From the NCBI GenBank assembly GCA_049890115.1, contig JBMHCC010000002.1, positions 4,789 through 68,788 of the forward strand: a DNA stretch of 64,000 nucleotides. Reading direction: 5' to 3'. The translations under genes were made by a program, and so were the position numbers. The notes under the pieces are model-generated. The model saw only the letters and a list, made by a program, of their open reading frames with translations, did not search any database and was not told where the DNA came from. The stretch's first letter is position 1. Each line of letters opens with the position of its first letter. The DNA comes from Candidatus Puniceispirillaceae bacterium (lineage in GTDB: Bacteria; Pseudomonadota; Alphaproteobacteria; Puniceispirillales; Puniceispirillaceae). Shown one piece after another: positions 1 through 64,000 of the stretch.

Positions 1-2
1 CC

Positions 3-2645
3 GTGGTGGTCGGCGGGATTTGGCAGACCTTTACATTTATTAACTCGTCTATCAATACAAATATCTCACGAACTGCTGAATTAGAGCAATCTGAAACCTA
101 TCTGAATTATATTTCTACTTTATCAGGGCGTGCTGTGTCATCTGATACAAATGGAGATGGTTCTTGTGTATCCTTTGTGAATGAATCACCATCTGGTGAA
201 GCAACGACAACAAAGTTTAAATTGGTGCTGCCTGATAATGCGCCATCTGACTATCTGCGTGCGACAGGTTGGGTGTCTAATAATCCGTCATCTAGCTGTG
301 ATGATAACCCAGCAGAGCCAATTTGGCGTGCTTTATCTGACAAAGGTGCATTATCACTTAGTCCGTCGTCTCTTCATTCGCTTGATCTGAATGCTATTTT
401 TAAAGCTGATACCGCAGCTGTTACTGGATTTGATTATGAATTTGATACCCTTATTAGTCAGAAACTCTATAAGGGCGCACGTGCCGCACTTGGCACAGAT
501 AGTTTCGAAGGGCCATCAGGCGCTGGTTCATTTACCGTAGATTTCTGGTTGCAAAACCCCTTTGGCACGGACTTTACCGCTGGCCCACCACTTAATTCTG
601 TTCCAATGGAAGATAATACCACAATTTTGGCCTTTGGTGACCCTGTTGATAAGGCAAAGCAGGTTGTGATTGGCTTTGAGGATAGAAAGCTGGTGTTGCG
701 GCGTGGTTCTGGTTCGCGCAAGCATAGTACAGCCAAGCCCTATGGGGAATTTACCAGTGCAACAATTAAAGATGTGAATTTGTTTTGGAATCATATTGCG
801 ATTGTCTGGAATGGTGCTGATAATAGCTCTGCCTTTTATTTTAATGGCCTGAATATTGATAATACTACCACTACGATAGATAGCGGGCCAAATGGTTGGC
901 TTCATTATGATTTGCCAATTACCTCACATCTTTATCTAGGGTCTTATGACCAATTTGATATCTCAACAACAACTCAGCGTTCACAAGCGCGCATTGATGA
1001 GCTTCGGATTTGGCGCGATGCATTAAACGCCACTCAGATCAAGAATATCAGACGTCGTGAAAGCTTGGTTGATGAGCCAGGATTGATAGGCTATTGGCGG
1101 TTTGAACAAAATGCTGATCCAGTGGCGCTGAGTGACAATACGACCGATCTTAAAGATTGGACAGCCAATAGCAATCACCTGCGTTATTTCACAACAACAG
1201 ATAATGTCACCTATACACAAGCCACTCTGCCAATTATTCATAGCAAAAGCCGCGCGCCAATCGCTGCTACTCCTTTCAAAAAGGCTGGCAGTAATGATGC
1301 GCTGTCATTGGAAATGCAATTTGTCGTGACAAATGCCTTTGGGGAACAAAAACGCCAATCAACCTTGTCAAAGCGCGTGCCTGTGGCACGTTTTGCGCCT
1401 GTTGGTCTGGTTGCGCTGGAAGATAATTCATCAGTAGAGGTGCAAATTGAAATTATCGGCTCTCATGATGATATTACGCTAGAATTTGACGCCTTATTTG
1501 ACCCATCTGTGAAACCACAGGCCAATGCTTGTGATCTGTATGACACAGTTGATCCCAATAATTGTAACTTTACCGCATCAGCGTTTCGCATTCAGCTAGA
1601 TCAACCATGTCAGGTTGCTGATAATGAGACGCTTGCCACATGTACCATTAATTCCAACGATATTACCTTACAGGAAGGCATCGCGTTCTCCTCTATTGAA
1701 TTGCGCAATTTCGGTCAGGATTCTGGTGATTACCAAACAGTCCCTGGTGATAAGATTACTATGCAGATTTATGAGACCTGTACCTTTGGAATGAATGATG
1801 ATGGCACAACAGCGATGTTGATTGATACAGGCTATATGCAAGGTGATAATTTCATCAATCAGCGTTCTTATGTGACCTATTCTTTTGAAGCTGCAACAGC
1901 ATCTGAAAATATTGAATATTTATTCGGAACACCGCGTTCTGGTGATTATGATGAACCGCAATTATGGAGTGGTAAAAGAGATGTTGTCAGAGGGTCACCT
2001 GATTTAGGTGCCTTCACCAAACGTCGCCATATTTCGCCATTTTTATTCCGCACCACAAATGATAATTACAGCTTTGTGATGGGCTTTGATAAACCCTATA
2101 GGCAGTGGGATGATGGTGATGATTTATGGAATAATCATTTCACACCACGCTATCAATTCACTGTTACTGATACAGATGATGATAATGAATGTAGCTCTAT
2201 TGGATTGTCAGAAATTGCAATGTGCGCTGCCATCGAAGATAATAGCACAGTGAAAGTCTGTAATGATGGGCCAACTAGCAATGTCTATTGCTTTGTTGAA
2301 TTCCAGATTTCCAATATGCCAACAAATGCAGATGCCTTTGTGAAATTGGATGAGACCAATGAATATCAAAAGCCACAATCCACACTAGAAGATTTTGTTG
2401 GTGTTAATCGCTGGGGCGGTGGTGCCACAGATGGGTTTGTTGTGAATTTAGAGGCGCAAGATTTACGAAATTATGCCGACACACTTGGTGACCCGCTCAT
2501 GCAGGTGAAATTACGTGCTGGTATGGATTATTGGTATCTAATGACAACACCTGATAATGCCTCTGCCGGTAAAACTGTGAAATTACGCACTGGTGAGACT
2601 GATACGGTTCGCTATCGGCTATCAACTTCCAAAGTCTGCCCTTGA
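3..2645 (+). CDS. Large secreted/surface protein, C-terminal 880 aa (5' end lies outside the window), with a LamG/concanavalin-A-like (Laminin_G_3-type) domain
   Basis: The ORF is open from the window edge. Residues ~165-345 carry LamG_3 hallmarks (FTVDFWL, NHIAIVWNG, LYLGS, IDELRIWRDAL). A second LamG-start-like motif (LIGYWRFEQN) follows. The C-terminal ~500 aa are acidic and Cys-rich, with no family I recognise. Confidence 0.75.
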   Translation: MVVGGIWQTFTFINSSINTNISRTAELEQSETYLNYISTLSGRAVSSDTNGDGSCVSFVNESPSGEATTTKFKLVLPDNAPSDYLRATGWVSNNPSSSCDDNPAEPIWRALSDKGALSLSPSSLHSLDLNAIFKADTAAVTGFDYEFDTLISQKLYKGARAALGTDSFEGPSGAGSFTVDFWLQNPFGTDFTAGPPLNSVPMEDNTTILAFGDPVDKAKQVVIGFEDRKLVLRRGSGSRKHSTAKPYGEFTSATIKDVNLFWNHIAIVWNGADNSSAFYFNGLNIDNTTTTIDSGPNGWLHYDLPITSHLYLGSYDQFDISTTTQRSQARIDELRIWRDALNATQIKNIRRRESLVDEPGLIGYWRFEQNADPVALSDNTTDLKDWTANSNHLRYFTTTDNVTYTQATLPIIHSKSRAPIAATPFKKAGSNDALSLEMQFVVTNAFGEQKRQSTLSKRVPVARFAPVGLVALEDNSSVEVQIEIIGSHDDITLEFDALFDPSVKPQANACDLYDTVDPNNCNFTASAFRIQLDQPCQVADNETLATCTINSNDITLQEGIAFSSIELRNFGQDSGDYQTVPGDKITMQIYETCTFGMNDDGTTAMLIDTGYMQGDNFINQRSYVTYSFEAATASENIEYLFGTPRSGDYDEPQLWSGKRDVVRGSPDLGAFTKRRHISPFLFRTTNDNYSFVMGFDKPYRQWDDGDDLWNNHFTPRYQFTVTDTDDDNECSSIGLSEIAMCAAIEDNSTVKVCNDGPTSNVYCFVEFQISNMPTNADAFVKLDETNEYQKPQSTLEDFVGVNRWGGGATDGFVVNLEAQDLRNYADTLGDPLMQVKLRAGMDYWYLMTTPDNASAGKTVKLRTGETDTVRYRLSTSKVCP

Positions 2646-2716
2646 TTTTTGTTGGCTAATATGGCCAATAGGGGCACAAGCTAATCAAGTGCTGCTGAAT
2701 AAAAGGAAGACAGGCT

Positions 2717-3247
2717 ATGAATATTGAAAAACTTGCTGTTGGCAAAAACCCACCAGAAGATGTGAATGTTATCATTGAAATTCCAGCTGGCTCATCACCA
2801 GTGAAATATGAAGTTGATAAGGATTCTGGTGCATTATTGGTTGACCGTTTTGTTCATACAGCGATGCATTATCCTGTCAATTATGGTTTTGTCCCTCATA
2901 CGCTTTCAGATGATGGTGACCCGATTGATGCTTGTGTTTTAACGCCAATGCCTGTTGTTCATGGTTCAGTGATTGCAGCGCGCCCTATTGGTGTTTTGAT
3001 GATGGAAGATGAATCAGGGCTTGATGAAAAGCTGCTTTGCGTGCCTGTTGATAAATTGCATCCGCTTTATAAGGATGTGAAAGAAGCCACAGATTTGCAG
3101 CCTGTTATCTTAGAGCAGATTGGTCATTTCTTTGAACATTACAAAGATTTGGAAAAAGGTAAATGGGTCAAAGTGCAAGGCTGGGAAGGCTCAGCCAAAG
3201 CAGCTGAGATGATCACACAAGCTATTGCCAGAGCGGCTGCGAAATAA
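2717..3247 (+). CDS. ppa: Inorganic pyrophosphatase (family I)
   Basis: 176 aa with typical soluble PPase motifs (IEIPAGSxxKYE, DGDPIDACVL, KDLEKGKWVKV). AAGGAAG RBS upstream. Confidence 0.95.
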   Translation: MNIEKLAVGKNPPEDVNVIIEIPAGSSPVKYEVDKDSGALLVDRFVHTAMHYPVNYGFVPHTLSDDGDPIDACVLTPMPVVHGSVIAARPIGVLMMEDESGLDEKLLCVPVDKLHPLYKDVKEATDLQPVILEQIGHFFEHYKDLEKGKWVKVQGWEGSAKAAEMITQAIARAAAK

Positions 3248-3268
3248 CAGGGCGCTTTAAAGCTCTTT

Positions 3269-3478
3269 TTAATATTTTGAATATTTGTGGGTGCGGGGTG
3301 AAAGCCCCCACCCACTTTTTGTTGCGGCTATGGAAATCATCGGCCGCAACTTATCTTGTGGGATGCGCTTTAAATAGCCAGATTTATCCTGCGCCAGAAT
3401 ATCATCAATACTGATATTATGATCGCGCCCCTCATCTCGTAATGCGCTGAAGATCATCATAATTCTCTTTAGGCTCAT
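3269..3478 (-). CDS. Hypothetical small protein (69 aa), doubtful
   Basis: GAGGT sits 8 nt upstream of the ATG. However, the 3' end of the ORF reads through the ppa terminator hairpin, and I recognise no family. Confidence 0.25.
   Translation of the reverse strand: MSLKRIMMIFSALRDEGRDHNISIDDILAQDKSGYLKRIPQDKLRPMISIAATKSGWGLSPRTHKYSKY
3287..3320 (+). terminator. Rho-independent terminator of ppa
   Basis: GTGGGTG(C)GGGG-TGAAAG-CCCCCACCCAC forms an 11-bp GC-rich stem with one bulge, followed directly by TTTTT. It lies 40 nt after the ppa stop. Confidence 0.85.
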
Positions 3479-3619
3479 CTCATGCTACCTCACAGCTGAA
3501 ATCACCGCTTTTATAAGCTGATTATATGATAATCATAAGGCGGTTTTTGCCTAGGAAAATTTTCTTTGCCAAAAGATGACAATCTTTATGAATGCAGTTA
3601 TAAGGAAATGGTCTGACAT

Positions 3620-3828
3620 CGTCTGTTGGGAGAGAGCATAGCCATAAGGCTGTGCCGCCGAAGGAGCAAAGCCTCAGGAATCTCTCAGGCAAAAGAACCA
3701 CAGAGGATAGACATTCTGGAGAGTGGCTGGCAGTCCAGCCCACCGACGGGGATAGTTTTAATAGAGCATCAGCTAGCTTGTCTGATGTGCTGATAAAACA
3801 AAACTCTCAGGTCCCATGACAGATGAGG
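3620..3828 (+). promoter_or_regulatory. Tandem glycine riboswitch (two aptamers) in the 5' leader of the DadA-like gene
   Basis: Aptamer 1 reads GGGAGAG..GCAUAGCC-AUAA-GGCUGUGC..CGCCGAAGGAGCAA..CUCUCAGGCAAAAGAACCACAGA. Aptamer 2 reads CUGGAGAG-UGGCUGG-CAGU-CCAGCC-CACCGACGGGGAUA..CUCUCAGGUCCCAUGACAGAUG. These match the conserved GGAGAG / CCGAAGG(A/G)GCAA / CUCAGGCAAAAGGAC cores of glycine aptamers. P1 pairings TCTGT/ACAGA and CAT(T)CTG/CAGATG are visible. Confidence 0.85.
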
Positions 3829-3903
3829 CAAAATGAATCGTTTCGCTATGACAGAGATACACACATCTGTCTGGCGTCTCATTTTTGTCAAAGGGATTAA
3901 AAG

Positions 3904-5133
3904 ATGAAGCATATTGCCATTATCGGTGCTGGAATTACCGGCATGTCAACTGCCTTTGAATTAACCCAGCGTGGCTATCAGGTTTCAGTTTATGACAAGC
4001 ATCGTTATGCAGCGATGGAAACATCCTTTGCCAATGGCGGCCAGTTATCAGCTTCTAATGCTGAGGTTTGGACCAGATGGCAGACGATTTTCAAAGGCAT
4101 GAAATGGATGCTGAAATCTGATGCGCCTTTATTGGTCAATCCAACGCCATCTTTGCATAAATATGGCTGGATGCTGGAATTTATGTCTCAGATCCCCAAT
4201 TATGAAAACAACACCATAAAGACAGCTGAAATGGCAGTGCGTTCACGTGATTTTATGACCGAGATGGCAGAAAAAGCATCGATTGAATTTCACCGTGTCA
4301 ATCAGGGGATTTTGCATTTCTATCAAGATGAAGCAGAATTTGAACATGCCCATAATGTCACAAAACTACTGAAAAAAGGTGGTTTGGAACGCCGCCGCCT
4401 GAGCGCTGAAGAAGTGGTCGAAATTGAACCTCATATCAAATCAAAAATTATTGGTGGGTATTATACTGAGTCTGATTTTACAGGTGATATTCATAAATTC
4501 TCAACTGGGCTTGCCAAAGCTTGCGAAAAAGCAGGTGTGATCTTCCACTGGAATCATGAGGTCACAGATATCATGCCGCAAAATGGCAATCCAGTTATCA
4601 AAGCTAAAATAGATGATGATGGCGAGCTATCAGACCGCAGCTATGATGGGGTGGTGATTTGCGCTGGTGTTTATAGCCGCTTTCTGGCCAAGCAAGCAGG
4701 AGATCGTGTTAATATTTATCCTGTGAAAGGCTATTCCATTACCGTTCATCTTGATGATGATGATAGCCGCAATGCCGCACCATGGGTCAGTTTGCTTGAT
4801 GACAGAGCGAAGATTGTGACCTCACGCCTTGGCGAAGATCGGTTTCGTGTTGCAGGCACAGCTGAATTTAACGGCTATAATTATAATATCAGAGCTGACA
4901 GAATTGCCCCATTGACCAAATGGGTTGAAACGCATTTTCCTGGTGTGAACACAGAATATGTGACGCCTTGGGCAGGGTTGCGCCCGATGATGCCAAATAT
5001 GATGCCGCGCATTGGTCGTGGTAGAAACAAGGGTATTTTCTATAATACAGGTCATGGTCATCTTGGCTGGACACTCTCTTGTGCCTCTGCCCATATGATA
5101 AGTGATGTGATTACTGCATCTGACAATCAGTAA
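3904..5133 (+). CDS. FAD-dependent amino-acid dehydrogenase/oxidase, DadA-like (DAO family)
   Basis: 409 aa. N-terminal dinucleotide fold IAIIGAGITGMSTAFEL..V.VYD, then ETSFANGGQLS as in the D-amino-acid dehydrogenase small subunit. C-terminal GHGHLGWT motif. AAGGGA RBS. Confidence 0.85.
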   Translation: MKHIAIIGAGITGMSTAFELTQRGYQVSVYDKHRYAAMETSFANGGQLSASNAEVWTRWQTIFKGMKWMLKSDAPLLVNPTPSLHKYGWMLEFMSQIPNYENNTIKTAEMAVRSRDFMTEMAEKASIEFHRVNQGILHFYQDEAEFEHAHNVTKLLKKGGLERRRLSAEEVVEIEPHIKSKIIGGYYTESDFTGDIHKFSTGLAKACEKAGVIFHWNHEVTDIMPQNGNPVIKAKIDDDGELSDRSYDGVVICAGVYSRFLAKQAGDRVNIYPVKGYSITVHLDDDDSRNAAPWVSLLDDRAKIVTSRLGEDRFRVAGTAEFNGYNYNIRADRIAPLTKWVETHFPGVNTEYVTPWAGLRPMMPNMMPRIGRGRNKGIFYNTGHGHLGWTLSCASAHMISDVITASDNQ

Positions 5134-5258
5134 TTCCATTCGCAGTAACGCAATTTTAAGGGGCTGATAGGCGTCATTATCTTGCCCTTTGATGATGCTT
5201 TGGGGTACATCTTGACTGCTGATAGGCTAGCAAGTGAAACAAAAAAGAGGATAGGTTC

Positions 5259-6305
5259 ATGCAAAGGCTTACAATCACACGACCTGATGACTGGCATTTG
5301 CATTTGCGTGATGGCGATATGCTAAGGGCGGTGCTGCCCTATAGTGCGCGTGATTTTGGCAGGGCAATTATCATGCCGAATTTGGTGCCACCTGTTGTGA
5401 CTGTCAAAGATGCCGAAGCCTATCGTGAGCGCATAGTAAAAGCGTTGCCAGAGGGGGCTGATTTCACGCCGTTAATGGTGTTGTATTTAACAGAACAGAC
5501 AGACCCAGCTGATGTTAAAGCAGGCATTGAATCTGGCCTTATCAGTGCTGTTAAACTTTATCCAGCAGGTGCGACAACCAATTCAGCCTCTGGCGTGCGT
5601 TCCATGACAAAAGTGATGCCTGTCCTAGAGATGATGGCAGATGCTGGCTTGCCGCTTTGTGTGCATGGTGAGGTCACTGATCCAGAGATTGATATTTTTG
5701 ACAGAGAAGCTGTCTTTATTGATAAAGTGCTAGACCCGCTTGGACGTAGCTTGCCTGAATTGCGTGTTGTGTTTGAACATATCACAACCAAGCAGGCAGT
5801 TAGCTATGTGAGCGGTGCCAGCCGTGCTTTGGCTGCAACCATTACCACACATCATCTGATGATTAATCGTAATGCCTATCTGGCTGGCGGGATTAAGCCG
5901 CATTATTATTGTCTGCCTGTTGCCAAAAGAGAGACTCATCGCAAAGCGTTGGTCGAGGCAGCGATTTCAGGTGATCCTCGTTTTTTCCTTGGCACTGATT
6001 CAGCCCCTCATACTGATCCTGCAAAATTACAACCTTGTGGCTGTGCTGGTATTTTCACAAGCCCAAATACAATGGCTTGTCTTGCCCAGGTTTTCGAAGA
6101 TGAAGATGCGCTTGATAAATTAGAAGGTTTTGCCAGCTTGCATGGTCCAGCTTTTTATAAAATGCCAGCCAATCAGGGGCAGATGATATTGGAACGCCAT
6201 GATAAGCCTGTCAGTTTTGAAGATGCTGTTCCTACGCCAGAAGGGCCTGTGACTATTTTTGACCCGCAACGACCAATTTACTGGGATGTGGTGCGCACAA
6301 GCTAA
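5259..6305 (+). CDS. pyrC: Dihydroorotase (class II, E. coli type)
   Basis: 348 aa. N-terminal [11 protein letters not shown] and downstream [13 protein letters not shown] and DSAPH motifs are typical of PyrC. Confidence 0.92.
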
Positions 6306-6432
6306 TAGCCATATTTATGACAAAAAAAGTGGTGCAATATACAGAATCACTTTACAGTTTTAAAAATGATGATGTTGGTATAGATGGTCTGATTTGAATA
6401 TCGCACCTATCCAAATAAGGGAGGAACCAATC

Positions 6433-7530
6433 ATGAAAAAAGCTTTTGTTACAGGCGCATCTTTAGGCGCTCTTGTTGCATTCAGTGTTGCGCCTGCTTT
6501 GGCTGAAGGTGAGCTGAATGTCTATAACTGGTCTGATTATATTGCTGAAGACACGATTGCGAATTTTGAAGCCGAAACAGGCATCAAGGTAGTGTATGAT
6601 GTATATGATTCTAACGAAGTATTAGAAGCAAAAATGCTGGCAGGTTCATCAGGCTATGATCTGGTTGTGCCAACAGCTGATTTCCTAGCACGCGGTTTTG
6701 AATCAGGTGCCTATCAGAAACTTGATACATCACGTCTGGCTAATTTTGGCAACCAAAGTGATGATATTCAAGGACAGGCAAATTCCGTTCTTGGCAATGA
6801 TGATTCTGGCATTGTGTATATGTGGGGCACAACTGGTATTGCTTATAATGTTGATAAGGTTGCTGAACGCCTTGGTGATGATGCGCCAACAGATAGCTGG
6901 TCATTGATCCTTGATCCACAATATGCCTCAAAGCTAGCTGATTGTGGTGTCGCTATTTTGGATGCGCCGACAGATGTCTTACCAAATGTGATGGCCTATC
7001 TAGGCAAGGATGGCCGCTCGCAAGATGCTGGTGATATTCAGGCAGCTGGTGAGGTGTTAAATGCGGTGCGCCCGCACCTTCGCTATATCCACTCATCACA
7101 GTCAATCAATGATATTGCCAATGGTGATCTTTGTGCCGCTATCATGTGGTCAGGTGATGCTTTCCAGGCGGCCTATCGTGCTGAGGAAGCTGAAAATGGT
7201 AATGTGATTGATTATGTCATTCCAAAAGAAGGCACAAATTTATGGTTTGATATGATGGCTTTGCCGGTTGATGCGAAAAACATCGATAATGCCTATAAAT
7301 TCATCGATTATATGATGCGCCCTGATGTGGCCGCTAATAATGTGAATTATGTGTGGTATGCCAGCGGTAATGAAGCTGCAAACCCGCTAATTGAACCAGA
7401 AGTGCTAAGCCACCCAGGTATCTATCCAACTGATGAAGCAAAACAGAATCTGTTTGTTGTCCCAGTTTATGATGCCAAAACAGATCGTGTTGTTAACAGG
7501 GTATGGTCTCGCTTCTCAGCTGGCAATTAA
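6433..7530 (+). CDS. potF: Putrescine/polyamine ABC transporter periplasmic binding protein
   Basis: Signal peptide followed by LNVYNWSDYIAEDTIANFEAETGIKVVYDVYDSNEVLEAK, nearly collinear with PotF. I start it at ATG 6433 (GGGAGGA RBS) rather than the upstream TTG of the track. Confidence 0.9.
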   Translation: MKKAFVTGASLGALVAFSVAPALAEGELNVYNWSDYIAEDTIANFEAETGIKVVYDVYDSNEVLEAKMLAGSSGYDLVVPTADFLARGFESGAYQKLDTSRLANFGNQSDDIQGQANSVLGNDDSGIVYMWGTTGIAYNVDKVAERLGDDAPTDSWSLILDPQYASKLADCGVAILDAPTDVLPNVMAYLGKDGRSQDAGDIQAAGEVLNAVRPHLRYIHSSQSINDIANGDLCAAIMWSGDAFQAAYRAEEAENGNVIDYVIPKEGTNLWFDMMALPVDAKNIDNAYKFIDYMMRPDVAANNVNYVWYASGNEAANPLIEPEVLSHPGIYPTDEAKQNLFVVPVYDAKTDRVVNRVWSRFSAGN

Positions 7531-7554
7531 CGCTAGCAGGGGGGCATAAAAGGG

Positions 7555-8634
7555 ATGGCACCCTTTATTGAAATTACCGAAGTCACCAAGCGATTTGGTG
7601 ACTTCACCGCCGTTGATAAATTGAGCCTTTCAATCGAGAAAGGCGAATTATTCTGTCTGCTTGGTGGCTCTGGTTGTGGCAAGACAACCTTATTGCGCAT
7701 GATGGCAGGCCTTGAGGCACCTGATGCTGGTACCATTAGCATTGATGGTGTTGATATGGCGGCAGTTGGGCCAGCTGACAGGCCTGTTAATTATATGTTT
7801 CAGAATTATGCTCTATTCCCGCATATGAGCGTGGCAAATAATATCGGCTACGGGCTGCGTCGTGCCGGACTATCTGGTGCTGACTATGATAGCCGTGTGG
7901 CTGAGATGATACAGCTTGTCCGTTTGCAAGGTTTTGAGAAACGCAAACCTGACCAGCTTTCTGGTGGCCAAAAACAGCGTGTTGCACTAGCGCGTGCTTT
8001 GGCAAGACGACCAAAATTACTATTGCTTGATGAGCCTCTGGCAGCACTTGATCGCAAATTACGTGAAGATACACAATTTGAGCTTGTGACAATTCAAGAA
8101 CAGCTTGGCACCACTTTTGTGGTTGTCACTCATGACCAAGAAGAGGCGATGTCATTGGCAAGCACCATAGGTGTCATGGATAAGGGCAAGCTGATACAGA
8201 CAGGCGCTCCCAAAACACTTTATGAAGCGCCTCATAATAGGTTTATCGCTGATTTTCTGGGGTCTGTTAGCTTTTTAGATGCCACCATTACAACCGTGAA
8301 ACCAGATAATATAACTGCAGAATCTGAATGCCAGATTAGGGCTGTTCCACGTGATGGTTTTGGAGCAGGGGATAACATTACCATTGCCTTGCGACCTGAA
8401 AAAATAAATCTGACAAGAGGGACAGCATCAGGGGTAAATCAGCTTGATGTTGTGATTGAAGAGATTGCCTATCTTGGCTCTGTCACACATATCAGAGCGC
8501 GAAGTAAGGCTGGGACAATGCTGAAAATACTAATCTCAAATCGCCGCCGTGATGAGGCTGATTTCACCTGGGATGATAAAGCTGTTGCGTCATTTGATGC
8601 GCAAGATGCACGCATTCTACCACAAGGCATTTGA
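7555..8634 (+). CDS. potG: Polyamine ABC transporter ATP-binding protein
   Basis: Walker A GGSGCGKTT, signature LSGGQKQRVALARAL, Walker B LLLLDEP, and a C-terminal TOBE-like regulatory domain. Confidence 0.9.
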   Translation: MAPFIEITEVTKRFGDFTAVDKLSLSIEKGELFCLLGGSGCGKTTLLRMMAGLEAPDAGTISIDGVDMAAVGPADRPVNYMFQNYALFPHMSVANNIGYGLRRAGLSGADYDSRVAEMIQLVRLQGFEKRKPDQLSGGQKQRVALARALARRPKLLLLDEPLAALDRKLREDTQFELVTIQEQLGTTFVVVTHDQEEAMSLASTIGVMDKGKLIQTGAPKTLYEAPHNRFIADFLGSVSFLDATITTVKPDNITAESECQIRAVPRDGFGAGDNITIALRPEKINLTRGTASGVNQLDVVIEEIAYLGSVTHIRARSKAGTMLKILISNRRRDEADFTWDDKAVASFDAQDARILPQGI

Positions 8635-8643
8635 TAAAAAGCT

Positions 8644-9552
8644 ATGCAGACACTCATTACAAAATATGGCAAGAAGCTGATTATCGGACTGCCACTTTTG
8701 TGGTTGTCAGTGTTTTTCATGGTGCCTTTGGCAGAGATGGCACAGGTGTCATTTACCGAAGCACAGCGCGGTATCCCGCCATTTAAACCACTTTGGGGGT
8801 TTGATGATGATGGGTTTTTCAACAATTTCACCCTAGGCAATTATCAGCTGATTGCTGATTTCTATCAGGATTATTTGGGCCCTGCGTTAAATTCTGTACG
8901 TATTGCTTTTGTTTCCACTGTTATTTGCCTTCTCTTTGCCTATCCGATTGCCTATTGGATTGCTCGCTCTGATGATCATATCAGATTGCTGTTGCTGATT
9001 TTGGTTTTATTGCCATTTTGGACATCCAGCCTGCTTCGTATGTATGCTCTTATTGGCTTGCTTAATCCCAATGGTTTTATCAATTCAATTTTAATGTGGG
9101 CAGGGGTTATTGATGCGCCTATCGCCATGATGCAAACTGAATTTTCTGTTTATATGGGGATGTTGCTGACTTATCTGCCCCTCATGATTTTGCCGCTCTA
9201 TGCGACGTTAACGCGCCTTGATCATAGCCTTCATGAGGCAGCAGCTGATTTAGGCGCTAGTGCTGTTACGATTTTCCGCACGATTACGCTGCCCTTATCC
9301 TTGCCTGGTATTATCGCTGGTTGCCTGCTTGTTTTTATTCCAGCTGTTGGTGAATTCGTCATACCAGCTTTATTAGGCGGACCAGATCAGGTCATGCTTG
9401 GCAAAGTTTTGTGGACTGAATTTTTCCGCAATCGTGATTGGCCAGTAGCCGCAGCTGTGGCATTGATTTTGATGGTGATTGTGGCAGGCCCTATTATCTA
9501 TATGCGCTATGTCGATCAGCAAGGTGATGACAGCAAAACAGGGGCGGTATAA
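8644..9552 (+). CDS. potH: Polyamine ABC transporter permease
   Basis: 302 aa, 6-TM binding-protein-dependent permease with an EAAxDLGA loop (EAAADLGAS). Confidence 0.88.
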   Translation: MQTLITKYGKKLIIGLPLLWLSVFFMVPLAEMAQVSFTEAQRGIPPFKPLWGFDDDGFFNNFTLGNYQLIADFYQDYLGPALNSVRIAFVSTVICLLFAYPIAYWIARSDDHIRLLLLILVLLPFWTSSLLRMYALIGLLNPNGFINSILMWAGVIDAPIAMMQTEFSVYMGMLLTYLPLMILPLYATLTRLDHSLHEAAADLGASAVTIFRTITLPLSLPGIIAGCLLVFIPAVGEFVIPALLGGPDQVMLGKVLWTEFFRNRDWPVAAAVALILMVIVAGPIIYMRYVDQQGDDSKTGAV

Positions 9553-10361
9553 TGGTTCGCAAAGTGCCTTTGTTATTTGTGATTTTAGGGCTGATAGGCT
9601 TTTCAGCACTTTATATCCCTGTCGCTGTCATGATGGCCTATAGCTTTAATGCTGGCAAATTATCATCTGTCTGGGCAGGGTTTTCAACCAGATGGTATGG
9701 TGCTTTATGGCAGAATGAACAGCTTTTATCAGCATTGAGTAAGTCATTAATTATCGCTGCTGTGGCTGCTACCATATCAACAATTTTTGGCATTTTAATA
9801 GCGATATCCTTTGTCAGAATGGGGCAGTTCCGCGGCCGCCTGTTATTAAGTGCCCTGGCATCAGCCCCATTGGTCATCCCTGAAGTGGTGATGGGATTAT
9901 CCTTATTACTGTTATTTATCGCTATGGAAACGCTGCTTGGTTGGCCATCAGGCAGAGGTGTTGATACAATTATCATTGCACATGCCACATTTGGGATGTG
10001 TTTTGCTGCGGTGGTCATACAAGCAAGGCTGCGTCAATTTGATATCTCCTTGGAAGAAGCAGCGATGGATCTTGGTGCACGCCAGCCTTTCATCTTTTTC
10101 ACCATCACCTTGCCCCTGATTTTACCAGCTATTATTTCAGCATGGTTATTAACATTTACATTGAGTTTTGATGATCTCGTCATTGCCAGCTTTGTCAGCG
10201 GGCCAGGCTCTTCAACCTTGCCGATTGTGATCTTTTCCAAAGTCAGGCTTGGTGTGACACCTGAAATTAACGCGATTGCAACCTTGATGATTGCGATTGT
10301 GGCATTGGGCGTGATTGGCGGTGCTGTCATTATGCGCAAAGCCTTGTCAGCCGAAAAATAA
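9552..10361 (+). CDS. potI: Polyamine ABC transporter permease
   Basis: 269 aa with an EAAMDLGA loop. Its start overlaps the potH stop (TAATG). Confidence 0.88.
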   Translation: MVRKVPLLFVILGLIGFSALYIPVAVMMAYSFNAGKLSSVWAGFSTRWYGALWQNEQLLSALSKSLIIAAVAATISTIFGILIAISFVRMGQFRGRLLLSALASAPLVIPEVVMGLSLLLLFIAMETLLGWPSGRGVDTIIIAHATFGMCFAAVVIQARLRQFDISLEEAAMDLGARQPFIFFTITLPLILPAIISAWLLTFTLSFDDLVIASFVSGPGSSTLPIVIFSKVRLGVTPEINAIATLMIAIVALGVIGGAVIMRKALSAEK

Positions 10362-10486
10362 GATAGGGTTCAAATTCAGGTTGCGGTGATGGCAAGGCGC
10401 GCGAATTAGATGGATTTTTGAACAGATATCCGCTACATAATCAGGCAGTTTCGCGCGGTGGTACACATCATGAAAAGGGGCAAAAA

Positions 10487-11146
10487 ATGACAGAAACAGT
10501 AGGCCAAAAAGTTGCCAGAATGCTGCTTGATATTGAGGCAGTGCATGTATCAGATGATAAGCCATTTATCTTTACATCTGGCAAGGCAAGCCCTGTTTAC
10601 ATTGATTGCCGGAAAATTATTTCCTTTCCAAAAGAGCGTCGTTTTTTGATGCGTGAAGGTGCTGCCATGATGGCTGATCTATCCAAAGATAGCCCTTATG
10701 ATGCGGTGGCTGGCGGTGAGACAGCTGGCATTCCTTTTGCTGCATGGATGTCTGAAGAGCTAGATAAGCCAATGCAATATATCCGCAAAAAACCAAAAGG
10801 CTTTGGCAGAGATGCGCAAATTGAAGGTTTGATCGAAGATGGCCAGCATATTTTACTGGTTGAAGACCTGGCAACAGATGGCGGCTCAAAACTGAATTTC
10901 ATCAATGCTATTCGTACCGCTGGTGCCAATGTGAATCATATTTTTGTGATTTTTTATTATGATATTTTCAAAGATGCGATGACAAAGCTAGCTGATGAAA
11001 ATGTCAGCCTGCATTATCTGGCAACATGGTGGGATGTGTTGGCGGCTATCAAGCAAGATCCATCCTATAGTGATGAGAGAGTTGCCAAAGTTGAGGCCTT
11101 TTTAAATGCGCCTATTGAATGGTCAAAAGCCAATGGTGGTGCGTAA
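10487..11146 (+). CDS. pyrE: Orotate phosphoribosyltransferase
   Basis: PRPP-binding loop ILLVEDLATDGGS and an FTSGKASPVYIDCR N-terminal motif. I start it at ATG 10487 (MTETVGQKVA) rather than the upstream in-frame start. Confidence 0.88.
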   Translation: MTETVGQKVARMLLDIEAVHVSDDKPFIFTSGKASPVYIDCRKIISFPKERRFLMREGAAMMADLSKDSPYDAVAGGETAGIPFAAWMSEELDKPMQYIRKKPKGFGRDAQIEGLIEDGQHILLVEDLATDGGSKLNFINAIRTAGANVNHIFVIFYYDIFKDAMTKLADENVSLHYLATWWDVLAAIKQDPSYSDERVAKVEAFLNAPIEWSKANGGA

Positions 11147-11216
11147 GGCTTGTCAATGTCACAAAAATAGCCCAAGATTTGAGCAGAATTAGATATCATC
11201 AAAGGGGGGCTATTTG

Positions 11217-11495
11217 ATGAGTTTTGATATGCCGAAATCCAAAGAAGGTGTGGCACGAGATGTGCCTTTGATATGTGCTGAATGCGGTGCTGATTTCACC
11301 TGTCGCACTGGCGCACCTGGTGAATGCTGGTGTAATAACAGCCCGAATATGCTACCGCAATTTCGGCTTGATGGAAAATGTGTTTGTGCGAATTGTCTTG
11401 CCAATGGCCAGTTGGAAGAGCTGACCAAAGCGCGCAATGATAAGCGGCAAAAACGCGAGGAACAAAGACTGGTTCGCCACAGTTCAGATGACTAA
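11217..11495 (+). CDS. Small cysteine-rich protein of the CWC type with a basic C-terminal tail
   Basis: Cysteine pattern CxxCx5C..CWC..CxCxxC (CAECGADFTC..ECWC..CVCANC) as in the Cys_rich_CWC family. AAAGGGGGG RBS 7 nt upstream of the ATG. Confidence 0.6.
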   Translation: MSFDMPKSKEGVARDVPLICAECGADFTCRTGAPGECWCNNSPNMLPQFRLDGKCVCANCLANGQLEELTKARNDKRQKREEQRLVRHSSDD

Positions 11496-11584
11496 AAAGA
11501 CACATCATAATTGATGGTGTTATCTTGTGATTTTCGATAAGCTATGCTTCAAACTTTATTTTGATAATATTGTGGTTTTCTAAA

Positions 11585-12454
11585 ATGACAATTTTCAATC
11601 TTGGATCGATTAACCTTGATCATTTCTATACGAGCGCTCATCTGCCAGTGCCAGGTGAAACAATGTTTGCCTCGACCTACTCGCAAGGGCTAGGCGGCAA
11701 GGGTGCTAATCAATCTGTGGCTATTGGCAAGTCTGGTGCAGCTGTTTTTCATATTGGTCAAATAGGCCGAAATGATGAGGCGCATTTGTCTCTATTGAAA
11801 GAGGCGAATGTGAATTTGCATTTTGTCAGGCCATGTGATGATGCCACAGGCCATGCGATTGTGATGATTGATGAGGTAAGTGCTGAGAATCAAATCCTGA
11901 TTATTCAAGGTGCGAATATCACCATCACATCTCAGCATATTCACGATGCGCTAGCTGATGCTGGCACTGGTGATTGGGCACTGACTCAAAATGAAACAAA
12001 TGGCACTGAAGAATTTTTAAAGCTGGCCAAAGATAAGGGGTTAAAGCTATGCTATTCAGCTGCCCCATTTGATAAAGATAAATTATTATCAGTGATTGAT
12101 ATGATTGATTTGCTGGTGGTTAATGAGATTGAAGCAGCTGAGATTTCATCAGCGCTTGGCGGGTCACCTGAAAGTTGGCCTGTGCCCAATGTGATTGTGA
12201 CCAAAGGCAAGGATGGGGCAGATTATTTTGGTGCAGAGGGGCAGTTTCACCAGCCAGCTGAACCAGTTAATGCGATAGATAGCACAGGTGCTGGTGATAC
12301 CTATTTAGGGTTTTTACTTGGCCGCTTATCGCTGGGCGAGAGCATGAAACAGGCCATGACACTTGCTGGCAAAGCTGCTGGTATTCAGGTCACACGCCTA
12401 GGCACGGCAAGCGCCATACCTGATTTATCAGAATTACAACTTGATAAAGGATAA
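11585..12454 (+). CDS. rbsK: Ribokinase (PfkB family)
   Basis: N-terminal GSINLDH..GGKGANQ and C-terminal DSTGAGDTYLG motifs of ribokinase. Start placed at ATG 11585. Confidence 0.82.
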   Translation: MTIFNLGSINLDHFYTSAHLPVPGETMFASTYSQGLGGKGANQSVAIGKSGAAVFHIGQIGRNDEAHLSLLKEANVNLHFVRPCDDATGHAIVMIDEVSAENQILIIQGANITITSQHIHDALADAGTGDWALTQNETNGTEEFLKLAKDKGLKLCYSAAPFDKDKLLSVIDMIDLLVVNEIEAAEISSALGGSPESWPVPNVIVTKGKDGADYFGAEGQFHQPAEPVNAIDSTGAGDTYLGFLLGRLSLGESMKQAMTLAGKAAGIQVTRLGTASAIPDLSELQLDKG

Positions 12455-13410
12455 TGAAGATGAGCCAGACTAAGATTATCATCGATACAGATCCAGGCAT
12501 TGATGATGCTATGGCAATTCATCTGGCTTTTGCAGATAAACGTATTTCGGTGGTTGGCCTGACTTGTATTTTTGGTAATGTCAATCAGGAACAGGCAACC
12601 AGAAATGCCCTGTGGCTGGCTGAAACAGCACATTATGATTGTGCTGTGGCAGAAGGGGCAATGCGCCCTTTGATACAAGAACCAAACACGCCAAGCTATT
12701 ATGTGCATGGTGATGAAGGGTTTGGTGATTTGCCAGCCCAACAGCCAGCAGGGCAAAAACATCAGCTTGATGCTGCGGATTATATCATTGAGACCTGCCG
12801 TGCTCATCCAGGTGAGATCACATTATGCCCAGTTGGTCCTTTGACCAATATCGCATTGGCGCTTCAGCGATGCCCTGAATTAGTCAGCTTGGTCAAATCA
12901 GTTGTTATCATGGGTGGTGCTGGCTTTGTGCCTGGCAATGTCACTGATTATGCAGAGGCCAATATCTGGAATGATCCACATGCAGCAGAAATAGTATTTG
13001 CTGCGGATTGGGAAGTAGTAATGATAGGGCTTGATGTCACTCAGCAAATTAGATGCAGCCCTGAAGACTATCTCTCTATTGCTGAGGCCAGCCCTGAAAT
13101 TGGCGGGTTTATTTATGATATTTCAAAATTCTATACACGCTTTTATCAATCTATCCTGCATGAAGAGGTTTGTGTCTTGCATGACCCAGCAGCGATTATT
13201 GCGATTACCAATCCAGAATTATTTGATTATCGCATGATGCCTGTCACAGTGATATGTGACGGTGAAGCCATTGGTCAGACTGTGCCAGATGCCAGTTTGC
13301 AAAGGCGGGCAGCAAAAATAGCAGTTGGCGTCAATGTCGAAAAAGTGAAAGGCTATTACCTATCGCTATCTGGCAAGGCTGATGCGGCAAAGGCAGAACG
13401 TAGCCAGTAA
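12454..13410 (+). CDS. Ribonucleoside hydrolase (IU-NH family)
   Basis: Signature N-terminal IIIDTDPGIDDAMAI aspartate cluster. The start overlaps the ribokinase stop (TAATG). Confidence 0.9.
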   Translation: MKMSQTKIIIDTDPGIDDAMAIHLAFADKRISVVGLTCIFGNVNQEQATRNALWLAETAHYDCAVAEGAMRPLIQEPNTPSYYVHGDEGFGDLPAQQPAGQKHQLDAADYIIETCRAHPGEITLCPVGPLTNIALALQRCPELVSLVKSVVIMGGAGFVPGNVTDYAEANIWNDPHAAEIVFAADWEVVMIGLDVTQQIRCSPEDYLSIAEASPEIGGFIYDISKFYTRFYQSILHEEVCVLHDPAAIIAITNPELFDYRMMPVTVICDGEAIGQTVPDASLQRRAAKIAVGVNVEKVKGYYLSLSGKADAAKAERSQ

Positions 13411-13456
13411 TATGTGATTTGCCGTAATGGTAACAAAGGTGAGGAAGGGCAGTAAC

Positions 13457-14290
13457 ATGAAGATTGAATTAATTGATTATCAGGCAGATGATGCGCGTGA
13501 AGCGCTGGCACGCTCTTTGCATAATACTGGCTTTGCGGTGCTGAAAAATCATCCTATTTCAGCTGATAGAATTCAGGAGATTTATGATAGCTGGGCTGGG
13601 TTTTTTGCCTCTGACGATAAGCATAACTGGCTGCGTGACCCTGATAATCATGATGGTTATTTTCCGTTTCGCTCTGAAAATGCCAAAGATAGAACACAAA
13701 AAGACCTAAAAGAATTTTATCATGTCTATCCGTGGGGGCGTGTGCCAGATAGCTTGGCAGATGTCACAAGAGCGATGCAGGATGATTTAACCAGATTAGG
13801 TGTTGAATTGCTTGGTTGGCTGCAAGATGAAACGCCTGACGATGTGAAATCACAATTTACCATGCCACTAGATGAGATGATGGCCGAATCACTTCAGTCA
13901 CTATTGCGCATTTTGCATTATCCACCTGTAGAAGAGGATATTGAAGAGGGCGCTATTAGGGCAGCGGCGCATGAAGATATTAATCTTATCACCTTGCTTT
14001 TGGCAGGCTCACAACCTGGCCTGCAAGCCCAAGATAGCCAAGGAAATTGGCATGATATCTCATGTGATGCAGGGATGATTACAATCAATAATGGGGATAT
14101 GTTGGCTCTTGCTAGCCAGCATTATTTTCCCTCTACGACACATAGGGTTGTGAATCCTGATGCACATGCCAATCAATCACGCTATTCTATGCCTATCTTT
14201 TTACATCCGCGACCTGACGTCATGTTGGACAAGGATTTAAGCGCAGGTGATTACCTGCAACAAAGACTAAAAGAAATTGGTCTGAAATAA
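13457..14290 (+). CDS. 2-oxoglutarate/Fe(II)-dependent oxygenase (isopenicillin-N-synthase-like family)
   Basis: Facial triad and 2OG anchor are visible: HED (AAHEDINLI), distal His in STTHRV, and RYS (RxS). GAGGAAGGG RBS 8 nt before ATG 13457. Confidence 0.8.
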   Translation: MKIELIDYQADDAREALARSLHNTGFAVLKNHPISADRIQEIYDSWAGFFASDDKHNWLRDPDNHDGYFPFRSENAKDRTQKDLKEFYHVYPWGRVPDSLADVTRAMQDDLTRLGVELLGWLQDETPDDVKSQFTMPLDEMMAESLQSLLRILHYPPVEEDIEEGAIRAAAHEDINLITLLLAGSQPGLQAQDSQGNWHDISCDAGMITINNGDMLALASQHYFPSTTHRVVNPDAHANQSRYSMPIFLHPRPDVMLDKDLSAGDYLQQRLKEIGLK

Positions 14291-14304
14291 CGGGAGTCAA
14301 AAAT

Positions 14305-15309
14305 ATGAGGAACTTACTGAAATCAGCTGCTATCCTTTTGGGTGCGGTTAGCTTGTCAGCTTCAGCATCAGCTGCAGATATCAAGCCTGCTGTTATCTAT
14401 GATATGGGTGGCAAATTCGACAAGTCTTTCAATGAAGGTGTCTGGAATGGCGTAAAGCGTTTCCAGGATGAAACTGGCATTGAAGTGATGGAATTTGAAG
14501 TCACAAATGAAACACAGCGTGAGCAGGCGATGCGTCGCATGGCTGAACGTGGTGCCACAATTATCCTTGGCGTTGGTTTTGCACAAGCTGATGCGATTGC
14601 GGCTGTTTCAGCTGAATATCCTGAAAAGCAATTCTCAATCATTGATGTGGGCTGGTTGGATGCTCCAAATCTGCGCCAATATGTGTTTAAAGAACATGAA
14701 GGCTCATATCTTGTTGGTGTTGCAGCAGCAAAAGCAACGCAAACAGACAAGGTTGGTTTTGTCGGTGGTATGGATATCCCGCTGATCAGCAAATTTGCCT
14801 GTGGTTATGTTGGTGGTGCGAAATCAGTGAATGCTGATATCGAGGTTTATCAGAATATGACAGGTACAACACCATCAGCATGGAATGACCCAGCCAAAGG
14901 TGCTGAATTAACACGCAGCCAAATCGACCGTGGTGCTGATGTTGTCTATCAGGCAGCTGGTGGTACAGGTATTGGTGTAATCCAGGCAGCAGCTGATGCT
15001 GGCAAGCTATCAATCGGTGTTGATTCAAACCAGAATGGTCTAGCACCAGGTTCAGTTCTAACATCAATGCTAAAGCGTGTTGATGTAGCAGCTTATAACA
15101 CATTCATGGATGCGAAAAATGATGCTTTCACATCAGGCGTTCAGGTTCTTGGTGTTGCTGAAGGCGGCGTTGACTGGGCATTGGATGACAATAATGCATC
15201 ATTGATCACAGCTGATATGAAGGCAGCGATTGAAGATGCACGTGCTGGCATTCTGTCAGGTGCAATTCAGGTGCATGACTATACAACAGATTCAAACTGC
15301 CCTTACTAA
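14305..15309 (+). CDS. BMP-family (PnrA/Med-like) nucleoside ABC transporter substrate-binding protein
   Basis: Signal peptide, then DMGGKFDKSFNEGVWNGV and GFVGGMDIPLI motifs typical of basic membrane protein family binding proteins. Confidence 0.88.
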   Translation: MRNLLKSAAILLGAVSLSASASAADIKPAVIYDMGGKFDKSFNEGVWNGVKRFQDETGIEVMEFEVTNETQREQAMRRMAERGATIILGVGFAQADAIAAVSAEYPEKQFSIIDVGWLDAPNLRQYVFKEHEGSYLVGVAAAKATQTDKVGFVGGMDIPLISKFACGYVGGAKSVNADIEVYQNMTGTTPSAWNDPAKGAELTRSQIDRGADVVYQAAGGTGIGVIQAAADAGKLSIGVDSNQNGLAPGSVLTSMLKRVDVAAYNTFMDAKNDAFTSGVQVLGVAEGGVDWALDDNNASLITADMKAAIEDARAGILSGAIQVHDYTTDSNCPY

Positions 15310-15320
15310 AGGTTAGTGGA

Positions 15321-16886
15321 ATGTCTTTTGACACAAAAGATGAAAACGGCGGCTTACCGCCGTTTTCTATTATTTTAACAGATATTTGCAAACGCTTTGG
15401 CACAGTCAGAGCCAATCATAATGTTGATCTGCAAGTAGAGCGCGGCACAATTCACGGCATTATTGGTGAAAATGGTGCTGGCAAATCAACACTTGTTTCT
15501 ATTCTTTATGGCTTTTATCAAGCTGATAGCGGCACGATTGAGATTAATCAAAAACCAGCACATATCCAGTCATCATCAGATGCAATTGCGGTTGGTATTG
15601 GGATGGTGCATCAGCATTTCATGCTTGTGCCAAATTTCACTGCTTTGGAAAATGTTATCCTTGGCTATGAGGCAGAACGTCAATTACAGCCCTCACTAGA
15701 AGAAGGGCGTGCTAAACTAAAAGAGCTAGCTGATAGTTATGGGCTTGATGTGCCTCTTGATGTGCCTGTTGGTGATCTGCCAGTTGGTTTGCAACAGCGT
15801 GTGGAGATTCTCAAAACGCTGTATCGCGGGGCAGATATCCTGATCCTAGATGAACCGACAGGCGTCTTGACACCACAAGAAACAGATCAGCTATTTGAGA
15901 TTTTGAAAACCCTGCGTGCGCAAGGTGTGACTATTCTGCTCATTACACATAAATTGCGCGAAATTATGGCGATCACTGATAATGTGTCTGTGATGCGCCA
16001 AGGTGAGATGGTTGCCCATTGTAAGACTGCCAAAACCAATCCAACTGAATTAGCAGAGCTGATGGTTGGTCGCTCAGTGTTATTGCAGATTGATAAAACA
16101 AAGGCCTCTGCTGGTGATGATTATCTGGTGGTATCTGGCCTCAGCCACAAGGATGATAGCGGTGCACCGCGCCTTCGTGATGTATCATTTACGATGCGTG
16201 CTGGTGAAATTCTGGGTGTGGCAGGTGTGTCTGGTAATGGGCAATCTGAATTATTAGAGCTATTATCTGGCATGGTGGCACCTCAGCAAGGTGAAATCAT
16301 TCTAAAAGGTCAATCCATCACAAGCGATAACCCAGCTAATCCCGCTAGTTTGCGAAAAATGGGTGTGGCACATGTGCCAGAAGATCGCCATGCGGTTGGG
16401 ATGGTACTGCCATTTAGTGCAGCAGAAAGCGCCATTCTAGGATATGAAGATGACCCAGCCTTAGGCAAAAGCTGGTGGCTTAGCCCGTCAAAAACAGCTG
16501 CTTATTGCCGTGATTTGATGAAGCGATTTGACGTCAGACCATTAGCACCATGGCTGAAATCCAATTTATTTTCAGGTGGTAATCAGCAGAAAATTGTATT
16601 GGCAAGAGAGATATCAAAAGATCCAGATATCCTTCTAGTTGGTCAGCCAACCAGAGGCGTTGATATTGGTGCGATTGAATTTATCCATAATCAGCTTGTG
16701 GCTTTGCGTGATGCTGGCTGTGCCATTTTATTAGTATCAGTTGAACTTGATGAAATTCTGAGCCTATCAGACAGGATCATTGTGATGAATAATGGCGAGA
16801 TTGTTGGTACGCTTGATGCGCATGAGGCAGATGAAACACGCCTTGGCCTGATGATGGCTGGCATTGATGAAAGACAAGCATCATGA
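15321..16886 (+). CDS. Nucleoside/sugar-type ABC transporter ATP-binding protein (duplicated ATPase)
   Basis: 521 aa with two nucleotide-binding domains (GENGAGKST and GVSGNGQSEL Walker A motifs). Confidence 0.9.
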   Translation: MSFDTKDENGGLPPFSIILTDICKRFGTVRANHNVDLQVERGTIHGIIGENGAGKSTLVSILYGFYQADSGTIEINQKPAHIQSSSDAIAVGIGMVHQHFMLVPNFTALENVILGYEAERQLQPSLEEGRAKLKELADSYGLDVPLDVPVGDLPVGLQQRVEILKTLYRGADILILDEPTGVLTPQETDQLFEILKTLRAQGVTILLITHKLREIMAITDNVSVMRQGEMVAHCKTAKTNPTELAELMVGRSVLLQIDKTKASAGDDYLVVSGLSHKDDSGAPRLRDVSFTMRAGEILGVAGVSGNGQSELLELLSGMVAPQQGEIILKGQSITSDNPANPASLRKMGVAHVPEDRHAVGMVLPFSAAESAILGYEDDPALGKSWWLSPSKTAAYCRDLMKRFDVRPLAPWLKSNLFSGGNQQKIVLAREISKDPDILLVGQPTRGVDIGAIEFIHNQLVALRDAGCAILLVSVELDEILSLSDRIIVMNNGEIVGTLDAHEADETRLGLMMAGIDERQAS

Positions 16887-18016
16887 ACCCAGCACAATTA
16901 GCACGCTTTATTGATATCATCTTATTGCCCATCATTAATTTGCTGGCTGCTTTTATCGTATCTGGCATTATCATTGCCTTAATCGGTGAAAACCCCTTTC
17001 ATGCGCTTGGTGTGATGATAAAGGGGGCTTTTATCTATAAGGGCGCGCTTGGCTATACCTTATTTTACACGACTAATTTTATTTTTACTGGCCTTGCGGT
17101 GGCGGTCGCTTTTCATGCCATGCTTTTTAATATTGGTGGTGAGGGGCAGGCAGCAATGGGCGGGCTAGCTGTTGGGCTGGTGGCGTTACTTTTTGATACC
17201 AGCTTGCCAGCTTTTCTTGTGGTTCTGTTGGCAATAGGCGGTGCTTTCATATTAGGTGGTGTCTGGGGCGCGATACCTGGTTATCTGCAGGCGAAACGTG
17301 GCTCACATATTGTAATCACCACCATTATGTTTAACTTTATCGCTGCATCCATCATGGTCTGGCTGCTGGCAGGGATGTTGATGTCACCAGGGCAGATGTC
17401 ACCTGAAACACGGTCTTTTGCTGATGGTGTGGCGTTGGCAAAAATGCATCATCTGCTTGCTATGATAGGCATTGATGTGGCACGAAGCCCGCTCAATTTA
17501 TCCTTTATCATAGCTCTTTTATGCGCTTTTGGTGTGTGGGTTCTGATTTGGCGTTCCAAGCTAGGCTATGCCATCAGAGCCACCGGCTTTTCAGAACGAG
17601 CAGCCATTTATGGTGGGCATCAGCCAGCACGAATAATTATCATCACAATGGCAATTTCAGGCGGCCTTGCTGGGCTGATGGCATTGAATGAGATATTGGG
17701 TGTGCAGCATCGGGTGATTTTGAACTTTACCGCAGGCTATGGCTTTACAGGCATTGCGGTTGCCTTAATGGGGCGTAATCATCCTGTTGGCATTATTTTT
17801 GCAAGCCTGTTATTTGGTGCTTTATATCAAGGTGGTGCTGAGCTTGATTTTGAATTTCAAACCATCACAAGAGAGATGGTCATCATGATTCAAGGTCTGA
17901 TTATTCTATTCTCAGGCGCATTGGCTTATATGTTTAATCCTGCATTACAAAAGCTATTTTCAAAATGGCTAAACGCATCACCAACTGAGCCAGCTGGCAA
18001 AGGGCAGGAGGGCTAG
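16883..18016 (+). CDS. ABC transporter permease (BMP/nucleoside system)
   Basis: 377 aa polytopic membrane protein. ATGA overlap with the upstream ATPase gene. Confidence 0.85.
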   Translation: MNPAQLARFIDIILLPIINLLAAFIVSGIIIALIGENPFHALGVMIKGAFIYKGALGYTLFYTTNFIFTGLAVAVAFHAMLFNIGGEGQAAMGGLAVGLVALLFDTSLPAFLVVLLAIGGAFILGGVWGAIPGYLQAKRGSHIVITTIMFNFIAASIMVWLLAGMLMSPGQMSPETRSFADGVALAKMHHLLAMIGIDVARSPLNLSFIIALLCAFGVWVLIWRSKLGYAIRATGFSERAAIYGGHQPARIIIITMAISGGLAGLMALNEILGVQHRVILNFTAGYGFTGIAVALMGRNHPVGIIFASLLFGALYQGGAELDFEFQTITREMVIMIQGLIILFSGALAYMFNPALQKLFSKWLNASPTEPAGKGQEG

Positions 18017-18018
18017 CT

Positions 18019-18996
18019 ATGGATGATTTATGGCTGCAATTTGTGCTGACGATTGATGCGACCTTGCGGGTGGCAACACCTTTAATCCTATGCGCGATGG
18101 CTGGGATTTTTTCAGAACGTGCTGGCATTATTGATATCTCTTTAGAAGGCAAAATGCTGATGGCTGCCTTTGCTGCTGCCTCTATGGCAACCTATTCAGG
18201 CTCGCCCTGGGCTGGTTTAATGATGGCAATGTTTGTGTCAGTTGGCCTTAGCTTGTTGCATGGCTTTGCCTGTATCACGCATCGCGGCAATCAGGTGATA
18301 TCTGGTTTGGCTATTAATATTTTGGCATCTGGTTTAACAGTTACTTTGGGCATTGCGTTTTTTGCGCGTGGTGGCCAGACACCCTTATTGGCAAAATCAG
18401 AACGTTTTGGTGCAATTAACCTGCCTTTGGCAGATTGGATAGGCGATAATGTGCCTATCATTGGAACGATATATAAGGAAATTTTATCTGGTCATAATGT
18501 GCTTGTCTGGTTGGGATTTGCGCTTGTATTTGTGACCTCTTATGTGGTGTTCAAAACATCATTTGGCTTGCGCTTGCGTGCTGTTGGCGAAAAGCCAGAG
18601 GCTGTTGATTCAGCTGGCTTATCTGTTTCAGGCCTGCGCTTTCAAGCTGTTATTATAGCCGGTATTTTGACAGGGATTGCTGGCGCTTATCTTTCTACAG
18701 CACATGGTGCAGGCTTTGTGCGCGAGATGACAGCTGGTAAAGGTTATATCGCATTGGCAGCGATGATTTTTGGGAAATGGCGGCCTTGGCCAGCCTTGGC
18801 AGCGTGCTTGATGTTCGGCTTTTTAGATGCGCTTGCAGCACGCCTGCAAGGTGTCTCATTGCCTTATATTGGCGAGATTTCAACAGATCTGATTCTGGCA
18901 TTGCCTTATATCATGACAGTGATATTGCTGGCAGGCTTTATTGGGTCTGCAACCCCGCCGCGCGCTATTGGAGTGCCTTATGTCAAAGAGCGATGA
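18019..18996 (+). CDS. ABC transporter permease (BMP/nucleoside system)
   Basis: 325 aa polytopic membrane protein, starting 2 nt after the preceding permease gene. Confidence 0.85.
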   Translation: MDDLWLQFVLTIDATLRVATPLILCAMAGIFSERAGIIDISLEGKMLMAAFAAASMATYSGSPWAGLMMAMFVSVGLSLLHGFACITHRGNQVISGLAINILASGLTVTLGIAFFARGGQTPLLAKSERFGAINLPLADWIGDNVPIIGTIYKEILSGHNVLVWLGFALVFVTSYVVFKTSFGLRLRAVGEKPEAVDSAGLSVSGLRFQAVIIAGILTGIAGAYLSTAHGAGFVREMTAGKGYIALAAMIFGKWRPWPALAACLMFGFLDALAARLQGVSLPYIGEISTDLILALPYIMTVILLAGFIGSATPPRAIGVPYVKER

Positions 18997-19393
18997 TGCT
19001 AAATATCAAGCTGTATTGCAGGCAGCGATTGATGCGCTGCCATCTGCCTATGCGCCTTATTCCCAGTTTCAGGTTGGAGCTGCCATCTTGGATGATAAGG
19101 GTGAAATTCATCAAGGTGTGAATGTGGAAAATGCCGCTTATCCGCAAGGCAGCTGTGCTGAGGCAGGTGCCATTGCGGCTATGGTGATGAAAGGGGGGCA
19201 GACTATCCGCCATATCGCTGTAGCTGGCAGAGGGGATGTATTATGCACCCCTTGCGGTGGATGCCGCCAGCGTATCCGTGAATTTGCCAACCCTGATACG
19301 ATTATTTCAGTTTGTGATGAGGCAGGATTGCGGAAGAGCTATGCTATTGCAGATTTGCTGCCAGATAGCTTTGGGCCTGATAATCTTGCCTAG
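18980..19393 (+). CDS. cdd: Cytidine deaminase (small homotetrameric type)
   Basis: Zinc motifs CAEAGAI and PCGGCRQ. Start set at ATG 18980 (MSKSDDAKY), overlapping the end of the permease gene. Confidence 0.88.
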   Translation: MSKSDDAKYQAVLQAAIDALPSAYAPYSQFQVGAAILDDKGEIHQGVNVENAAYPQGSCAEAGAIAAMVMKGGQTIRHIAVAGRGDVLCTPCGGCRQRIREFANPDTIISVCDEAGLRKSYAIADLLPDSFGPDNLA

Positions 19394-19397
19394 CTTA

Positions 19398-20036
19398 TCA
19401 GGTGTTAAAAATCCTATCACCGGCATCACCAAGACCAGGCAGAATATAGCAATTTTCATTTAATTCACGATCTAACGCTGCTGTGATGATGGGGATTGTA
19501 GGATGCGCCTTGGCAAAGGCATCTACGCCTTCAGGGGCAGCCACAAGACAAGCAAAAACGATATCACTAACACCTTTTTCAACAAGCCTGTTTGCTGCCA
19601 TCATGGCAGAGCCACCAGTTGCTAGCATGGGATCAATCAGGATAACTTGTCGTTGCGCTAAATCTTCAGGGTATTTTTCATAATAAAATAGTGGCTCATG
19701 GGTCAGCGGGTCACGTTGCATCCCGATATGTGCCATTGATGCTTCTGGGCAAATGTCAAAAAAGCAATCTGCCATCCCATTGCCAGCACGCAAGATAGAA
19801 GCTAGCACAGGCGGCTTTGCCAGCATCTTGGTCTTCATATCTTCTAGCGGTGTGGTAATCGTCACAATTTCTGTTTCAAGGTGACTAAAAACAGCAGCAC
19901 TCATCAATGAGGTCAACGAGCCTAATGTTGCTTTAAATAATGCTGGGGATGTCGCCTTATCACGCAAAATAGCCAGCTTATGGGTAATAAGAGGGTGATC
20001 AAGAACATGAAGGTTTGGCATCATATCATCAGACAT
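19398..20036 (-). CDS. upp: Uracil phosphoribosyltransferase
   Basis: HPLITHKLAILRD N-terminus and PRPP loop ILIDPMLATGGS. The start is uncertain (in-frame ATGs at 20036, 20024 and 20021). Confidence 0.88.
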   Translation of the reverse strand: MSDDMMPNLHVLDHPLITHKLAILRDKATSPALFKATLGSLTSLMSAAVFSHLETEIVTITTPLEDMKTKMLAKPPVLASILRAGNGMADCFFDICPEASMAHIGMQRDPLTHEPLFYYEKYPEDLAQRQVILIDPMLATGGSAMMAANRLVEKGVSDIVFACLVAAPEGVDAFAKAHPTIPIITAALDRELNENCYILPGLGDAGDRIFNT

Positions 20037-20144
20037 TTTCAGATAGCTTTCTGTTACTTTTTTTAAGTTGTGCTGTGTGCTACCAGCTTTATCATAGGAT
20101 ATCTTCATTGAACGGTTTGGCAAATAGCTTATTGGGTGCGGCTT

Positions 20145-20723
20145 ATGGCAAAATTATATTTTTCTTATTCTGCGATGAATGCTGGTAAAACAACCATCTT
20201 ACTTCAGGCATCACATAATTATAATGAACGCGGTATGAACACATTATTGCTGACTGCCAAGCTTGATAACAGGGTTAGCTCAGGGGTCATTGCGTCGCGA
20301 ATTGGCCTATCATCTAAAGCGATGACGTTTGACGCTGATACAGATTTAAAAACCGTCATTTTGACAGAGCATGAGCGTTCAACATTATCCTGTATTTTAG
20401 TTGATGAAGCCCAATTCCTTACAGATGAACAGGTCTGGCAATTAGCCAATATTGCAGATGATAGCAATATCCCTGTCATGTGTTACGGCCTTCGAACAGA
20501 TTTCCAAGGTGAGCTATTTCCAGGGTCTGCCCGCCTTTTGGCAGTGGCTGATAATTTGCGTGAGATCAGGACGATTTGTCATTGTGGGTCAAAAGCCACC
20601 ATGGTGATACGCACCACTGCTGATGGTGATGTTATCCAAGAAGGCGATCAGATAGAAATAGGCGGTAATGATAAATATGTCTCGTTATGCCGCAAACATT
20701 GGGCAGAGGCGATGGGGCAATAA
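20145..20723 (+). CDS. tdk: Thymidine kinase
   Basis: P-loop [15 protein letters not shown] motif, and a C-terminal zinc ribbon (CHCG..CRKH). Confidence 0.9.
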
Positions 20724-20760
20724 AAAACGGCCCTATAAAATAGAGCCGTTTCCTTGTTTT
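20722..20760. terminator. Probable bidirectional terminator between convergent tdk and proV
   Basis: AAACGGC-C-CTA-TAAAA-TAG-A-GCCGTTT hairpin (7 + 3 bp). It is flanked by an A-run on the left and T-rich sequence on the right. Confidence 0.55.
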
Positions 20761-20774
20761 AAGTGAGATGATGA

Positions 20775-21824
20775 TTAGCGATAAGCAGGGTTGCGTTCTG
20801 CGTCTTTTTCAGGACGTGCAATTGCTTGGATCATAGCATCTAACGTTACAGAGCCTATAGCCTTACCATCTTGGGTGACAATCAGCGGTTTATTGTCATT
20901 GGCTGTTGCAATTTGCAAGGCTTCTTCAATAACCGTTGAGACATCCACTTTTTCGCCTGAGCGTGGCTTTTTGCTTTCCATAACAGAGCTGACTTCTAGC
21001 ACTCTACCACGGTTGATATCTTTGATGAAATCACGCACATAATCATCAGCTGGACGAAGAACAATCTCTTGTGGTGAGCCCTGCTGAATAACAGCCCCAT
21101 CACGCAAAATGGCAATGTCATCACCAATGCGCAAGGCTTCATCCAAATCATGTGTGATGAAGATGATTGTTTTGTGCAATTCATTTTGAAGATCTAACAG
21201 CACATCTTGCATATCAGTACGGATAAGCGGATCAAGTGCCGAGAAAGCCTCATCCATTAGCAGGATTTCAGCATCTGTTGCCAAGGCACGGGCCAGACCA
21301 ACACGTTGCTGCATCCCACCTGATAGCTGAGCAGGATAATGATTTTCAAATCCAGCCAGACCAACACGTTCTACCCAATAAGAGCTTTTTTCAATCGCTT
21401 CTTTTTTGTCCATGCCCTGAATCATCAGGCCATAGGCAGCATTATCTTCGACTGTACGATGCGGCAATAGGCCAAATTTCTGGAACACCATAGAGGCTTT
21501 GAAACGACGGAAATCAAGCAGATTTTCATCACTCATGGCCAATACATCATCATTATCAATCACGATTTCACCAGCTGTTGGTTCAATCAAACGGTTAATG
21601 TGACGAATCAAGGTTGATTTACCAGAGCCAGACAGACCCATAATGACCTGAATTTTATTAGCCTTAATATCAATATTCACATCTTTTAGACCAAGAACAT
21701 GACCATGCTGTTCCAAAAGATCTGTCTTTGACATACCATCTTTGGCAAGCTGTAGGACAGACTCAGGGTTTGGGCCGAAAATCTTATATAGATTTTTGAT
21801 AGATACTTTAATATCAGACACCAT
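20775..21824 (-). CDS. proV: Glycine betaine/proline betaine ABC transporter ATP-binding protein with C-terminal CBS domains
   Basis: Walker A GLSGSGKST, signature LSGGMQQRVGLARAL, Walker B ILLMDEA. I trimmed the start to ATG 21824 (MVSDIKV); the longer track ORF overlaps proW. Confidence 0.9.
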   Translation of the reverse strand: MVSDIKVSIKNLYKIFGPNPESVLQLAKDGMSKTDLLEQHGHVLGLKDVNIDIKANKIQVIMGLSGSGKSTLIRHINRLIEPTAGEIVIDNDDVLAMSDENLLDFRRFKASMVFQKFGLLPHRTVEDNAAYGLMIQGMDKKEAIEKSSYWVERVGLAGFENHYPAQLSGGMQQRVGLARALATDAEILLMDEAFSALDPLIRTDMQDVLLDLQNELHKTIIFITHDLDEALRIGDDIAILRDGAVIQQGSPQEIVLRPADDYVRDFIKDINRGRVLEVSSVMESKKPRSGEKVDVSTVIEEALQIATANDNKPLIVTQDGKAIGSVTLDAMIQAIARPEKDAERNPAYR

Positions 21825-22704
21825 GGCCCCCTTCGCGGTGTTTCTGCAACCGCTTCCCATATTGTTGTGACACACGGTCAAAGATAATCGCCAGAGCCAC
21901 AATCGCCAGGCCATTCATCAGGCCAAGCGCTAGATACTGGTTTGAAATAGCACGCAACACAGGCACACCAAGACCTTTCACACCAATCATCGAGGCAATC
22001 ACAACCATAGCCAAAGCCATCATGATTGTCTGGTTAACGCCGGCAAAAATATTCGGCAATGCCAAAGGCACCTGAACACCCCATAGGCGTTGTTTATAAT
22101 TCGCACCAAAGGCCGTGGCAGCTTCCATAACCTCAGCATCAACAAGTCGGATGCCAAGATTGGTCAGGCGCACAATCGGCGGGATGGCGTAAATACAAAC
22201 AGCCAATAAGCCAGGAACCTTACCAATGCCAAGCAGCATCACAACAGGGATCAAATATACAAAAGACGGAATGGTCTGCATCACATCCAAAATAGGCGTG
22301 ATAATCGTCTGCACGCGGTCAGATCGCGCCATCAAAATACCTAGTGGTATGCCAACACCGATACAAACAAGCGTTGCGACAGAAATAATCGCAAGCGTTG
22401 CCATGGTGTCTTCCCACATACCGAAATAACCGATGACCAGGAATGCTGCAACAGTGCCGACAACAAGCTTCCAATTACGTGAGCCAAGCCAGGCAAGACC
22501 TGCTAGAACCGCAATAACAACAGGCCAAGGCGAGTTCGTCAAAAGCTTTTCAAACCACACCATAAATTGCAACAAGGGATAAAAGAATGCCTCTAGGGCA
22601 TCGCCATATTCACGCGAGAAGCTGCGGAAGCCAAAATCAATGGCCTTTTTAAAATCGCGCAGGTCACCGCGACCCATGGTCGGGAATTCATCAAAGAAAT
22701 CCAT
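21814..22704 (-). CDS. proW: Glycine betaine/proline betaine ABC transporter permease
   Basis: 296 aa membrane protein with a typical ProW/OpuAB core (MQTIPSFVYLIP). It sits between proX and proV. Confidence 0.88.
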   Translation of the reverse strand: MDFFDEFPTMGRGDLRDFKKAIDFGFRSFSREYGDALEAFFYPLLQFMVWFEKLLTNSPWPVVIAVLAGLAWLGSRNWKLVVGTVAAFLVIGYFGMWEDTMATLAIISVATLVCIGVGIPLGILMARSDRVQTIITPILDVMQTIPSFVYLIPVVMLLGIGKVPGLLAVCIYAIPPIVRLTNLGIRLVDAEVMEAATAFGANYKQRLWGVQVPLALPNIFAGVNQTIMMALAMVVIASMIGVKGLGVPVLRAISNQYLALGLMNGLAIVALAIIFDRVSQQYGKRLQKHREGGHGV

Positions 22705-22785
22705 AATCAGTCCTACTTAAAGTTTGTTAATGTAGAAAAGGCCTGCCAATTATTTGACAGGCCTCTTTCATTGTTTCTCAAGGCT

Positions 22786-23790
22786 TTATAGAGACGCCTT
22801 AATTTTGGCAGCAGCGTCTGCTGATACCCATGTTGTCCACAGATCTTCATGCTGCAGCAGGAATTCAACAGCAGCATCTGCACCGCCAGCCTGCTCGTCA
22901 CCCATGAATACCAACATGCCATTCATGACTGGACCAGGGAAAACACGCTTGTTCAGATAGTCAACAGCGATACCGCCCTTTGACTTAAAGGCATCTGTGA
23001 TAACAGTATGCACTTCTGAATGTGTCCATGAAGATGGCTTTGGATTAGCACAATCCTGTTCAGCCTTCACGATACAACCATCCCAGTTTTCAGAACCAGC
23101 CCATTCGCCCATATCAACAGGAACCATGCCGAACTTACCGATCATCGCTGTTGGTGACCAATAGTAACCTAGCCAGTTTTCGCCACGCTCAACAGCTTTT
23201 GCCATTGAACCGTCTAGACCAGCAGCTGAACCTGGATCAACCAAAAGCCAGCCCTTCTTTTCCATTTCGAAAGCACGGTACAGGTTTGCGTTTGCCAACT
23301 GACAACCCCAACCAGCAGGACAACCAACAAAAGCACCTTTTGATGAATCTTCTGGGTGTGGGAACAGATGCGGGCTAGCCAGCAACTTGTTAATGTCATT
23401 TACGATTTCTGGGTGCTTTTCAGCTGTGTGTGGTGGAACCCACCAGCCTTCACCAAGCTGTGTGATAGGGCCATCATTTACTGAATGCAAACGGCCTTCA
23501 TCCATCGCAGCGAATAATGGTTCACGCACAGCGTTAATCCATAGTTCGCCAGCAATATCTGGCTGACCTTTTTCGTTCATTGATGCAAATGTTGTTGTTG
23601 TTGCACCTGGAACTAATTCAACTTCACAACCATAACCTTCTTCAAGGATGATTTTGTCAACATTGGCCATCAATTCACCTGATGCCCAGTTCCATTCTGC
23701 AATAGAAATTGAACCACAATCAGCTTTTGCAGCATTTGACATTGTCAGTGCAACACCGACACCAGCCAAACCCATAAAAAACTTTTTCAT
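22786..23790 (-). CDS. proX: Glycine betaine-type ABC transporter substrate-binding protein
   Basis: Signal peptide and a Trp-rich binding-protein sequence (EWNWASG, GEGWWVPP, YYWSPT) typical of quaternary-amine binding proteins. First gene of proXWV. Confidence 0.82.
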   Translation of the reverse strand: MKKFFMGLAGVGVALTMSNAAKADCGSISIAEWNWASGELMANVDKIILEEGYGCEVELVPGATTTTFASMNEKGQPDIAGELWINAVREPLFAAMDEGRLHSVNDGPITQLGEGWWVPPHTAEKHPEIVNDINKLLASPHLFPHPEDSSKGAFVGCPAGWGCQLANANLYRAFEMEKKGWLLVDPGSAAGLDGSMAKAVERGENWLGYYWSPTAMIGKFGMVPVDMGEWAGSENWDGCIVKAEQDCANPKPSSWTHSEVHTVITDAFKSKGGIAVDYLNKRVFPGPVMNGMLVFMGDEQAGGADAAVEFLLQHEDLWTTWVSADAAAKIKASL

Positions 23791-24126
23791 TTTATCCTCC
23801 CAATTGGACTTTTATAATTGCTAAAATTAAGCAGATGATAGGGCAACAGCAATGTTCCCTAACCGACTCATATTGTAAGCATGTTTGTACATATCATGGC
23901 AACCGTAATTCTGGAAAAACTATCTCATCATGAAGAATGATGATTTCATTGTCTTAAATTGATTGGCTCTGCTTATGAAAAACCATTTCAGTCTTGTTGT
24001 TGCATTTTGACTATATTGCACTTTAGAACATGGCATAAGCATGTCATAATTTCGACAAATCTATGAACTGTTTGATAAGCTGGCTGCACAATATTAAATG
24101 ATAAATAATCGGGGAATATAGGTAAG

Positions 24127-24744
24127 ATGAAAAATTCTAAGGCGTTGATTTGCATTGATATTCAGAATGATTTTTGCCCAGGTGGCGCATTGGCAGTCAC
24201 AGAAGGTGATGCCATTATTGCCCCTGTGAATCAGCTGATAGAGCGCGCATCAGCCGCTGGCGATATGATAGTGATGACGCAAGATTGGCATCCAGCTAAT
24301 CACGCTAGCTTTGCTAGTCAGCATGATGGTCTTGCACCTTTTTCACGAATCACTATGCCCTATGGCGAGCAGACCTTATGGCCAGATCATTGTGTCCAAG
24401 GCTCATCTGGCGCGGCATTTCATGATGATCTTTTATTAGATTCGGCGCATATGATCGTGCGCAAAGGCTATCGTTCGATGATTGATTCTTATTCAGCTTT
24501 TTTTGAAAATGACAGAATCACGCCAACAGGGCTGCATGGTTTCTTGCAGGAAGCTGGGGTCAGCCAATTAATGATGGCAGGCCTTGCGACTGATTATTGT
24601 GTTGCCTTTTCAGCACTTGACGCTGCACATCTTGGTTATGAGGTAACGGTCATTGAACATGCCTGCCGTGCCATCGACCTTGATGGGTCACTTGCTAGGC
24701 AGATGTCAGCGATGAGCCAAGCAGGCATTCAGTTTGCTGATTAA
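24127..24744 (+). CDS. pncA: Nicotinamidase/pyrazinamidase (isochorismatase family)
   Basis: ALICIDIQNDFCPGGALAV N-terminus, DWHP motif and catalytic Cys context GLATDYCV. Confidence 0.88.
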   Translation: MKNSKALICIDIQNDFCPGGALAVTEGDAIIAPVNQLIERASAAGDMIVMTQDWHPANHASFASQHDGLAPFSRITMPYGEQTLWPDHCVQGSSGAAFHDDLLLDSAHMIVRKGYRSMIDSYSAFFENDRITPTGLHGFLQEAGVSQLMMAGLATDYCVAFSALDAAHLGYEVTVIEHACRAIDLDGSLARQMSAMSQAGIQFAD

Positions 24745-24754
24745 ATTTTGGCCA

Positions 24755-26248
24755 TCAGCCTTGCATTAAGGTGCGCTCTATGGCTGTTTGCCAGCCAGCT
24801 AGCAAGCTGGAACGTGCCTCATCACCCATATTAGGCGTGAAATGCTGATCAAGCTGCCAGATAGATGCCATATCATCCAAGGATGAAGCATGACCATCTT
24901 GCAATAACGCTAGCATGGCTGCGCCAAGGGCTGTTGTTTCAGCAATGACAGGGCGCTCAATGCGCTGATCGAGCAAATCAGCCATAAATTGCATCAGCCA
25001 ATTATTGGCGACCATACCGCCATCAACTTTGATGCCGTTACACGCAATGCCATCTGCTGCCATTGCCGCAATTAAATCATAGGTTTGATAGGCAACTGAT
25101 TCCAAAGCGGCTCTGGCAAAATGCTCAGGTCCTGTATCTCTGGTGATTCCATAAATCGCCCCTCTGGCATGAGGCGCCCAATGTGGTGCGCCAAGCCCTG
25201 TCAGGGCAGGTACCATATAAACACCATCATGGCTGGCAAGCGATGATGCCATAGCCTCACTGGCAGCCGCATCTGGCAGAATTTTTAAACCATCTCTCAG
25301 CCACTGAATAATAGCTCCTGAGATAAAGATAGACCCCTCTAGCCCATAGGTGGTTTTCCCATCTAGCTGATAGGCCACAGTTGATAATAATTTATTGCTA
25401 GAATGAAGGCGTTTTGTGCCAGTATTTGCCAGCATGAAACAGCCTGTGCCATAGGTTGATTTTATTGCGCCTTGGGCAAAACAAGCCTGTCCGATAGTGG
25501 CTGCTTGCTGATCGCCCGCAACCCCTAAAATCGGCAGAGATTGCCCTAGTAATTCTGGCAGGCTATCACCGAAATGGCTGGCACAATCACGCACCTCTGG
25601 CAATAAGGATTGGGGCACATTAAAAATAGCGCAGAGCCTGTCATCCCATTGTCCTTCATTGATATTATAGAGATTGGTGCGGCTGGCATTTGTGGCATCT
25701 GTCACATGAGATTTACCGCCTGTCAGATGCCAAATCAAAAAGCTGTCAACGGTTCCAAAACATAAATCACCTTGTTCGGCTCTGGCTCTGGCTCCATCCA
25801 CATGGTCAAGAATCCACGCAATTTTGGTCGCACTGAAATAGGGGTCAAGCAGCAAGCCTGAGGCCTTGGTTACCTCATCAAGCACACCTTGTTTTTGTAA
25901 TGTTTCGCAATGGCTAGCAGTGCGTCTATCCTGCCAGACAATAGCGTTATAGATTGGCTTGCCTGTATGTCTGTCCCAAATGATGGTTGTTTCGCGCTGA
26001 TTGGTGATGCCGATGGCCTGAACAGGTCGCTCCATTGTCTCAGCACGGCGCATCATTTCTCTGGAAACCTGCAAAGTTGTTTCCCAAATATCAGAGGGGC
26101 GATGCTCTACCCAGCCATCTTGTGGAAAGATTTGTTCAAATTCCTGATTGACCTGCCCTAATAAGGTGCCATCTGATGAAAATAGAATGGCGCGTGAGCT
26201 GGTTGTTCCTTGATCTATTGCAAGGATCGTTTTAGAGCTGTCAGACAT
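24755..26248 (-). CDS. glpK: Glycerol kinase
   Basis: 497 aa. ILAIDQGTTSSRAILF and GITNQRETTIIWD motifs of FGGY-family glycerol kinase. Confidence 0.95.
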   Translation of the reverse strand: MSDSSKTILAIDQGTTSSRAILFSSDGTLLGQVNQEFEQIFPQDGWVEHRPSDIWETTLQVSREMMRRAETMERPVQAIGITNQRETTIIWDRHTGKPIYNAIVWQDRRTASHCETLQKQGVLDEVTKASGLLLDPYFSATKIAWILDHVDGARARAEQGDLCFGTVDSFLIWHLTGGKSHVTDATNASRTNLYNINEGQWDDRLCAIFNVPQSLLPEVRDCASHFGDSLPELLGQSLPILGVAGDQQAATIGQACFAQGAIKSTYGTGCFMLANTGTKRLHSSNKLLSTVAYQLDGKTTYGLEGSIFISGAIIQWLRDGLKILPDAAASEAMASSLASHDGVYMVPALTGLGAPHWAPHARGAIYGITRDTGPEHFARAALESVAYQTYDLIAAMAADGIACNGIKVDGGMVANNWLMQFMADLLDQRIERPVIAETTALGAAMLALLQDGHASSLDDMASIWQLDQHFTPNMGDEARSSLLAGWQTAIERTLMQG

Positions 26249-26348
26249 TGTTTAATACTTTCGCTTATTCAGACCATTTTGGTTTTTTGTCAGTCATCAG
26301 ACCAAATATCTTGTAGGTGATCAAGCGCTTTGGAAAGTCAGTTTTATC

Positions 26349-27887
26349 GTGACAAAATTAGGACAGATGAAACACCCACAATCAGATGATAGCCAAGCTG
26401 ACGATAAGCCTCACTATGATGTTGTCATTATTGGCGGCGGTATTAATGGCTGCGGCATTGCAAGAGAGCTAGCTGCCAAGGGCTATTCTGTCTATTTGGC
26501 AGAAGCGCGTGATTTATCATCTGGTACATCATCATGGTCAACAAAGCTGATTCATGGCGGCTTGCGCTATCTAGAACATTATGAATTCAGACTTGTCAGA
26601 GAAGCATTGCGTGAGCGTGAGACGCTGATGAAGATGGCGCCTCATCTTATTCACCCTTTGCGCTTTATTTTGCCGCATTTGCCATCAATGAGACCGAAAT
26701 GGCTACTGCGTCTTGGGCTGTTTTTATATGATAATTTGGGTGGTCGGCAAAAATTGGCTGGCTCGCATAGCATCAATTTGAAACAAGATGAAGCTGGCAG
26801 AATTTTAAAGCCTGAATTCACATCTGCATTTGAATATTCAGATTGTTTTGTTGATGATAACAGGCTGACTATCTTAAATGCGCGTGCTGCCCAAAATTAT
26901 GGTGCTGTTATTCAGCCCTATAATGCGGTTCTTTCAGCGCAAAAAACTGAAAATGGTTGGCAGATTAAAACTGAAAAGCAATCCATCACAGCATCACTTA
27001 TCATTAACGCTGCTGGGCCATGGGCAGACCAGGTGCGCTCTTTGTCAGGGCGTTCCTCTAATGATAAAAAATTACGGCTTGTGCGCGGCTCTCATATCAT
27101 TACCGATAAAAAATTTGATCATGATAGAGCCTATATTTTTCAGAATTCAGATGGCCGCATTTTATTCGCGATACCCTATCTTGATGATTATACGCTATTT
27201 GGCACAACAGATGTTGATCATGAAGATAGTCCTGATGCGCCAGAAATTTCAGATGCTGAAATTGATTATATCTGTGCTGAAGTATCGCATTATTTAAAAC
27301 AAGCTATCACCCCTGAAGATGTGCGTTTTACCTATTCAGGCGTGCGCCCACTTTATGATGATGGCGCATCACAAGCCCAATCAGCCACCAGAGATTATGT
27401 GCTTGGCTATGAAGAAGACACAAATGATAGCTGGCTGAATATATTTGGCGGCAAATTAACCACCTATCGCAAATTAGCCAAAGCAGTGTCTGCAAAGATT
27501 GAAAACATCCTGCCTGCGCCATCAAATAATGAGGCTGGCGCTTCTTATCTGCCTGGCGGTAATATGGCCAATGGTGATTTTTCTGCCTTTCTTACCAGCG
27601 TGCAACGTGAATTCCCAACCATTGATGATACAAGGTTGCGCCGAATGGCCAAGGCTTATGGCACTGAAATCTATAGTATTTTAGGCAATGCCAATGAACC
27701 TGCTGATGAAGGTATTGATTTTGGTTGCGGGCTTTATCAGGCAGAGGTTGATTTTCTGATTGCACATGAATGGGCAAAGACAGCTGATGATATTTTGATG
27801 CGCCGATCCAAATTAGGCTATCAATTTAATGACCAACAGCGCCGCACTCTCTCAGATTATCTGGCATCTCATCCAGCATTAAGCTGA
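26349..27887 (+). CDS. glpD: Aerobic glycerol-3-phosphate dehydrogenase (FAD)
   Basis: DVVIIGGGINGCGIARELA FAD fold and SSWSTKLIHGGLRYLE motif. Divergent from glpK. The start may instead be ATG 26367. Confidence 0.92.
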   Translation: MTKLGQMKHPQSDDSQADDKPHYDVVIIGGGINGCGIARELAAKGYSVYLAEARDLSSGTSSWSTKLIHGGLRYLEHYEFRLVREALRERETLMKMAPHLIHPLRFILPHLPSMRPKWLLRLGLFLYDNLGGRQKLAGSHSINLKQDEAGRILKPEFTSAFEYSDCFVDDNRLTILNARAAQNYGAVIQPYNAVLSAQKTENGWQIKTEKQSITASLIINAAGPWADQVRSLSGRSSNDKKLRLVRGSHIITDKKFDHDRAYIFQNSDGRILFAIPYLDDYTLFGTTDVDHEDSPDAPEISDAEIDYICAEVSHYLKQAITPEDVRFTYSGVRPLYDDGASQAQSATRDYVLGYEEDTNDSWLNIFGGKLTTYRKLAKAVSAKIENILPAPSNNEAGASYLPGGNMANGDFSAFLTSVQREFPTIDDTRLRRMAKAYGTEIYSILGNANEPADEGIDFGCGLYQAEVDFLIAHEWAKTADDILMRRSKLGYQFNDQQRRTLSDYLASHPALS

Positions 27888-27961
27888 TTTTATGCTAGTC
27901 ACAGCCTGTTTTTAAGGCTAGATAAGGCTCAGCATTTATCCCCCTCATCTTATCAGGTCTT

Positions 27962-29788
27962 ATGAGTATGACAAACGCGCTTCGTAATATCGCCATTATT
28001 GCCCATGTTGATCATGGCAAAACAACCTTGATTGATAGTCTGATGAAACAAAGCGGCATGTTCCGCACCAATCAGCAAGTTGAAGAAAGGCTGATGGATT
28101 CAGGTGATCTGGAAAAAGAACGTGGCATCACCATTTTGGCCAAGCCAACCTCTATTGAATGGCAAGATACCCGTATCAACATCATTGATACGCCAGGCCA
28201 TGCTGATTTTGGCGGTGAGGTTGAACGTGTTCTTGGTATGGCAGATGGGGTGATATTGCTGACAGATGCTGCTGAAGGGCCAATGCCGCAAACCAAATTT
28301 GTCCTTGGTAAGGCATTATCGCAAGGTCTAAAGCCGATTGTGATCATCAATAAGATTGACCGCCCTGATGGCCGTCCTGAAGAGGTGGTTGATGAGGTGT
28401 TTGATCTATTTGTGGCACTTGATGCGAATGAAGAGCAGCTTGATTTCCCCATTTTATACGCCTCTGGCCGTGATGGCTGGTGTGTTGAAAATCTTGATGA
28501 TGAAAGAGAATCTCTGGCACCTTTGCTTAATCTGGTTGTCAGCCATGTTAGCCAGCCACAAGTTGATAAGGATGCGCCTTTTGCGATGCTAGCGACATTG
28601 CTAGATTCTGATTTATATCTTGGCAGATGCCTGACAGGGCGTGTCATTCAAGGGCGCGCTAAAATGAATGAGGCGGTGCATGCCTTAAATCTTGATGGCG
28701 CTGTTGTTGAAGCAGGCAGACTAACAAAATTATTGCGCTTTGAAGGCACAGAACGTGTGCCTGTTGATGAGGTTGAAGCTGGTGATATTGTCTGTATTGC
28801 TGGTCTGACTGTGGCATCTGTGTCAGATACGATTGCTGCGAAAGCTGTGACTGAGCCTGTGCAATCGACACCTATTGATCCGCCAACAATGTCTGTCACC
28901 ATTACGGTGAATGACTCGCCTTTGGCTGGCCGTGAAGGCAAAAAAGTGACCTCTACTTTGATAAGAGAGCGTCTTTTGGCAGAAGCTGAAACCAATGTGG
29001 CTATTACATTTCAGGAAAGTGACGGGCGTGATGCCTTTGAAATTGGTGGGCGCGGTGAATTACAGCTAGGTGTTCTAATCGAAACAATGCGCCGTGAAGG
29101 GTTCGAGATGACTGTCTCACGCCCTAATGTGCTATTCCGCCGTGATGAAGCTGGTAAATTACAAGAGCCTATCGAAGAAGTAACGATTGATGTGGATGAA
29201 GAATTTTCAAGCACAGTGATTGATGGGATGAATCGCCGCAAAGCAGAGATGATTGATATGCGCTCTGCTGGTGCTGGTAAAACAAGGCTATTATTCCATG
29301 CCCCTTCACGCGGTCTTATTGGCTATCAGTCACGCTTTTTAACAGCAACCAGAGGTACTGGCGTTCTGAACCGTATCTTCCATAGCTATGCTAGCCATAA
29401 AGGTGACATTCAAGGTCGGCGTAATGGTGTGCTTGTCTCAAATGATAGCGGGACTGCTGTTGCTTATGCGCTATTTAACCTGCAAGAACGTGGTGTGATG
29501 TTTATCAATCCACAAGATGCTGTTTATCAGGGTATGGTGATTGGCGAGAATTCACGTGATAATGATCTAGATGTGAATGTGCTAAAAGGCAAAAAGCTAA
29601 CGAATGTCAGAGCATCTGGCAGTGATGAAGCTACAGTCTTAACGCCGCCGCGCCGGATGTCATTAGAAGAAATGATGGCCTATATTAATGAAGATGAATT
29701 ATTAGAGGTCACACCTGATTCTTTGCGCTTGCGTAAACGCCACCTCATCCCGCATGAGCGCAAAAAAGCAGCACGTACCGCAAGCTGA
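27962..29788 (+). CDS. typA: Translational GTPase TypA/BipA
   Basis: 608 aa. G-domain AIIAHVDHGKTTL, DTPGHADF, NKIDR, with a BipA-type C-terminal region. Confidence 0.95.
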   Translation: MSMTNALRNIAIIAHVDHGKTTLIDSLMKQSGMFRTNQQVEERLMDSGDLEKERGITILAKPTSIEWQDTRINIIDTPGHADFGGEVERVLGMADGVILLTDAAEGPMPQTKFVLGKALSQGLKPIVIINKIDRPDGRPEEVVDEVFDLFVALDANEEQLDFPILYASGRDGWCVENLDDERESLAPLLNLVVSHVSQPQVDKDAPFAMLATLLDSDLYLGRCLTGRVIQGRAKMNEAVHALNLDGAVVEAGRLTKLLRFEGTERVPVDEVEAGDIVCIAGLTVASVSDTIAAKAVTEPVQSTPIDPPTMSVTITVNDSPLAGREGKKVTSTLIRERLLAEAETNVAITFQESDGRDAFEIGGRGELQLGVLIETMRREGFEMTVSRPNVLFRRDEAGKLQEPIEEVTIDVDEEFSSTVIDGMNRRKAEMIDMRSAGAGKTRLLFHAPSRGLIGYQSRFLTATRGTGVLNRIFHSYASHKGDIQGRRNGVLVSNDSGTAVAYALFNLQERGVMFINPQDAVYQGMVIGENSRDNDLDVNVLKGKKLTNVRASGSDEATVLTPPRRMSLEEMMAYINEDELLEVTPDSLRLRKRHLIPHERKKAARTAS

Positions 29789-29793
29789 TAACG

Positions 29794-30117
29794 TTATTGG
29801 CAGGTAATACAAAGGCTAGCAGCAGGATCGATCGCTAATCGTTTTGGCGCGATTGCCTCACCACAAGATAAGCATTCCCCAAAACTGCCATCATTTATGC
29901 GATTTAGGGCTGCTTTTAATCTTGTAATTCTAGCGCGGCGTCGGTCTTCTTTGGCAAGTTCCATTGATTGCTGTTGCATCGCATCCATGCGCGATAGCCT
30001 GCCAACTGATTGCTGATCTAATGTCACAGGCGCTCTGCTTGCTTGGCTGGTTTGGCTTATCTCTTCCAGCTCTGCAATTTCATCTTGGATTATTTTTTGA
30101 AAATCTGGTTTTGCCAA
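29794..30117 (-). CDS. DksA/TraR-family C4-type zinc-finger protein
   Basis: 107 aa. Coiled-coil N-terminus and C-terminal CLSCGEAI..(17)..CITC four-Cys finger. Confidence 0.8.
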   Translation of the reverse strand: MAKPDFQKIIQDEIAELEEISQTSQASRAPVTLDQQSVGRLSRMDAMQQQSMELAKEDRRRARITRLKAALNRINDGSFGECLSCGEAIAPKRLAIDPAASLCITCQ

Positions 30118-30143
30118 AAATCATCAATCCTTAATGGTTTTTG

Positions 30144-31592
30144 TTAGTCAGGCATCCCAGATGGCATACCAATATAGGCTGTTTTCACGCTGGTATAAAA
30201 CTCAACAGCGGCTCTGCCTTGTTCACGCACCCCATGCGAGGATGAACCGCGGCCCCCAAATGGCACATGATAATCTGTGCCAGCTGTTGGCAGATTGACC
30301 ATCACAACCCCTGTCTTAGCATTGCGGCGGAAATGGCTGGCTCTGGCATGTGAGCTTGTCATAATGCCAGCTGTTAGGCCAAATTCGGTATCATTTGCGA
30401 TGGTCAGAGCTTGTTCGTAACTATCTGCTTTTAGCAAAGCTGTCATGGGGCCAAACATCTCTTCCACATTGATTGTCGACTGGTTATCAAGACCTGCAAT
30501 GATAGCAGGTTCCATAAAGTGACCATTCGTTGGCCTGTCAAGCACCGCGCCACCCCATAGGATTTCACCGCCCTCTTTGCGCGCTATCTCAAGATAATTC
30601 TGATTAGATTGTAATTGCGATGCGCTGACCACTGGGCCTATCTGTGTGCCCTCTTCAAGCGCATGACCGACGATCATTTTTTGTGTGGCAGTCGTAAATT
30701 TCTCGACAAATTCTTCGTAAATTGGCGCATGGATTATCAGGCGTGATGACGCTGTGCATTTCTGTCCAGAGCCGCCAAAAGCACCGCCAACAGCACAAGC
30801 GATTGCCAAATCCATATCGCAATCATCCATTACCACTAATGGGTTTTTTGAACCCATTTCCATCTGTAATTTGGTCAGGTTAGGGGCAGCTGTGCAGGCA
30901 ATTTGCCTGCCAGTTTCAAGCGAGCCTGTAAAAGTAATGGCGTCGATATCTTTGTGACTAGCAATCGCATCACCAATTTCACTGCCAGACCCCATGACAA
31001 GGTTAAATAGACCAGCTGGCAGATTTTGTTTGGCGATAATTTCAGTTAATGCCACAGCAGATGCTGGCACTAAATTGGCTGGCTTCCAGATAACAGCATT
31101 ACCAAAGGCAAGGGCAGGGGCAATTTTCCAAACGGCTGTTGCTGTTGGGAAATTCCAAGGGGAAATGACAGCAACAACGCCTATCGGCTCGCGGCGCACA
31201 TCGATTTCAATATTGGGGCGAACAGAATCAGCGTTTTCACCAAGCTGGCGCAATGTTTCAGCAGCAAAATAGGTAAAAAATTGGCCAGCACGATAGACCT
31301 CACCCTTGCCTTCCGCCAAGGGTTTGCCTTCTTCGCGTGACAATAAATATCCCAACTCTTCTGAGCGTGCCATTAATTCTTCACCAATGGCCATCAGGGC
31401 TGAATAACGTTGCTCTATGCCAGTTGCAGCCCATTGTGCTTGCGCCTGTTTGGCAGCATCAATCGCATCTTCTAGGTCAGTCAGGCTAGCTTGTGCAAAA
31501 TCACCAATAATATCAGATATGTCTGACGGGTTATGATTGGCGATAGTGCTTGTACCATTGCGCCATGCGCCAGCAATATAATTCTGTGTCAT
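30144..31592 (-). CDS. NAD(P)-dependent aldehyde dehydrogenase (alpha-ketoglutaric-semialdehyde-dehydrogenase-like)
   Basis: ALDH motifs ISPWNFP, catalytic-Glu context LQMEMGSKNP and catalytic-Cys context GSGQKCTASSR. Start trimmed to ATG 31592 (GGGGGA RBS). Confidence 0.88.
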   Translation of the reverse strand: MTQNYIAGAWRNGTSTIANHNPSDISDIIGDFAQASLTDLEDAIDAAKQAQAQWAATGIEQRYSALMAIGEELMARSEELGYLLSREEGKPLAEGKGEVYRAGQFFTYFAAETLRQLGENADSVRPNIEIDVRREPIGVVAVISPWNFPTATAVWKIAPALAFGNAVIWKPANLVPASAVALTEIIAKQNLPAGLFNLVMGSGSEIGDAIASHKDIDAITFTGSLETGRQIACTAAPNLTKLQMEMGSKNPLVVMDDCDMDLAIACAVGGAFGGSGQKCTASSRLIIHAPIYEEFVEKFTTATQKMIVGHALEEGTQIGPVVSASQLQSNQNYLEIARKEGGEILWGGAVLDRPTNGHFMEPAIIAGLDNQSTINVEEMFGPMTALLKADSYEQALTIANDTEFGLTAGIMTSSHARASHFRRNAKTGVVMVNLPTAGTDYHVPFGGRGSSSHGVREQGRAAVEFYTSVKTAYIGMPSGMPD

Positions 31593-31759
31593 TTTATCCC
31601 CCATAGACAGCCATGATGGCACATCTGACCGAAACTGTCCTAATGCGTCAATCTCTTTTTATCAACAAAGCCGAAAGCAGGCTTGACTTCACATCAGCAA
31701 ATTCCGATATCTAGGCTTCCGGCACCTAGCAAAGTCAATGACAAGAACAGGACGTCTTT

Positions 31760-33070
31760 TTGGGAACTGATTATTTTGACCATAGTCAGATAGCACAACC
31801 AGCTATTGTCATTCAGCCGCTGGTGAAAAGCTGGCGATTGCCGCGCGAGGCAGATATCATGCTTGCGGAAGCCATTGGGCTTGCTGAGGCTATTAATTTA
31901 GAAGTGGTGCATTCTGATATTTTATCACTACAAGCCCCGCAAGCTGCCACTTTCTTGCGTGCTGGTCAGGTTGAAAACATCCATGATCATGCCGAAAATT
32001 ATGATGATATGCTTGTCATTGTAAATGCCTCTTTGACACCTGTGCAACAACGCAACCTAGAGACAAAGCTGCATTGTAAAGTCATTGATAGAACAGCTCT
32101 TATCCTTGAGATTTTTGGTGCTAGAGCCAGCACACATGCTGGCAGGCTGCAAGTGGAATTAGCAGCGATGATGTTTCAACGCTCGCGTCTTGTGCGTTCC
32201 TGGACACATCTAGAGCGTCAAAGAGGTGGCGGCGGCTTTCTGGGTGGACCAGGGGAGCGCCAAATTGAGCTCGATCGCCGTATGCTGATGGATAGGGTGG
32301 TGCGCATTAAAGCAGAATTAAAAGATGTGCAACGCACCCGCCATTTACAACGACGCAATCGCAGCCGCAGTGAAACGCCAACTATCGCGCTGGTTGGTTA
32401 TACCAATGCTGGCAAATCAACCTTATTTAACAGGCTAACAGGCGCAGATGTCCTATCAAAGGATATGCTATTTGCGACCCTTGATCCGACCATGCGTCAA
32501 ACAGAGCTGCCATCTGGCCAGACGATTGTGCTAGCAGATACGGTTGGGTTCATTAGCCAGCTGCCAACCGAACTTGTCGAGGCATTTAAATCCACCCTAG
32601 AAGAGGTCGTAGAGGCTGATATTTTACTTCATGTTCATGATGCCTCATCACCTGTTTTATTTGAAGAAGCATCAGATGTGCGTTCTGTATTGCATGATAT
32701 TGGCCTGCCAGAAAACAGGCTTGAAGATGATGTCATCCATGTCATGAATAAAAGTGATATCAGGGATGATGAGATGACAGATGCCATCACAAATGAATTT
32801 GCCAATGCACAATTCACATCTGCCGTAACAGGTGAGGGTCTTGATGATTTATTGCGTGTGATAGACCAGCATCTGGCATCAGATAGTGCGGTTATCACTG
32901 TTACTCTGCCACCACAAGCAGGCCAGGCAAGAGCCTGGCTTTATGAGCGTGGTGATATCCAAGATGATAGTTTTGATGAAACAGGCACCCAGCATATGGC
33001 GGTGCGTCTGCGCCGCTCAGATATTGCCCGTTTTGAAAGGCAATTTACCGATATTGCCTTTGTGCTTTAA
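31760..33070 (+). CDS. hflX: GTPase HflX
   Basis: HflX N-terminal domain (DRTALILEIFGARA, LQVELAAM) and G-domain GYTNAGKSTLFN, DTVGFI, NKSD. The TTG start is uncertain. Confidence 0.9.
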   Translation: MGTDYFDHSQIAQPAIVIQPLVKSWRLPREADIMLAEAIGLAEAINLEVVHSDILSLQAPQAATFLRAGQVENIHDHAENYDDMLVIVNASLTPVQQRNLETKLHCKVIDRTALILEIFGARASTHAGRLQVELAAMMFQRSRLVRSWTHLERQRGGGGFLGGPGERQIELDRRMLMDRVVRIKAELKDVQRTRHLQRRNRSRSETPTIALVGYTNAGKSTLFNRLTGADVLSKDMLFATLDPTMRQTELPSGQTIVLADTVGFISQLPTELVEAFKSTLEEVVEADILLHVHDASSPVLFEEASDVRSVLHDIGLPENRLEDDVIHVMNKSDIRDDEMTDAITNEFANAQFTSAVTGEGLDDLLRVIDQHLASDSAVITVTLPPQAGQARAWLYERGDIQDDSFDETGTQHMAVRLRRSDIARFERQFTDIAFVL

Positions 33071-33591
33071 TGCTTATGGGAATGGCCTGAATGATCATTA
33101 TGAGATGAATGATCATCATGCTTTGCTGATTTTTTACCGCTTAATGAGATGGTGTCAGCTTGCAAAGTGATTGTGCCTGCTGTTTCAAATTGAAAGGTGA
33201 TCTGATAAGAGCCACCTAATTTAATCGGCTCTTTTAGTCCCATAAACATCAGATGATTACCGCCCTTTTGCAATGTCGCCATGCCACCTGCTGGGATGAT
33301 AATGCCATCTGCTAGCGGGCGCATTTTCATCACATCGCCAACTAGTTTCATTTCATGAATTTCTGACTTTTTGGCAAAGTCAGCATTAATGCTAATTAAG
33401 CGCTCATCGCTATCACCATGATTATGGATGGTAACATAAGCTGCTGTCGCACCAGCTTGTGATGTGGTGGCTCTGATAACAAGATCTGTTATCTTTAGAT
33501 GCTGCTCACCAGCCTCTGCTAGTGTTATTTTGCTAAAACAAAGTAATAAAATACTGGCAAAAAATAGAGCTCTCATCAGGGTCTCTTTCAC
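33067..33591 (-). CDS. Periplasmic copper chaperone PCu(A)C (DUF461) with a His-rich C-terminal tail
   Basis: Signal peptide, H..M..M copper motif region (IHEMKLVGDVMKMRP) and tail HDDHSSHNDHSGHSHKH. Confidence 0.8.
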   Translation of the reverse strand: MKETLMRALFFASILLLCFSKITLAEAGEQHLKITDLVIRATTSQAGATAAYVTIHNHGDSDERLISINADFAKKSEIHEMKLVGDVMKMRPLADGIIIPAGGMATLQKGGNHLMFMGLKEPIKLGGSYQITFQFETAGTITLQADTISLSGKKSAKHDDHSSHNDHSGHSHKH

Positions 33592-33711
33592 GATAATTTG
33601 GCAAATTGTGACGGCATATTAGCGAAGAAGAAGGTGAAGATAAATGGAAAATCTGCTATCCTTGTGACATTTTATGGAATGAAATAGCGGCAATAATAAG
33701 GAACTGACCCA

Positions 33712-34557
33712 ATGGTGGATGGCTCAAAAAAGACGATTTTAATAACTGGCTGTTCATCTGGTATCGGCCTTGATAGTGCGCTGCGTCTGCAAAAAGAAGG
33801 CTGGCAGGTTTTTGCCACTTGCCGCAATCAAGATGATGTTCAGCGCCTATCAGAAGATTATGGGCTGACTAGTTTGCGCCTTGATTATGAAGATGCCACT
33901 AGCATTGATGAGGCAGTATCTGCGATTTTAGAGCAAACAGGCGGGCGGCTGGATGCGCTATTTAATAATGGTGCCTATGCGGTGCCAGCTGCGGTTGAAG
34001 ATTTACCAGTGGCAGCATTGCGGGCCAATTTTGAAGCGAATTTTTTTGGCTGGCATCATCTAACTTGCCAGATAATCCCAGTGATGCGGGCACAAGGGTC
34101 AGGTCGTATCATCCAAAATTCATCTGTATTAGGGTTTGCCGCATTACGGTATCGCGGCTCTTATAATGCGACGAAATTTGCTTTAGAAGGGCTGACAGAT
34201 ACGATGCGCCTTGAGCTTTATGGCTCTGGCATTGATGTGGTGTTAATAGAGCCTGGCCCTATTCGCACCATGATAAGAGAGAAATCATATCCCCAATTTT
34301 TAAAATGGATAACGGTAAAAGGCAGTGCTCATGAAGGGCTTTATCGCAAAGCGCTTATCCCACGCTTGACAGCTATTAATCCGCCGCCAGATAGATTTGA
34401 ATTAGGCCCAGAGGCTGTTACAGACGCTGTTTTACATGCGCTGAATGCCAAAAAGCCAATGATACGATATCGCATCACAACTGCCACCACATTGATGATG
34501 CTAGCAAAAAGGCTTTTTTCATCTCCTATGATGGACAGATTATCTAGGCGCATTTAA
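33712..34557 (+). CDS. Short-chain dehydrogenase/reductase (classical SDR)
   Basis: TGCSSGIG cofactor motif, NNGA, and catalytic YxxxK (YNATK). Confidence 0.85.
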   Translation: MVDGSKKTILITGCSSGIGLDSALRLQKEGWQVFATCRNQDDVQRLSEDYGLTSLRLDYEDATSIDEAVSAILEQTGGRLDALFNNGAYAVPAAVEDLPVAALRANFEANFFGWHHLTCQIIPVMRAQGSGRIIQNSSVLGFAALRYRGSYNATKFALEGLTDTMRLELYGSGIDVVLIEPGPIRTMIREKSYPQFLKWITVKGSAHEGLYRKALIPRLTAINPPPDRFELGPEAVTDAVLHALNAKKPMIRYRITTATTLMMLAKRLFSSPMMDRLSRRI

Positions 34558-34606
34558 GGTTAACCATATATGTGTCATTGCTATCGTGAATAAAGGATGA
34601 TCCCAC

Positions 34607-35623
34607 ATGATCTTTCGGCAATTATTTGAACCCATCTCATCAACCTATACCTATCTGATTGCAAGCCGCCATGGCGGTGAAGCCTTGCTGATAGATCCTG
34701 TATTTGAAAAAACAGAGCGCTATCTTCAGCTATTAGAAGAATTAGATTTAAAATTGGTTAAAGTCATTGATACCCATGTTCACGCTGATCATATCACGGC
34801 AATGGGTGCGCTGCGTGATCATACAAATTGCGTCACAGTTATGGGTGAGCAAAGTCCTGTTGATGTGGTCTCTATGCGCGTGACAGATGGCGAGCGTGTG
34901 ACGATTGAAGGGATTAATTTAACAGCCCTCTATACCCCTGGTCATACAGATGACAGCTATTGTTTCCAGATGAATGATCGGATTTTCACAGGTGATACAT
35001 TGCTGATACGCGGCACTGGCCGCACTGATTTTCAAAATGGTGATGCAGGTGCGCAATATGATTCCCTTTTTGGCAGATTGCTGAAGATGCCAGAGCAGAC
35101 ATTGATATATCCTGCCCATGATTACAAAGGTGATACAGTGTCAACCATTGCTGAGGAAAAGGCCTATAATCCGCGCCTTCAGGTATCATCAAAACAAGCT
35201 TATATAGAGCTGATGAATAATCTGAATTTGCCAAATCCAAAGATGATGGATGTGGCTGTTCCTGAAAATATCAAAATGGGTATCGCACTTGATCAACAAC
35301 GCTCTGTGAATTCTATAACAGCAAGTGAGCTGGCAACATTATCAGATGATGATTATGTGCTTGTTGATTTACGTGAAGATAGCGAGCGGGTTCGTCATGG
35401 GACGATACACAATGCGATACACGCCCCCTATAGCCAATTTGACCGACAAATTGCCAGCCTGTCAGTCTTTGGCAATAAGATGGTGATTTTCTATTGTGCT
35501 GCTGGTGAACGTTCAACTATGGCAGTTCGCATAGCTGCTGAAAAGGGGCTAGAGAATGCGGCTCATTTGCCAGGTGGTTTTACCGCATGGAAACAGTCTG
35601 GCCAGCCTATATCAGCTTGCTAA
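34607..35623 (+). CDS. Persulfide dioxygenase-like metallo-beta-lactamase-fold (MBL-fold) protein fused to a C-terminal rhodanese domain
   Basis: ETHE1/glyoxalase-II-like HVHADH motif and TPGHTDDS in the N-terminal half. Rhodanese active-site loop YCAAGERS in the C-terminal ~100 aa. Confidence 0.82.
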   Translation: MIFRQLFEPISSTYTYLIASRHGGEALLIDPVFEKTERYLQLLEELDLKLVKVIDTHVHADHITAMGALRDHTNCVTVMGEQSPVDVVSMRVTDGERVTIEGINLTALYTPGHTDDSYCFQMNDRIFTGDTLLIRGTGRTDFQNGDAGAQYDSLFGRLLKMPEQTLIYPAHDYKGDTVSTIAEEKAYNPRLQVSSKQAYIELMNNLNLPNPKMMDVAVPENIKMGIALDQQRSVNSITASELATLSDDDYVLVDLREDSERVRHGTIHNAIHAPYSQFDRQIASLSVFGNKMVIFYCAAGERSTMAVRIAAEKGLENAAHLPGGFTAWKQSGQPISAC

Positions 35624-36765
35624 AATGGGCTGTGGCGCAGGATATCCCTTGTGACATTATGAATGTCACGGTGACCACAAAGTGCCATAGTCATATCAAG
35701 TTCTTTATGAATGATCTCTAGCGTTTTACGAACACCAGCTTTGCCTTGTGCGCCAAGGCCATATAAAAAGGCGCGCCCAATGAGCGTTCCTTTTGCACCA
35801 AGTGCAACGGCTTTTAACACATCTTGACCTGAGCGGATACCGCCATCCATCCAGATTTCAATATCATCACCAACAGCAGCCACAATTTCAGGCAATATAG
35901 CGATTGAGCTATCAGCACCATCTAGCTGGCGTCCGCCATGATTTGATACAATCAAGGCATCAGCGCCTGAAGCTGCTGCCATTTTCGCATCTTCAGCATC
36001 TAGAATGCCTTTGATAATCAGCTTGCCGCCCCACATATCTTTAATGCGTTTAACCGCATCCCAATCAAGGCGCAAATCAAATTGCTCACTGACCCAGCTT
36101 GACAGAGATGACATATCAGACACACCTGTGGCATGACCTTGAATATTGCCAAAATAGCGGCGCTTTGTGCCAAGCATACCAAGACACCAGCTTGGCTTTG
36201 TTGCCATATTCGCAATGTTTTTCAATGTTAATTTTGGCGGTGTTGTCAGCCCATTTTTCACATCTTTGTGACGCTGGCCTAAAATCTGTAGATCAAGTGT
36301 GAGCATCAAAGCCGAACAGCCAGCTGCCTTGGCACGTTCAATCAGGCGTCTAGAGAAATCAAGATCACGCATCACATAAAGCTGAAACCAAAACGGCTCA
36401 GGACTATTATCTGCCACATCTTCAATAGAGCAAATTGACATGGTTGATAGCGTAAATGGCACGCCAAATTCGCCAGCAGCTTGAGCTGCTAATATTTCAC
36501 CATTCGCATGTTGCATGCCTGTTAAGCCTGTTGGTGCTAATGCAACTGGCATAAAGGCATCTTGGCCAATCATCTTGGTAGCTGTTGTACGATTTGACAT
36601 ATCAACGGCGACACGTTGGCGTAACATTATCCGGTCAAAATCACTTTCATTTTTGCGATAGGTCTGTTCTGTCCATGCCCCTGAATCTGCATAGTCATAA
36701 AACATCTTTGGCACGCGCTTTCGTGCGAGATTTTGCAAATCATCAATCGTGGTAATGACACTCAT
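35620..36765 (-). CDS. lldD: FMN-dependent alpha-hydroxy-acid dehydrogenase (L-lactate dehydrogenase-like)
   Basis: 381 aa. Motifs SNHGGRQLD and GIRSGQDVLKA are typical of the LldD/glycolate oxidase family. Confidence 0.88.
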   Translation of the reverse strand: MSVITTIDDLQNLARKRVPKMFYDYADSGAWTEQTYRKNESDFDRIMLRQRVAVDMSNRTTATKMIGQDAFMPVALAPTGLTGMQHANGEILAAQAAGEFGVPFTLSTMSICSIEDVADNSPEPFWFQLYVMRDLDFSRRLIERAKAAGCSALMLTLDLQILGQRHKDVKNGLTTPPKLTLKNIANMATKPSWCLGMLGTKRRYFGNIQGHATGVSDMSSLSSWVSEQFDLRLDWDAVKRIKDMWGGKLIIKGILDAEDAKMAAASGADALIVSNHGGRQLDGADSSIAILPEIVAAVGDDIEIWMDGGIRSGQDVLKAVALGAKGTLIGRAFLYGLGAQGKAGVRKTLEIIHKELDMTMALCGHRDIHNVTRDILRHSPF

Positions 36766-36952
36766 TATTAACCCTCAATTTCAATCAAGCCATGCTAGCT
36801 AAGCTCACATTAACTAAGCATAGATTTAGCCCTTTTTATGCCAGATTGCCAGCTATGGGTTGTGGCTTTTTTTATCAAGAGGAAAGGGGGTGGCCGAAAA
36901 TTGACACCAGGGCTGTAATTATGCTAGGTCAAGCGAGGGAAATCGGGGAATT

Positions 36953-37120
36953 ATGATGTTTGTTATTACAGAACTAAACAAGCAAACTGGTGAGACTAAA
37001 ACCGTCGCACGGTTTGATAATGAAGATGATGCGCATAATTTCTGGCGCCAAATTGCATTTGAAAATATTGACCATGCCCATTTATGGCATCGCTTAGAAC
37101 GTGATGAAGACGCTGCCTAA
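36953..37120 (+). CDS. Hypothetical small acidic protein (55 aa), not in the supplied ORF track
   Basis: Translates as MMFVITELNKQTGETKTVARFDNEDDAHNFWRQIAFENIDHAHLWHRLERDEDAA. It is preceded by a GAGGGA/GGGGAA purine tract and occupies an otherwise empty 507-bp gap. No family recognised. Confidence 0.3.
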   Translation: MMFVITELNKQTGETKTVARFDNEDDAHNFWRQIAFENIDHAHLWHRLERDEDAA

Positions 37121-37272
37121 TAGGCAGATCTTGCCAGAAGTTATCAGCGCCTACCATTAGCACTAGCTTTGATGTTTTGCGCCTTTACTAGCTTTACAAA
37201 ATAGGCTGAAATCTTCCATGATTGGATAGGATTTTGGAACCAATGAGACTTGTGTAAAGATAGAAGGCTAGA

Positions 37273-38628
37273 ATGGCATCCACTGATTTAAAATCACAGC
37301 TATCAGATGATCTCTTTTTATCAGGGGGTGATGTGCATGAGGCTTATGCCAAGGATTGGTCTGAATCCATTCCCCATTTGCCAGAAGTGGTATTACGGCC
37401 GCGCACAATAGATGACCTTGTTATGATGATGCGCCTTGCCAATGAAACTGGTCAGCCATTGGTAACGCAAGGCGGCAGAACAGGTCTGGCAGGTGGTGCA
37501 ACACCTCGTCAGGGGGAATATGCGCTTTCAACAGAACGCTTTACATCAATTTTAGATATTGATCCCATCGGCCGAACCATCACAGTCGAAGCAGGGGTGA
37601 CTTTACAGCAAATTCAAGAAGCAGCAGCCGAGCATGGCTTGCAATTTCCGCTTGATTTAGGGGCACGAGGCACTGCGACAGCAGGCGGTATCTCAGCAAC
37701 TAATGCTGGCGGTAATCAGGTGATACGCTATGGCATGACACGCCAGCTTATTCTTGGCCTCAGCGCTGTTATGGCTGATGGCACAGTGATGGCACAGGAT
37801 AATAAGCTGATTAAAAATAATGCTGGCTTTGATTTAAAACAGTTATTAATTGGCACAGAAGGCACATTAGGTGTCATTACCTCTGTGACTTTCCGTCTAT
37901 TTCCCAAACAAGATATTACCAAAACAGCGATTTGCGCAGCACGCAATTTTGACGCTGTCACAGATTTGCTGGCATTAGCCGATAAAAAGCTAAATGGGCT
38001 TTCGTCATTTGAAGTATTATGGCGTGATTATATGGATGAGATTGTTCATATTGTTGGCAAGCCTGAATTATTTGCGCAAAGCTATCCTTATTATGTTTTG
38101 ATAGAGGCAGAAACAGCAGAGGATACTGGCCTGTTTGAGCAGGTCATGATGGGCGCTGTTGAAGATGCTATTATCCAAGATGCCTTGCTAGCAGTGAATG
38201 AAAGCCAGCGTGCCAGTTTTTGGTCATATCGTGATGCGATTGCTGAGCTGATCTCAGATATGCAGCCAGCCATCAATTTTGATATTGGCATACCCATTAC
38301 AAAAATGCGTGATTTCACTGATGAAATTGGTGCCGAATTACGCCAGGATTTTGCTGGTATCAGGCTGGTGATTTTTGGTCATATTGGTGATGGAAACCTG
38401 CATATGTCAGCGACCACAGGAAGCCAGTCGGATTGTGTTCTTATCGAAGAAAAAGTCTTTGAAAAAGCGACACAGATTGGCGGTACTATCACAGCTGAAC
38501 ATGGCATTGGTGTATTGAAAAAAGACTGGTTGCAAGAGTGCCGTTCTGGCGATGAAATCATGCTGATGCGGCGCTTGAAACAAATGCTTGACCCCAATAA
38601 TATTTTGAACCCTGGCAGAGTGATTTAA
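37273..38628 (+). CDS. FAD-linked oxidase (GlcD / D-lactate / D-2-hydroxyacid dehydrogenase family)
   Basis: 451 aa. PCMH-type FAD-binding domain (VTQGGRTGLAGGA) and C-terminal GGTITAEHGIG motif. Confidence 0.85.
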   Translation: MASTDLKSQLSDDLFLSGGDVHEAYAKDWSESIPHLPEVVLRPRTIDDLVMMMRLANETGQPLVTQGGRTGLAGGATPRQGEYALSTERFTSILDIDPIGRTITVEAGVTLQQIQEAAAEHGLQFPLDLGARGTATAGGISATNAGGNQVIRYGMTRQLILGLSAVMADGTVMAQDNKLIKNNAGFDLKQLLIGTEGTLGVITSVTFRLFPKQDITKTAICAARNFDAVTDLLALADKKLNGLSSFEVLWRDYMDEIVHIVGKPELFAQSYPYYVLIEAETAEDTGLFEQVMMGAVEDAIIQDALLAVNESQRASFWSYRDAIAELISDMQPAINFDIGIPITKMRDFTDEIGAELRQDFAGIRLVIFGHIGDGNLHMSATTGSQSDCVLIEEKVFEKATQIGGTITAEHGIGVLKKDWLQECRSGDEIMLMRRLKQMLDPNNILNPGRVI

Positions 38629-38824
38629 GGGCTTGGGTTAAGGTGTCTTGCTTTGGGTCAGGCCGCCTATCTGGCTAGTCGTCTTTTCTGCCCATATTGT
38701 TATGGCAACAACCATAAGCGGTGCTTTTAAGAAAAAATTTGCTGGTAAAAGCATTCATAGTATCCTGTTCTCATAGACGTAAATAGCCATGATAAGATGG
38801 TAAGGGGTTAAGGCATTTTTGAAC

Positions 38825-40495
38825 ATGTCACAGTCAGATAAAATAAAACATGATTATATCATTATCGGGTCAGGTTCTGCTGGTTCGACAATCGCCTATC
38901 GGCTTGGCGCAGAGCCGCAAGCGCAGATTCTGGTTCTGGAATTTGGCAAATCAGATGCTGGTCCCTTCATTCAAATGCCTGCTGCCTTATCCTATCCGAT
39001 GAATATGAAACGCTATGATTGGGGCTATCAGGCAGAAGCAGAAGATAGTCTTGATGGCAGGTCGTTAGTTTGCCCAAGAGGTAAGGTGATTGGCGGCTCT
39101 TCATCCATTAATGGTATGATTTATGTCAGAGGTAATGCTGGTGATTATGATTATTGGCAGGAATCAGGTGCTGATGGCTGGTCTTATGCTGATATCTTGC
39201 CCTATTTCAGACGTATGGAAACATCACATGGCGGTGAGGCACCTTGGCGCGGGACAGATGGCCCATTGCATATCACAAGGGGCCCGCGTGATAACCCACT
39301 TCATGATGCGTTTGTGAAGGCGTCTGAACAAGCAGGCTATAGCGCGACAGATGATTATAATGGTTATCGCCAAGAGGGAATGGGACCAGCTGATATGACT
39401 GTCTATAAGGGGCGTCGTTGGTCATCTGCCAATGCGTATTTGCGCCCTGCTATGGCGCGCGGCAATGTTGAGTTACGCAGCTCTGTTCTTGTTGATTGTT
39501 TGTTGTTTGATGGTAAGCGCTGTATTGGTGTGCGCTATCGCAAAGCTGGCAAAGTGATAGATGTATTTGCCAGAAAAGCTGTTATCTTATCAGCTGGGGC
39601 GATTGGCAGCCCGGCCATTCTGCAACGCTCTGGTATTGGTCCTGCTAAAATTCTAAAACAGGCTGGTATTGCGGTGCGTGCTGACAGGCCAGGTGTTGGC
39701 GCTAATCTGCAAGATCATCTAGAGGTATATTTTCAAATAGCCTGCAAGAAACCCATTACGCTTTATAAGCATCTTAATCTGTTCTCAAAAGCGATGATCG
39801 GTGCACAATGGCTATTTTTCAAAAAGGGTCTTGGCGCATCGAACCAATTTGAATCTCTTGGCTTTATTCGTTCTGATAAAGCTGTGCGTTATCCAGATAT
39901 TCAATATCATTTCCTGCCAGTTGCTATTCGCTATGATGGCAAAGCACCTGCTGAAGGTCACGGCTTTCAGCTGCATGTCGGGCCAATGCGATCACAATCA
40001 AGAGGTCATGTCCATATCAGGGATGATAATCCTGAAACAGCACCTGAAATCCGCTTTAATTATCTATCACATAAAGATGATTTGCCAGATTTCAGAAAGG
40101 CTTTGCGCCTGACCAGAGAGGTTTTGGCACAGCCAGCTTTTGATGAGTATCGTGGTCATGAAATACAGCCAGGTGATGATGCGACTTCTGATGAGGCACT
40201 TGATGCTTTTATCCGCCAGCATGCTGAATCAGCCTATCACCCTTGCGGCACGTGCAAGATGGGGGCGATTGATGATCCGATGGCTGTTGTCGCACCTGAT
40301 ACATCTGTGATTGGTTTTGATAATCTATTTTGTGCTGATTCATCACTTTTTCCGCGCATCACCAATGGCAATTTAAATGCACCATCCATTATGACAGGCG
40401 AAAAAGCATCTGATCACATAATGGGGCGTGCGCCATTGGCAAAAGCCAATGATATTCCTTTTGCCCATCCTCATTGGCAAACACAGCAGAGATAA
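38825..40495 (+). CDS. betA: GMC-family oxidoreductase, choline dehydrogenase-like
   Basis: [37 protein letters not shown] and C-terminal HPCGTCKMG motifs collinear with BetA. Start at ATG 38825. Confidence 0.85.
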
Positions 40496-40497
40496 AA

Positions 40498-40854
40498 ATG
40501 CTCACAATTTTTGATTCTGTTATCAAAGATAAAGGTTCAAAATATGCTGTTTCAGGGGCAAAGGTGCATTCTAGAGAAGATATTGAGGCAGTCTTAAAAG
40601 AACTGAAAACCAACCGAAAATTTGCCAAAGCAACTCATAATAGCTGGGGTGCTATTTTATCAGATGGCGGCTTTGTGAAACAAGATGATGGCGAGGCAGG
40701 CGCTGGTATGGTCATTTTGCGAATGCTTGAGCGTGAAAATCTGAGCGATCATCTTATCATCGTCACACGCTGGTATGGCGGCACCAAATTAGGCGGTGAC
40801 CGATTCAGGCATGTGCAAGAATGCGTGAAGCATTATCTTGCACATTATCGCTAA
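40498..40854 (+). CDS. YigZ/IMPACT-family (UPF0029) N-terminal-domain protein, short form
   Basis: 118 aa. KGSKYAVSG..ATHNSWG..DDGEAGAG..VTRWYGGTKLG matches the UPF0029 domain. Starts 2 nt after the betA stop. Confidence 0.7.
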   Translation: MLTIFDSVIKDKGSKYAVSGAKVHSREDIEAVLKELKTNRKFAKATHNSWGAILSDGGFVKQDDGEAGAGMVILRMLERENLSDHLIIVTRWYGGTKLGGDRFRHVQECVKHYLAHYR

Positions 40855-40872
40855 GCATTTCAGTTTCTGTGT

Positions 40873-41268
40873 CTATAAAATGGCAAGGGACCCTAGAATA
40901 ATCAATAATTGCGATACTAGGAAACCAGCATCAACCAACCATAATTTATGTGACCCACCTCTGAAAATCGTTCCTGTATGTGTGCCAACAATGATCGCTA
41001 TTGCCAACAGGCCGACAGCTTCGATTTGATAGGCCGTTAGCAATAACGCAATGACAGATGCCATTAATAGTGAATCTACCACAGATGATGCCATGCCAAG
41101 TGCCATCCCCTTTTGCATGCCAAACCCATCTGGATTTTTGATATGAGGCTGCTCATTCGCCCAAATTGTGCCGAAAATTTTAGGGTGATACCAGATCATA
41201 CCAAAACCAAAAGCCAGAATTGAACCAACAATTATGGCAAGGCCATTTGCCTGAATAACGGTAATCAT
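40873..41268 (-). CDS. DUF1761-like small membrane protein
   Basis: 131 aa, 4 predicted TM helices. The N-terminal GFGMIWYHPKIFGTIW motif resembles DUF1761. Confidence 0.6.
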   Translation of the reverse strand: MITVIQANGLAIIVGSILAFGFGMIWYHPKIFGTIWANEQPHIKNPDGFGMQKGMALGMASSVVDSLLMASVIALLLTAYQIEAVGLLAIAIIVGTHTGTIFRGGSHKLWLVDAGFLVSQLLIILGSLAIL

Positions 41269-41437
41269 TGAACCTCTCCTTTTATTGTTGCGCTAGGCTC
41301 TCATTATCAGCTGATTCATCTTTATCTGCAAAATGCACTGGTTTTGATGGGCTGACAGCTGATGCTTGATCATAAAAGGCAAGCTTTCTATCATTGAAAC
41401 TAGATAATAGAGCAAAGCAGCAAAAAGGATAGCAAGC

Positions 41438-42307
41438 ATGGATAAGCAGCCAACGCAATTTACCTGGCAAGGTTCATCAACAGCACAAATGGTTTCTGCT
41501 TTTCATAAAGATGGCTATTTGATGCTTCATGATTTTGCCAACCATGATGAATGTGATGCGCTAATGCAACAGGCTGACAAGCTGATTGATGAATTTGATG
41601 CTGCTAAGCATAAGATAGTATTTTCAGCTTCTGGTCAGTCACATGCGGCAAGTGACTATTTCATGAAATCAGCTAGCAATATTTCTTTTTTTCTAGAGCA
41701 AGGTGCGGTTGATGATGATGGTAATCTTATCAAAGATAAGGCAAAGGCGATTAATAAAATTGGTCATGCCCTACATGATTTAGATCCCCATTATCGGCAG
41801 TTTTCGCGCAAAGCAGAATTAGCTGATCTGGCACAGGCGATAGGATTTCAAAACCCACTATTATTGCAGTCTATGGTGATTTGCAAACAGCCTCTGATTG
41901 GCGGTGAGGTTAACCCACATCAAGATTCCACCTTTTTATATACAGAGCCTGAAAGCTGTGTTGGCTTCTGGTTAGCACTAGAGGATGCGACCATTGAAAA
42001 TGGCTGTATGTGGGCATCTGAAGGTAGTCATAATGGCCCGCTATTATCGCGCTTTGTCAGAGCGCAAGATGGCATGAAAATGGTTGAAAATGAAGCTGGC
42101 ATCATGCCTGAATGTGATGTGCCATTAATCGCGCCAAAAGGGACACTTATCTTGCTTCATGGCAGGTTGCCTCATCTATCGCCAGCTAACCATTCTAAAA
42201 GATCGCGCTATGCTTATGCGCTTCATGTGATAGATGGCGCGGCTGATTATGCGGCTGATAATTGGCTGCAACGTCCAGATGATTTTGCCTTGTCAGGTTT
42301 TGCTTAA
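41438..42307 (+). CDS. Phytanoyl-CoA dioxygenase (PhyH) family Fe(II)/2OG oxygenase
   Basis: 289 aa. FHKDGYLML N-terminus, HQD iron ligands (NPHQDSTF), and distal His/Arg region (HLSPANHSKRSRYAY). Confidence 0.8.
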   Translation: MDKQPTQFTWQGSSTAQMVSAFHKDGYLMLHDFANHDECDALMQQADKLIDEFDAAKHKIVFSASGQSHAASDYFMKSASNISFFLEQGAVDDDGNLIKDKAKAINKIGHALHDLDPHYRQFSRKAELADLAQAIGFQNPLLLQSMVICKQPLIGGEVNPHQDSTFLYTEPESCVGFWLALEDATIENGCMWASEGSHNGPLLSRFVRAQDGMKMVENEAGIMPECDVPLIAPKGTLILLHGRLPHLSPANHSKRSRYAYALHVIDGAADYAADNWLQRPDDFALSGFA

Positions 42308-42314
42308 AAGGCGG

Positions 42315-43232
42315 CTAGAGTTGCGCATAGGCTTTCGCAATTTTGGCAGCCACAAGTGCATTATTCATCACAAGTGCCTGATTGGTAATTAATGATCGCC
42401 CCATCGTATCTTGTCTGATGCAATCAAGCAAAAAGGGCGTAACAGCTTTGCCTGAAATCCCTTTTTCAAAGGCAGTGGCCAATGCTTTATCAATCACAGC
42501 TTTTAGATCATCTGCAGGTATATCACTATCTTCTGGGACAGGATTAGCGATTAATAACCCGCCTTTCAGGCCAGCTTGCCATTTGATTTTCATAATGGCT
42601 GCTATATCCTCAGCACTATCAGCGCGGTCATGTAACATGATACCAGAATGGCGTGACCAGAAAGCAGGCAACTCATTTGTCTGATAGCCAATCACTGGCA
42701 CACCAGCTGTTTCAAGATATTCCATGGTTAGGGCCAGATCCAAAATTGCCTTTGGACCAGCACTAATCACAGCGACATTTGTCTGGGCTAATTCAGGTAA
42801 ATCAGCTGATATGTCGAAATCTGTTTCTGCACCTCTGTGAACGCCGCCAATGCCGCCAGTGGCAAAGACTGATATACCTGCCATTTCAGCAAAAATCATC
42901 GTGGCAGCAACAGTGGTTGCCCCGTGACCGCCTCTGGCAATGACAGATGCGATATCACGTCTGCTGACTTTTGTGACATCCATTTGCGGGTCTGATAATC
43001 TGTCCAGATCATCCTTGCCAAGGCCAATTTTGACAATGCCATCAAGGATAGCAATGGTGGCAGGGACAGCGCCTTCTTTGCGGACTGTTTCTTCGATATC
43101 TCTGGCAGTGGCTCTGTTTTCCGGGAAAGGCAGGCCATGCGAAATAATGGTTGATTCCAATGCCACAACAGCTTTGTTCTGTGCAAGGGCTGCGGCAATT
43201 TCTGGCTGGATATCAAGTGGCAAAGACATCAA
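42315..43232 (-). CDS. psuG: Pseudouridine-5'-phosphate glycosidase
   Basis: 305 aa, collinear with YeiN/PsuG: VALESTIISHGLPFP, GAVPATIAI, TKVSRRD, GATTVAATM, FATGGIGGVHRGAE.FDISADL. Confidence 0.93.
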   Translation of the reverse strand: MMSLPLDIQPEIAAALAQNKAVVALESTIISHGLPFPENRATARDIEETVRKEGAVPATIAILDGIVKIGLGKDDLDRLSDPQMDVTKVSRRDIASVIARGGHGATTVAATMIFAEMAGISVFATGGIGGVHRGAETDFDISADLPELAQTNVAVISAGPKAILDLALTMEYLETAGVPVIGYQTNELPAFWSRHSGIMLHDRADSAEDIAAIMKIKWQAGLKGGLLIANPVPEDSDIPADDLKAVIDKALATAFEKGISGKAVTPFLLDCIRQDTMGRSLITNQALVMNNALVAAKIAKAYAQL

Positions 43233-43242
43233 TGTTTTTGTC

Positions 43243-44193
43243 CTACTCTGTCAGATGTTCCTTTGTCAGGAAGGGATTAACAGGTGCTTGTGATAATGTG
43301 GCATAATAGGCAGCTTTGGCAGCCATCATCGCTATTATAGCAGGTGGCTGCTGGTTGGAAAGTGCGAATAAAGCACCAGCAAGTAACGCATCTCCTGCGC
43401 CTGACAAGGTGGCGTTTTCTGCTCTGATCATGTTCACGCTTTGGGTGAATGCCACTGCTTCAAGGGCTGGTTGATTGATTGTTTCATCCTTGTTGCCATA
43501 GCAAAAGCCGCTGCTGCCATGGCTTAATAAAATATGTGATAGGCCTTTTGCCAAGAATGTATCTGCCAGCTTGTTTAGCGATGTTGTCGCTGGCATATCA
43601 GCAAGGGTGCAGGCTTCATCAAAATTGCCTTTCAGCATATCAAAAGCATCAAGATAAGGTGCAAAGCGCATGGCTTTATGTGCTGAGACACAATCACCAC
43701 ATAATAGCTGTTTTTCTGATTTCATCTCGGCAATTATGGCAATGGAATCTGCTGGCAGATTAGCATCAATAATGATGATATCAGCTTGCGTTATGGCAGC
43801 TTCTTTGGTTTTAAGAAAACGACTATCTAGGCGGTCAATCAGCGGCATTTGGTTAATCGCAGATATTAACTCACCATCAGGGTGATGCAGGCTGAGATAG
43901 CAATCTGCAGAATGGTTTGCAACTGTCAGACATTCTGTCAGCATAATATCAAGGCCAGCTAGTTTGTCTTTTAATGCATGACTATTCTGGCAGTCACCAA
44001 AGGTTGAGATAAGGCGTATCTGACAATCAAGGCGTGCCAGATTTTCAGCAATATTGCGTGCGACCCCGCCATGATGAGAGGTGATTGTGCCAGGATGAGA
44101 ATCAGCAATGATTTCAGGCGGCGTACATGCATGGCCTGTTATGTCGATATTTGCACCGCCAATAATTAAAAATGTTGGAGCATTGCTTGGCAT
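43243..44193 (-). CDS. psuK: Pseudouridine kinase (PfkB family)
   Basis: 316 aa, collinear with YeiC/PsuK: IIGGANIDITG, GGVARNIAENLA, and a late GAGDAL motif. The ATG overlaps the maiA stop (TAATG). Confidence 0.85.
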   Translation of the reverse strand: MPSNAPTFLIIGGANIDITGHACTPPEIIADSHPGTITSHHGGVARNIAENLARLDCQIRLISTFGDCQNSHALKDKLAGLDIMLTECLTVANHSADCYLSLHHPDGELISAINQMPLIDRLDSRFLKTKEAAITQADIIIIDANLPADSIAIIAEMKSEKQLLCGDCVSAHKAMRFAPYLDAFDMLKGNFDEACTLADMPATTSLNKLADTFLAKGLSHILLSHGSSGFCYGNKDETINQPALEAVAFTQSVNMIRAENATLSGAGDALLAGALFALSNQQPPAIIAMMAAKAAYYATLSQAPVNPFLTKEHLTE

Positions 44194-44831
44194 TATAGTG
44201 CCTTTTCAGGGTGAGCATTTAAAAAAGCTGGCAATTCGGCACAAGCTGCTTCAGCACGGCAAATAGCAGGGCAATCTGTATAATCAATCCCCCATCTTGC
44301 GGCGTTATAAAGCTGTGGTATCAAGCAAATATCAGCCATGGTCACAATGCTGCCAGCACAAAAAGGCCCTTCATCAATTTGAAAATCAGCTTTGGTAATC
44401 AGCTCTTCAAATGCCATCAGGCCAGGTTTGATAAAATGATGCATCCATTGTGTGCGTGCTGGCTCTTCACCGCCTGTCGCATGACGTATCACAGATAAAT
44501 TACATACAGGATGGATATCAACGGCAATCGCCATTGCCGCAGCCTGAATATGGGCTTTGGCAATCGCATCATCTGGCCAGAGATAAAGGCCTCTTGTCTT
44601 ATGAAGATAGTCTAAAATAGCCAGTGACTGCGTCAACATAACACCATCAATCGCTAAAGCAGGAACCAGACCTTGCGGATTACGTGCTAGATGGTGTGTT
44701 TGTTTATGAGTGCCAGATAACAAATTGACCAGCTCTGTTTGATAGGGCAGCTCAAGCAGGTTTAACGCTATTCTGACCCGATAGCTGGCAGATGATTTTG
44801 GATAATCATATAAAATAATGTCATCACTCAT
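44193..44831 (-). CDS. maiA: Maleylacetoacetate isomerase (zeta-class GST)
   Basis: 212 aa. LYDYPKSSASYRVRIALNL and NPQGLVPAL motifs of GST-zeta. It lies in the homogentisate operon. Confidence 0.88.
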   Translation of the reverse strand: MSDDIILYDYPKSSASYRVRIALNLLELPYQTELVNLLSGTHKQTHHLARNPQGLVPALAIDGVMLTQSLAILDYLHKTRGLYLWPDDAIAKAHIQAAAMAIAVDIHPVCNLSVIRHATGGEEPARTQWMHHFIKPGLMAFEELITKADFQIDEGPFCAGSIVTMADICLIPQLYNAARWGIDYTDCPAICRAEAACAELPAFLNAHPEKAL

Positions 44832-45024
44832 AAAGGCTGGCTTCCTTCAAGATGGCTTGCAAGGTTGCTAGATCTCCAATTTGATTTGCCATCATTAGCA
44901 CAAGGCGCGCATTAAGCGCATGGCTATCAGCTTCTGTCAGACCATCATGTGCCCTCATAAGCGCTTCATAAAATAGATCGCCATCTGTGCCTAATTTATC
45001 ATCGCCAATTGCTAAGCCTGTCAT
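44824..45024 (-). CDS. DUF2783-like small protein (possible hydroxylase coupling protein)
   Basis: 66 aa. The FYEALMRAHDGL..LNARLVLMMANQIGD pattern resembles DUF2783. It overlaps the maiA start by 8 nt and follows the monooxygenase by 27 nt. Confidence 0.6.
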   Translation of the reverse strand: MTGLAIGDDKLGTDGDLFYEALMRAHDGLTEADSHALNARLVLMMANQIGDLATLQAILKEASLYE

Positions 45025-45051
45025 GATATCTCAGTCCTTTTCGGTTATCAT

Positions 45052-46656
45052 TTAATAGCCTCTGGCCTTATCAAAAGCTGCCATGATTGCAGCTTTATCA
45101 GCTGTTTCAAAAGAGGCTGCGATATGACCATCTGGCCGAATAAGATATAGCGCATCACGCCCATAACGTTCAGCGATGAAATCGACATCTCCATGATAGC
45201 ATGGGTAATCATCATCGCTCTGGTTCAGGCCAATACGGGCAATGCCTTCACAATAAGGTGCCTTTAAATCGCCAATCGCCAGCAAGGTGAAGCCAGCAGG
45301 CAAAAGCGAGATCAGCCATTGATTATCCTGCAAAGGAACATCTTTTACCGCAGTGCCAACCATTGCTTGGCAAGGGCCATCTGTTTGCAGTGACAGACCA
45401 GCTAGCGAACATGGCAAAGACAGCCTGCCTGAATTAATCAATTTGCGCGCAAAAGGCATCGTGCTAGCTAGTTTTAACACCTCATTGCGGAATAGCATTT
45501 CCACAGGTGATTTTGGCGTCATAAAATTGGTTGCTCGTGCTGAATTGGCGATGTTTTCAGCGGCACCATGACCACGTTCTTCATCATAGCTAGCAAGGAT
45601 GGATGGGGCGGCTGTGCCATCTATCAAGGCTGCTAATTTCCAACAAAGATTATCAATATCATGAATGCCGCCATTACCACCTCTGGCACCAAAGGGCGAG
45701 ACAACATGGGCACTATCACCAGCAAAAATCACTCTGCCATGAACAAATTCTTCCATGCTAGCACAGCGGAATTGATAAATGCTCATCCAATCCAAGGTAA
45801 AAGGCTTATCACCTAAGATGGCTTGGATGCGTGGTATGACCTGTTCAGGGTCATTTTCTTTATCTGTGTCAGCATCTGGGCCAAGCTGTAAATCAATTCT
45901 GTAAATATTATCTGGCTGCTGATGAAGCAAGGCAGATTGGCCGTTGTGAAAGGGAGGCTGAAACCAAAACCACCGCTCTGGTGTTTGTGTTTCAAAAGGC
46001 GTTTGATCTGTTTCAATATCAGCTATCAGGAATTTTTCATTAAATGACTGGCCTTCAAAAGATAGCCCCATACGTTGTCTGGTTGGTGAGTTCGCACCAT
46101 CACATGCAATGATATAATCTGACTCTAGCTGATAGGTGCCATCTGGAGTTGTGATATCCAGCGTTACATAATCACCATGATCATGATGATTGGTCACCTT
46201 GTTTTTAAAGCGCAAATCGATCAGATCAGGAAAATCACCAGCACGTTCAATCAGATATTCTTCGACATAATATTGTTGTAAATTAATGAAGGCAGGATAT
46301 TTATGACCCTGCTCTGGCAGCAAATCAAAATGATAGACTTCCCGATCATGATGAAATAACCGGCCAGTTTGCCAGACTACGCCTTTCTCAAGCATCTTCG
46401 TGCCAATGCCAAGGCGATCGAAAATCTCTAAGGTGCGTTTTGCCCAGCAAATAGCACGCGAGCCAACAGACACAACATTATTATCATCAAGCACAAGGCA
46501 CGGGATATTGCGCATCGCAAGATCAATCGCCAAGGCAAGGCCAATCGGCCCAGCACCAATGATAATCACCTTATGACGTGGTTCAGCAGCAGATAGGCCA
46601 GCTGGCTTTACATAATCAAAAATCTGATAATCATAAGATGCCATAATTGGGGTCAC
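45052..46656 (-). CDS. FAD-dependent aromatic-ring monooxygenase (PheA/TfdB/MhpA class)
   Basis: 534 aa. VIIIGAGPIGLALAIDL dinucleotide fold, DG motif region (CDGANSPTR) and GD motif (IFAGDSAHVVSPFGARGGN). The start may be ATG 46644. Confidence 0.85.
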   Translation of the reverse strand: MTPIMASYDYQIFDYVKPAGLSAAEPRHKVIIIGAGPIGLALAIDLAMRNIPCLVLDDNNVVSVGSRAICWAKRTLEIFDRLGIGTKMLEKGVVWQTGRLFHHDREVYHFDLLPEQGHKYPAFINLQQYYVEEYLIERAGDFPDLIDLRFKNKVTNHHDHGDYVTLDITTPDGTYQLESDYIIACDGANSPTRQRMGLSFEGQSFNEKFLIADIETDQTPFETQTPERWFWFQPPFHNGQSALLHQQPDNIYRIDLQLGPDADTDKENDPEQVIPRIQAILGDKPFTLDWMSIYQFRCASMEEFVHGRVIFAGDSAHVVSPFGARGGNGGIHDIDNLCWKLAALIDGTAAPSILASYDEERGHGAAENIANSARATNFMTPKSPVEMLFRNEVLKLASTMPFARKLINSGRLSLPCSLAGLSLQTDGPCQAMVGTAVKDVPLQDNQWLISLLPAGFTLLAIGDLKAPYCEGIARIGLNQSDDDYPCYHGDVDFIAERYGRDALYLIRPDGHIAASFETADKAAIMAAFDKARGY

Positions 46657-46753
46657 TCACGCAAAGCGGCATATATCAGCGAGCTATGCCACTATTTATA
46701 ATTACATTCTGCTCATTCTTTAATGTTGCCCATACTTTAGTTCTGCCCATTCT

Positions 46754-47704
46754 TTAGTTCTGTAAGGCTTCCCACATTTGCCTATCACGTTCTGCTGTCC
46801 AAATGCGCGGTGTGTCAATTCCAGATGCTTCATCAAAGGCACGTGCCACATTGAAGGGCAGGCAATGTTCATAAATAGCATAGCTTGAGAATTTCGGGTC
46901 ACAAGCCTCACGCACAGCGTCAAAGGCATCTTTTAGATTGCCGCCTCTGGCAGCAATTTTGGCAGCTGGCTGATAGGTCGATGTCACAAAATCTCTGGTA
47001 TTTTCAATCGCATCATTGACCATTTTTTTGCCAATAAGGGCATCACCACGCCCTGGGGCAATCGCATCAACATCAAAGGTTTTAATGGCATCCAATGTGC
47101 CGCCCCAATCATTGAAATGCCCATCACCGCAATAGCAGGCAGAATGATACTCAACAATATCACCTGTAAACATGACATTTTGATCTGGCACATGAATGAC
47201 AATATCACCAGCAGTATGAGCCCTGCCAAGATGACGCAAATCAACACGGCGATTACCCAAATAAACAGTCATATTGTCTGAAAAGGTAGTGGTTGGCCAG
47301 GTCAAGCCAGGGATAGATTCATGGCCTTCAAATAGGCGCGGAAAGCGGCCAAATTCACTATCCCAATCTTCTTTGCCGCGCTCAACTACCATAGAGCGAG
47401 CCTTATCCGACATGATAATTTGCGATGCATCAAAGGCAGAGGCACCAAGCACACGAACCGCATGATAATGTGTTAGCACTAGATGGCTGATAGGCTTGTC
47501 AGTGACTTGTCTGACACAATCAATGACTTTTTGTGCCAGACGTGGTGTGGCTTGTGCTTCGATAATCATGACGCTGTCATCACCGATAATCACACCTGAA
47601 TTTGGGTCACCTTCAGCTGTGAACGCATAAAGGCCATCACCAATTTCAGTAAAGCTGATTGTCTTTTCGCTGAGATCACCTTGTGATGCGAATGATTTTG
47701 TCAT
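46754..47704 (-). CDS. Metallo-beta-lactamase-fold (MBL-fold) protein with an atypical metal motif
   Basis: 316 aa. MBL-fold layout, but motif 2 reads THYHAVR instead of HxHxDH. Later AHTAGD and FTGD motifs are present. Confidence 0.7.
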   Translation of the reverse strand: MTKSFASQGDLSEKTISFTEIGDGLYAFTAEGDPNSGVIIGDDSVMIIEAQATPRLAQKVIDCVRQVTDKPISHLVLTHYHAVRVLGASAFDASQIIMSDKARSMVVERGKEDWDSEFGRFPRLFEGHESIPGLTWPTTTFSDNMTVYLGNRRVDLRHLGRAHTAGDIVIHVPDQNVMFTGDIVEYHSACYCGDGHFNDWGGTLDAIKTFDVDAIAPGRGDALIGKKMVNDAIENTRDFVTSTYQPAAKIAARGGNLKDAFDAVREACDPKFSSYAIYEHCLPFNVARAFDEASGIDTPRIWTAERDRQMWEALQN

Positions 47705-47716
47705 TTTCGGTTTCCT

Positions 47717-48958
47717 TTATCTTTTGACTGCTGGCAATAAGGCACCAGAACAGCTGCCAAATCCTATCTGATAGCCATCACCTTCTGCCCAGCCCTCTAG
47801 CGTGATGATATCATGATCTTCAATAAATGACCGCTCACAATTTGGGCTGATGGTAATAGGCTCTTTGCCACCCCAAGATAGCTCAAGCAAGCTGCCACGA
47901 TTTTGTCTCTCAGGGCCTGATATTGTCCCAGATCCTATCAGGTCACCTGTGCGCATGGGACAGCCAGAGCTAGCATGATGGGCAAGTTGTTGGGCTGAGG
48001 AATAATACATTTCGCTATAATTAGTGCGGGTGATTTCAGCCTCATCACCGTCTTTGCTTTGCAGGCTAACTGACAGGTGAATATCATAGAGCATAGGCCC
48101 TGTATCTTTGATGTGATCAAGCAATGGTTCAATGCGTTCTGGTGTCATTACACGGAACGGCTCTAACGCTGCTCTTGTGACAATCCAGGGTGAAATGCTT
48201 GTCGCTGTTGCTTTGGCTTGAAAGGGACCTAGCGGTTGATATTCCCATGCTTGAATATCTCTGGCAGACCAATCATTGAGCAAAACATAGCCAAAAATCA
48301 TATCATCTGCTTCATCAACACTGACAGGCCCTGTGCTTGATTTGCCAACTAAGGCGCCCATTTCAAGTTCAAAATCAAAGCGATTTGATGGCGCAAAAAC
48401 AGGCTTATCAGCTGTTGGTGGCTTTAGCTGACCATAGGGGCGGGTGATAGGCGTGCCTGATATCATCACAGATGAGGCTCTGCCATTATAGCCGATGGGG
48501 ATATGCAGCCAATTTGGTGGCAAGGCATTTTCTGCCCCTCTGAACATTGTGCCAACATTGGTTGCATGATGGCGGCCAGCGTAAAAATCGGTGTACTCAG
48601 AAATCTGGCATGGCAGATGCATGGTGGCATCAGTTTGCTTGACCATCAGATGAGACAGCTTTTCAGCATCTGCACCATCTTGTAACAATGCAATGATATG
48701 ATTTCGAAATGCCTGCCAGATAGATTGATCAGCTGCCATCAGCTTGTTCCAATAAGGCACATCACAATAAGGCCCGCCTGTGATATCTATCAGCCCTTCT
48801 GTCTCAGCAGTGCGGCAATCAAAAATCATATCACCAATGGCAATACCGCATGATGGCTCATGCGTATCTGATGAAAACACACCATAAGGCAAGTTATTTA
48901 AGGGGAAGGGACAGTCAGGCAGATTAGCTGAGGCAAGCCAGCTTTTTTGTAACGGCAT
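47717..48958 (-). CDS. fahA: Fumarylacetoacetase
   Basis: 413 aa. FAH N-terminal domain (FGIAIGD) and catalytic core (GYVLLNDWSARDIQAWEYQPLGPF, GDLIGSGTISG). Confidence 0.92.
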   Translation of the reverse strand: MPLQKSWLASANLPDCPFPLNNLPYGVFSSDTHEPSCGIAIGDMIFDCRTAETEGLIDITGGPYCDVPYWNKLMAADQSIWQAFRNHIIALLQDGADAEKLSHLMVKQTDATMHLPCQISEYTDFYAGRHHATNVGTMFRGAENALPPNWLHIPIGYNGRASSVMISGTPITRPYGQLKPPTADKPVFAPSNRFDFELEMGALVGKSSTGPVSVDEADDMIFGYVLLNDWSARDIQAWEYQPLGPFQAKATATSISPWIVTRAALEPFRVMTPERIEPLLDHIKDTGPMLYDIHLSVSLQSKDGDEAEITRTNYSEMYYSSAQQLAHHASSGCPMRTGDLIGSGTISGPERQNRGSLLELSWGGKEPITISPNCERSFIEDHDIITLEGWAEGDGYQIGFGSCSGALLPAVKR

Positions 48959-48969
48959 TTTTTTGTCTC

Positions 48970-50298
48970 TTATTTTTTCGTGTTAAAATTCTTCGGCAAA
49001 TCCTGCCAGCAATCAACATAGTCATCTTGCAGAGGTGCTTGGTTGGCGGCAAAATCTGTGAGGTGCTGGGGAAAGCGTGTTTCAAACATAAATGACATCG
49101 TATCGGACAATTTATGTGGTGCAAGCTCTGCATTACTTGCTTTTTCAAAGGCATCCTTATCAGGACCATGTGGCAACATCATATTATGAAGTGATAAACC
49201 GCCAGGCACAAAGCCTGTTAATTTGGCATCATATTGGCCATGAATATTACCCATTAATTCTGACATGACATTTTTATGATACCAAGGGGGGCGGAAGGTG
49301 TCTTCAGCAACCATCCATCTATCACGGAATAGCACAAAATCAATATTCGCTGTGCCTTCTGTTCCTGATGGGGCTGTTAGGACTGTGAAAATAGATGGGT
49401 CTGGATGATCAAATAGCACCGCACCAACAGGGCAGAAATAACGCAAATCATATTTCACAGGCACATAATTGCCGTGCCATGCCACAACATCAAGCGGACT
49501 TTGGTCAATTTTGGATTTATGAAATTGCCCACACCATTTTATGATTAGCTCTGATGGCGTTTCACGATCTTCAAATGTTGCCACAGGTGTTTTGAAATCA
49601 CGCGCATTCGCAAGGCAATTCGCACCAATAGGACCGCGATAAGGCAAGGTGAATTTCTGACCATAATTCTCACAGATAAACCCTCTTGCTGGACCGTCTG
49701 TAACCTCAACACGATAGACCAATCCGCGCGGGATAATGGCAATTTCCTGAGGCGCAATATCAAGAATGCCTAGCTCTGTATGAAAGCGTAAACTGCCTTC
49801 TTGCGGAACAATTAGCAATTCTGAATCAGCTGAATAAAAATAGCTATCTTCCATGCTTTTTGTCACAAGATAAATATGAGCTGCCATGCCAGTTTGCGTG
49901 TTCACATCACCTGCTGTTGTCATGGTGTGGATGCCACCTACCCAATCTGTATCATCGGTGCTATGGGGTACAGGGTCCCAGCGATATTGACCAAGGCTGA
50001 TGATATCAGGGTCAATCAGAGGTGCTGATTTCCAATTTGGCACCGCTATTTTTTCAAATCGCCCAACATGTTTCACAGATGGTCTGATGCGATACACCCA
50101 TGTTCTTTCATTCTCTGCAACAGGTGCGGTAAAAGGTGTGCCAGATAATTGTTCACCATAAAGACCATAGGCGCATTTTTGGGGGCTATTCATGCCAACT
50201 GGTAATGCACCTTCCAAGGCTTCTGTCTCAAAATGATTGCCAAAACCAGATTGATAACCAGCATGGCCATGCTGTGCTGTGATAAGAGTGCGTGCCAT
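48970..50298 (-). CDS. hmgA: Homogentisate 1,2-dioxygenase
   Basis: 442 aa. [15 protein letters not shown]-terminus and [16 protein letters not shown] motif are typical of HmgA. Confidence 0.95.
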
Positions 50299-50401
50299 AG
50301 CTATATGACCTTTTTGTTATTCATAGAGTTTGACAGATTATTAGTTGAAAATGTAACTATCAAGCATCAGATGATAGAAAAATGATAATGATTGTCAAAA
50401 A

Positions 50402-50827
50402 ATGGTCTTTAATAGTGAGCAATTTTTACCCTATTTATTAAACAGAGCTGCTGAACATGCCAGCAGGTCATTTCAATCTGTTTATAAGTCACGTTATGGG
50501 ATGTTGCGCACCGAATGGCGGGTATTATTTCATTTAGGGGTTTATGAACATCTAACCGCCAGTCAAATTTGCGAGATGGCAGGCCTGCATAAAACCAAGG
50601 TCAGCCGTGCTGTGGCAGCCTTGCAAGAAAAGCGCCTGATAACAAAGCGCATAGATGAAAATGACAGACGATTTGCCCCATTAATACTGACCGCCAAGGG
50701 GAAGACTGTCTTTGCTGATTTATCGCAGATGGCAGAAAAGATGCATCATGAATTAATGGCGGATTTCACCGAAGAAGAACAAGCCATTCTTTTAAAATGT
50801 CTCCATCAGTTGCGTGATGATAAATAA
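50402..50827 (+). CDS. MarR-family transcriptional regulator (divergent from hmgA)
   Basis: 141 aa. Winged-HTH region LTASQICEMAGLHKTKVSRAVAALQEKRLI..DRR. Confidence 0.85.
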   Translation: MVFNSEQFLPYLLNRAAEHASRSFQSVYKSRYGMLRTEWRVLFHLGVYEHLTASQICEMAGLHKTKVSRAVAALQEKRLITKRIDENDRRFAPLILTAKGKTVFADLSQMAEKMHHELMADFTEEEQAILLKCLHQLRDDK

Positions 50828-50850
50828 AAGCAGATGATCATGACAAAGAT

Positions 50851-52041
50851 TTAAGTTTTGTTTTGATGCACATTATTGGCAACTGGCAGACGCAATAACA
50901 GCGCAAATTGCAATAATGCCATCACCACAAAACCAGCAATGATAGGCAAAAATAAGCCATCATAAAGACCATAGAAAACGCTGCCTAAAAAAGGACCAAG
51001 AGCCATGCCAAAGCCGCGTGGGATCGTGATAAGACCTTTGGCTCTGCCATAGACATTGGCACTGAAATATAAATTGGTCACAAAGCCGAACATAATGGTG
51101 ATGATGCCATTGCCAATGCCGTATAGGATCATTGAAATAACGGCCAGAGCCGGATGCGGTATCATCGCAAGCAAGATGCCGCAAATGATAAGGCAAAAGG
51201 CGATAATACCAGTTATTCTGGCATCAATCTTATGGGCAAAACGCATTTCTATGACACGGCCAACCACTTGAAAAGGACCAAATAGGCTAGCTAGGATCAC
51301 GGCCAATGTCATATTGCCAAGAGAGGAAGAAAACCAGCTGATCCATAATAGGGTGACAGCTGAGAACGCCATATAGTAAATGGCGTTGGAGCCAGCAATT
51401 AACAGTAATGCGTTCTTTTCAATTTTGCTTAACAGGCCAAAGCTGAAATCTGTTTGCGTGGCAAGGCGGGCATGAAGCGGCTGAACGGAACCTGATAAAT
51501 ATAAAGCAATGCTGCCAAGACTTGCTAGGATAGCAGCTGCTGAAAGACAGGCTGTGATGAGGCCAAAATGGCTCAAAATAGGGCTGAAAATAAGCCAGAC
51601 CACTGTGCTGGCAACACCGCCATAAAAACTGATGACCGATATTAAATGGCGTGATCTTCTTTCATCTAGCTGCACCGCAATCGAAAATGCCACCTCATAA
51701 GTTGCTAAAGAAAAGCTGATGCCGATAATGCCAAGACATAAACATACCCACCAAAAAGACGGCACTATCCATAACGCACCAATGCCTATGCTACCAAGTA
51801 ACAGCCCTGTCCCCAAAACACGCAAGCCGCCAATCCTGTCAACAAATTGCCCGATGAGATAGGATAATATCGCCTGAATAAATAATAATGCGCTTATCGC
51901 TTTTAAAATTGTATCAGGTGAAACAGCCACATGTTGGGCAAGCGGCTCTTTTAAAATCGCAAAGACATAATATAACAGCCCATAGCTGAATATTTGGGTC
52001 AGTCCGAGGAAATGAATCGCTTTGGGAGAGGCTTTTTGCAT
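50851..52041 (-). CDS. MFS transporter (12 TM)
   Basis: 396 aa, hydrophobic throughout, with an MFS-like loop motif (GQFVDRIGGLRV). 37 nt downstream of the OM barrel gene. Confidence 0.8.
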   Translation of the reverse strand: MQKASPKAIHFLGLTQIFSYGLLYYVFAILKEPLAQHVAVSPDTILKAISALLFIQAILSYLIGQFVDRIGGLRVLGTGLLLGSIGIGALWIVPSFWWVCLCLGIIGISFSLATYEVAFSIAVQLDERRSRHLISVISFYGGVASTVVWLIFSPILSHFGLITACLSAAAILASLGSIALYLSGSVQPLHARLATQTDFSFGLLSKIEKNALLLIAGSNAIYYMAFSAVTLLWISWFSSSLGNMTLAVILASLFGPFQVVGRVIEMRFAHKIDARITGIIAFCLIICGILLAMIPHPALAVISMILYGIGNGIITIMFGFVTNLYFSANVYGRAKGLITIPRGFGMALGPFLGSVFYGLYDGLFLPIIAGFVVMALLQFALLLRLPVANNVHQNKT

Positions 52042-52078
52042 GTGGCAATCCTATGCCATCATGCCAGCGAAAGCGATA

Positions 52079-53266
52079 TTAAAAGCTATAACTCAGACTA
52101 ATTTCAGCATATTCTGCTTTTTCAAGCGCGCTATTATGGGTGTCTTTGGCAAGGCCAGTTGGCACAGAGGCTGCAGCACGAATGACAAGCCCATCTGATA
52201 GGCGTCTTTCAGCACTTAGCGAGGCTGATGTTGAGTGAAAGTGCAAATCACGACCAATAGTCATCAGATAGCTTGTATCATCCACATCATTCATCGTCAG
52301 ACGCACACCTGCAAAAACATCACGTTGAAAGCCATGATGGCTGTGCTTGCCTCTGCTATCATAGGCAAATTCACCAATGATGCCAGCATCAGCAGAGCTA
52401 TCAAAGACAGAGTAAAGCGTATATTCTAGCCCGCCTGTTGCCCCATAATAATCTTTAATAATCGTATTATTATCAGGCTGTCCTGTCCGATGTATCAGCT
52501 CAGCTTTGATAAGCCAGTCACCAGCAATATGTTGAATATCTGTGCCTGCTTGGGTGATTTTATGATAGGTGGGCGTCATCTGCATATCAGCGCCAACCGC
52601 CAAGCTTGGCTCTCTGCCTGTGCCATCAAAATAGGATAGGCCGATATCGGTATCGCCAACATAGCCTTCCCAACGAAGCGCCGCACTAAGGCAGTTTTTA
52701 CAACTATCCTCATCATATAAATTACGGCTATCAGCCACGGTCAAAGGCAGGTTTTCACGGCTTGATCGAAACGGATAACGATTTGGCACAAAGCGCGGCA
52801 TCATCAAGATTGTCAGCGCACCAGGCCCAACATCACCTGTGATGGTTGCCATCGGCATACCGCGCTTTTGTCCATGTTGCAGGCCAGCACGATAATCTTT
52901 GCTATTGATGATATCGCTAGGGTTAAAGACATCTGTCTTGCCCCAAAATACGATATCACTGCCAATCAAAAAGCTGTAATCACCGATGGTGGTGCGATAA
53001 TGACTATCCTGCCAGTCAATCTCAGCCTGATTGCCGCCAATCGCATTGATATGAGGGCGCAATGAAATACTGCTATCATCATGATAGATATCTAGCGATG
53101 GTTCAAAACGCAAAGCTGTGGTTGAACGTTGTTGATGAGCAGCAGGTGCCTGTTTGTTATAATGTGTTATCCCAGCTTCAATCTTGCCATATTGTTCACT
53201 TTCAAAGGCATTGGCAGTCGATAATAGAAGCCACAAACAAAATGCTGCATAACAGGCAATCCTCAT
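52079..53266 (-). CDS. Putative outer-membrane beta-barrel protein, family unknown
   Basis: Signal peptide (LLLSTANA/FE), alternating amphipathic strand pattern, and a C-terminal SLSYSF with terminal Phe. ATGA overlap with the upstream pump gene. Confidence 0.65.
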   Translation of the reverse strand: MRIACYAAFCLWLLLSTANAFESEQYGKIEAGITHYNKQAPAAHQQRSTTALRFEPSLDIYHDDSSISLRPHINAIGGNQAEIDWQDSHYRTTIGDYSFLIGSDIVFWGKTDVFNPSDIINSKDYRAGLQHGQKRGMPMATITGDVGPGALTILMMPRFVPNRYPFRSSRENLPLTVADSRNLYDEDSCKNCLSAALRWEGYVGDTDIGLSYFDGTGREPSLAVGADMQMTPTYHKITQAGTDIQHIAGDWLIKAELIHRTGQPDNNTIIKDYYGATGGLEYTLYSVFDSSADAGIIGEFAYDSRGKHSHHGFQRDVFAGVRLTMNDVDDTSYLMTIGRDLHFHSTSASLSAERRLSDGLVIRAAASVPTGLAKDTHNSALEKAEYAEISLSYSF

Positions 53267-56200
53267 TTACGTGCTGCCTTTGGCAAAGATTGTGGGCTGA
53301 AATCCTTTTCGCTCAAACCAACCTGAAACTGATAATTATCCCATTGTAATTTTGTTGATTTACCTGTTTGCAGATTCATCATTTCCATCACGCCAGCACG
53401 CCAAAATTTATCTAGATATTGTTGATATCCTGAAAAAGAGAGTGTTTTTTCAAGATCGCCTCTGCGATTATAATATTCGATTTTATGAACACGATATTCA
53501 GCATTATCAATATATGAGACGCGCTTTGAATAACCTGATTTTTTATTTTTAGGCTGACTTTCAACAACAAAACATGTCAGGCCATCAGCATTCGGGCATG
53601 GCTCATCACGCAGCCAAATATGAGTGTTATCTTCAACTTCTTCAGAGCCTAAATCTTCATAGCTAAATTCAGAGCTAACAAATTTGCCAGTGCGATTGGA
53701 TGATGAAATGCGTTTCACACGCTTCACAGCAGGCAAGAATAGCCATTGATCATCATCATTTGGTTCTAGGTTGGAATGCGTTAACATAGAAGTGCCTCTA
53801 ATATCGCGCGGTTTGGTAAAGATGATGATGCTTTTATCACCCATCTCACCAGCAGGCTGTTCCAGCGTCCGGCTAGTAAAGACACGGACAGATTCTTTGC
53901 CTGCTTTATTTTTCAATACCATTTGCCCTGAGACTTCAACATCACCAAAACCAGCATCGCGTGCGCTTTGCTCCTGTGCAATGGCAAGGCCTTTTGCCTC
54001 ATCAGCCAATGCCTTTGGGCCATAGATGCCACCTGCAGCTATCATCACCGCACCGATAATCATCGCTGTTGTTGCTGTTTTTAACGAAGAGATTTTATCT
54101 TTCATCTTATCCATCCAAATTAATAAGGGGGGCAAAAGTAGGAAATCAACCACCAGCGCAAATGCCAGCGTGATCGCTGTCAGACGTGCCAGGTCACGGT
54201 TCACGGCAAAACCAGACTGGCCTAATATGGCAAAACCAACCACAAGACCAACAGATGTAACGGTTAATGCCATACCAACTGATTTAAAGGCATAGCGAAC
54301 AGAATCTTCACCGCTGAGACCTTTTTTGCGGCCATTGGCATATTTCAGCATGAAGTGCACCGTATCATCGACCACAATACCAAGCGTCATTGCAACCACA
54401 ACAGATACAGCCAAAGTGATTGTGCCCATCATATAACCCCACAGGCCAAAAGCCATCAAAGCAGGGATCAAATTCGGCACAAGCGAAATCAGGCCAAGCT
54501 GAACATTGCGCAATACAAGTAAGATAATCGCTGAAATACCAACCAAGGCAAGCAGAGTGCCTTGCAGCATAGCTGGCACATCTCTGGCTGATATCATGGT
54601 ATAGACGATTGATTGCCCTGTGACAGGCGTTTTCAGCTCTGGTGCATTTTCATCAAACCAGCTCTGTACCCTGCCATCAAGGCTTAGCATATCAGCAGTT
54701 GTCACATTTGGCACATAGGCTGTAATTCTGATGGCTGAACGGTCAACATTAATCTGATCTGTTAGATCCATGCCATAGCCAAGTGAGAGTTCATATAAGA
54801 ACAAAAATTGCGAGGCTTCATCCTCACTAGCTGGCAGACGATAATAGCTAGTATCATCATTATTCATATTCTGATTAAGCCGCTTTAGCACATCTGTGAT
54901 AGAGCGCACATTACTCACCTCTGGCTGGGCACGAAGATAGGCTGTCAGCTCATTTGCCTTTGCCAGAAAATCAACATCATTAATGCCGCTTTCAATGCCT
55001 GTTTCCAGCGAATATTCCAGCACATTGAGACCGCCTAGATTATTTTCATAATAATCAGATGCCTGGCGAAATTCATAACGTTCGTCAAAATAGCGGATGA
55101 AATCATCTTCTAATTTGATTTGCGTCACACCAGCACCAAAGGCAATGACTAATAGCGGAATGCCAATTAAAAGCTGGCGTTGTCTGCGTATGACGAACTC
55201 ACCAAGTGCTACCATTATTTTATCAGTCAATGCTTGGCCTTTTGCCTTGCCAGCTGGCAGTAAACAAATCAAAGCTGGCAGCACAGCTAGGGTGAAAATC
55301 CAAACAGCTATCATGCCTGCTGCCACCATATTACCAAGCTGGCGGAAGGGCGGAGAAATTGAAAAATTCAAAGATAAAAAGCCAAGTGCCGTTGTCAGAC
55401 AGGCGACGGTGATGGCCAAGCCATGTTCAGAGATAGCTGTTCTGGCCCATATTTGTCTGTCTGATGTTGTGGTGCGTAATTGACGTGCGGCAGCTAGGAT
55501 GTGAACTGTGCTTGCAATGGTAAGTGTGATGATCATCAAAGGGGCAATGGCTGTCGCAGAATTAAGTGGTATTTTTGTCCAGCCTAGCGCGCCAAGAGAT
55601 ACCAAGGCTGCCAGAATAGCGATGAATAAAATTGATGCAACGCCAGATGCTGAACGCAGCAATAAGCCAACAACCAATAGCATCGCAATCAACATGGCAG
55701 GTGTTAGTGTCATGCCATCTTGCTGGCTTGAATTGGAAAATTGCGCGCCGATTGCAATACTGCCTGTCGAAGAAAAATCAATATCAGGATATTTTTCCCC
55801 AAAGGCATCTAGCATCGGTTCTACTTCTGCCATGACCTCTGGAATTTCATTTGCCAAATCAAGGCCTGGCAAGCGGAAAATCACGGTGACAGGTGATACA
55901 GATGTGTTGCTATCAATAAGCTGATTGACAATCTCAACACGTGATAAAGCGATTTCCTTAGCACGCTGTGCTTGCGCTTCAGTCACTGAATAGGGGTCAA
56001 CCACCAGATCTTCGACAATCATGAAATCGCCATCTGCATAGCTGTTTTGAAACCGTGTAATGGAATTGACCAGCCTAACATAGGGCAATGTCCACGCTTC
56101 CTCAGTTAGCTCATCAATCGCTTGTAATGTGCGTGGGGTGAAAATCTCACCATCTTTGGGGATGATCAGAATATTCAAGGTATCATCCTTGGCATATTCT

Positions 56201-56400
56201 GCTTCAAATCTATCCAGCAATATCTTGTCAGGATTTTTGTCATCCATAAAGACCCTGCCATCAGTATCAAGGGTCAGATTTGGAACACCAGCAATGACAA
56301 CACAAGCAGCCAGAATGAAAAAAATCGCTGCGCTATAACGCCATCTTACGATAAAATCAGCATAGCGCTCAAAAAATGATTTTTGTGTTGTTTGTGACAT
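53263..56400 (-). CDS. RND-superfamily (MMPL/HpnN-like predicted exporter) membrane protein fused through a 13th TM helix to a C-terminal LolA-like (outer-membrane lipoprotein-sorting-like) domain
   Basis: Two repeats of 1 TM + ~190-aa loop + 5 TM, with a GIVVDDTVHF motif in the second bundle. Then helix TATTAMIIGAVMIAAGGIYGP and a ~245-aa domain carrying QWLFLPAVKRVKRISSSNRTGKFVSSEFSYEDL. Start placed at ATG 56400 (GGAGGG RBS); the track ORF extends to 56481. Confidence 0.8.
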   Translation of the reverse strand: MSQTTQKSFFERYADFIVRWRYSAAIFFILAACVVIAGVPNLTLDTDGRVFMDDKNPDKILLDRFEAEYAKDDTLNILIIPKDGEIFTPRTLQAIDELTEEAWTLPYVRLVNSITRFQNSYADGDFMIVEDLVVDPYSVTEAQAQRAKEIALSRVEIVNQLIDSNTSVSPVTVIFRLPGLDLANEIPEVMAEVEPMLDAFGEKYPDIDFSSTGSIAIGAQFSNSSQQDGMTLTPAMLIAMLLVVGLLLRSASGVASILFIAILAALVSLGALGWTKIPLNSATAIAPLMIITLTIASTVHILAAARQLRTTTSDRQIWARTAISEHGLAITVACLTTALGFLSLNFSISPPFRQLGNMVAAGMIAVWIFTLAVLPALICLLPAGKAKGQALTDKIMVALGEFVIRRQRQLLIGIPLLVIAFGAGVTQIKLEDDFIRYFDERYEFRQASDYYENNLGGLNVLEYSLETGIESGINDVDFLAKANELTAYLRAQPEVSNVRSITDVLKRLNQNMNNDDTSYYRLPASEDEASQFLFLYELSLGYGMDLTDQINVDRSAIRITAYVPNVTTADMLSLDGRVQSWFDENAPELKTPVTGQSIVYTMISARDVPAMLQGTLLALVGISAIILLVLRNVQLGLISLVPNLIPALMAFGLWGYMMGTITLAVSVVVAMTLGIVVDDTVHFMLKYANGRKKGLSGEDSVRYAFKSVGMALTVTSVGLVVGFAILGQSGFAVNRDLARLTAITLAFALVVDFLLLPPLLIWMDKMKDKISSLKTATTAMIIGAVMIAAGGIYGPKALADEAKGLAIAQEQSARDAGFGDVEVSGQMVLKNKAGKESVRVFTSRTLEQPAGEMGDKSIIIFTKPRDIRGTSMLTHSNLEPNDDDQWLFLPAVKRVKRISSSNRTGKFVSSEFSYEDLGSEEVEDNTHIWLRDEPCPNADGLTCFVVESQPKNKKSGYSKRVSYIDNAEYRVHKIEYYNRRGDLEKTLSFSGYQQYLDKFWRAGVMEMMNLQTGKSTKLQWDNYQFQVGLSEKDFSPQSLPKAARK

Positions 56401-56580
56401 GCCAGCCCTCCAAAATTCTCTGAAATGATAATGCAGACCATTTCCCCGATTGATAACAGAGCCTGATATCACATTATTCATTATAACTAATATTATAGAG
56501 ATGCCTTATATACTAACAAAGCAATGCTATGGATGCATCAGCTAATCATAGTCTTTATGTTTTGTGATTGTGATGATGTG

Positions 56581-58203
56581 TTATGGCTGTGTTTGCAGAG
56601 ACTCTATCTGGCTTGTTAGCTCTTCGATAATAGGAGCATCATCAGGTAGTTTTTCCAGCAAATTATTCCAGAAATTAATAGCTGTTTTATTGTCGCCTGC
56701 CAGCTTGGCAAAATGCCCTGCAAAAAATAGATATTCCAGTCTTTCGGGATCTAGGCTAGCAATGCGTTCCAGGATACGTGCTGCTTCAGGCAGAAAATCA
56801 GCACCGCGGCCTGATGCTAATATCTGCTCAAGCGGGGCAAGCTGGCTCTTGATAGATTGGCTGTCAGCTTGTGCAGCACCGATAAGCGCTTTGATAAAAC
56901 CTACTTCATCACCAAGAACTTGCTTGGCACGGATAAGGCGTTGCCAGCCTGCCAGATCATCTGGATTATCTTTAAGCCTATCTTCTAATTGGCCAATCAT
57001 GGCAGCGATCATCTCATCTTGCTCATCTTGTGATAGGTCAGATGCATCAGCGATAATGCCTTCATCAAGAGCCGGCATATCAGCAATAGCAATCCCAGCC
57101 TTATCAGCAGCAAATTGAATGTTCTGGCGCACTAATGACACCCATGGTGCATCAGCATTTGATACTGCCAAGACCTGTTGCCATATAGTGATGGCTTGTT
57201 CAAATTGCTCATCCTGATAAGCAGCTAGGCCAAGCAAATATAATGCGCGTGGCTCTTGCGGATCTTGCGTTAGAATATCTTGGATGATGGTGCGCGCTGG
57301 CAAGGTGACAAGACCATCTGCTTGTCGTGCGAGCGCCTCTGCCATCATGGAGCGGATAGCTAGATTATTATCAGTTAGCGCTAACGCTTTTGTCAGTGCC
57401 TGTTGTTCAATCTCAAATTCATTCGCAGAAGCAGCTGCCATTGCCAATGATAATTGTGCTTCAACAGAAGAAGGATTATCTGATGCTGCCTGAATGGCTT
57501 GTGTTAATCGTGCTTTATCTTGGGTTTGTTGGCGTGCTATCTCAGCTGCTGCATTCTCTTTTTCAACCTGCCTTTGTGCAAGCGGCTGTGCTGTTAAATC
57601 AGGGCTGCCAAGCTGGCTGTAAATCACAAAGCTGACAGCGATAATAGCAGCAACACCACCAACCAGATAAAGCTGACTTATCTGAGCTGTCTTTTTGCTA
57701 ACAAATTGTGCTTCATCATTATTGTCATCATCTGTGATGGCAGGAATTTGTGATGCTGTCTCATCTGATAGCCCGCTATCATCATCATTATCATCATTAT
57801 TTTGACGCCGATAGATAACTAACAAAATAAGCCCGAAAGCTATGATAATGAAAGGCGTTGCCCATAGCGCATAGGTTTGTGTTGTGACCGGCGGATTGAG
57901 CAAAATATAGTCACCATAACGCTGGCGCAGAGCGTCTAAAATAGCATCATCATCATCGCCAGCGACGAGCAATTCACGTACCTGACGGCGCAAATCAACC
58001 GCTAGATCAGCATCTGAATCATCAATCGATTGGTTCTGACAAACAAGGCATCGCAACTGGGCAGATAAATCACGCGCCCTTTGTTCCAGCTGTGGGTCTG
58101 ATAATTGTTCTTCTGGACTGATCGCTGCAACAGGTGTGCTAATCGCTAGCGCAAGGCTAATAATGATACACCATCTGGCGATAATGTTCCCTTTAACCAT
58201 CAT
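56581..58203 (-). CDS. ccmH: Cytochrome c maturation protein, fused CcmH (LRCxxC thiol-disulfide module) and CcmI-like TPR domain
   Basis: Signal/TM segment, LRCLVCQNQSIDDS motif and a TM helix. An acidic linker (NNDDNDDDSG..DDDNNDE) and a second TM helix follow, then ~330 aa of TPR-like repeats. Confidence 0.85.
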   Translation of the reverse strand: MMVKGNIIARWCIIISLALAISTPVAAISPEEQLSDPQLEQRARDLSAQLRCLVCQNQSIDDSDADLAVDLRRQVRELLVAGDDDDAILDALRQRYGDYILLNPPVTTQTYALWATPFIIIAFGLILLVIYRRQNNDDNDDDSGLSDETASQIPAITDDDNNDEAQFVSKKTAQISQLYLVGGVAAIIAVSFVIYSQLGSPDLTAQPLAQRQVEKENAAAEIARQQTQDKARLTQAIQAASDNPSSVEAQLSLAMAAASANEFEIEQQALTKALALTDNNLAIRSMMAEALARQADGLVTLPARTIIQDILTQDPQEPRALYLLGLAAYQDEQFEQAITIWQQVLAVSNADAPWVSLVRQNIQFAADKAGIAIADMPALDEGIIADASDLSQDEQDEMIAAMIGQLEDRLKDNPDDLAGWQRLIRAKQVLGDEVGFIKALIGAAQADSQSIKSQLAPLEQILASGRGADFLPEAARILERIASLDPERLEYLFFAGHFAKLAGDNKTAINFWNNLLEKLPDDAPIIEELTSQIESLQTQP

Positions 58204-58754
58204 TTCAAATCCTGCAAAGCTGGCCTGATGATATCTGTTAACACCTCTTTAAAAATGGGGCCAGCATGCCGCACAATGATTGTGCCGTCACCATCAATGA
58301 CAAAGGTTTCAGGAACGCCATAAACACCCCATTCAATCGCTGTTCGGCCATCATAATCCATCCACAGAGCACTGTAGGGATTGCCAAATTGCTCTAGAAA
58401 CTGGCTGGTATCATCCAGCTTATCCTTGTAGGCAATGCCAATGATTGGCACATCTTCTGCTAATAGCGCAAGCGCAGGTGCTTCAGCTTTGCATGGCGCA
58501 CACCAGCTTGCCATAAAATTGACCAATATCGGCTGACCTTGGAATGCCTCAATGGTTTTGGCTAAGTCTGGCTGATAGGCAGTTGCTGGCAGAGCAGGTG
58601 CCTTTTGGCCAATCAAAACCGATGGCAGCTGTTCTTGATTGCGTGTGCCAGATAAATTGCCATAAAGCCCAATAGCTGAAATGATAGCGAGGCCTAAAAA
58701 TGCGATTATGGGCAAAATAAAGGGCAGTTTTTTCAAAAGTGATTTTTGTGCCAT
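58200..58754 (-). CDS. ccmG: Periplasmic thiol:disulfide oxidoreductase CcmG/DsbE
   Basis: 184 aa. N-terminal anchor, WCAPC active site and a GVYGVPETF motif. ATGA overlap with ccmH. Confidence 0.92.
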   Translation of the reverse strand: MAQKSLLKKLPFILPIIAFLGLAIISAIGLYGNLSGTRNQEQLPSVLIGQKAPALPATAYQPDLAKTIEAFQGQPILVNFMASWCAPCKAEAPALALLAEDVPIIGIAYKDKLDDTSQFLEQFGNPYSALWMDYDGRTAIEWGVYGVPETFVIDGDGTIIVRHAGPIFKEVLTDIIRPALQDLK

Positions 58755-58769
58755 GATGATAAAGCCTGT

Positions 58770-60749
58770 CTATGCTGACCTTAGGCCAGTCTTTGCTGTT
58801 GGCGCAGATTGCCTGCCAGCAAATGCCAATATGCCGCCAAATGCCATAATAACAGCACCACCCCAAATCCAGCTTACAAGCGGTTTGTGATATAACCGAA
58901 GCGCATAACCAGTTTCATCATTGCCATCACCAAGCACAGCATAATCATCACCTGAAAAGCGCGGGCGAATAGCGGCTTCTGTTGTGGTTTGCCGTTCTGC
59001 TGGATAAAATCTCTTTTCTGGTGTCATTAGGGCAATCACGTTGCCATCTTGGGTTTCAAGCTGCAGCACAGCTGTTTGTGTTGTGTAATTTGGCCCTTGT
59101 CTGTTTTCCACACCAAGCAAGCGATATTGCCTATCATCAAGCATGATAACCTCACCTGGTTTAACACGCACAGTTGCTTCAGTGCGTGCCAGCCCATCAC
59201 CAAGTGCCCCTGCCAGAAAAACAGCCATGCCGATATGACCTAACCAAATGCCCCAGATAGGCAAGCCAAGCTGTTTCAGGCGGCTTGTTAATTTGGCAGG
59301 CTGATGAAATTTTAGCCGTGATTGTAATTCAGATGCCAGCGCACAAATAAGCCATCCTAATAGGCCGAGCCCTGCCAATGCTGATGCCGATAACCAGGAT
59401 GATGTGATAAGCAATCCTGCTAGCATAGCTAATGCCGCGCCAGCACCTGCCATCATCAGAACAAAACGGCTATGGCGCATCACCCCTTTTTGCCAAACCA
59501 GCACTGGTGCCACCCCCATGCCGATTATCGCAAATGCCATAACAGGGTTAAAGGTCGCATCAAAATAAGGTGGGCCAACGGTAATACGTGCGCCTGTGAA
59601 TAATTCCAGACCAAGGGGATAGAATGTGCCAAGCAGCACAATCGCAGTCGCAATTAATAAAATAAAATTATTGATGACAAGGCCGGTATCACGGCTAATT
59701 AGCTGGCTGTCATTCTGGCTGACTAATTGCGGGCCGCGCCATGCAAATAATAATAATGGGATGCCGATTGAGATAACTAAAATAGCGAGGATGAAGACAC
59801 CGCGTGCTGGATCAGAGGCAAAGCTGTGAACAGATGTCAGCAAGCCTGATCGCACAATAAAGGTGCCAAGCAGCGATAGTGAAAAGGCGATAATCGCAAG
59901 CAAGATAGTCCAGCTTTTTAACTGCCCTCTTTTGGCCACCACCAGCACAGAATGAATTAAAGCTGTTGCAGCAAGCCATGGCATTAATGAGGCATTTTCG
60001 ACAGGATCCCAGAACCACCATCCGCCCCAACCAAGCTCATAATACGCCCACCAGCTGCCAAGAGCGATGCCAAGGGTCAGCGCACACCAAGCCGAAAGTG
60101 CCCAAGGACGCATCCAGATGCCCCATTCTTTGGTTACGCGCCCATCTATCAAGCCAGCAACCGCAAATGAAAATGCCATAGACAGGCCAACATAGCCTAA
60201 ATACAACATAGGCGGATGAAGCGCGAGACCGACATCTTGCAGCACAGGGTTGAGACCATTTCCTTCAAGAGGGGCAATAGCAAGGCGTTCAAATGGGTTT
60301 GATGTTAACAGGCTAAACAGCAAGAATGACAAAGAAATGCTGGCCTGGACTGCCAGAATAAGGACAGCCAAGCGGGCTGGCAGCTTGTGGTTTGTCATGG
60401 CAAAAACAGCGCCAAATACCATCAAAATCACAATCCATAATAAGAGCGAGCCTTCATGATTGCCCCAACTGCCAGATATTTTGTAAATGAGCGGCTTTAG
60501 CGAATGTGAATGCTGTGCCACAAGTGCTACTGAAAAATCAGATGTCACAAATGAATATAGCAGCGTGCCAAAGGCGATGAATATTAGCGCAGCAGCTCCT
60601 ATCTGCAGGGCGTTCGCTATGCCCAATAGGCTGGCAAATGGCTGTCCCGTAAGACGCAATAGCGGCAGGCTCATCTGACAGGCAGATGCCACAAGCGCGA
60701 TGATACAGGCAAAATGGCCAATTTCGGCAGGCGCAAAAATACCGGTCAT
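58770..60749 (-). CDS. ccmF: Cytochrome c-type biogenesis heme lyase subunit CcmF
   Basis: 659 aa polytopic protein with the WWD domain WGGWWFWDPVEN. Confidence 0.95.
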   Translation of the reverse strand: MTGIFAPAEIGHFACIIALVASACQMSLPLLRLTGQPFASLLGIANALQIGAAALIFIAFGTLLYSFVTSDFSVALVAQHSHSLKPLIYKISGSWGNHEGSLLLWIVILMVFGAVFAMTNHKLPARLAVLILAVQASISLSFLLFSLLTSNPFERLAIAPLEGNGLNPVLQDVGLALHPPMLYLGYVGLSMAFSFAVAGLIDGRVTKEWGIWMRPWALSAWCALTLGIALGSWWAYYELGWGGWWFWDPVENASLMPWLAATALIHSVLVVAKRGQLKSWTILLAIIAFSLSLLGTFIVRSGLLTSVHSFASDPARGVFILAILVISIGIPLLLFAWRGPQLVSQNDSQLISRDTGLVINNFILLIATAIVLLGTFYPLGLELFTGARITVGPPYFDATFNPVMAFAIIGMGVAPVLVWQKGVMRHSRFVLMMAGAGAALAMLAGLLITSSWLSASALAGLGLLGWLICALASELQSRLKFHQPAKLTSRLKQLGLPIWGIWLGHIGMAVFLAGALGDGLARTEATVRVKPGEVIMLDDRQYRLLGVENRQGPNYTTQTAVLQLETQDGNVIALMTPEKRFYPAERQTTTEAAIRPRFSGDDYAVLGDGNDETGYALRLYHKPLVSWIWGGAVIMAFGGILAFAGRQSAPTAKTGLRSA

Positions 60750-61180
60750 TGTGCATTATCTCCCTGCCAGACACCTTGTTCTTTCAGGCTTTCAGCAATT
60801 TCGCGCGGGATATAATTTTCATCATGTTTGGCAAGCACAATATCAGCCACAAAAACAGCCTTCTCAAACCGGCCTTCAACAACCACACCTTGACCTTCTC
60901 TAAACAGATCTGGCAATGCGCCATCATAGCGGATGGCTAATTCTGCTGTCTCATCTGTAATGGCGAAATGCGCAAGCGTACCATCAATGCGCACTGACCC
61001 ATCAGCCACAAGGCCGCCAATACGCAGTCTTTTTGCATCTCTTTGTGCCTCTGTTAGCTCAGAGGGAGTGAAGAAAAATACGATATTATCGCGCAAAGCC
61101 GCACTAGCCAGCCAGACAGCTAATCCCAAGATTGCCGCTGCAGCACATACAATGAAAAGGCGCCTTGATTTAGCCGTCAT
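60746..61180 (-). CDS. ccmE: Heme chaperone CcmE
   Basis: 144 aa. N-terminal anchor and heme-binding LAKHDENYIP (HxxxY) motif. ATGA overlap with ccmF. Confidence 0.93.
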   Translation of the reverse strand: MTAKSRRLFIVCAAAAILGLAVWLASAALRDNIVFFFTPSELTEAQRDAKRLRIGGLVADGSVRIDGTLAHFAITDETAELAIRYDGALPDLFREGQGVVVEGRFEKAVFVADIVLAKHDENYIPREIAESLKEQGVWQGDNAQ

Positions 61181-61345
61181 TCATTTCCCTTTTGCTCACT
61201 TATCATATTTTTATCTAGCCAGCTATCACGCTTGCTATGGTGCGGTCTTCTTCATAGCGGAATATCATGTTTTTTTCAAAATGATTAAGCCGTCATAGCA
61301 CCGTTTTTTCATGTCTTCGTGCCGCTCTTGCCTTATCCTATAGAA

Positions 61346-61636
61346 TCACAATGATCGCCGTGGTTGGGGCAATAATAATGCGGCGCAATGTTGCTTTATT
61401 GGTCGCTTGTAAACATAGTTTTTAACAGCGCATAAAACAGCTTTATCTTTTGCATATTGTGAAAAATATATCGTTACTATCTGGCACAATTTTGTCCCAA
61501 ACAAGGCTGGTTTACGCGGTGGTTGGCCGTTCATAATTTTTGCCTGTTTGCCAAAGACTGTAAGAGCAAACGCATCGGCGAGCCGGTCAATCATCTCATC
61601 ACTAAGATAGGGAACAGCAAAGCCCTTCAGTGCCAT
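61346..61636 (-). CDS. Hypothetical protein (96 aa from the internal ATG), doubtful
   Basis: The only sizeable ORF in a 668-bp gap. The N-terminal 48 codons of the 144-aa track ORF are Lys/Phe-rich, read from AT-rich DNA, and were dropped. No family recognised. Confidence 0.2.
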   Translation of the reverse strand: MALKGFAVPYLSDEMIDRLADAFALTVFGKQAKIMNGQPPRKPALFGTKLCQIVTIYFSQYAKDKAVLCAVKNYVYKRPIKQHCAALLLPQPRRSL

Positions 61637-61848
61637 AAATTGACTAAAAAAGATACGGGGGAAAAGTTCTGAAAAAAGAAGGTGGCACAAAAATGGAAAT
61701 TGTTTTCGCATTATGGAAATAGTGATAAATTTTGTTAAGAAAGACTTTTTCACCATGTTTTTTTTGAAGAAACTTTGCAAAGCTTAAAAAAACACTATTT
61801 CAAAACCGTCATTCGTTATTGGGAATGATGTATCATTGGAGGAAACAA

Positions 61849-62850
61849 ATGAAAAAACTTGGAATTGCCGCACTTGCTGCTGTTGCAATGACAGCTTTAT
61901 CAGCTATGCCTGTTAAGGCTGACAATGCTGATTATGTGCTAAACACAGCATCAACTGGTGGAACATACCACCCTGTGGGTACAGCGATTGCCACCTTGTC
62001 AAAGGTAAAGCTTTTGCCAAAACAGAAATTCTCGCTGACAGCCGTTAATTCAGCTGGTTCAGGTGCGAATGTTCAGGCGCTTGGTGCTGGCACAGCTGAT
62101 TTTGCGATTTTGCAGGGTCTGTTTGGCTCTTATGCTGCCACTGGCACAGGGCCGATTTCAGAGCCTCAGGAAAATCTGCGCTCTGTGACTATGCTGTGGC
62201 AGAATGTGGAACAGTTCCTTGTCGCAGCTGATGCAGCAAAGACAGGCACAGTATCTGATTTGCTTGACATGAAAGGCAAGTCAGCTGGTATGGGCAAGCA
62301 GAATTCAGGCACGATTGGCTCAAACAGAGTGCTGTTAAATGGTCTTGGCCTTGATATGGATAATGATTTCACGCTGGTCTATGCTGGTTATGGCCCAACA
62401 GCTGATGCGATGGCGAATGGCCAGATTTCAGCAGCTGGTATCCCATCAGGCCCACCAACTGGTGCGATTGTAAAGCTGATGGCTGCTAATCAGGGCAAAT
62501 TTACAATTTTGGACGTCACAGCTGAACAAGGCAAGATGATGGATGGTGGCCGTAATTTGTGGGTACCATACACAATTTCAGCAGGCACTTATCCAGGTCA
62601 GGATAAAGACATTAACACAATCGCTCAGCCAAACTTCTTGGCAGTGAATGCGGATGTGGATGAAAACCATGTCTATCTTTTGACAAAGACAATGTATGAA
62701 AACCTGCCATTCTTGCAGGCCATTCATCCAGCAACAAAGGCTATGGCTGTCGAAAAAGCAATGGCAGGCTTGCCAGTGCCACTGCATCCTGGTGCCATGC
62801 GTTATTACGAAGAAGTTGGTCTGGAAATTCCAGCTCACCTGAAGAAATAA
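61849..62850 (+). CDS. TAXI-family TRAP transporter solute-binding protein
   Basis: Signal peptide (..AMPVKA/DN), TGGTYHPVG motif and C-terminal PLHPGAMRYYEE typical of TAXI receptors. GGAGGA RBS before ATG 61849. Confidence 0.88.
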   Translation: MKKLGIAALAAVAMTALSAMPVKADNADYVLNTASTGGTYHPVGTAIATLSKVKLLPKQKFSLTAVNSAGSGANVQALGAGTADFAILQGLFGSYAATGTGPISEPQENLRSVTMLWQNVEQFLVAADAAKTGTVSDLLDMKGKSAGMGKQNSGTIGSNRVLLNGLGLDMDNDFTLVYAGYGPTADAMANGQISAAGIPSGPPTGAIVKLMAANQGKFTILDVTAEQGKMMDGGRNLWVPYTISAGTYPGQDKDINTIAQPNFLAVNADVDENHVYLLTKTMYENLPFLQAIHPATKAMAVEKAMAGLPVPLHPGAMRYYEEVGLEIPAHLKK

Positions 62851-62862
62851 CGATAATCATGA

Positions 62863-62899
62863 TGGCGGGGTTTTAAAGTAATGCCCCGCCATTTTTCTT
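62863..62899 (+). terminator. Intra-operon hairpin/terminator between the TAXI binding-protein and permease genes
   Basis: TGGCGGGG-(13 nt)-CCCCGCCA forms a perfect 8-bp GC-rich stem, followed by TTTTTCTT. Confidence 0.7.
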
Positions 62900-62925
62900 A
62901 AGACATTTGTTGCAAAAGACCTGTT

Positions 62926-64000
62926 ATGGACAAACAAGATAGCCTCTCGCTAACCAGCGCTCTTAGCGAACCGAAAACGGATTGGCGGGCATGGTTATTG
63001 ACTTGTCTGGCGGTTGCTTTTGGTATCTGGCACATTTTGACCAATGTGTATTTTATCGAGCCTGGCCGTTGGCAAAATGCGATACATTTTGCTGGTTTCG
63101 CTTTTTTTGCATCCATTCTATACAGCCCCTTTGCCACATGGCCAAAAACAAGGACGACGTTTTTTATTAGTCTGTTTTATGGCACCTTAATCGCCGCCTC
63201 TGCTTTGTGGGTGGCAGGTGCTGAAAATGCTGTTTATGAGCGTACCCTAGCGGTGACAGGCCAAGGCTGGCAGCTAAATGTGATTGATTGGCTTGCTGGT
63301 TTTATTTTGATTATTGCTGGCATTGATTTATCACGTCGTGTCTCTGGCTGGGTTATTCCCATTCTAGTGATTTTAGCGCTTTGTTATATTTTATTTCTTG
63401 GCAGCCATCTGCCAGGTATTTTTAGGTCTGCCAGCCTGCCGTTAGATGATGTGATGTTCCGCACACTTTATAATGATGAAGGTCTATTTGGTATTCTGGC
63501 CAGCATATCATCAGCCAATATTACGTTATTTATGATTTTTGGCAGCTTTCTGGTTGTCTCTGGAGCCAGCCATTTTGTCATTGAAGTTGCCAAGATAGTC
63601 GCAGGCAGAATCAAGGGAGGCGCAGCTTTTGTTGCTGTCTTATCATCTGCCTTAACAGGTACGATTTCAGGCTCAGCTGTGGCGAACACTGCATCCACAG
63701 GCGTGATTACCATTCCCTTGATGAAAGCAAATGGGTTTCGGCCACAATTTGCTGGCGGGGTTGAGGCAGCTGCCTCAACAGGTGGCCAGCTTATGCCGCC
63801 AATCATGGGAGCAGGCGCGTTTGTTATGGCAAGCTATACTGCTATTCCCTATGCCACTATTGTGGCTGTGTCTGTTGTGCCGGCGCTATTATATTTTATG
63901 TCAGTTGCCTTTGTTGTGCGCATCGAAGCGATGAAATATAATGCTGGTGCTGGTGTGGATATGAGCATTGATAAGGCCAAATTATTATCAGGCGGCCTTG
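62926..64000 (+). CDS. TRAP transporter fused (4TM/12TM-type) permease, 5' part; the ORF runs off the window end and is absent from the supplied track
   Basis: I translated frame 1 from ATG 62926. It stays open to 64000: MDKQDSLSLTS..WHILTNVYF..GSAVANTASTGVITIPLMK..STGGQLMPPIMGAGAF. This is hydrophobic and typical of TAXI-associated TRAP large permeases. Confidence 0.85.
   Translation, partial: MDKQDSLSLTSALSEPKTDWRAWLLTCLAVAFGIWHILTNVYFIEPGRWQNAIHFAGFAFFASILYSPFATWPKTRTTFFISLFYGTLIAASALWVAGAENAVYERTLAVTGQGWQLNVIDWLAGFILIIAGIDLSRRVSGWVIPILVILALCYILFLGSHLPGIFRSASLPLDDVMFRTLYNDEGLFGILASISSANITLFMIFGSFLVVSGASHFVIEVAKIVAGRIKGGAAFVAVLSSALTGTISGSAVANTASTGVITIPLMKANGFRPQFAGGVEAAASTGGQLMPPIMGAGAFVMASYTAIPYATIVAVSVVPALLYFMSVAFVVRIEAMKYNAGAGVDMSIDKAKLLSGGL

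What the first reader, a model, noticed from the sequence alone, without database searches (positions are those of the whole stretch)
3620..5133. Tandem glycine riboswitch controls a DadA-like FAD dehydrogenase rather than the glycine cleavage system
Both aptamers carry the conserved glycine-riboswitch cores (see the feature entry). The only downstream gene before a 125-bp gap is a 409-aa DadA/DAO-family flavoenzyme.

Glycine riboswitches are classically ON-switches for gcvT/gcvP operons. In some marine alphaproteobacteria they control glyoxylate-linked genes.

A glycine-induced DAO-family enzyme suggests oxidative deamination of glycine to glyoxylate, the chemistry of glycine oxidase ThiO in the same superfamily. 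That would be an alternative glycine-detoxification or assimilation route. No gcv, malate synthase or glyoxylate-consuming gene lies in the window.
Basis: partly seen in the sequence, partly recalled or inferred. Interest (0 to 1): 0.65.

Follow-up and report, generated by a model that had tools for sequence, protein, structure and literature searches.

The report
Glycine riboswitch switching on a glycine-oxidising flavoenzyme
A genuine two-part glycine-sensing RNA switch sits in front of a flavoenzyme gene that most likely converts excess glycine to glyoxylate; the pairing is real and widespread, but it is already listed in riboswitch catalogues, so this is an ordinary new example.

Summary
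Rfam's glycine model hits 3617-3709 (55.6 bits) and 3715-3823 (40 bits); the threshold is 32. The 409-aa ORF at 3904-5133 follows.

The protein belongs to NCBIfam NF009074 ('D-amino acid dehydrogenase', 670 bits, cut-off 494). It falls below the cut-offs for canonical DadA and for ThiO.

The predicted leader pairs the 3' tail of aptamer 2 with the Shine-Dalgarno region. Glycine binding should therefore free the ribosome site, making this an ON switch.

The riboswitch-gene pair is conserved in 47 of 50 orthologous loci scanned with Rfam. Core motifs are present in 78 of 81 loci across alpha-, beta- and gammaproteobacteria. No operon partner is conserved.

A Cupriavidus necator orthologue (59% identical) has the same tandem riboswitch. 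Its locus matches one of the two published dadA6 check primers. DadA6 is experimentally shown to oxidise glycine to glyoxylate and is about 200-fold induced on glycine.

'dadA/COG0665' appears under glycine riboswitches in Kazanov 2007 and in Sun 2013 (RegPrecise).

Verdict: a new member of a known kind, of modest interest. I found no paper that links DadA6's glycine induction to the riboswitch.

The parts
3576..3604 (+). Putative sigma-70-type promoter: -35 ATGACA (3576-3581), 17-nt spacer, -10 TATAAG (3599-3604). The transcript would start about 5 nt before aptamer 1.
   Evidence: Read from the sequence. It was not called by the consensus scan, which requires T at position 6 of the -10 hexamer. 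TGACA and TAT are invariant at the same aligned positions in L001 and L002, whose DadA-like proteins are 80-81% identical to the window's. Inferred, not shown.
3617..3709 (+). Glycine riboswitch aptamer 1
   Evidence: RF00504 at 55.6 bits (GA 32), E 9.6e-9, covering the full model 1-94. The core motifs GGGAGAG, CCGAAGGAGCAA and CUCUCAGGCAAAAG are invariant in seven related leaders.
3715..3823 (+). Glycine riboswitch aptamer 2. It carries an inserted hairpin of about 36 nt in the distal P3 arm (about 3759-3796).
   Evidence: RF00504 at 40.0 bits (GA 32), E 1.2e-4. The core motifs CUGGAGAG, CACCGACGGGGA and CUCUCAGGUCCCAUGACAGA are conserved in relatives.
3810..3903 (+). Expression platform. The tail of aptamer 2 pairs with the region just before the start codon. 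GGUCCC (3810-3815) pairs with GGGAUU (3893-3898). UGACAGAUGAGGC (3817-3829) pairs with GUCUCAUU (3876-3883) plus UGUCA (3886-3890). This sequesters the Shine-Dalgarno AAGGGA (3891-3896). The aptamer-2 P1 3' strand (3820-3823) lies inside this helix, so the two folds are mutually exclusive.
   Evidence: MFE folds: z -3.9; whole leader, z -4.2. The tail:SD duplex is -15.3 kcal/mol against -6.3 for shuffles. The complementary block GTCTGTCATGGGG before the ATG is conserved in relatives. Own-locus pairing beats cross-locus pairing in 42 loci (p = 2e-5). With the aptamer closed, the SD sits in a hairpin loop.
3904..5133 (+). DadA6-type FAD flavoenzyme (NF009074 family), a predicted glycine dehydrogenase/oxidase forming glyoxylate
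   Evidence: Pfam DAO at E 8.7e-72. NF009074 scores 669.7 bits (cut-off 494); NF001933 scores 346 (below 383); ThiO TIGR02352 scores 146.8 (below 250.8). It is 59% identical to C. necator P0189. The AlphaFold model has pLDDT 83 and pTM 0.86. The best PDB neighbours are glycine oxidases 4ysh, 7cyx and 1ng3, with TM 0.70-0.81.
5134..5258 (+). Intergenic gap before pyrC. The end of the transcription unit is unresolved.
   Evidence: No terminator-like site was found. The fold is no better than shuffles (z +0.6). pyrC follows only in the close SAR116-like relatives.

Best explanation
This is a self-contained, glycine-inducible unit for removing glycine.

A promoter just upstream transcribes a leader made of two glycine aptamers and one expression platform. 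Without glycine, the 3' tail of aptamer 2 pairs with the Shine-Dalgarno region of the next gene and translation is blocked. When glycine binds, the aptamers close, the tail is withdrawn, and the ribosome-binding site opens. This is an ON switch.

The gene encodes a DadA6-type FAD enzyme (NCBIfam NF009074). It oxidatively deaminates glycine to glyoxylate plus ammonium.

Shown here: the riboswitch, the family membership of the protein, and the conservation of the pair. Shown by others for the probable orthologue: glycine-to-glyoxylate activity and glycine induction. Inferred: the ON logic, glycine as the substrate of this particular protein, the electron acceptor, and the fate of the glyoxylate.
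For: - Riboswitch: two RF00504 hits above threshold.
- Enzyme family: NF009074 equivalog at 670 bits. Scores fall below the cut-offs for canonical DadA and for ThiO.
- Conservation: an Rfam glycine aptamer lies upstream of the orthologue in 47 of 50 loci from alpha-, beta- and gammaproteobacteria. In L016 the hit is borderline and about 457 nt upstream. Core motifs are present in 78 of 81 loci and in two sets in 48. No operon partner is conserved, so the riboswitch tracks this gene itself.
- ON logic: MFE folds sequester the SD with the aptamer-2 tail. The duplex z-score is -4.2. Across 42 distinct loci the tail pairs better with its own SD region than with those of other loci (-15.1 vs -12.0 kcal/mol, p = 2e-5). 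Aptamer 1 is the better-kept aptamer. Crum 2019 reports that pattern for the glycine-cleavage context and links context to ON or OFF logic (PMC6944388).
- Function: C. necator orthologue P0189 is 59% identical, scores 749 bits on NF009074, and has a tandem glycine riboswitch at L081 4726-4944. The published dadA6-rev primer matches 1.16-1.2 kb upstream of the gene start in all six Cupriavidus loci, with 1-3 mismatches.
- DadA6 oxidises glycine to glyoxylate in vivo, is essential for growth on glycine, and is about 200-fold induced on glycine.
- Structure: the nearest solved structures by sequence and by fold are glycine oxidases.
Against: - No experiment exists on this RNA or this protein.
- The DadA6 link rests on one of two primers, in strains other than H16. 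The forward primer was not found.
- 59% identity does not guarantee the same substrate preference.
- DadA6 induction could also involve protein regulators.
- The duplex statistics do not correct for relatedness between loci, and only 16 of 78 loci have z < -2 against shuffles.
- No glyoxylate-consuming gene lies in the window.
- Two orthologues, L014 and L047, lack the riboswitch.
Confidence: 0.78

Rival explanations
1. The enzyme is a general D-amino-acid (for example D-alanine) dehydrogenase, as annotated. Glycine is only a convenient inducer signal or a minor side substrate.
For: NCBIfam names the family 'D-amino acid dehydrogenase', and the protein scores 346 bits on the canonical DadA model. 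DAO-family enzymes are often promiscuous (established knowledge).
Against: The score is below the canonical DadA cut-off of 383. No alanine racemase or other D-amino-acid gene is a conserved neighbour. A glycine-specific sensor is conserved in front of the gene in about 95% of loci. The probable orthologue DadA6 supports growth on glycine through glyoxylate.
Confidence: 0.1
2. The riboswitch governs a longer transcript that also includes pyrC, and perhaps the potFGHI-like transporter downstream. On this view the flavoenzyme is not the sole regulated function.
For: No terminator-like site lies in the 125-nt gap. pyrC follows the gene in the six SAR116-like loci.
Against: pyrC adjacency is confined to close relatives. 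In about 75 other loci the downstream gene differs or is on the other strand. A TTGACT hexamer lies in the gap, but no matching -10 was identified (by eye). Glycine control of pyrimidine synthesis has no metabolic rationale.
Confidence: 0.1
3. The switch is an OFF switch, and the enzyme makes glycine rather than consuming it (for example a sarcosine- or iminodiacetate-type oxidase).
For: Structural neighbours include sarcosine oxidases, DMGDH and iminodiacetate oxidase. Glycine OFF switches exist for transporters (PMC6944388).
Against: The predicted alternative pairing uses the aptamer's own 3' strand to mask the SD, which gives ON logic. C. necator dadA6 is induced on glycine, not repressed. 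Aptamer 1 is the conserved one, the pattern Crum 2019 reports for the glycine-cleavage context.
Confidence: 0.03
4. The protein is a ThiO-like glycine oxidase that supplies dehydroglycine for thiazole (thiamine) synthesis.
For: The best PDB matches by sequence and by fold are ThiO-type glycine oxidases.
Against: TIGR02352 scores 146.8 against a cut-off of 250.8. Identity to ThiO structures is about 20%. There are no thiS/thiG/thiE neighbours and no TPP riboswitch.
Confidence: 0.02

Closest known systems
Glycine riboswitch - dadA (COG0665) units catalogued in Proteobacteria (Kazanov et al. 2007, PMC2211319, additional file 5; Sun et al. 2013 / RegPrecise, PMC3766115, additional file 1)
   Same: A glycine riboswitch lies directly upstream of a monocistronic dadA-like gene. 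Listed genomes include Roseobacter sp. MED193 (my locus L011, Rfam hit), Loktanella vestfoldensis, Oceanicola granulosus, Paracoccus denitrificans, Mesorhizobium loti and Burkholderia xenovorans, plus Sargasso Sea alphaproteobacterial fragments.
   Different: Those sources only tabulate the gene. They give no mechanism, substrate or expression-platform analysis. This instance comes from an uncultured marine alphaproteobacterium, and its nearest named relatives are Puniceispirillaceae/SAR116 MAGs. Its aptamer 2 carries an inserted hairpin of about 36 nt.
Cupriavidus necator DadA6 (Claassens et al. 2020, bioRxiv 10.1101/2020.03.11.987487; Nat Microbiol 2025, PMC11879842)
   Same: It belongs to the same NCBIfam equivalog NF009074 and is 59% identical over the full length. 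The same tandem glycine riboswitch lies upstream.
   Different: C. necator channels the glyoxylate into the glycerate pathway (gcl, tsr, ttuD). No such genes are in this window. The identification of the fetched locus as dadA6 rests on one primer match in non-H16 strains. The DadA6 papers I read do not mention a riboswitch.
Classical tandem glycine riboswitch ON switches of gcvT/gcvTHP operons (B. subtilis, Streptomyces, many Proteobacteria)
   Same: Two aptamers share one expression platform. The logic is ON, inducing a glycine-consuming function. Aptamer 1 is the better conserved one (PMC6944388).
   Different: The target is a single flavoenzyme giving glyoxylate rather than the four-protein cleavage system giving CO2, NH3 and methylene-THF. 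Control appears to be translational, by SD masking, rather than by an intrinsic terminator.
SAR11 glycine riboswitch on malate synthase glcB (cited in PMC5069720; Kazanov 2007)
   Same: Both are marine alphaproteobacterial glycine riboswitches tied to the glyoxylate node.
   Different: There the regulated enzyme consumes glyoxylate. Here it is predicted to produce it.
Bacillus ThiO glycine oxidase (PDB 1NG3, 1RYI, 4YSH, 7CYX)
   Same: Same fold (TM 0.70-0.81). The N-terminal GxGxxG motif and the WAGLRP motif are conserved. The chemistry is glycine oxidation.
   Different: Identity is about 20%. The ThiO model scores below its cut-off. The window protein has an extra, highly conserved segment at about residues 35-100 that ThiO aligns poorly to. 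The genomic and regulatory context also differs: ThiO sits in thi operons under TPP riboswitches.

Membership tests
Tandem glycine riboswitch (Rfam RF00504 x2) | Each aptamer scores at or above the curated gathering score of the covariance model | tested here: met
   55.6 and 40.0 bits against GA 32
Tandem glycine riboswitch (Rfam RF00504 x2) | [quoted passage not shown] | tested here: met
   Aptamers at 3617-3709 and 3715-3823 with a 5-nt linker. One platform spans 3810-3903 and the ATG is at 3904.
Tandem glycine riboswitch (Rfam RF00504 x2) | Conserved ligand-pocket core sequences in both aptamers | tested here: met
   The core blocks are invariant across seven diverged leaders and are found in 78 of 81 orthologous loci.
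Tandem glycine riboswitch (Rfam RF00504 x2) | Binds glycine and changes gene expression in response | not testable with these tools
   Needs in-line probing, ITC or reporter assays. Indirect support: the probable orthologue dadA6 is about 200-fold induced on glycine.
Tandem glycine riboswitch (Rfam RF00504 x2) | Leader-linker (P0 / kink-turn) interaction described for many tandem glycine riboswitches | not tested
   By eye, GUCU (3611-3614) could pair with AGAC (3710-3713). No analysis was run.
NCBIfam NF009074 (PRK12409, 'D-amino acid dehydrogenase'; DadA6-type) | Full-length match above the curated equivalog cut-off | tested here: met
   669.7 bits against a cut-off of 494, residues 1-406 on model positions 1-406 of 410. 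Six orthologues, including C. necator P0189, score 695-749 bits.
NCBIfam NF009074 (PRK12409, 'D-amino acid dehydrogenase'; DadA6-type) | DAO-superfamily two-domain FAD fold with an N-terminal GxGxxG motif | tested here: met
   Pfam DAO residues 4-401. G8, G10 and G13 are invariant. The model has pLDDT 83 and pTM 0.86. Foldseek probability is 1.00 to glycine and sarcosine oxidases.
NCBIfam NF009074 (PRK12409, 'D-amino acid dehydrogenase'; DadA6-type) | Catalyses glycine to glyoxylate + NH4+ | not testable with these tools
   Shown in vivo only for C. necator DadA6. The link to this family rests on a primer match and synteny.
Canonical DadA (NF001933; E. coli dadA-dadX type) | Score above the curated cut-off | tested here: not met
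   346 bits against a cut-off of 383. The same holds for six orthologues.
Canonical DadA (NF001933; E. coli dadA-dadX type) | Operon or neighbourhood with alanine racemase dadX | tested here: not met
   The downstream gene is pyrC. The largest neighbour cluster occurs in only 15 of 81 loci. The clusters inspected by eye show no racemase-like sequence, but they were not run against a family library.
ThiO glycine oxidase (TIGR02352) | Score above the curated cut-off, with thi-operon / TPP-riboswitch context | tested here: not met
   146.8 bits against a cut-off of 250.8. No TPP riboswitch is in the window, and there are no thi genes nearby.

The most novel reading that the evidence does not exclude
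The whole NF009074 family, now annotated 'D-amino acid dehydrogenase', would really be a riboswitch-gated, respiratory-chain-linked glycine dehydrogenase forming glyoxylate. That would make it a candidate for the orphan 'glycine dehydrogenase (cytochrome)' type of activity.

In many marine Proteobacteria (SAR116 relatives, roseobacters, Granulosicoccus) it would be a major route for glycine carbon that is independent of the glycine cleavage system. In some it could be the only riboswitch-controlled route: RegPrecise lists dadA as the sole glycine-riboswitch target in Loktanella vestfoldensis and Oceanicola granulosus.

The riboswitch, rather than a protein regulator, would then explain the roughly 200-fold glycine induction of C. 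necator dadA6. I found no paper making that connection.
Probability: 0.3. Interest if true: 0.5.

Novelty: new member of a known kind. Interest (0 to 1): 0.3.

Why it matters
The finding gives a better functional name to a very widespread, highly conserved enzyme family. More than 7,700 database clusters score E <= 1e-150, and mean column identity is 70% across three proteobacterial classes. The family is currently annotated as a D-amino-acid dehydrogenase.

It ties together two bodies of literature that do not cite each other: riboswitch regulon catalogues that list 'dadA', and metabolic-engineering work showing that DadA6 oxidises glycine.

For marine carbon and nitrogen cycling, it points to a route from glycine to glyoxylate in abundant planktonic lineages. 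The window's own ppa gene and the same gene order recur on Tara metagenome scaffolds.

It does not reveal a new kind of regulator or a new chemistry.

Tried and rejected
- The consensus promoter/terminator scan of 3400-5400 found no + strand promoter before the riboswitch and no terminator. A promoter was then read by eye and supported by conservation.
- I looked for a conserved operon partner that would say where the glyoxylate goes. ORFs in 81 loci were clustered, and the largest neighbour cluster occurs in only 15 loci. By eye these include a MarR-like regulator, an amidohydrolase-like protein, an SPFH/band-7-like protein and pyrC. None was run against a family library.
- I tried to obtain the C. 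necator H16 dadA6 locus itself. No locus tag is given in the papers. Four C. necator-group proteins were fetched and one was not on record. None of the strains is H16. The dadA6-for primer is absent even at 4 mismatches, probably because the downstream region differs between strains.
- Literature searches for 'glycine riboswitch' with 'D-amino acid dehydrogenase', 'dadA', 'glycine oxidase' and 'Cupriavidus' found no paper discussing the pairing in its main text. The pairing appears only in supplementary tables.
- Sub-threshold Rfam searches of the two riboswitch-less orthologues, L047 and L014, found no glycine aptamer.
- The ThiO (thiamine) role and canonical DadA identity were rejected on curated cut-offs and genomic context.
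- The shuffle test of tail:SD pairing is weak for many GC-rich loci (median z -0.6). It was replaced by an own-versus-cross-locus comparison.
Full report
OBSERVATION

A scan of the whole 64-kb window against Rfam 15 gave exactly two hits above gathering thresholds. Both are to RF00504 (glycine riboswitch aptamer) on the + strand. They lie at 3617-3709 (55.6 bits, E 9.6e-9) and 3715-3823 (40.0 bits, E 1.2e-4), against a gathering score of 32. The aptamers are 5 nt apart, the classical tandem arrangement. Aptamer 2 carries an inserted hairpin of about 36 nt in its distal P3 arm.

The next ORF on that strand is 3904-5133 (409 aa, ATG). pyrC starts 125 nt after its stop (TIGR00856, 418 bits). It is followed by a potFGHI-like ABC transporter. 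Upstream lie inorganic pyrophosphatase (2717-3247, +) and a 69-aa ORF on the opposite strand with no family match.

THE PROTEIN

The protein matches Pfam DAO over its full length (E 8.7e-72). In NCBIfam it matches the equivalog NF009074 (PRK12409, 'D-amino acid dehydrogenase') end to end with 669.7 bits, against a cut-off of 494. It falls below the cut-off of the canonical DadA model NF001933 (346 vs 383) and of ThiO TIGR02352 (146.8 vs 250.8).

The family is very strongly conserved. Thirty-one members from alpha-, beta- and gammaproteobacteria show 70% mean column identity. Many residues are invariant, including the N-terminal GxGxxG motif and the WAGLRPMxP and NTGHGHLGWTLS motifs.

An AlphaFold model built on that alignment has pLDDT 83 and pTM 0.86. 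Its best PDB neighbours are glycine oxidases (4ysh, 7cyx, 1ng3, 1ryi; TM 0.70-0.81, about 20% identity). Next come CmiS2, sarcosine oxidases, DMGDH and iminodiacetate oxidase. Glycine oxidases are also the best sequence matches in the PDB. This places the enzyme among flavoenzymes that act on glycine and N-substituted glycines. It does not by itself fix the substrate.

ORGANISM

The closest named relatives of the protein are MAGs of Candidatus Puniceispirillaceae/Puniceispirillales (SAR116), at 65-78% identity. Roseobacter-group proteins are about 60% identical. The window's own ppa gene, in the same gene order, recurs on Tara metagenome scaffolds. The source is therefore a marine planktonic alphaproteobacterium. 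This is an inference from the best hits.

CONSERVATION OF THE PAIR

I fetched 80 genomic loci encoding orthologues that are 57-81% identical. They include Puniceispirillales, many Rhodobacterales, Rhizobiales (Mesorhizobium, Aminobacter, Shinella), Granulosicoccus, Arenicella, Oceanospirillales and Burkholderiales.

Rfam at gathering threshold found a glycine aptamer on the same strand in 47 of the 50 loci scanned.
- In 46 loci it lies immediately upstream of the gene.
- In L016 it is a borderline hit (32.8 bits) about 457 nt upstream.
- L004 has only 61 nt of upstream DNA.
- L014 and L047 have no aptamer even at E <= 1.

A motif scan found the aptamer core blocks within 330 nt upstream in 78 of 81 evaluable loci, counting the window and one Cupriavidus locus. 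Two sets were present in 48 loci. One Rhodobacterales subgroup has one intact aptamer followed by what looks like a degenerate 'ghost' second aptamer.

Clustering all neighbouring ORFs showed no conserved operon partner. The largest neighbour cluster occurs in only 15 of 81 loci, and pyrC follows the gene only in the six SAR116-like loci. The riboswitch therefore travels with this gene as an autonomous unit.

MECHANISM

Folding the region from the end of aptamer 2 to the start codon gives a long helix (z = -3.9).
- GGUCCC (3810-3815) pairs with GGGAUU (3893-3898).
- UGACAGAUGAGGC (3817-3829) pairs with GUCUCAUU (3876-3883) plus UGUCA (3886-3890).

This helix buries the Shine-Dalgarno AAGGGA (3891-3896). 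It uses the 3' strand of aptamer 2's P1 (3820-3823), so it excludes the closed aptamer. The same pairing appears in the MFE of the whole 304-nt leader (z = -4.2).

When the aptamer nucleotides are withheld, the SD sits in the loop of a weak AU-rich hairpin. The tail:SD duplex is -15.3 kcal/mol, against -6.3 for shuffled SD regions (z = -4.2).

In the six closest leaders, a block GTCTGTCATGGGG (or GTCTGTTATGGGGG) lies directly before the ATG. It is complementary to CCCATGACAGAC of aptamer 2, and G-U-preserving changes are seen.

Across 42 distinct tandem-type loci, each aptamer tail pairs better with its own SD region than with those of other loci. The means are -15.1 and -12.0 kcal/mol (Wilcoxon one-sided p = 2e-5). 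This test is not corrected for phylogeny.

No intrinsic terminator was found. I therefore infer a translational ON switch: glycine binding withdraws the anti-SD strand.

This agrees with Crum et al. 2019 (PMC6944388). They report that aptamer 1 is the better conserved aptamer in the glycine-cleavage context and that genomic context predicts ON or OFF logic. Here aptamer 1 scores higher in every locus, and it is the aptamer retained in the singlets.

A plausible promoter lies just upstream: ATGACA (3576-3581), a 17-nt spacer, then TATAAG (3599-3604). Its TGACA and TAT positions are invariant in two relatives whose DadA-like proteins are 80-81% identical. The consensus scan missed it because of the final G.

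FUNCTION: THE LINK TO AN EXPERIMENT

Claassens et al. [quoted passage not shown]
- It is about 200-fold up-regulated during growth on glycine.
- Its expression lets an E. coli glyoxylate-auxotroph sensor grow on glycine.
- Its deletion abolishes growth on glycine, whereas deleting the glycine cleavage system does not.

A later paper calls it 'glycine oxidase' and gives colony-PCR primers (PMC11879842).

I retrieved C. necator-group orthologues of the window protein. P0189 is 59% identical and scores 748.9 bits on NF009074. Their loci are L081-L086.

The dadA6-rev primer matches with 1-3 mismatches in all six loci. The site is 1.16-1.2 kb upstream of the gene start, inside the neighbouring TonB-receptor gene, and points towards the gene. 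The expected number of chance matches is 0.00. This position fits a check primer placed just outside a roughly 1-kb homology arm.

The forward primer was not found. The downstream region differs between these strains, and none of them is H16.

L081 carries a tandem glycine riboswitch (4726-4825 at 55 bits; 4826-4944 at 42.4 bits) ending 56 nt before the start codon. It also has the same kind of tail:SD complementarity, GGUCCAGAAC with GUUCCUGGAACC.

So DadA6 is very probably a member of the same family and has the same riboswitch. That supports both the glycine-to-glyoxylate chemistry and the ON logic. None of the DadA6 papers I read mentions a riboswitch. No paper in the library pairs 'glycine riboswitch' with Cupriavidus in a relevant way.

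PRIOR KNOWLEDGE

The pairing itself is not new.
- Kazanov et al. [quoted passage not shown] The cases are two Sargasso alphaproteobacterial fragments and one betaproteobacterial fragment (additional file 5).
- The same paper states that all such functions except serC had already been seen under glycine riboswitch regulation by Barrick et al. 2004. It separately flags malate synthase as new.
- Sun et al. 2013 (PMC3766115, RegPrecise) list dadA in the glycine-riboswitch column for several genomes. These are Loktanella vestfoldensis SKA53 and Oceanicola granulosus (dadA only), and Paracoccus denitrificans, Roseobacter sp. MED193, Mesorhizobium loti and Burkholderia xenovorans (two copies).
- MED193 is my locus L011, where Rfam indeed finds the aptamer.

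Neither paper discusses the enzyme in its main text.

THE REST OF THE WINDOW

No gcvTHP, malate synthase, glyoxylate carboligase or beta-hydroxyaspartate-cycle-like gene was recognised among the larger ORFs. Whether the genome has a riboswitch-controlled gcv operon elsewhere cannot be told from 64 kb.

VERDICT

The finding is a real, canonical tandem glycine riboswitch. Most probably it acts as a translational ON switch on a DadA6-type flavoenzyme that oxidises glycine to glyoxylate.

It is a new member of a kind already catalogued, so interest is modest (0.3).

The residual value has three parts.
- The NF009074 family looks mis-named.
- The riboswitch probably explains the glycine induction of DadA6, a link I could not find in the literature.
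- The unit is widespread in marine plankton.

Noticed in passing
L011 3815-4003; also L013, L020, L021, L023, L024, L027, L032-L034, L036, L056, L063, L067, L069, L076, L079: One Rhodobacterales subgroup has only one intact glycine aptamer. About 100 nt follow that look like a degenerate 'ghost' second aptamer (CUGAAG ... GACCUGCGACAGAGGGG). Its tail is complementary to the SD region (GUCGCGGGAGG). A MarR-like ORF of about 170 aa lies about 235 nt upstream on the same strand in 15 of these loci.
   Followed up: partly
L081 6531-6623 (+): There is an Rfam C4 antisense RNA (RF01695) hit at 55.8 bits (GA 45). It lies about 260 nt downstream of the C. necator dadA6-like gene, in a region that differs between Cupriavidus strains. 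It may be a remnant of a P4/P1-like mobile element.
   Followed up: no
protein ids P0001 (436 aa), P0241/P0242 (437 aa), P0158 (436 aa): Several public gene calls for this family are 14-27 residues longer at the N terminus than the HMM-supported start. These calls run back into the riboswitch expression platform, which is a systematic start-codon mis-annotation.
   Followed up: partly
window 20775-23790 (-), 30144-31622 (-), 38819-40495 (+): These genes are a glycine-betaine-type ABC transporter (OpuAC binding protein, permease, ATPase), an aldehyde dehydrogenase and a GMC oxidoreductase (choline-dehydrogenase-like). Together they hint at choline or glycine-betaine uptake and catabolism, a possible endogenous source of glycine for the riboswitch to sense.
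   Followed up: no
window 35620-36765 (-) and 37273-38628 (+): An FMN-dependent alpha-hydroxy-acid dehydrogenase (PF01070, E 1.7e-135) lies near a GlcD-like FAD-linked oxidase. They are candidates for lactate or glycolate oxidation. If glycolate is the substrate, this would be a second source of glyoxylate in the same 64 kb.
   Followed up: no
window 11561-20723 and 42315-44193: A nucleoside-salvage cluster is present: PfkB kinase, inosine-uridine nucleoside hydrolase, 2OG-Fe(II) oxygenase, Bmp/PnrA-type ABC transporter, uracil phosphoribosyltransferase and thymidine kinase. A separate pair suggests pseudouridine catabolism (Indigoidine_A-like glycosidase plus PfkB kinase).
   Followed up: no
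window 46754-50298 (-): Homogentisate 1,2-dioxygenase, fumarylacetoacetase and a metallo-beta-lactamase-fold protein lie together. An FAD monooxygenase is adjacent at 45052-46656. This is an aromatic amino-acid (tyrosine/homogentisate) degradation cluster.
   Followed up: no
window 3269-3478 (-) and 3-2645 (+): A 69-aa ORF with no family match sits between ppa and the riboswitch promoter, on the opposite strand. It is also called as a gene on the Tara scaffolds. The 880-aa ORF at the window start has only a weak Laminin_G_3 / concanavalin-like match.
   Followed up: no
L014 (Mesorhizobium delmotii) and L047 (Granulosicoccus MAG): These are the only two orthologous loci with enough upstream DNA but no detectable glycine aptamer, even at E <= 1. 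They may be natural experiments in which the gene is controlled differently.
   Followed up: partly

What the first reader, a model, noticed from the sequence alone, without database searches (positions are those of the whole stretch)
11585..19393. A 2OG/Fe(II) oxygenase embedded in a ribonucleoside uptake and hydrolysis operon: possible nucleoside-modifying hydroxylase
Eight same-strand genes sit with overlaps or gaps of 46 nt or less: ribokinase, IU-NH ribonucleoside hydrolase, 2OG-Fe(II) oxygenase (13457-14290), BMP binding protein, ATPase, two permeases and cytidine deaminase. Every gene except the oxygenase has an obvious role in nucleoside salvage.

The oxygenase has an intact HxD...H triad and RxS 2OG anchor, so it is probably active.

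IU-NH hydrolases need the ribose hydroxyls. Fungal 2OG dioxygenases are known that hydroxylate pyrimidine deoxyribonucleosides at C2' or oxidise thymine. An analogous bacterial enzyme could convert imported deoxy- or modified nucleosides into substrates for the hydrolase and ribokinase. This is a hypothesis from context only.
Basis: inference. Interest (0 to 1): 0.6.

Follow-up and report, generated by a model that had tools for sequence, protein, structure and literature searches.

The report
Nucleoside-salvage oxygenase, probable deoxynucleoside 2'-hydroxylase
A marine SAR116 bacterium keeps an uncharacterised iron/2-oxoglutarate oxygenase inside its nucleoside uptake-and-breakdown operon, and comparison with hundreds of genomes suggests that it turns DNA-type (deoxy) nucleosides into RNA-type ones, replacing the usual deoxyribose pathway; this has not been tested biochemically.

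Summary
Eight tightly packed same-strand genes lie at 11585-19393: PfkB/ribokinase-like, IU-NH hydrolase, 2OG/Fe(II) oxygenase, BMP binding protein, ATPase, two permeases and cdd.

The oxygenase (277 aa) has H172-x-D174, H229 and R242-x-S244. It belongs to the function-unknown family of PDB 3ON7 (Shewanella SO_2589, about 50% identity). No NCBIfam model matches it. Fungal thymine 7-hydroxylase is the nearest characterised structure (26% identity).

Linkage to nucleoside genes recurs in many lineages:
- the same operon in SAR116, another alphaproteobacterial family and a gammaproteobacterium
- udk-nupC-oxygenase in 20 genera of one gammaproteobacterial family
- dCMP-deaminase-oxygenase in Marinimicrobia
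- hydrolase-kinase-oxygenase or nupC-oxygenase in the sister family (3OOX)

New here: the udk-nupC-oxygenase module occurs only in genomes without thymidine phosphorylase. Five of five sister genomes examined carry udk-nupC-deoC-tdk with deoA nearby, and deoB nearby in four, so deoC sits in the oxygenase's slot. The window's genome lacks deoA, deoB, deoC, deoD, udp and udk, and has no iso-orotate decarboxylase.

Best reading (about 0.5): a pyrimidine 2'-deoxynucleoside 2'-hydroxylase feeding ribonucleoside-specific hydrolase or kinase. Rivals are repair of modified nucleosides, base oxidation and a nucleotide substrate.

The parts
10418..11146 (+). pyrE (orotate phosphoribosyltransferase). A neighbour upstream, conserved next to the operon in SAR116.
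   Evidence: NF001729, 324.9 bits against a cut-off of 245. Present in L001-L004, L006 and L069.
11214..11495 (+). Small cysteine-rich ORF (93 aa, Cys_rich_CWC), conserved upstream of the kinase in SAR116. Role unknown.
   Evidence: PF14375, E 3.9e-5 and 24.4 bits. Homologues of 59-71% identity at the same place in L001-L004.
11585..12454 (+). PfkB-family kinase, ribokinase-like. Presumed to phosphorylate the ribose released by the hydrolase.
   Evidence: PF00294, 136 bits. TIGR02152 ribokinase, 195 bits, below its cut-off of 299.65. ATG at 11585.
12454..13410 (+). IU-NH family ribonucleoside hydrolase (closest to RihC and UriH).
   Evidence: PF01156, 300 bits. NF008036 RihC, 219 bits, below its cut-off.
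13457..14290 (+). 2OG/Fe(II) oxygenase of the 3ON7 (SO_2589) family, 277 aa. Iron ligands H172, D174 and H229; 2OG anchor R242 and S244. This is the subject of the finding.
   Evidence: - PF14226 + PF03171; no NCBIfam model matches.
- 3ON7, E 4.5e-91.
- AlphaFold model pLDDT 94.9; Foldseek TM 0.91 to 3ON7.
- Motif positions.
14305..15309 (+). BMP/PnrA-type substrate-binding protein of the nucleoside ABC importer.
   Evidence: PF02608, 205 bits.
15342..15367 (+). 11-bp GC-rich hairpin followed by a T-rich tail, just after the binding-protein gene and inside the first codons of the ATPase ORF. It could be an intra-operon attenuator or an mRNA stabiliser.
   Evidence: Terminator-like scan and the sequence itself. 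No function was tested.
15321..16886 (+). ABC transporter ATPase with two ATP-binding cassettes.
   Evidence: PF00005, two stretches.
16883..18016 (+). ABC permease 1.
   Evidence: PF02653, 110 bits.
18019..18996 (+). ABC permease 2.
   Evidence: PF02653, 114 bits.
18980..19393 (+). Cytidine/deoxycytidine deaminase (tetrameric type).
   Evidence: TIGR01354, 143 bits against a cut-off of 113.65. ATG at 18980 after GGAGTG.
19398..20123 (-). upp (uracil phosphoribosyltransferase), convergent with cdd. The family match begins at residue 37-40 of the ORF, so the true start is probably downstream of 20123.
   Evidence: NF001097, 239 bits against a cut-off of 114.
20136..20723 (+). tdk (thymidine/deoxyuridine kinase), divergent from upp.
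   Evidence: NF003300, 304.6 bits against a cut-off of 195. 56% identical to E. coli Tdk. Conserved at this place in SAR116 loci.

Best explanation
Shown: the locus is a pyrimidine-biased nucleoside uptake and salvage operon of a SAR116 alphaproteobacterium.

Inferred from the families present:
- The BMP-type ABC importer brings in nucleosides.
- cdd deaminates cytidine and deoxycytidine.
- The IU-NH hydrolase splits ribonucleosides into base plus ribose.
- The PfkB kinase phosphorylates the ribose.
- upp salvages uracil and tdk salvages thymidine or deoxyuridine.

Inferred role of the oxygenase: it is an active Fe(II)/2-oxoglutarate hydroxylase that acts on imported pyrimidine 2'-deoxynucleosides. 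The likely substrates are deoxyuridine and thymidine, with deoxycytidine entering through cdd. It would insert the missing 2'-hydroxyl, giving uridine or 5-methyluridine.

These products are substrates for enzymes that require the 2'-OH. Here those are the IU-NH hydrolase and the ribokinase-like kinase; in other bacteria it is uridine kinase (Udk).

This genome has no thymidine phosphorylase, phosphopentomutase or deoxyribose-phosphate aldolase. The hydroxylase would therefore be an oxygen-dependent, one-enzyme substitute for the Deo pathway. It would let the cell use DNA-derived nucleosides as pyrimidine, carbon and nitrogen sources.

The reaction itself and the exact substrate, including nucleoside versus 5'-nucleotide, are inferred and not shown.
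For: **1. Operon and active site**
- The operon and the intact active site are confirmed.
- The AlphaFold model is confident, with pLDDT 94.9.

**2. Linkage to nucleoside genes recurs in several gene orders**
- The same operon occurs in all SAR116 loci with enough flanking DNA (oxygenase down to 65% identity) and in about 50 of 80 metagenome loci.
- It occurs in another alphaproteobacterial family, in 5 of 5 oxygenase-bearing genomes.
- A gammaproteobacterium has the order rbsK-BMP-ABC-permease-permease-IUNH-OXY-cdd.
- udk-nupC-OXY occurs in 31 sampled genomes of 20 genera of family f40.
- nupC-OXY occurs in another gammaproteobacterial family.
- PfkB-OXY pairs occur.
- In the sister family (3OOX-like), 5 of 20 loci are IUNH-PfkB-OXY and 2 of 20, one a divergent gammaproteobacterial copy, are nupC-OXY.

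**3. Neighbours specific to deoxy compounds**
- tdk lies in the SAR116 cluster.
- In one Marinimicrobia clade, a ComEB-like dCMP deaminase lies about 15-40 nt upstream of the oxygenase (TIGR02571, E 8e-47).

**4. Gene content of the window's genome**
- It is 94% complete.
- It has thyA and tdk.
- It has no detectable deoA, deoB, deoC, deoD, udp, udk or dcd.

**5. Complementarity with the Deo pathway**
- In family f8, 0 of 5 oxygenase-bearing genomes have deoA, against 16 of 18 without the oxygenase (Fisher 6e-4).
- In family f40 (151 genomes), 64 of the 69 genomes without deoA have the oxygenase, and only 5 genomes lack both (p 3e-5).
- At genus level in f40 the counts are 25 with both, 24 with the oxygenase only, 10 with deoA only and 0 with neither (p 0.004).
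- deoC behaves the same way.
- The udk-nupC-OXY module is found only in genomes without deoA: 31 of 31, against 7 of 30 genomes where the oxygenase lies outside the module.

**6. Same operon slot**
- Five of five f40 genomes with deoA that were examined carry udk-nupC-deoC-tdk, with deoA-cdd beside it in all five and deoB beside it in four.
- deoC therefore sits exactly where the oxygenase sits in the genomes without deoA.

**7. Chemical precedent**
- Fungi have a 2OG-dependent pyrimidine nucleoside 2'-hydroxylase (Genz et al. 2025, cited in PMC12709175).
- Nucleotide halogenases of the same fold abstract the C2' hydrogen of dAMP and dGMP. They give GMP from dGMP as a side product (PMC11186838).
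- The query matches AdaV at E 2.5e-9.

**8. Background recalled from memory, not tested here**
- IU-NH hydrolases and Udk need the ribose 2'-OH.
Against: - No biochemical datum exists for any member of the family. I found no paper on SO_2589.
It did not appear among the PDB hits listed.
- Many genomes carry the oxygenase with no nucleoside neighbour. About 14 of 20 gammaproteobacterial loci in the phylum sample are like this, as is one Marinimicrobia clade.
- 53 of 82 f40 genomes with deoA also keep the oxygenase, so it is not a strict alternative to the Deo pathway.
- On the oxygenase tree the module/deoA contrast needs only 1-3 transitions, so the low p-values overstate independence.
- Across the whole phylum sample, deoA is present in only 21% of genomes. 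Its absence from the first six linked genomes is therefore not significant on its own.
- Tdk is present in 26 of 31 genomes that carry this oxygenase or its 3OOX-like paralogue. The fungal rationale, that there is no thymidine kinase, does not apply.
- Context cannot tell 2'-hydroxylation from other reactions that yield a normal ribonucleoside.
Confidence: 0.5

Rival explanations
1. Repair of a modified ribonucleoside. The oxygenase would convert an imported modified nucleoside into the canonical one before hydrolysis or phosphorylation. Candidates are 2'-O-methyl-U or -C (oxidative demethylation), N- or C-methylated pyrimidine nucleosides, and dihydrouridine (desaturation).
For: - It fits the same hydrolase, ribokinase, Udk and transporter contexts.
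- There is a direct precedent. The 2OG dioxygenases FJS and PHYHD1 demethylate free 2'-O-methyl nucleosides for salvage (PMC12709175).
- Plant O-demethylases share the fold (T6ODM, E 1.9e-28 in the profile search).
Against: - FJS and PHYHD1 are PhyH-family enzymes, and no PhyH domain is found here.
- This reading does not explain the deoxy-specific neighbours tdk and dCMP deaminase.
- It does not explain the complementarity with deoA and deoC.
- It does not explain why deoC occupies the oxygenase's slot in sister operons.
Confidence: 0.17
2. Thymine 7-hydroxylase-like oxidation of a free base. The oxygenase would oxidise thymine, 5-hydroxymethyluracil or a related base released by the hydrolase, so that it can re-enter the uracil pool through upp.
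For: - Thymine 7-hydroxylase is the closest characterised structure by sequence and by fold: E 2.8e-17, profile E 1.4e-33, Foldseek E 2.5e-23, TM 0.80.
- Its R190 and F292 are conserved here as R151 and F248.
- upp is adjacent.
Against: - The margin over other family members is small in the profile search, where EFE scores E 1.9e-32.
- Tyr217, which covers the base in thymine 7-hydroxylase, is Ile175 here.
- The genome has no iso-orotate decarboxylase. Its three Amidohydro_2 genes are LigI- or LigJ-like.
- Without deoA the cell cannot make thymine from thymidine.
- A base oxidase should go together with deoA, not replace it.
- Udk-nupC modules act at the nucleoside level.
Confidence: 0.08
3. 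The same chemistry, but on 5'-nucleotides. The oxygenase would hydroxylate C2' of dUMP, dCMP or dTMP made by Tdk or dCMP deaminase, giving ribonucleotides directly.
For: - The only characterised C2'-abstracting enzymes of this fold, AdaV and CtNTH, require the 5'-phosphate (PMC11186838).
- The neighbours tdk and ComEB-like dCMP deaminase make or use deoxynucleotides.
Against: - The commonest partners are a nucleoside importer and a nucleoside hydrolase.
- Where AdaV/CtNTH Arg177/178 binds the phosphate, the offset of the query's AdaV match points to a non-basic stretch (about residue 137 here). That estimate was not checked by a full alignment or structure superposition.
Confidence: 0.1
4. No functional link to nucleosides. 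The oxygenase would act on an unrelated small molecule or a protein, and its adjacency would be an inherited accident.
For: - Many orthologues are solitary genes flanked by unrelated genes.
- The gene is near-universal in family f40 whatever its context.
Against: - Linkage recurs with different partners and gene orders in at least three phyla-level groups and in the sister family.
- The gaps are tight, 14-46 nt here.
Confidence: 0.1

Closest known systems
PDB 3ON7, putative oxygenase SO_2589 of Shewanella oneidensis (structural genomics; function unknown)
   Same: Same family and same length. E 4.5e-91, about 50% identity over all 277 residues. Foldseek TM 0.91. The iron and 2OG residues are identical.
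   Different: SO_2589-type genes of gammaproteobacterial genus g126, the closest relatives sampled here, lie away from nucleoside genes. No activity has been reported.
PDB 3OOX, CC_0200 of Caulobacter crescentus (structural genomics; function unknown), representing the sister family
   Same: Same fold, E 2.7e-33, about 30% identity. Members of this sister family also sit in IUNH-PfkB-OXY and nupC-OXY arrangements.
   Different: About 310 aa and 35-40% identity to the query. It forms a separate clade.
Fungal thymidine salvage pathway: pyrimidine nucleoside 2'-hydroxylase (EC 1.14.11.3), nucleoside hydrolase, thymine 7-hydroxylase, iso-orotate decarboxylase and UPRT
   Same: The operon supplies the same logic: a 2OG oxygenase, an IU-NH hydrolase, cytidine deaminase and UPRT. 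Thymine 7-hydroxylase is the nearest characterised homologue (PMC4787775; PMC12709175 for the 2'-hydroxylase).
   Different: - This is a bacterial operon, with an importer and Tdk.
- There is no iso-orotate decarboxylase.
- Identity to thymine 7-hydroxylase is only 26%.
- The relationship to the fungal 2'-hydroxylase sequence could not be tested.
FJS / PHYHD1 2'-O-methylnucleoside demethylases (PMC12709175)
   Same: They are 2OG dioxygenases that act on free nucleosides and restore a 2'-OH so that ordinary salvage can proceed.
   Different: They belong to the PhyH family, not the DIOX_N/2OG-FeII_Oxy family. They demethylate rather than hydroxylate C2'-H. No operon context is reported for them.
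AdaV / CtNTH nucleotide C2'-halogenases (PMC11186838)
   Same: Same fold (E 2.5e-9). They abstract the C2' hydrogen of a 2'-deoxyribonucleotide, and 2'-hydroxylation occurs as a side reaction.
   Different: They have HxG or HxA instead of HxD, need the 5'-phosphate, act on purine nucleotides, and work in antibiotic biosynthesis.
Deo pathway (DeoA thymidine phosphorylase, DeoB, DeoC)
   Same: It has the same proposed physiological role, entry of deoxynucleosides into central metabolism. In sister genomes it occupies the same operon slot after udk-nupC.
   Different: The proteins and the chemistry are unrelated (phosphorolysis and aldol cleavage, with no O2 or 2OG). It yields deoxyribose-5-phosphate rather than a ribonucleoside.

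Membership tests
2OG/Fe(II) oxygenase superfamily (DIOX_N + 2OG-FeII_Oxy, IPNS-like) | Pfam domains above the gathering score | tested here: met
   PF03171, 59 bits (cut-off 23). PF14226, 48 bits (cut-off 27.3).
2OG/Fe(II) oxygenase superfamily (DIOX_N + 2OG-FeII_Oxy, IPNS-like) | HxD...H iron triad and RxS 2OG anchor | tested here: met
   H172, D174, H229, R242 and S244. These are invariant or at least 90% conserved in 56 relatives.
2OG/Fe(II) oxygenase superfamily (DIOX_N + 2OG-FeII_Oxy, IPNS-like) | Double-stranded beta-helix fold | tested here: met
   AlphaFold model pLDDT 94.9. Top 50 Foldseek hits are all enzymes of this fold with probability 1.00.
3ON7 / SO_2589 family (uncharacterised) | Full-length similarity to 3ON7 | tested here: met
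   E 4.5e-91 over residues 1-276. It falls in one clade with the gammaproteobacterial and Marinimicrobia orthologues, apart from the 3OOX-like outgroup.
Thymine 7-hydroxylase (thymine dioxygenase) | Base-sandwiching pair Phe292 and Tyr217, plus Arg190 | tested here: not met
   R151 and F248 correspond to R190 and F292, but Tyr217 is Ile175 here. Identity is 26%.
Thymine 7-hydroxylase (thymine dioxygenase) | Iso-orotate decarboxylase in the genome as pathway partner | tested here: not met
   The three PF04909 genes in the genome are all LigI- or LigJ-like. The genome is 94% complete.
Pyrimidine (deoxy)nucleoside 2'-hydroxylase, EC 1.14.11.3 | Sequence homology to the fungal enzyme (Genz et al. 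2025) | not testable with these tools
   The paper and the sequence are not held. No such entry appears among the PDB hits listed.
Pyrimidine (deoxy)nucleoside 2'-hydroxylase, EC 1.14.11.3 | 2OG-dependent conversion of thymidine or deoxyuridine to the ribonucleoside | not testable with these tools
   This needs an enzyme assay.
Pyrimidine (deoxy)nucleoside 2'-hydroxylase, EC 1.14.11.3 | Pathway partners that consume the ribonucleoside product (hydrolase, UPRT, cytidine deaminase) | tested here: met
   IU-NH, cdd and upp are in the same cluster. Udk is the partner in f40 genomes.
FJS / PHYHD1 2'-O-methylnucleoside demethylases | PhyH (PF05721) domain | tested here: not met
   Only PF03171 and PF14226 were found at E <= 0.001.
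AdaV-type nucleotide halogenases | HxG or HxA in place of HxD (an open site for halide) | tested here: not met
   The motif is H172-E-D174, so the enzyme is a hydroxylase type.
BMP/PnrA nucleoside ABC importer operon | Bmp binding protein, double ATPase and two BPD_transp_2 permeases in a row | tested here: met
   PF02608, PF00005 (two stretches) and PF02653 twice. Substrate specificity was not tested.

The most novel reading that the evidence does not exclude
The 3ON7 family would be a bacterial (and algal) 2'-deoxynucleoside 2'-hydroxylase. That would make it an oxygen-dependent reversal of ribonucleotide reduction at the salvage level.

It would replace the Deo pathway in abundant marine bacteria: SAR116, most genera of a large gammaproteobacterial family, and possibly Marinimicrobia. 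DNA-derived nucleosides would then be funnelled into ribonucleoside hydrolase or kinase routes.

If so, part of the thymidine taken up by marine bacteria is turned into ribothymidine, thymine and ribose rather than DNA. That bears on the fate of dissolved DNA and on the reading of thymidine-incorporation assays.
Probability: 0.45. Interest if true: 0.8.

Novelty: new variant of a known kind. Interest (0 to 1): 0.65.

Why it matters
- The family is large. There are 277 clusters at 50% identity with E <= 1e-30, and thousands of marine sequences.
- It is near-universal in one big marine gammaproteobacterial family, in 117 of 151 genomes. It is also present in SAR116, Marinimicrobia, Shewanella and some marine algae and protists.
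- It has had a crystal structure since 2010, yet it has no assigned function and no curated family model.
- A deoxynucleoside 2'-hydroxylase in bacteria would be a new route for recycling DNA-derived carbon, nitrogen and pyrimidines in oxic seawater.
- It would explain how genomes without deoA, deoB and deoC still profit from deoxynucleosides.
- It would supply a soluble bacterial biocatalyst for stereospecific C2' hydroxylation of nucleosides.
- The hypothesis can be tested directly, with one recombinant protein and commercial substrates.

Tried and rejected
- Literature. No paper mentions SO_2589. Searches for a bacterial nucleoside 2'-hydroxylase or for an oxygenase-hydrolase-ribokinase operon found nothing. 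The paper that identifies the fungal 2'-hydroxylase gene is not held, so its sequence could not be compared.
- Mapping of thymine 7-hydroxylase active-site residues. Most of those positions are generic to the family and do not discriminate. Only Tyr217 to Ile differs.
- Fungus-like absence of Tdk as a rationale. Rejected, because tdk is present in 26 of 31 genomes that carry this oxygenase or its 3OOX-like paralogue.
- Absence of deoA in the first six context-linked genomes. This is not significant against the phylum baseline of 21%. Within-family comparisons were needed.
- Independent-pairs test of the module/deoA contrast on the oxygenase tree. Only 1-3 independent contrasts exist, so the test has no power.
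- Domain fusions as a Rosetta-stone clue. The long open frames around some homologues are high-GC artefacts or separate genes.
- Metagenome scan with the 56-sequence alignment. It failed for lack of a conserved stretch. A 10-sequence alignment worked.
- Relocation of nupC into a deo operon as an explanation for the module/deoA exclusivity. Rejected, because udk-nupC stay together in the five deoA-bearing genomes examined, and deoC follows them where the oxygenase otherwise sits.

Full report
**What is there**

The window comes from a SAR116 (Puniceispirillaceae) alphaproteobacterium. The closest oxygenase homologues carry that name, and so do the related genome loci.

ORF listing and family scans confirm eight same-strand genes between 11585 and 19393:
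- a PfkB ribokinase-like kinase
- an IU-NH ribonucleoside hydrolase
- a 2OG/Fe(II) oxygenase (13457-14290; the start follows a good ribosome-binding site)
- a BMP/PnrA binding protein
- a double ABC ATPase
- two permeases
- a tetrameric cytidine deaminase

The spacings run from a 17-nt overlap to a 46-nt gap.

One is upp on the opposite strand (19398-20123). The other is a thymidine kinase at 20136-20723 (NF003300, 304.6 bits against a cut-off of 195). Upstream lie pyrE, a small Cys-rich ORF, a polyamine ABC transporter and pyrC.

**The oxygenase**

It is 277 aa and has H172-x-D174, H229 and R242-x-S244. These columns are invariant or nearly so in 56 relatives.

No NCBIfam model matches it. 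Its closest solved relative is 3ON7, the structural-genomics protein SO_2589 of Shewanella oneidensis (E 4.5e-91, about 50% identity). Next comes 3OOX (Caulobacter CC_0200), also of unknown function.

The AlphaFold model is confident, with pLDDT 94.9. By Foldseek the best characterised neighbour is Neurospora thymine 7-hydroxylase (E 2.5e-23, TM 0.80, 26% identity). The next enzymes score about 1e-20.

In a profile search the margin for thymine 7-hydroxylase shrinks: E 1.4e-33, against 1.9e-32 for an ethylene-forming enzyme. Of the residues that bind thymine in that enzyme (PMC4787775), R190 and F292 are kept. Those two are generic to the family. Tyr217 is Ile175 here. Homology therefore gives the chemistry class but not the substrate.

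I found no publication on SO_2589.

**Conservation of the linkage**

The full operon, including upp and tdk, recurs in the SAR116 loci long enough to show it, with oxygenase identity down to 65%. Shorter contigs show parts of it. It is present in about 50 of 80 metagenome loci.

Outside SAR116 the following arrangements were found:
- The operon occurs in another alphaproteobacterial family. There only 5 of 201 genomes have the oxygenase, and all five have it as rbsK-IUNH-OXY-BMP.
- One gammaproteobacterium has a different order, rbsK-BMP-ABC-permease-permease-IUNH-OXY-cdd.
- In gammaproteobacterial family f40 the oxygenase follows uridine kinase and a NupC-type transporter on the same strand. 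This holds in 31 of 61 sampled genomes, covering 20 of 49 genera.
- A divergent copy in another gammaproteobacterial family follows nupC.
- Four metagenome loci have only PfkB-OXY.
- One Marinimicrobia clade has a ComEB-like dCMP deaminase about 15-40 nt upstream (TIGR02571, E 8e-47, below the equivalog cut-off). The TadA model scores only 26 bits on it.
- The sister family (3OOX-like, 35-40% identity) shows IUNH-PfkB-OXY in 5 of 20 loci. nupC-OXY appears in 2 of those 20 loci, one of which is the divergent gammaproteobacterial copy above.

The linkage is not universal. About 14 of 20 gammaproteobacterial orthologues in the phylum sample, and a second Marinimicrobia clade, have unrelated neighbours.

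The partners that recur are enzymes specific for ribonucleosides (IU-NH, Udk, ribokinase), nucleoside importers, and pyrimidine- or deoxy-specific enzymes (cdd, upp, tdk, dCMP deaminase).

**Which reaction**

Three kinds of evidence point to deoxynucleosides.

*Gene content.* The window's genome is 94% complete. It has thyA and tdk. It has no detectable deoA, deoB, deoC, deoD, udp, udk or dcd when searched with the E. coli proteins. From general knowledge, not tested here, IU-NH hydrolases cannot cleave 2'-deoxynucleosides. Deoxynucleosides could then only be phosphorylated by Tdk and could not be catabolised.

*Complementarity with the Deo pathway within families.*
- In family f8, 0 of 5 oxygenase-bearing genomes have deoA, against 16 of 18 genomes without the oxygenase (Fisher 6e-4).
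- In family f40 (151 genomes, 59 genera) the table is as follows:

| | deoA present | deoA absent |
|---|---|---|
| oxygenase present | 53 | 64 |
| oxygenase absent | 29 | 5 |

- This gives p 3e-5. At genus level the counts are 25 with both, 24 with the oxygenase only, 10 with deoA only and 0 with neither (p 0.004).
- deoC behaves alike (p 1.6e-4).
- The udk-nupC-OXY module occurs only in genomes without deoA: 31 of 31. Where the oxygenase lies outside the module, 23 genomes have deoA and 7 do not.

*Operon slot.* Five of five f40 genomes with deoA that I examined carry udk-nupC-deoC-tdk, with deoA-cdd beside it in all five and deoB beside it in four. In an otherwise homologous operon, deoC and its partners sit exactly where the oxygenase sits in genomes without deoA.

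There are caveats:
- On the oxygenase tree the module-bearing genomes form a basal grade and the deoA-bearing ones mostly one derived clade. Only 1-3 independent transitions underlie the f40 statistics, and an independent-pairs test has no power.
- 53 genomes keep both systems.
- In the phylum-wide sample deoA is rare anyway, at 21%.

**Rivals**

*Thymine 7-hydroxylase-like base oxidation.* It needs iso-orotate decarboxylase. The three Amidohydro_2 genes of this genome are LigI- or LigJ-like. Without deoA no thymine can be made from thymidine. A base oxidase should also accompany deoA rather than replace it.

*Repair of modified ribonucleosides.* It has a real precedent in the PhyH-family 2'-O-methylnucleoside demethylases FJS and PHYHD1 (PMC12709175). 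It fits the hydrolase and kinase contexts. It does not explain the deoxy-specific neighbours or the relation to deoA and deoC.

*A nucleotide substrate.* dUMP or dCMP rather than a nucleoside remains possible. The known C2'-abstracting enzymes of this fold, AdaV and CtNTH, need the 5'-phosphate and form GMP from dGMP as a side product (PMC11186838).

*No link to nucleosides.* An unrelated function is unlikely, given how often the linkage recurs.

**Verdict**

I put about 0.85 on the statement that the oxygenase acts on a nucleoside-type substrate in salvage. I put about 0.5 on the statement that it is a pyrimidine 2'-deoxynucleoside 2'-hydroxylase.

The activity is known from fungi, but no bacterial enzyme or family has been assigned to it. 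I therefore class this as a new variant of a known kind.

Earlier notes of this scan on other genomes reached similar readings. They are not independent evidence.

Noticed in passing
window 15342-15367: A strong 11-bp GC-rich hairpin with a T-rich tail lies directly after the BMP binding-protein gene, inside the first 16 codons of the ATPase ORF. It may attenuate transcription or stabilise the mRNA of the upstream genes (kinase, hydrolase, oxygenase, binding protein).
   Followed up: no
window 11214-11495: A 93-aa cysteine-rich ORF (Cys_rich_CWC, PF14375) is conserved between pyrE and the kinase in SAR116 loci (59-71% identity). Its role is unknown.
   Followed up: partly
P0202, P0209, P0226 (homologues from the representative search): The family has eukaryotic members 41-42% identical to the query, with N-terminal extensions. 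They come from the dinoflagellate parasite Amoebophrya and the prasinophytes Cymbomonas and Pterosperma.
   Followed up: partly
family f40 genomes (G019 and relatives); loci L232-L236: The oxygenase orthologue is near-universal in this gammaproteobacterial family (117 of 151 genomes, 49 of 59 genera). Five of five genomes with deoA that were examined have a compact nucleoside island: udk-nupC-deoC-tdk(-upp-like) with deoA-cdd, plus deoB in four.
   Followed up: yes
L011, L013, L122, L129-L132, L135, L144 (Marinimicrobia): A ComEB-like dCMP deaminase and the oxygenase follow a SUF iron-sulfur assembly operon (sufS, FeS_assembly_P) on the same strand. A second Marinimicrobia clade instead has a PEGA-domain protein and, in some loci, a BolA-like small ORF upstream.
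   Followed up: partly
L149, L150, L151, L155, L158 (sister family, 3OOX-like): Other alphaproteobacteria have a three-gene module of IU-NH hydrolase, PfkB kinase and a 3OOX-like oxygenase, without a transporter.
   Followed up: partly
genome contigs C22:10727-13284 and C44:17104-17886 (L169-L171): The genome encodes LigI-like 2-pyrone-4,6-dicarboxylate hydrolases and a LigJ-like 4-oxalomesaconate hydratase. These are genes of the protocatechuate 4,5-cleavage pathway.
   Followed up: no
window 3904-10361: Upstream of the nucleoside cluster lie a D-amino-acid dehydrogenase, pyrC and a PotFGHI-type polyamine ABC transporter. pyrC and pyrE thus flank the polyamine importer.
   Followed up: no
L081, L085, L091, L089, L077 (SAR116-like metagenome loci): In some relatives the oxygenase is followed by a different BMP-type transporter, only about 30% identical to the window's binding protein. 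This suggests transporter swapping within the operon.
   Followed up: no

What the first reader, a model, noticed from the sequence alone, without database searches (positions are those of the whole stretch)
50851..56481. Candidate trans-envelope export module: RND/MMPL-type pump fused to a LolA-like periplasmic domain, with an orphan OM beta-barrel and an MFS protein
Three consecutive minus-strand genes are tightly linked, by an ATGA overlap at 53263-53266 and a 37-nt gap before the MFS gene.

Gene 1 has the 2 x (1+5 TM plus large periplasmic loop) layout of RND-superfamily 'predicted exporters' (MMPL/HpnN-like). It continues into an extra helix and a ~245-aa soluble domain. Its motif QWLFLPAVKRVKRISSSNRTGKFVSSEFSYEDL is one I recognise from the 'outer-membrane lipoprotein-sorting protein'/LolA-like family. 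From memory, that family is normally a separate secreted protein encoded next to such pumps.

Gene 2 has a signal peptide and ends in ...SLSYSF, as BAM-assembled barrels do, but I cannot assign it to a named family.

No membrane-fusion protein or TolC-type gene is present. The logic (inner-membrane proton-driven pump, lipid-carrier-fold periplasmic domain, OM barrel) therefore resembles lipid, lipoprotein or hopanoid trafficking machines (Lol, Mla, HpnN, MmpL) rather than drug efflux. The substrate is unknown. The co-transcribed MFS protein could be an accessory flippase or importer, but that is speculation.
Basis: partly seen in the sequence, partly recalled or inferred. Interest (0 to 1): 0.75.

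Follow-up and report, generated by a model that had tools for sequence, protein, structure and literature searches.

The report
Pump–carrier–barrel hydrophobic export module

Summary
The three minus-strand ORFs, the ATGA overlap and the 37-nt gap are real. Gene 1 is an HAE3/MMPL-type RND pump with a LolA_like (PF17131) domain after a 13th helix; its true start is probably M28 (56400). Gene 2 is a confident ~18-strand outer-membrane barrel from a large family (about 4,700 clusters at 50% identity) with no Pfam, NCBIfam or PDB match.

Gene 2 is not an orphan. In 63 of 80 sampled genomes from several phyla the order is pump, LolA-like, barrel, usually as three genes behind a TetR regulator. The fusion is derived and arose at least twice.

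The 13th helix is the carrier's retained signal peptide. Its core varies, but the -1 Ala is invariant (38/38) and -3 is Ala in 36/38. The fused protein is therefore probably cleaved to release a soluble carrier.

The MFS gene is a lineage-specific insertion: 0 of 80 loci have it, and syntenic relatives lack it.

Most likely function: proton-driven export of very hydrophobic molecules by hand-off from pump to carrier to barrel. The closest systems are AmeABCD, the DUF1302/DUF1329/BNR/RND clusters, aryl-polyene ApeLMN, and the same architecture induced on C28 alkane in Thalassolituus. The substrate is unknown.

The parts
56492..56519 (-). Promoter-like site (TTGTTA, 16 nt, TATAAT) upstream of g1; would give a 5' leader of roughly 85 nt before the M28 start
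   Evidence: Consensus scan, 10/12 match; sequence read. Consensus match only; function not shown.
54118..56400 (-). g1, pump portion (residues 28-788 in ORF numbering): HAE3/MMPL-type RND transporter, 12 TM helices in 2x(1+5), two large periplasmic loops, invariant DDTVH in TM10
   Evidence: Pfam MMPL, Patched, SecD_SecF_C and sterol-sensing hits. NCBIfam best hit is HAE3 TIGR00921, 162 bits, below the cut-off. Hydropathy and K/R counts. Start at M28 with a GGAGGG SD. Foldseek nearest folds are MmpL3/4/5, HpnN and NPC1 (moderate model). TM1-12 column identity 0.70-0.96.
54004..54117 (-). g1, junction (residues 789-826): K-rich n-region, 13th hydrophobic helix, and c-region ending A-L-A. This is the retained signal peptide of the LolA-like protein, with a predicted signal peptidase I site after A826
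   Evidence: Aligns with the signal peptides of stand-alone LolA-like proteins, directly before the shared mature N-terminus (E)xxEKGLxIA. Across 38 fused homologues the helix has 0.41 column identity; -1 Ala is 38/38, -3 is Ala 36/38 plus Ser and Val, and -2 is variable. pLDDT is below 50 here in the full-length model.
53263..54003 (-). g1, LolA-like periplasmic carrier domain (residues 827-1072 plus stop); PF17131 (LolA_like / TP_0789-like)
   Evidence: Pfam PF17131 E=4.8e-58, plus a partial DUF1329 hit. PDB 3bk5 E=1.4e-67, 9tp6 (P. gingivalis LolA3) 7e-33, 4z48, 3buu. Foldseek 3bk5 TMt 0.77, 44% identity.
52079..53266 (-). g2: outer-membrane beta-barrel of about 18 strands with a signal peptide (ANA|FE) and a C-terminal ..SLSYSF; conserved third partner of the pump and carrier; member of a large unannotated family
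   Evidence: No Pfam, NCBIfam or PDB sequence hit. AF2 pLDDT 91.9, pTM 0.85. Foldseek gives generic hits to AlgE, OccK/OprD, MOMP, Wzi and porins, TM 0.5-0.57. Found directly downstream of the LolA-like gene in 63/80 loci. The family has 4,668 representatives at E<=1e-3.
50851..52041 (-). g3: MFS_1 transporter, probably co-transcribed here (37-nt gap, AGGA SD). It is a lineage-specific insertion and not part of the conserved module
   Evidence: Pfam MFS_1. ArsK-like at only 133 bits against a 400 cut-off. 0/80 loci carry a homologue. Absent at the same position in syntenic relatives L081-L082. Relatives in other SAR116 genomes sit in unrelated contexts.

Best explanation
Genes g1 and g2 encode a self-contained trans-envelope conveyor for very hydrophobic or amphiphilic molecules.

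**Proposed mechanism**
1. A proton-driven HAE3/MMPL-type RND pump takes the cargo from the inner membrane.
2. It passes the cargo to a LolA-like periplasmic carrier with a hydrophobic cavity.
3. The carrier delivers it to a dedicated ~18-strand outer-membrane barrel, which inserts or releases it.

In most bacteria these are three translationally coupled genes, usually behind a TetR regulator. In this SAR116 (Ca. Puniceispirillaceae) lineage the pump and carrier genes have fused. The carrier's signal peptide survives as a 13th helix with an intact signal-peptidase I site. The polyprotein is therefore most likely cleaved after A826, releasing a soluble carrier in 1:1 ratio with the pump.

The MFS gene g3 is a recent insertion that rides on the same transcript and is not part of the machine.

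**Shown:** the domain identities, topology, barrel fold, conserved gene order, derived and repeated fusion, signal-peptide-like conservation, and non-linkage of the MFS.

**Inferred:** the direction (export), the hand-off mechanism, the cleavage and the cargo class. The cargo itself is unknown; long-chain lipids or hydrocarbon-like compounds are the best guess.
For: **Domains and folds**
- The pump's nearest solved folds are lipid and sterol RNDs (MmpL3/4/5, HpnN, NPC1). An HAE1 pump first appears at rank 43.

**Conserved linkage**
- At least 581 species-representative genomes encode a g2 relative.
- 63/80 loci show pump, then LolA-like, then barrel on one strand.
- Median gaps are -4 nt (pump to LolA-like) and about 11 nt (LolA-like to barrel).
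- TetR lies upstream in 30/48 separate-gene loci and 7/9 fused loci.
- No recurrent flanking function, MFP or OMF was found.

**Fusion and junction**
- An NJ tree places the fused forms in one alphaproteobacterial clade, plus an independent fusion in Marinicella.
- All 120 listed homologues, from many independent assemblies, are fused.
- At the junction, 12/12 fused proteins obey the -3/-1 rule before the shared mature N-terminus.
- TM13 column identity is 0.41, against 0.70-0.96 for TM1-12. The -1 Ala is 38/38.

**MFS**
- It is unlinked to the module.

**Literature on related systems**
- Thalassolituus oleivorans TOL_3187 (two MMPL domains plus a LolA-like domain) rose 42-fold on n-C28. The adjacent no-domain predicted porin TOL_3188 was expressed only on n-C28 (PMC6304351).
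- Deleting AmeABCD lowers monoterpene tolerance and raises Nile Red accumulation (PMC6394551).
- DUF1302/DUF1329/BNR/RND genes are cofit in several species (10.1101/072470).
- The ApeL/ApeM/ApeN model covers aryl-polyene lipid export (PMC8253772).
- On a Sulfitobacter plasmid, a divergent copy follows a fully reducing type I PKS and includes galE.
Against: - There is no direct functional evidence for any member of this exact family. The Thalassolituus identification rests on architecture, and I could not compare sequences.
- The pump scores below NCBIfam's HAE3 cut-off (162 against 351.9 bits).
- The direction of transport is inferred from what RND pumps generally do. The Thalassolituus authors favoured uptake.
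- Cleavage is inferred from conservation only. Small residues at -3/-1 could persist for other reasons, and an uncleaved signal-anchor tether would also place the domain in the periplasm.
- The SAR116 sub-clade lacks the TetR gene, so regulation here is unknown.
- The full-length model is only moderate (pLDDT 67) and gives no docking information.
- Flanking genes give no substrate clue in the close relatives.
Confidence: 0.6

Rival explanations
1. An uptake system for very insoluble hydrophobic nutrients such as long-chain alkanes or waxy esters. The barrel admits the substrate, the LolA-like protein ferries it across the periplasm, and the RND protein receives or inserts it at the inner membrane.
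For: In T. oleivorans the same architecture is induced 42-fold, or expressed exclusively, during growth on n-C28, and the authors proposed alkane passage through the porin. DUF1302/DUF1329/BNR/RND mutants of P. putida lose fitness on Tween 20 and butyl stearate used as carbon sources. DUF1329-type genes lie in several hydrocarbon and steroid catabolic islands.
Against: Characterised RND transporters move substrates outward, for example HpnN, the MmpLs, and AmeABCD with its Nile Red efflux (the general rule is established knowledge). The usual TetR partner is typical of efflux operons. No catabolic genes recur next to the module. Induction on C28 would equally fit export of a surfactant or lipid, or relief of membrane overload.
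Confidence: 0.15
2. A specialised lipoprotein-sorting or outer-membrane-protein biogenesis route, as the database name 'outer membrane lipoprotein-sorting protein' implies. The LolA-like domain would chaperone lipoproteins, or the barrel itself, to the outer membrane.
For: The domain belongs to the LolA superfamily. RefSeq and NCBI name it a lipoprotein-sorting protein. The T. oleivorans authors suggested the pump delivers the porin.
Against: The match is to PF17131, not the canonical LolA or LolB models. P. gingivalis LolA3, the 9TP6 homologue (E=7e-33), binds LolB only very weakly and lacks the LolA Arg and LolB Leu signatures. Deleting F. johnsoniae lolA3 does not affect gliding or type IX secretion. 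The partner is an RND pump rather than a LolCDE-type ABC extractor, and no LolB-like lipoprotein is linked. The barrel has its own Sec signal peptide and a BAM-type C-terminus.
Confidence: 0.07
3. A permanently tethered version. The 13th helix is an uncleaved signal-anchor that holds the LolA-like domain on the pump as a fixed periplasmic adaptor or bridge to the barrel. The overall export function is the same as in the best explanation, but without a diffusible carrier.
For: The fusion is stable across hundreds of SAR116-clade sequences and arose independently in Marinicella. This suggests close physical cooperation of pump and carrier. Topology places the domain outside either way.
Against: The helix is the least conserved TM (0.41 against 0.70-0.96), whereas -1 Ala is 38/38, -3 is Ala 36/38 and -2 is variable. 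That pattern is expected for a cleaved signal peptide, not a packed helix. The ancestral and majority state is a free secreted protein.
Confidence: 0.15
4. An ordinary multidrug or metal RND efflux pump that borrows MFP and TolC-type partners encoded elsewhere. The barrel would be an unrelated porin and the fusion an annotation or assembly artefact.
For: TetR-regulated RND operons are typical of drug efflux. AmeABCD affects dye accumulation.
Against: The best matches are HAE3, MMPL and HpnN rather than HAE1 or HME. ZneA matches at E=0.007 only, and AcrD appears at Foldseek rank 43. No MFP or OMF gene is found in or beside the module. The barrel is syntenic in 63/80 loci. All 120 listed homologues, from many independent assemblies, are fused.
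Confidence: 0.03

Closest known systems
Thalassolituus oleivorans MIL-1 TOL_3187 / TOL_3188 (Gregson et al. 2018, PMC6304351)
   Same: The described architecture is identical: one protein with two MMPL domains plus a LolA-like domain, followed immediately by a protein with no known domain predicted to be a porin. Both were strongly induced on n-C28 alkane. This is probably the same family, in a gammaproteobacterium.
   Different: Only proteomic induction is known, with no genetics or biochemistry. I could not obtain the sequences, so homology to g1/g2 is inferred from architecture. The authors' reading (the pump exports the porin; the porin imports alkane) differs from mine.
AmeABCD of Castellaniella defragrans and the DUF1302/DUF1329/BNR/RND clusters of Shewanella, Kangiella and Pseudomonas (PMC6394551; 10.1101/072470; 10.1101/2020.07.04.188060)
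   Same: Both combine an HAE3/COG1033 RND pump, a LolA-superfamily periplasmic protein and an outer-membrane barrel, with no MFP or TolC. Genetics point to handling of hydrophobic compounds: monoterpene tolerance, Nile Red, Tween 20. The g1 C-terminal domain gives a partial DUF1329 hit, and a few barrel relatives give weak DUF1302 hits.
   Different: There the barrel is DUF1302 (~600 aa) and the carrier DUF1329 (~450 aa), and a fourth BNR/Ycf48-like protein is present. Here the barrel is ~395 aa with no Pfam match, the carrier is PF17131 (~245 aa), and no BNR partner exists. This makes it a compact three-part relative, not a member.
Aryl-polyene export genes ApeL (LolA-like), ApeM (RND) and ApeN (LolB-like DUF3261) of E. 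coli (PMC8253772)
   Same: An RND transporter plus a LolA-like periplasmic chaperone is proposed to move a lipid to the outer membrane.
   Different: The outer-membrane component there is a LolB-like lipoprotein, not a barrel. Those genes are embedded in a biosynthetic cluster. The module here is free-standing in most genomes, though one divergent plasmid copy follows a PKS.
HpnN and MmpL3/4/5 lipid-exporting RND transporters
   Same: They share the MMPL/HAE-type fold and the 12-TM 2x(1+5) layout, and are the nearest solved structures. They export hopanoids, trehalose monomycolate and lipid siderophores.
   Different: Sequence similarity is weak (HpnN E=6.8e-6; equivalog scores far below the cut-offs). 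None has a LolA-like partner or fusion, or a dedicated porin-like barrel.
Lol pathway (LolCDE-LolA-LolB); LolA3 of Bacteroidota (9TP6)
   Same: The carrier fold is the same, as is the logic of extracting from the inner membrane, shielding in a soluble half-barrel and delivering to the outer membrane. LolA3-PG is a sequence homologue (E=7e-33).
   Different: The energiser is a PMF-driven RND, not an ABC transporter. The receiver is a barrel, not LolB. LolA3 binds LolB only very weakly and has no known function.
Borrelia BBJ23-29 cluster (PMC13078400)
   Same: An inner-membrane transporter, a LolA-like protein and an outer-membrane barrel are proposed to export a non-polar ligand.
   Different: That cluster uses a MacB-type ABC transporter and an Omp85-family barrel. 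It is computational only.
Polyproteins split at an internal signal peptide, such as Bradyrhizobium FbcH cytochrome b/c1 (own knowledge, not checked here)
   Same: A membrane protein is fused upstream of a periplasm-facing partner and separated by signal-peptidase cleavage at a retained signal sequence.
   Different: The proteins are unrelated. Cleavage of g1 is predicted, not shown.

Membership tests
RND superfamily, MMPL-type (PF03176) | Pfam MMPL match above the gathering score | tested here: met
   62.3 bits against a 20.5 cut-off, two stretches.
RND superfamily, MMPL-type (PF03176) | 12 TM helices as 2x(1+5) with two large periplasmic loops | tested here: met
   Hydropathy profile with loops of 211 and 183 residues; helices in the AF2 model.
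HAE3 family (TIGR00921, TC 2.A.6.7) | Score at or above NCBIfam's curated cut-off | tested here: not met
   It is the best-scoring subfamily, but at 162.1 bits against 351.9. The pump works like an HAE3 pump; strict membership is not shown.
HpnN hopanoid transporter (NF052374 / TIGR03480) | Equivalog score; hopanoid biosynthesis neighbourhood | tested here: not met
   41 and 70 bits against cut-offs of 1100 and 752. No hpn genes in the flanks.
LolA_like / TP_0789-like (PF17131) | Full-length Pfam match and homology to solved members | tested here: met
   196 bits, profile positions 3-183 of 184. 3bk5 E=1.4e-67. Foldseek TMt 0.77.
Canonical LolA/LolB lipoprotein sorting | Match to LolA or LolB models; linkage to LolCDE or LolB | tested here: not met
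   Only PF17131 and DUF1329 were reported at E<=0.01. The partner is an RND pump. No LolB-like gene recurs in the loci. Homologue LolA3-PG binds LolB only very weakly.
AmeABCD-type DUF1302/DUF1329/BNR/RND system | DUF1302 outer-membrane protein | tested here: not met
   g2 has no hit. Only 4/49 and 3/73 relatives give weak hits (best 5e-5), similar in number to the Wzi, PelB_C and porin hits. Remote homology remains open.
AmeABCD-type DUF1302/DUF1329/BNR/RND system | DUF1329 periplasmic protein | tested here: inconclusive
   56.9 bits, above the 23.1 cut-off. However, it covers only profile positions 265-367 of 368 and is outscored by PF17131.
AmeABCD-type DUF1302/DUF1329/BNR/RND system | BNR/COG4447 (Ycf48-like) fourth component | tested here: not met
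   Absent from the window module. It is also absent from the recurrent gene clusters of the 80 loci and from the 25 commonest flank families.
Tripartite HAE1-type efflux (AcrAB-TolC-like) | Adjacent membrane-fusion protein and TolC-type outer-membrane factor | tested here: not met
   None in the module or the flank census. An HAE1 pump appears only at Foldseek rank 43.
BAM-assembled outer-membrane beta-barrel | Sec signal peptide, closed beta-barrel, C-terminal aromatic residue | tested here: met
   ANA|FE site. AF2 barrel with pLDDT 91.9. Porin-like Foldseek hits at probability 1.00. Terminal F/W/Y in 49/49 and 71/73 relatives.
MFS (g3) | MFS_1 match; ArsK equivalog score | tested here: inconclusive
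   MFS_1 is met (79 bits against 33.4). ArsK is not met (133 against 400). The result is a generic MFS of unknown substrate.
TOL_3187/TOL_3188-type pair of T. oleivorans | Sequence homology of both proteins to g1 and g2 | not testable with these tools
Only the published architecture matches.

The most novel reading that the evidence does not exclude
Diderm bacteria possess a widespread soluble-carrier route for non-protein hydrophobic cargo, parallel to Lol and Lpt. An HAE3 RND pump loads a PF17131 LolA-like chaperone, which docks on a dedicated and so far unannotated ~18-strand barrel family. In the abundant marine SAR116 clade, pump and chaperone are made as one polyprotein split by signal peptidase, and the system has lost its TetR switch. 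There it might deal constitutively with long-chain hydrocarbons or waxy lipids, such as those released by phytoplankton.
Probability: 0.3. Interest if true: 0.8.

Novelty: new variant of a known kind. Interest (0 to 1): 0.6.

Why it matters
How Gram-negative bacteria move very hydrophobic molecules between their two membranes is solved for only a few cargoes: LPS, lipoproteins, some phospholipids and hopanoids.

This module offers a compact, three-part and genetically tractable candidate for another route.
It is near-universal among the sampled SAR116-clade relatives.
- Its outer-membrane component is a family of about 4,700 sequence clusters with no Pfam, NCBIfam or PDB representation. Databases currently call it 'hypothetical protein'.
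- Databases name the carrier 'lipoprotein-sorting protein', which is probably misleading.
- The natural fusion with a conserved cleavage site gives a direct test for pump-carrier coupling.
- The alkane-induced Thalassolituus pair and the PKS-linked Sulfitobacter copy give starting points for finding substrates relevant to hydrocarbon turnover and solvent tolerance.

Tried and rejected
1. **Rosetta-stone idea.** I tested whether the 500-740-aa members of the barrel family carry the LolA-like domain fused to the barrel. Rejected: the extensions that matched a Pfam family are AMIN or OmpA-type peptidoglycan-binding domains.
2. **Substrate clues from neighbours.** Pfam on the 140 nearest flanking genes of the module showed no recurrent function.
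3. **Barrel as a DUF1302 relative.** Only 7 of 122 relatives give weak hits, about as many as for other barrel families. A profile search against PDB sequences found nothing. Inconclusive.
5. **Literature.** TP0789 and SAR116 with RND or hydrocarbons gave nothing functional.
6. **MFS as accessory.** Rejected. The MFS_1_like genes that sit beside the barrel in four pump-less loci belong to a different MFS family from g3, by Pfam assignment.
7. **Full-length AF2 model.** It was only moderate (pLDDT 67). Coordinates are not exposed, so I could not examine the barrel lumen, lateral openings or carrier docking.
8. **Lipoprotein option for the junction.** No Cys follows the site, so it is a signal peptidase I type and not a lipobox.

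Full report
**1.

Three minus-strand ORFs lie at 53263-56481 (1072 aa), 52079-53266 (395 aa) and 50851-52041 (396 aa). The g1 stop and g2 start overlap as ATGA. g2 and g3 are 37 nt apart, with an AGGA Shine-Dalgarno before g3.

- **g1.** Pfam finds MMPL (PF03176) and related RND signatures. A full-length LolA_like domain (PF17131, E=4.8e-58) covers residues 882-1067, and there is a partial DUF1329 hit. The best NCBIfam subfamily is HAE3 (TIGR00921), at 162 bits against a 351.9 cut-off. The HpnN models score far lower.
- **g1 topology.** Hydropathy shows the 2x(1+5) RND layout plus a 13th helix. The short loops are K/R-rich and the two large loops are acidic. The N-terminus is therefore cytoplasmic and the C-terminal domain periplasmic.
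- **g1 C-terminal domain.** Residues 829-1065 match the crystal structure 3bk5 at E=1.4e-67 and P. gingivalis LolA3 (9tp6) at 7e-33. The LolA-like fold follows from homology.
- **g1 start.** The real start is almost certainly M28 (ATG at 56400). GGAGGG lies 6 nt upstream and the homologues begin there. A promoter-like site at 56519-56492 fits this.
- **g2.** It has no Pfam, NCBIfam or PDB sequence match.
- **g3.** It is a generic MFS_1 protein.

**2. Gene 2 is an outer-membrane barrel from a large unannotated family**

- With a 49-sequence alignment, AlphaFold2 gives a confident all-beta model (pLDDT 91.9, pTM 0.85).
- Foldseek against the PDB returns only generic porin-like barrels. The best TM-scores (0.55-0.57) are to 18-strand barrels: AlgE, OccK/OprD and chitoporin (MOMP scores 0.50-0.53 and Wzi 0.53). 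Identity is about 10%.
- The protein has a signal peptide (ANA|FE). Its C-terminal aromatic residue is conserved in 49/49 and 71/73 relatives.
- A profile search of 1.84 billion representative proteins finds 4,668 family members at E<=1e-3 and 2,740 at E<=1e-10.
- A profile search of PDB sequences finds none.
- Some longer members carry N-terminal AMIN or OmpA-type peptidoglycan-binding domains. This fits a periplasm-facing N-terminus.

**3. The barrel is the conserved third partner, not an orphan**

- In the 80 loci retrieved, 63 show pump, LolA-like and barrel on one strand in that order.
- Of these, 52 encode pump and LolA-like as separate genes and 11 as a fusion.
- Spacing is tight: the median pump-to-LolA-like gap is -4 nt and the LolA-like-to-barrel gap about 11 nt.
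- The loci come from Alpha- and Gammaproteobacteria, Nitrospira, Acidobacteriota, Gemmatimonadota and Ca. Moanabacter.
- A TetR-family gene (confirmed by Pfam) lies directly upstream in 30/48 separate-gene loci and 7/9 fused loci with enough flank. It is absent from the SAR116 sub-clade and from the window.
- Pfam on the 140 nearest flanking genes shows no recurrent function and no MFP or TolC. The unit is self-contained.

**4. The fusion is derived and its junction is a signal peptide**

- A neighbour-joining tree of pump domains puts the window, the SAR116 loci and other alphaproteobacterial fused forms in one clade. An independent fusion in Marinicella nests among separate-gene forms.
- All 120 listed g1 homologues (65-99% identity) are fused. 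They come from many independent assemblies, so this is not an artefact.
- Aligned with the N-termini of the stand-alone LolA-like proteins, the 13th helix corresponds to their signal peptide: a K/R-rich n-region, a hydrophobic core and a c-region. It sits immediately before the shared mature N-terminus (E)xxEKGLxIA.
- All 12 fused sequences obey the -3/-1 rule.
- Among 38 fused SAR116-clade proteins, TM1-TM12 have column identities of 0.70-0.96 and the 13th helix only 0.41. The -1 Ala is 38/38, the -3 residue is Ala in 36/38 (otherwise Ser or Val), and -2 is variable.
- That is the conservation pattern of a working signal-peptidase I site, not of a helix packed into the pump. I therefore infer that g1 is a polyprotein cleaved after A826. 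This is inference; no cleavage data exist.
- The ATGA-type overlap typical of the separate genes makes such fusions easy to arise.

**5. The MFS gene does not belong**

- None of the 80 loci has a g3 homologue.
- In the closest relatives (pump 87% and barrel 73% identical) the locus is syntenic with the window: pump, barrel, convergent MarR, hmgA, fumarylacetoacetase, MBL-fold protein and FAD monooxygenase. The barrel is followed directly by MarR, with no MFS.
- g3 is 100% identical to a protein of a Ca. Puniceispirillaceae MAG, which identifies the organism as SAR116. Its 40-50% relatives, including one in Ca. Puniceispirillum marinum, sit in unrelated contexts.
- g3 is probably co-transcribed here, as a passenger.
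- The MarR gene pairs with the divergent homogentisate operon rather than with the module.

**6. What it most likely does**

*Structural relatives.* The full-length model is only moderate (pLDDT 67). Its nearest solved structures are nevertheless the lipid and sterol RNDs: MmpL4/5, MmpL3, HpnN and NPC1-type. An HAE1 drug pump first appears at rank 43. The C-terminal domain hits 3bk5 at TM 0.77.

*Published evidence on related systems:*
- T. oleivorans TOL_3187 (two MMPL domains plus a LolA-like domain) and the adjacent no-domain predicted porin TOL_3188 are induced 42-fold, or expressed exclusively, on n-C28 alkane. This is the same architecture; sequence identity was not tested.
- AmeABCD (DUF1302 barrel, DUF1329 LolA-superfamily protein, BNR protein, HAE3 pump) is needed for monoterpene tolerance and reduces Nile Red accumulation.
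- The homologous four-gene sets are cofit in Shewanella, Kangiella and Pseudomonas, and matter on Tween 20 and butyl stearate.
- The aryl-polyene cluster uses an RND pump with LolA-like and LolB-like proteins in its proposed export model.
- On a Sulfitobacter plasmid, a divergent copy of the module (with galE inserted) directly follows a fully reducing type I PKS (KS-AT-DH-ER-KR-ACP).
- The PF17131 homologue LolA3 of P. gingivalis binds LolB only very weakly. The F. johnsoniae lolA3 mutant has no lipoprotein-related phenotype.

*Conclusion.* The best-supported mechanism is PMF-driven extraction of a very hydrophobic or amphiphilic molecule by the pump, transfer to the LolA-like carrier and delivery to the barrel. 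The usual TetR partner suggests ligand-induced expression. The cargo probably differs between lineages and is unknown for SAR116.

**7. Comparison with known systems, and novelty**

- The module works like AmeABCD and ApeLMN but is a member of neither.
- g2 does not match DUF1302. There are only sparse weak hits among relatives, as many as to other barrel families.
- The carrier is PF17131 rather than full-length DUF1329, and there is no BNR component.
- The outer-membrane part is a barrel, not a LolB-like lipoprotein.
- The pump is HAE3-like but below the curated cut-off.
- The architecture has been glimpsed once in proteomics (Thalassolituus). I found no description of it as a conserved system in the library searched, and RefSeq annotates the barrel as 'hypothetical protein'.
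- I rate it a new variant of a known kind. It is moderately to highly interesting because of its breadth, the unannotated barrel family and the testable polyprotein prediction.

**8. Limits**

- There are no functional data for this family.
- Direction, cargo, hand-off and cleavage are all inferred.
- The neighbour-joining tree is a simple distance tree.
- ORF calls in the loci used the first ATG, so the gap sizes are approximate.

Noticed in passing
window 3617-3823 (+): Tandem glycine riboswitch: two RF00504 aptamers at 55.6 and 40 bits, just upstream of the ORF at 3904-5133. An ordinary arrangement, presumably controlling a glycine-cleavage or transport gene.
   Followed up: no
L011 8620-11038; L053 8824-11173; L060 4965-7339; L070 8788-11146: In four Thiogranum-like gammaproteobacterial loci with no pump or LolA-like gene nearby, the barrel gene sits immediately downstream of an MFS_1_like (PF12832) transporter gene, overlapping it or less than 50 nt away. 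The barrel family may therefore pair with more than one class of inner-membrane transporter.
   Followed up: partly
proteins P0356, P0357, P0358, P0438 (AMIN) and P0374 (OmpA): Several 570-740-aa members of the barrel family carry N-terminal AMIN or OmpA-type peptidoglycan-binding domains; other extended members had no Pfam match. This suggests some barrels are anchored to the cell wall.
   Followed up: partly
L088 / L089 (Sulfitobacter dubius plasmid NZ_CP085145.1, record 134473-148329): A 2562-aa fully reducing type I PKS is followed on the same strand by an MMPL transporter, a LolA-like protein, galE and a divergent barrel relative (25% identity). It looks like a long-chain (glyco)lipid synthesis and export cluster.
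   Followed up: partly
L082 806-7697 (-): In the closest relative, the module is preceded by five consecutive genes of 406-493 aa. Four have no Pfam hit and one has only a weak DUF6844 hit. The window instead has cytochrome c maturation-like genes upstream (56581-61180), an identification made by eye from the translations.
   Followed up: no
window 45052-50827: Homogentisate-type aromatic catabolism cluster: FAD monooxygenase, MBL-fold protein, fumarylacetoacetase and homogentisate dioxygenase, with a divergent MarR regulator. It is syntenic next to the module in relatives L081/L082, and the MarR gene converges on the module's end.
   Followed up: partly
L040 11395-14618 (-): A second, more distant pump plus LolA-like pair (26% and 31% identity to g1) lies convergent to the barrel of the first module in one gammaproteobacterial MAG. 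Paralogous modules can coexist.
   Followed up: no
L087 (Pseudoalteromonas rhizosphaerae plasmid p1, NZ_CP118497.1): The module occurs on a 24-kb plasmid next to a gamma-mobile-trio recombinase (GmtY) and an integrase, with the barrel divergent from the pump and LolA-like genes. The module may be horizontally mobile.
   Followed up: no
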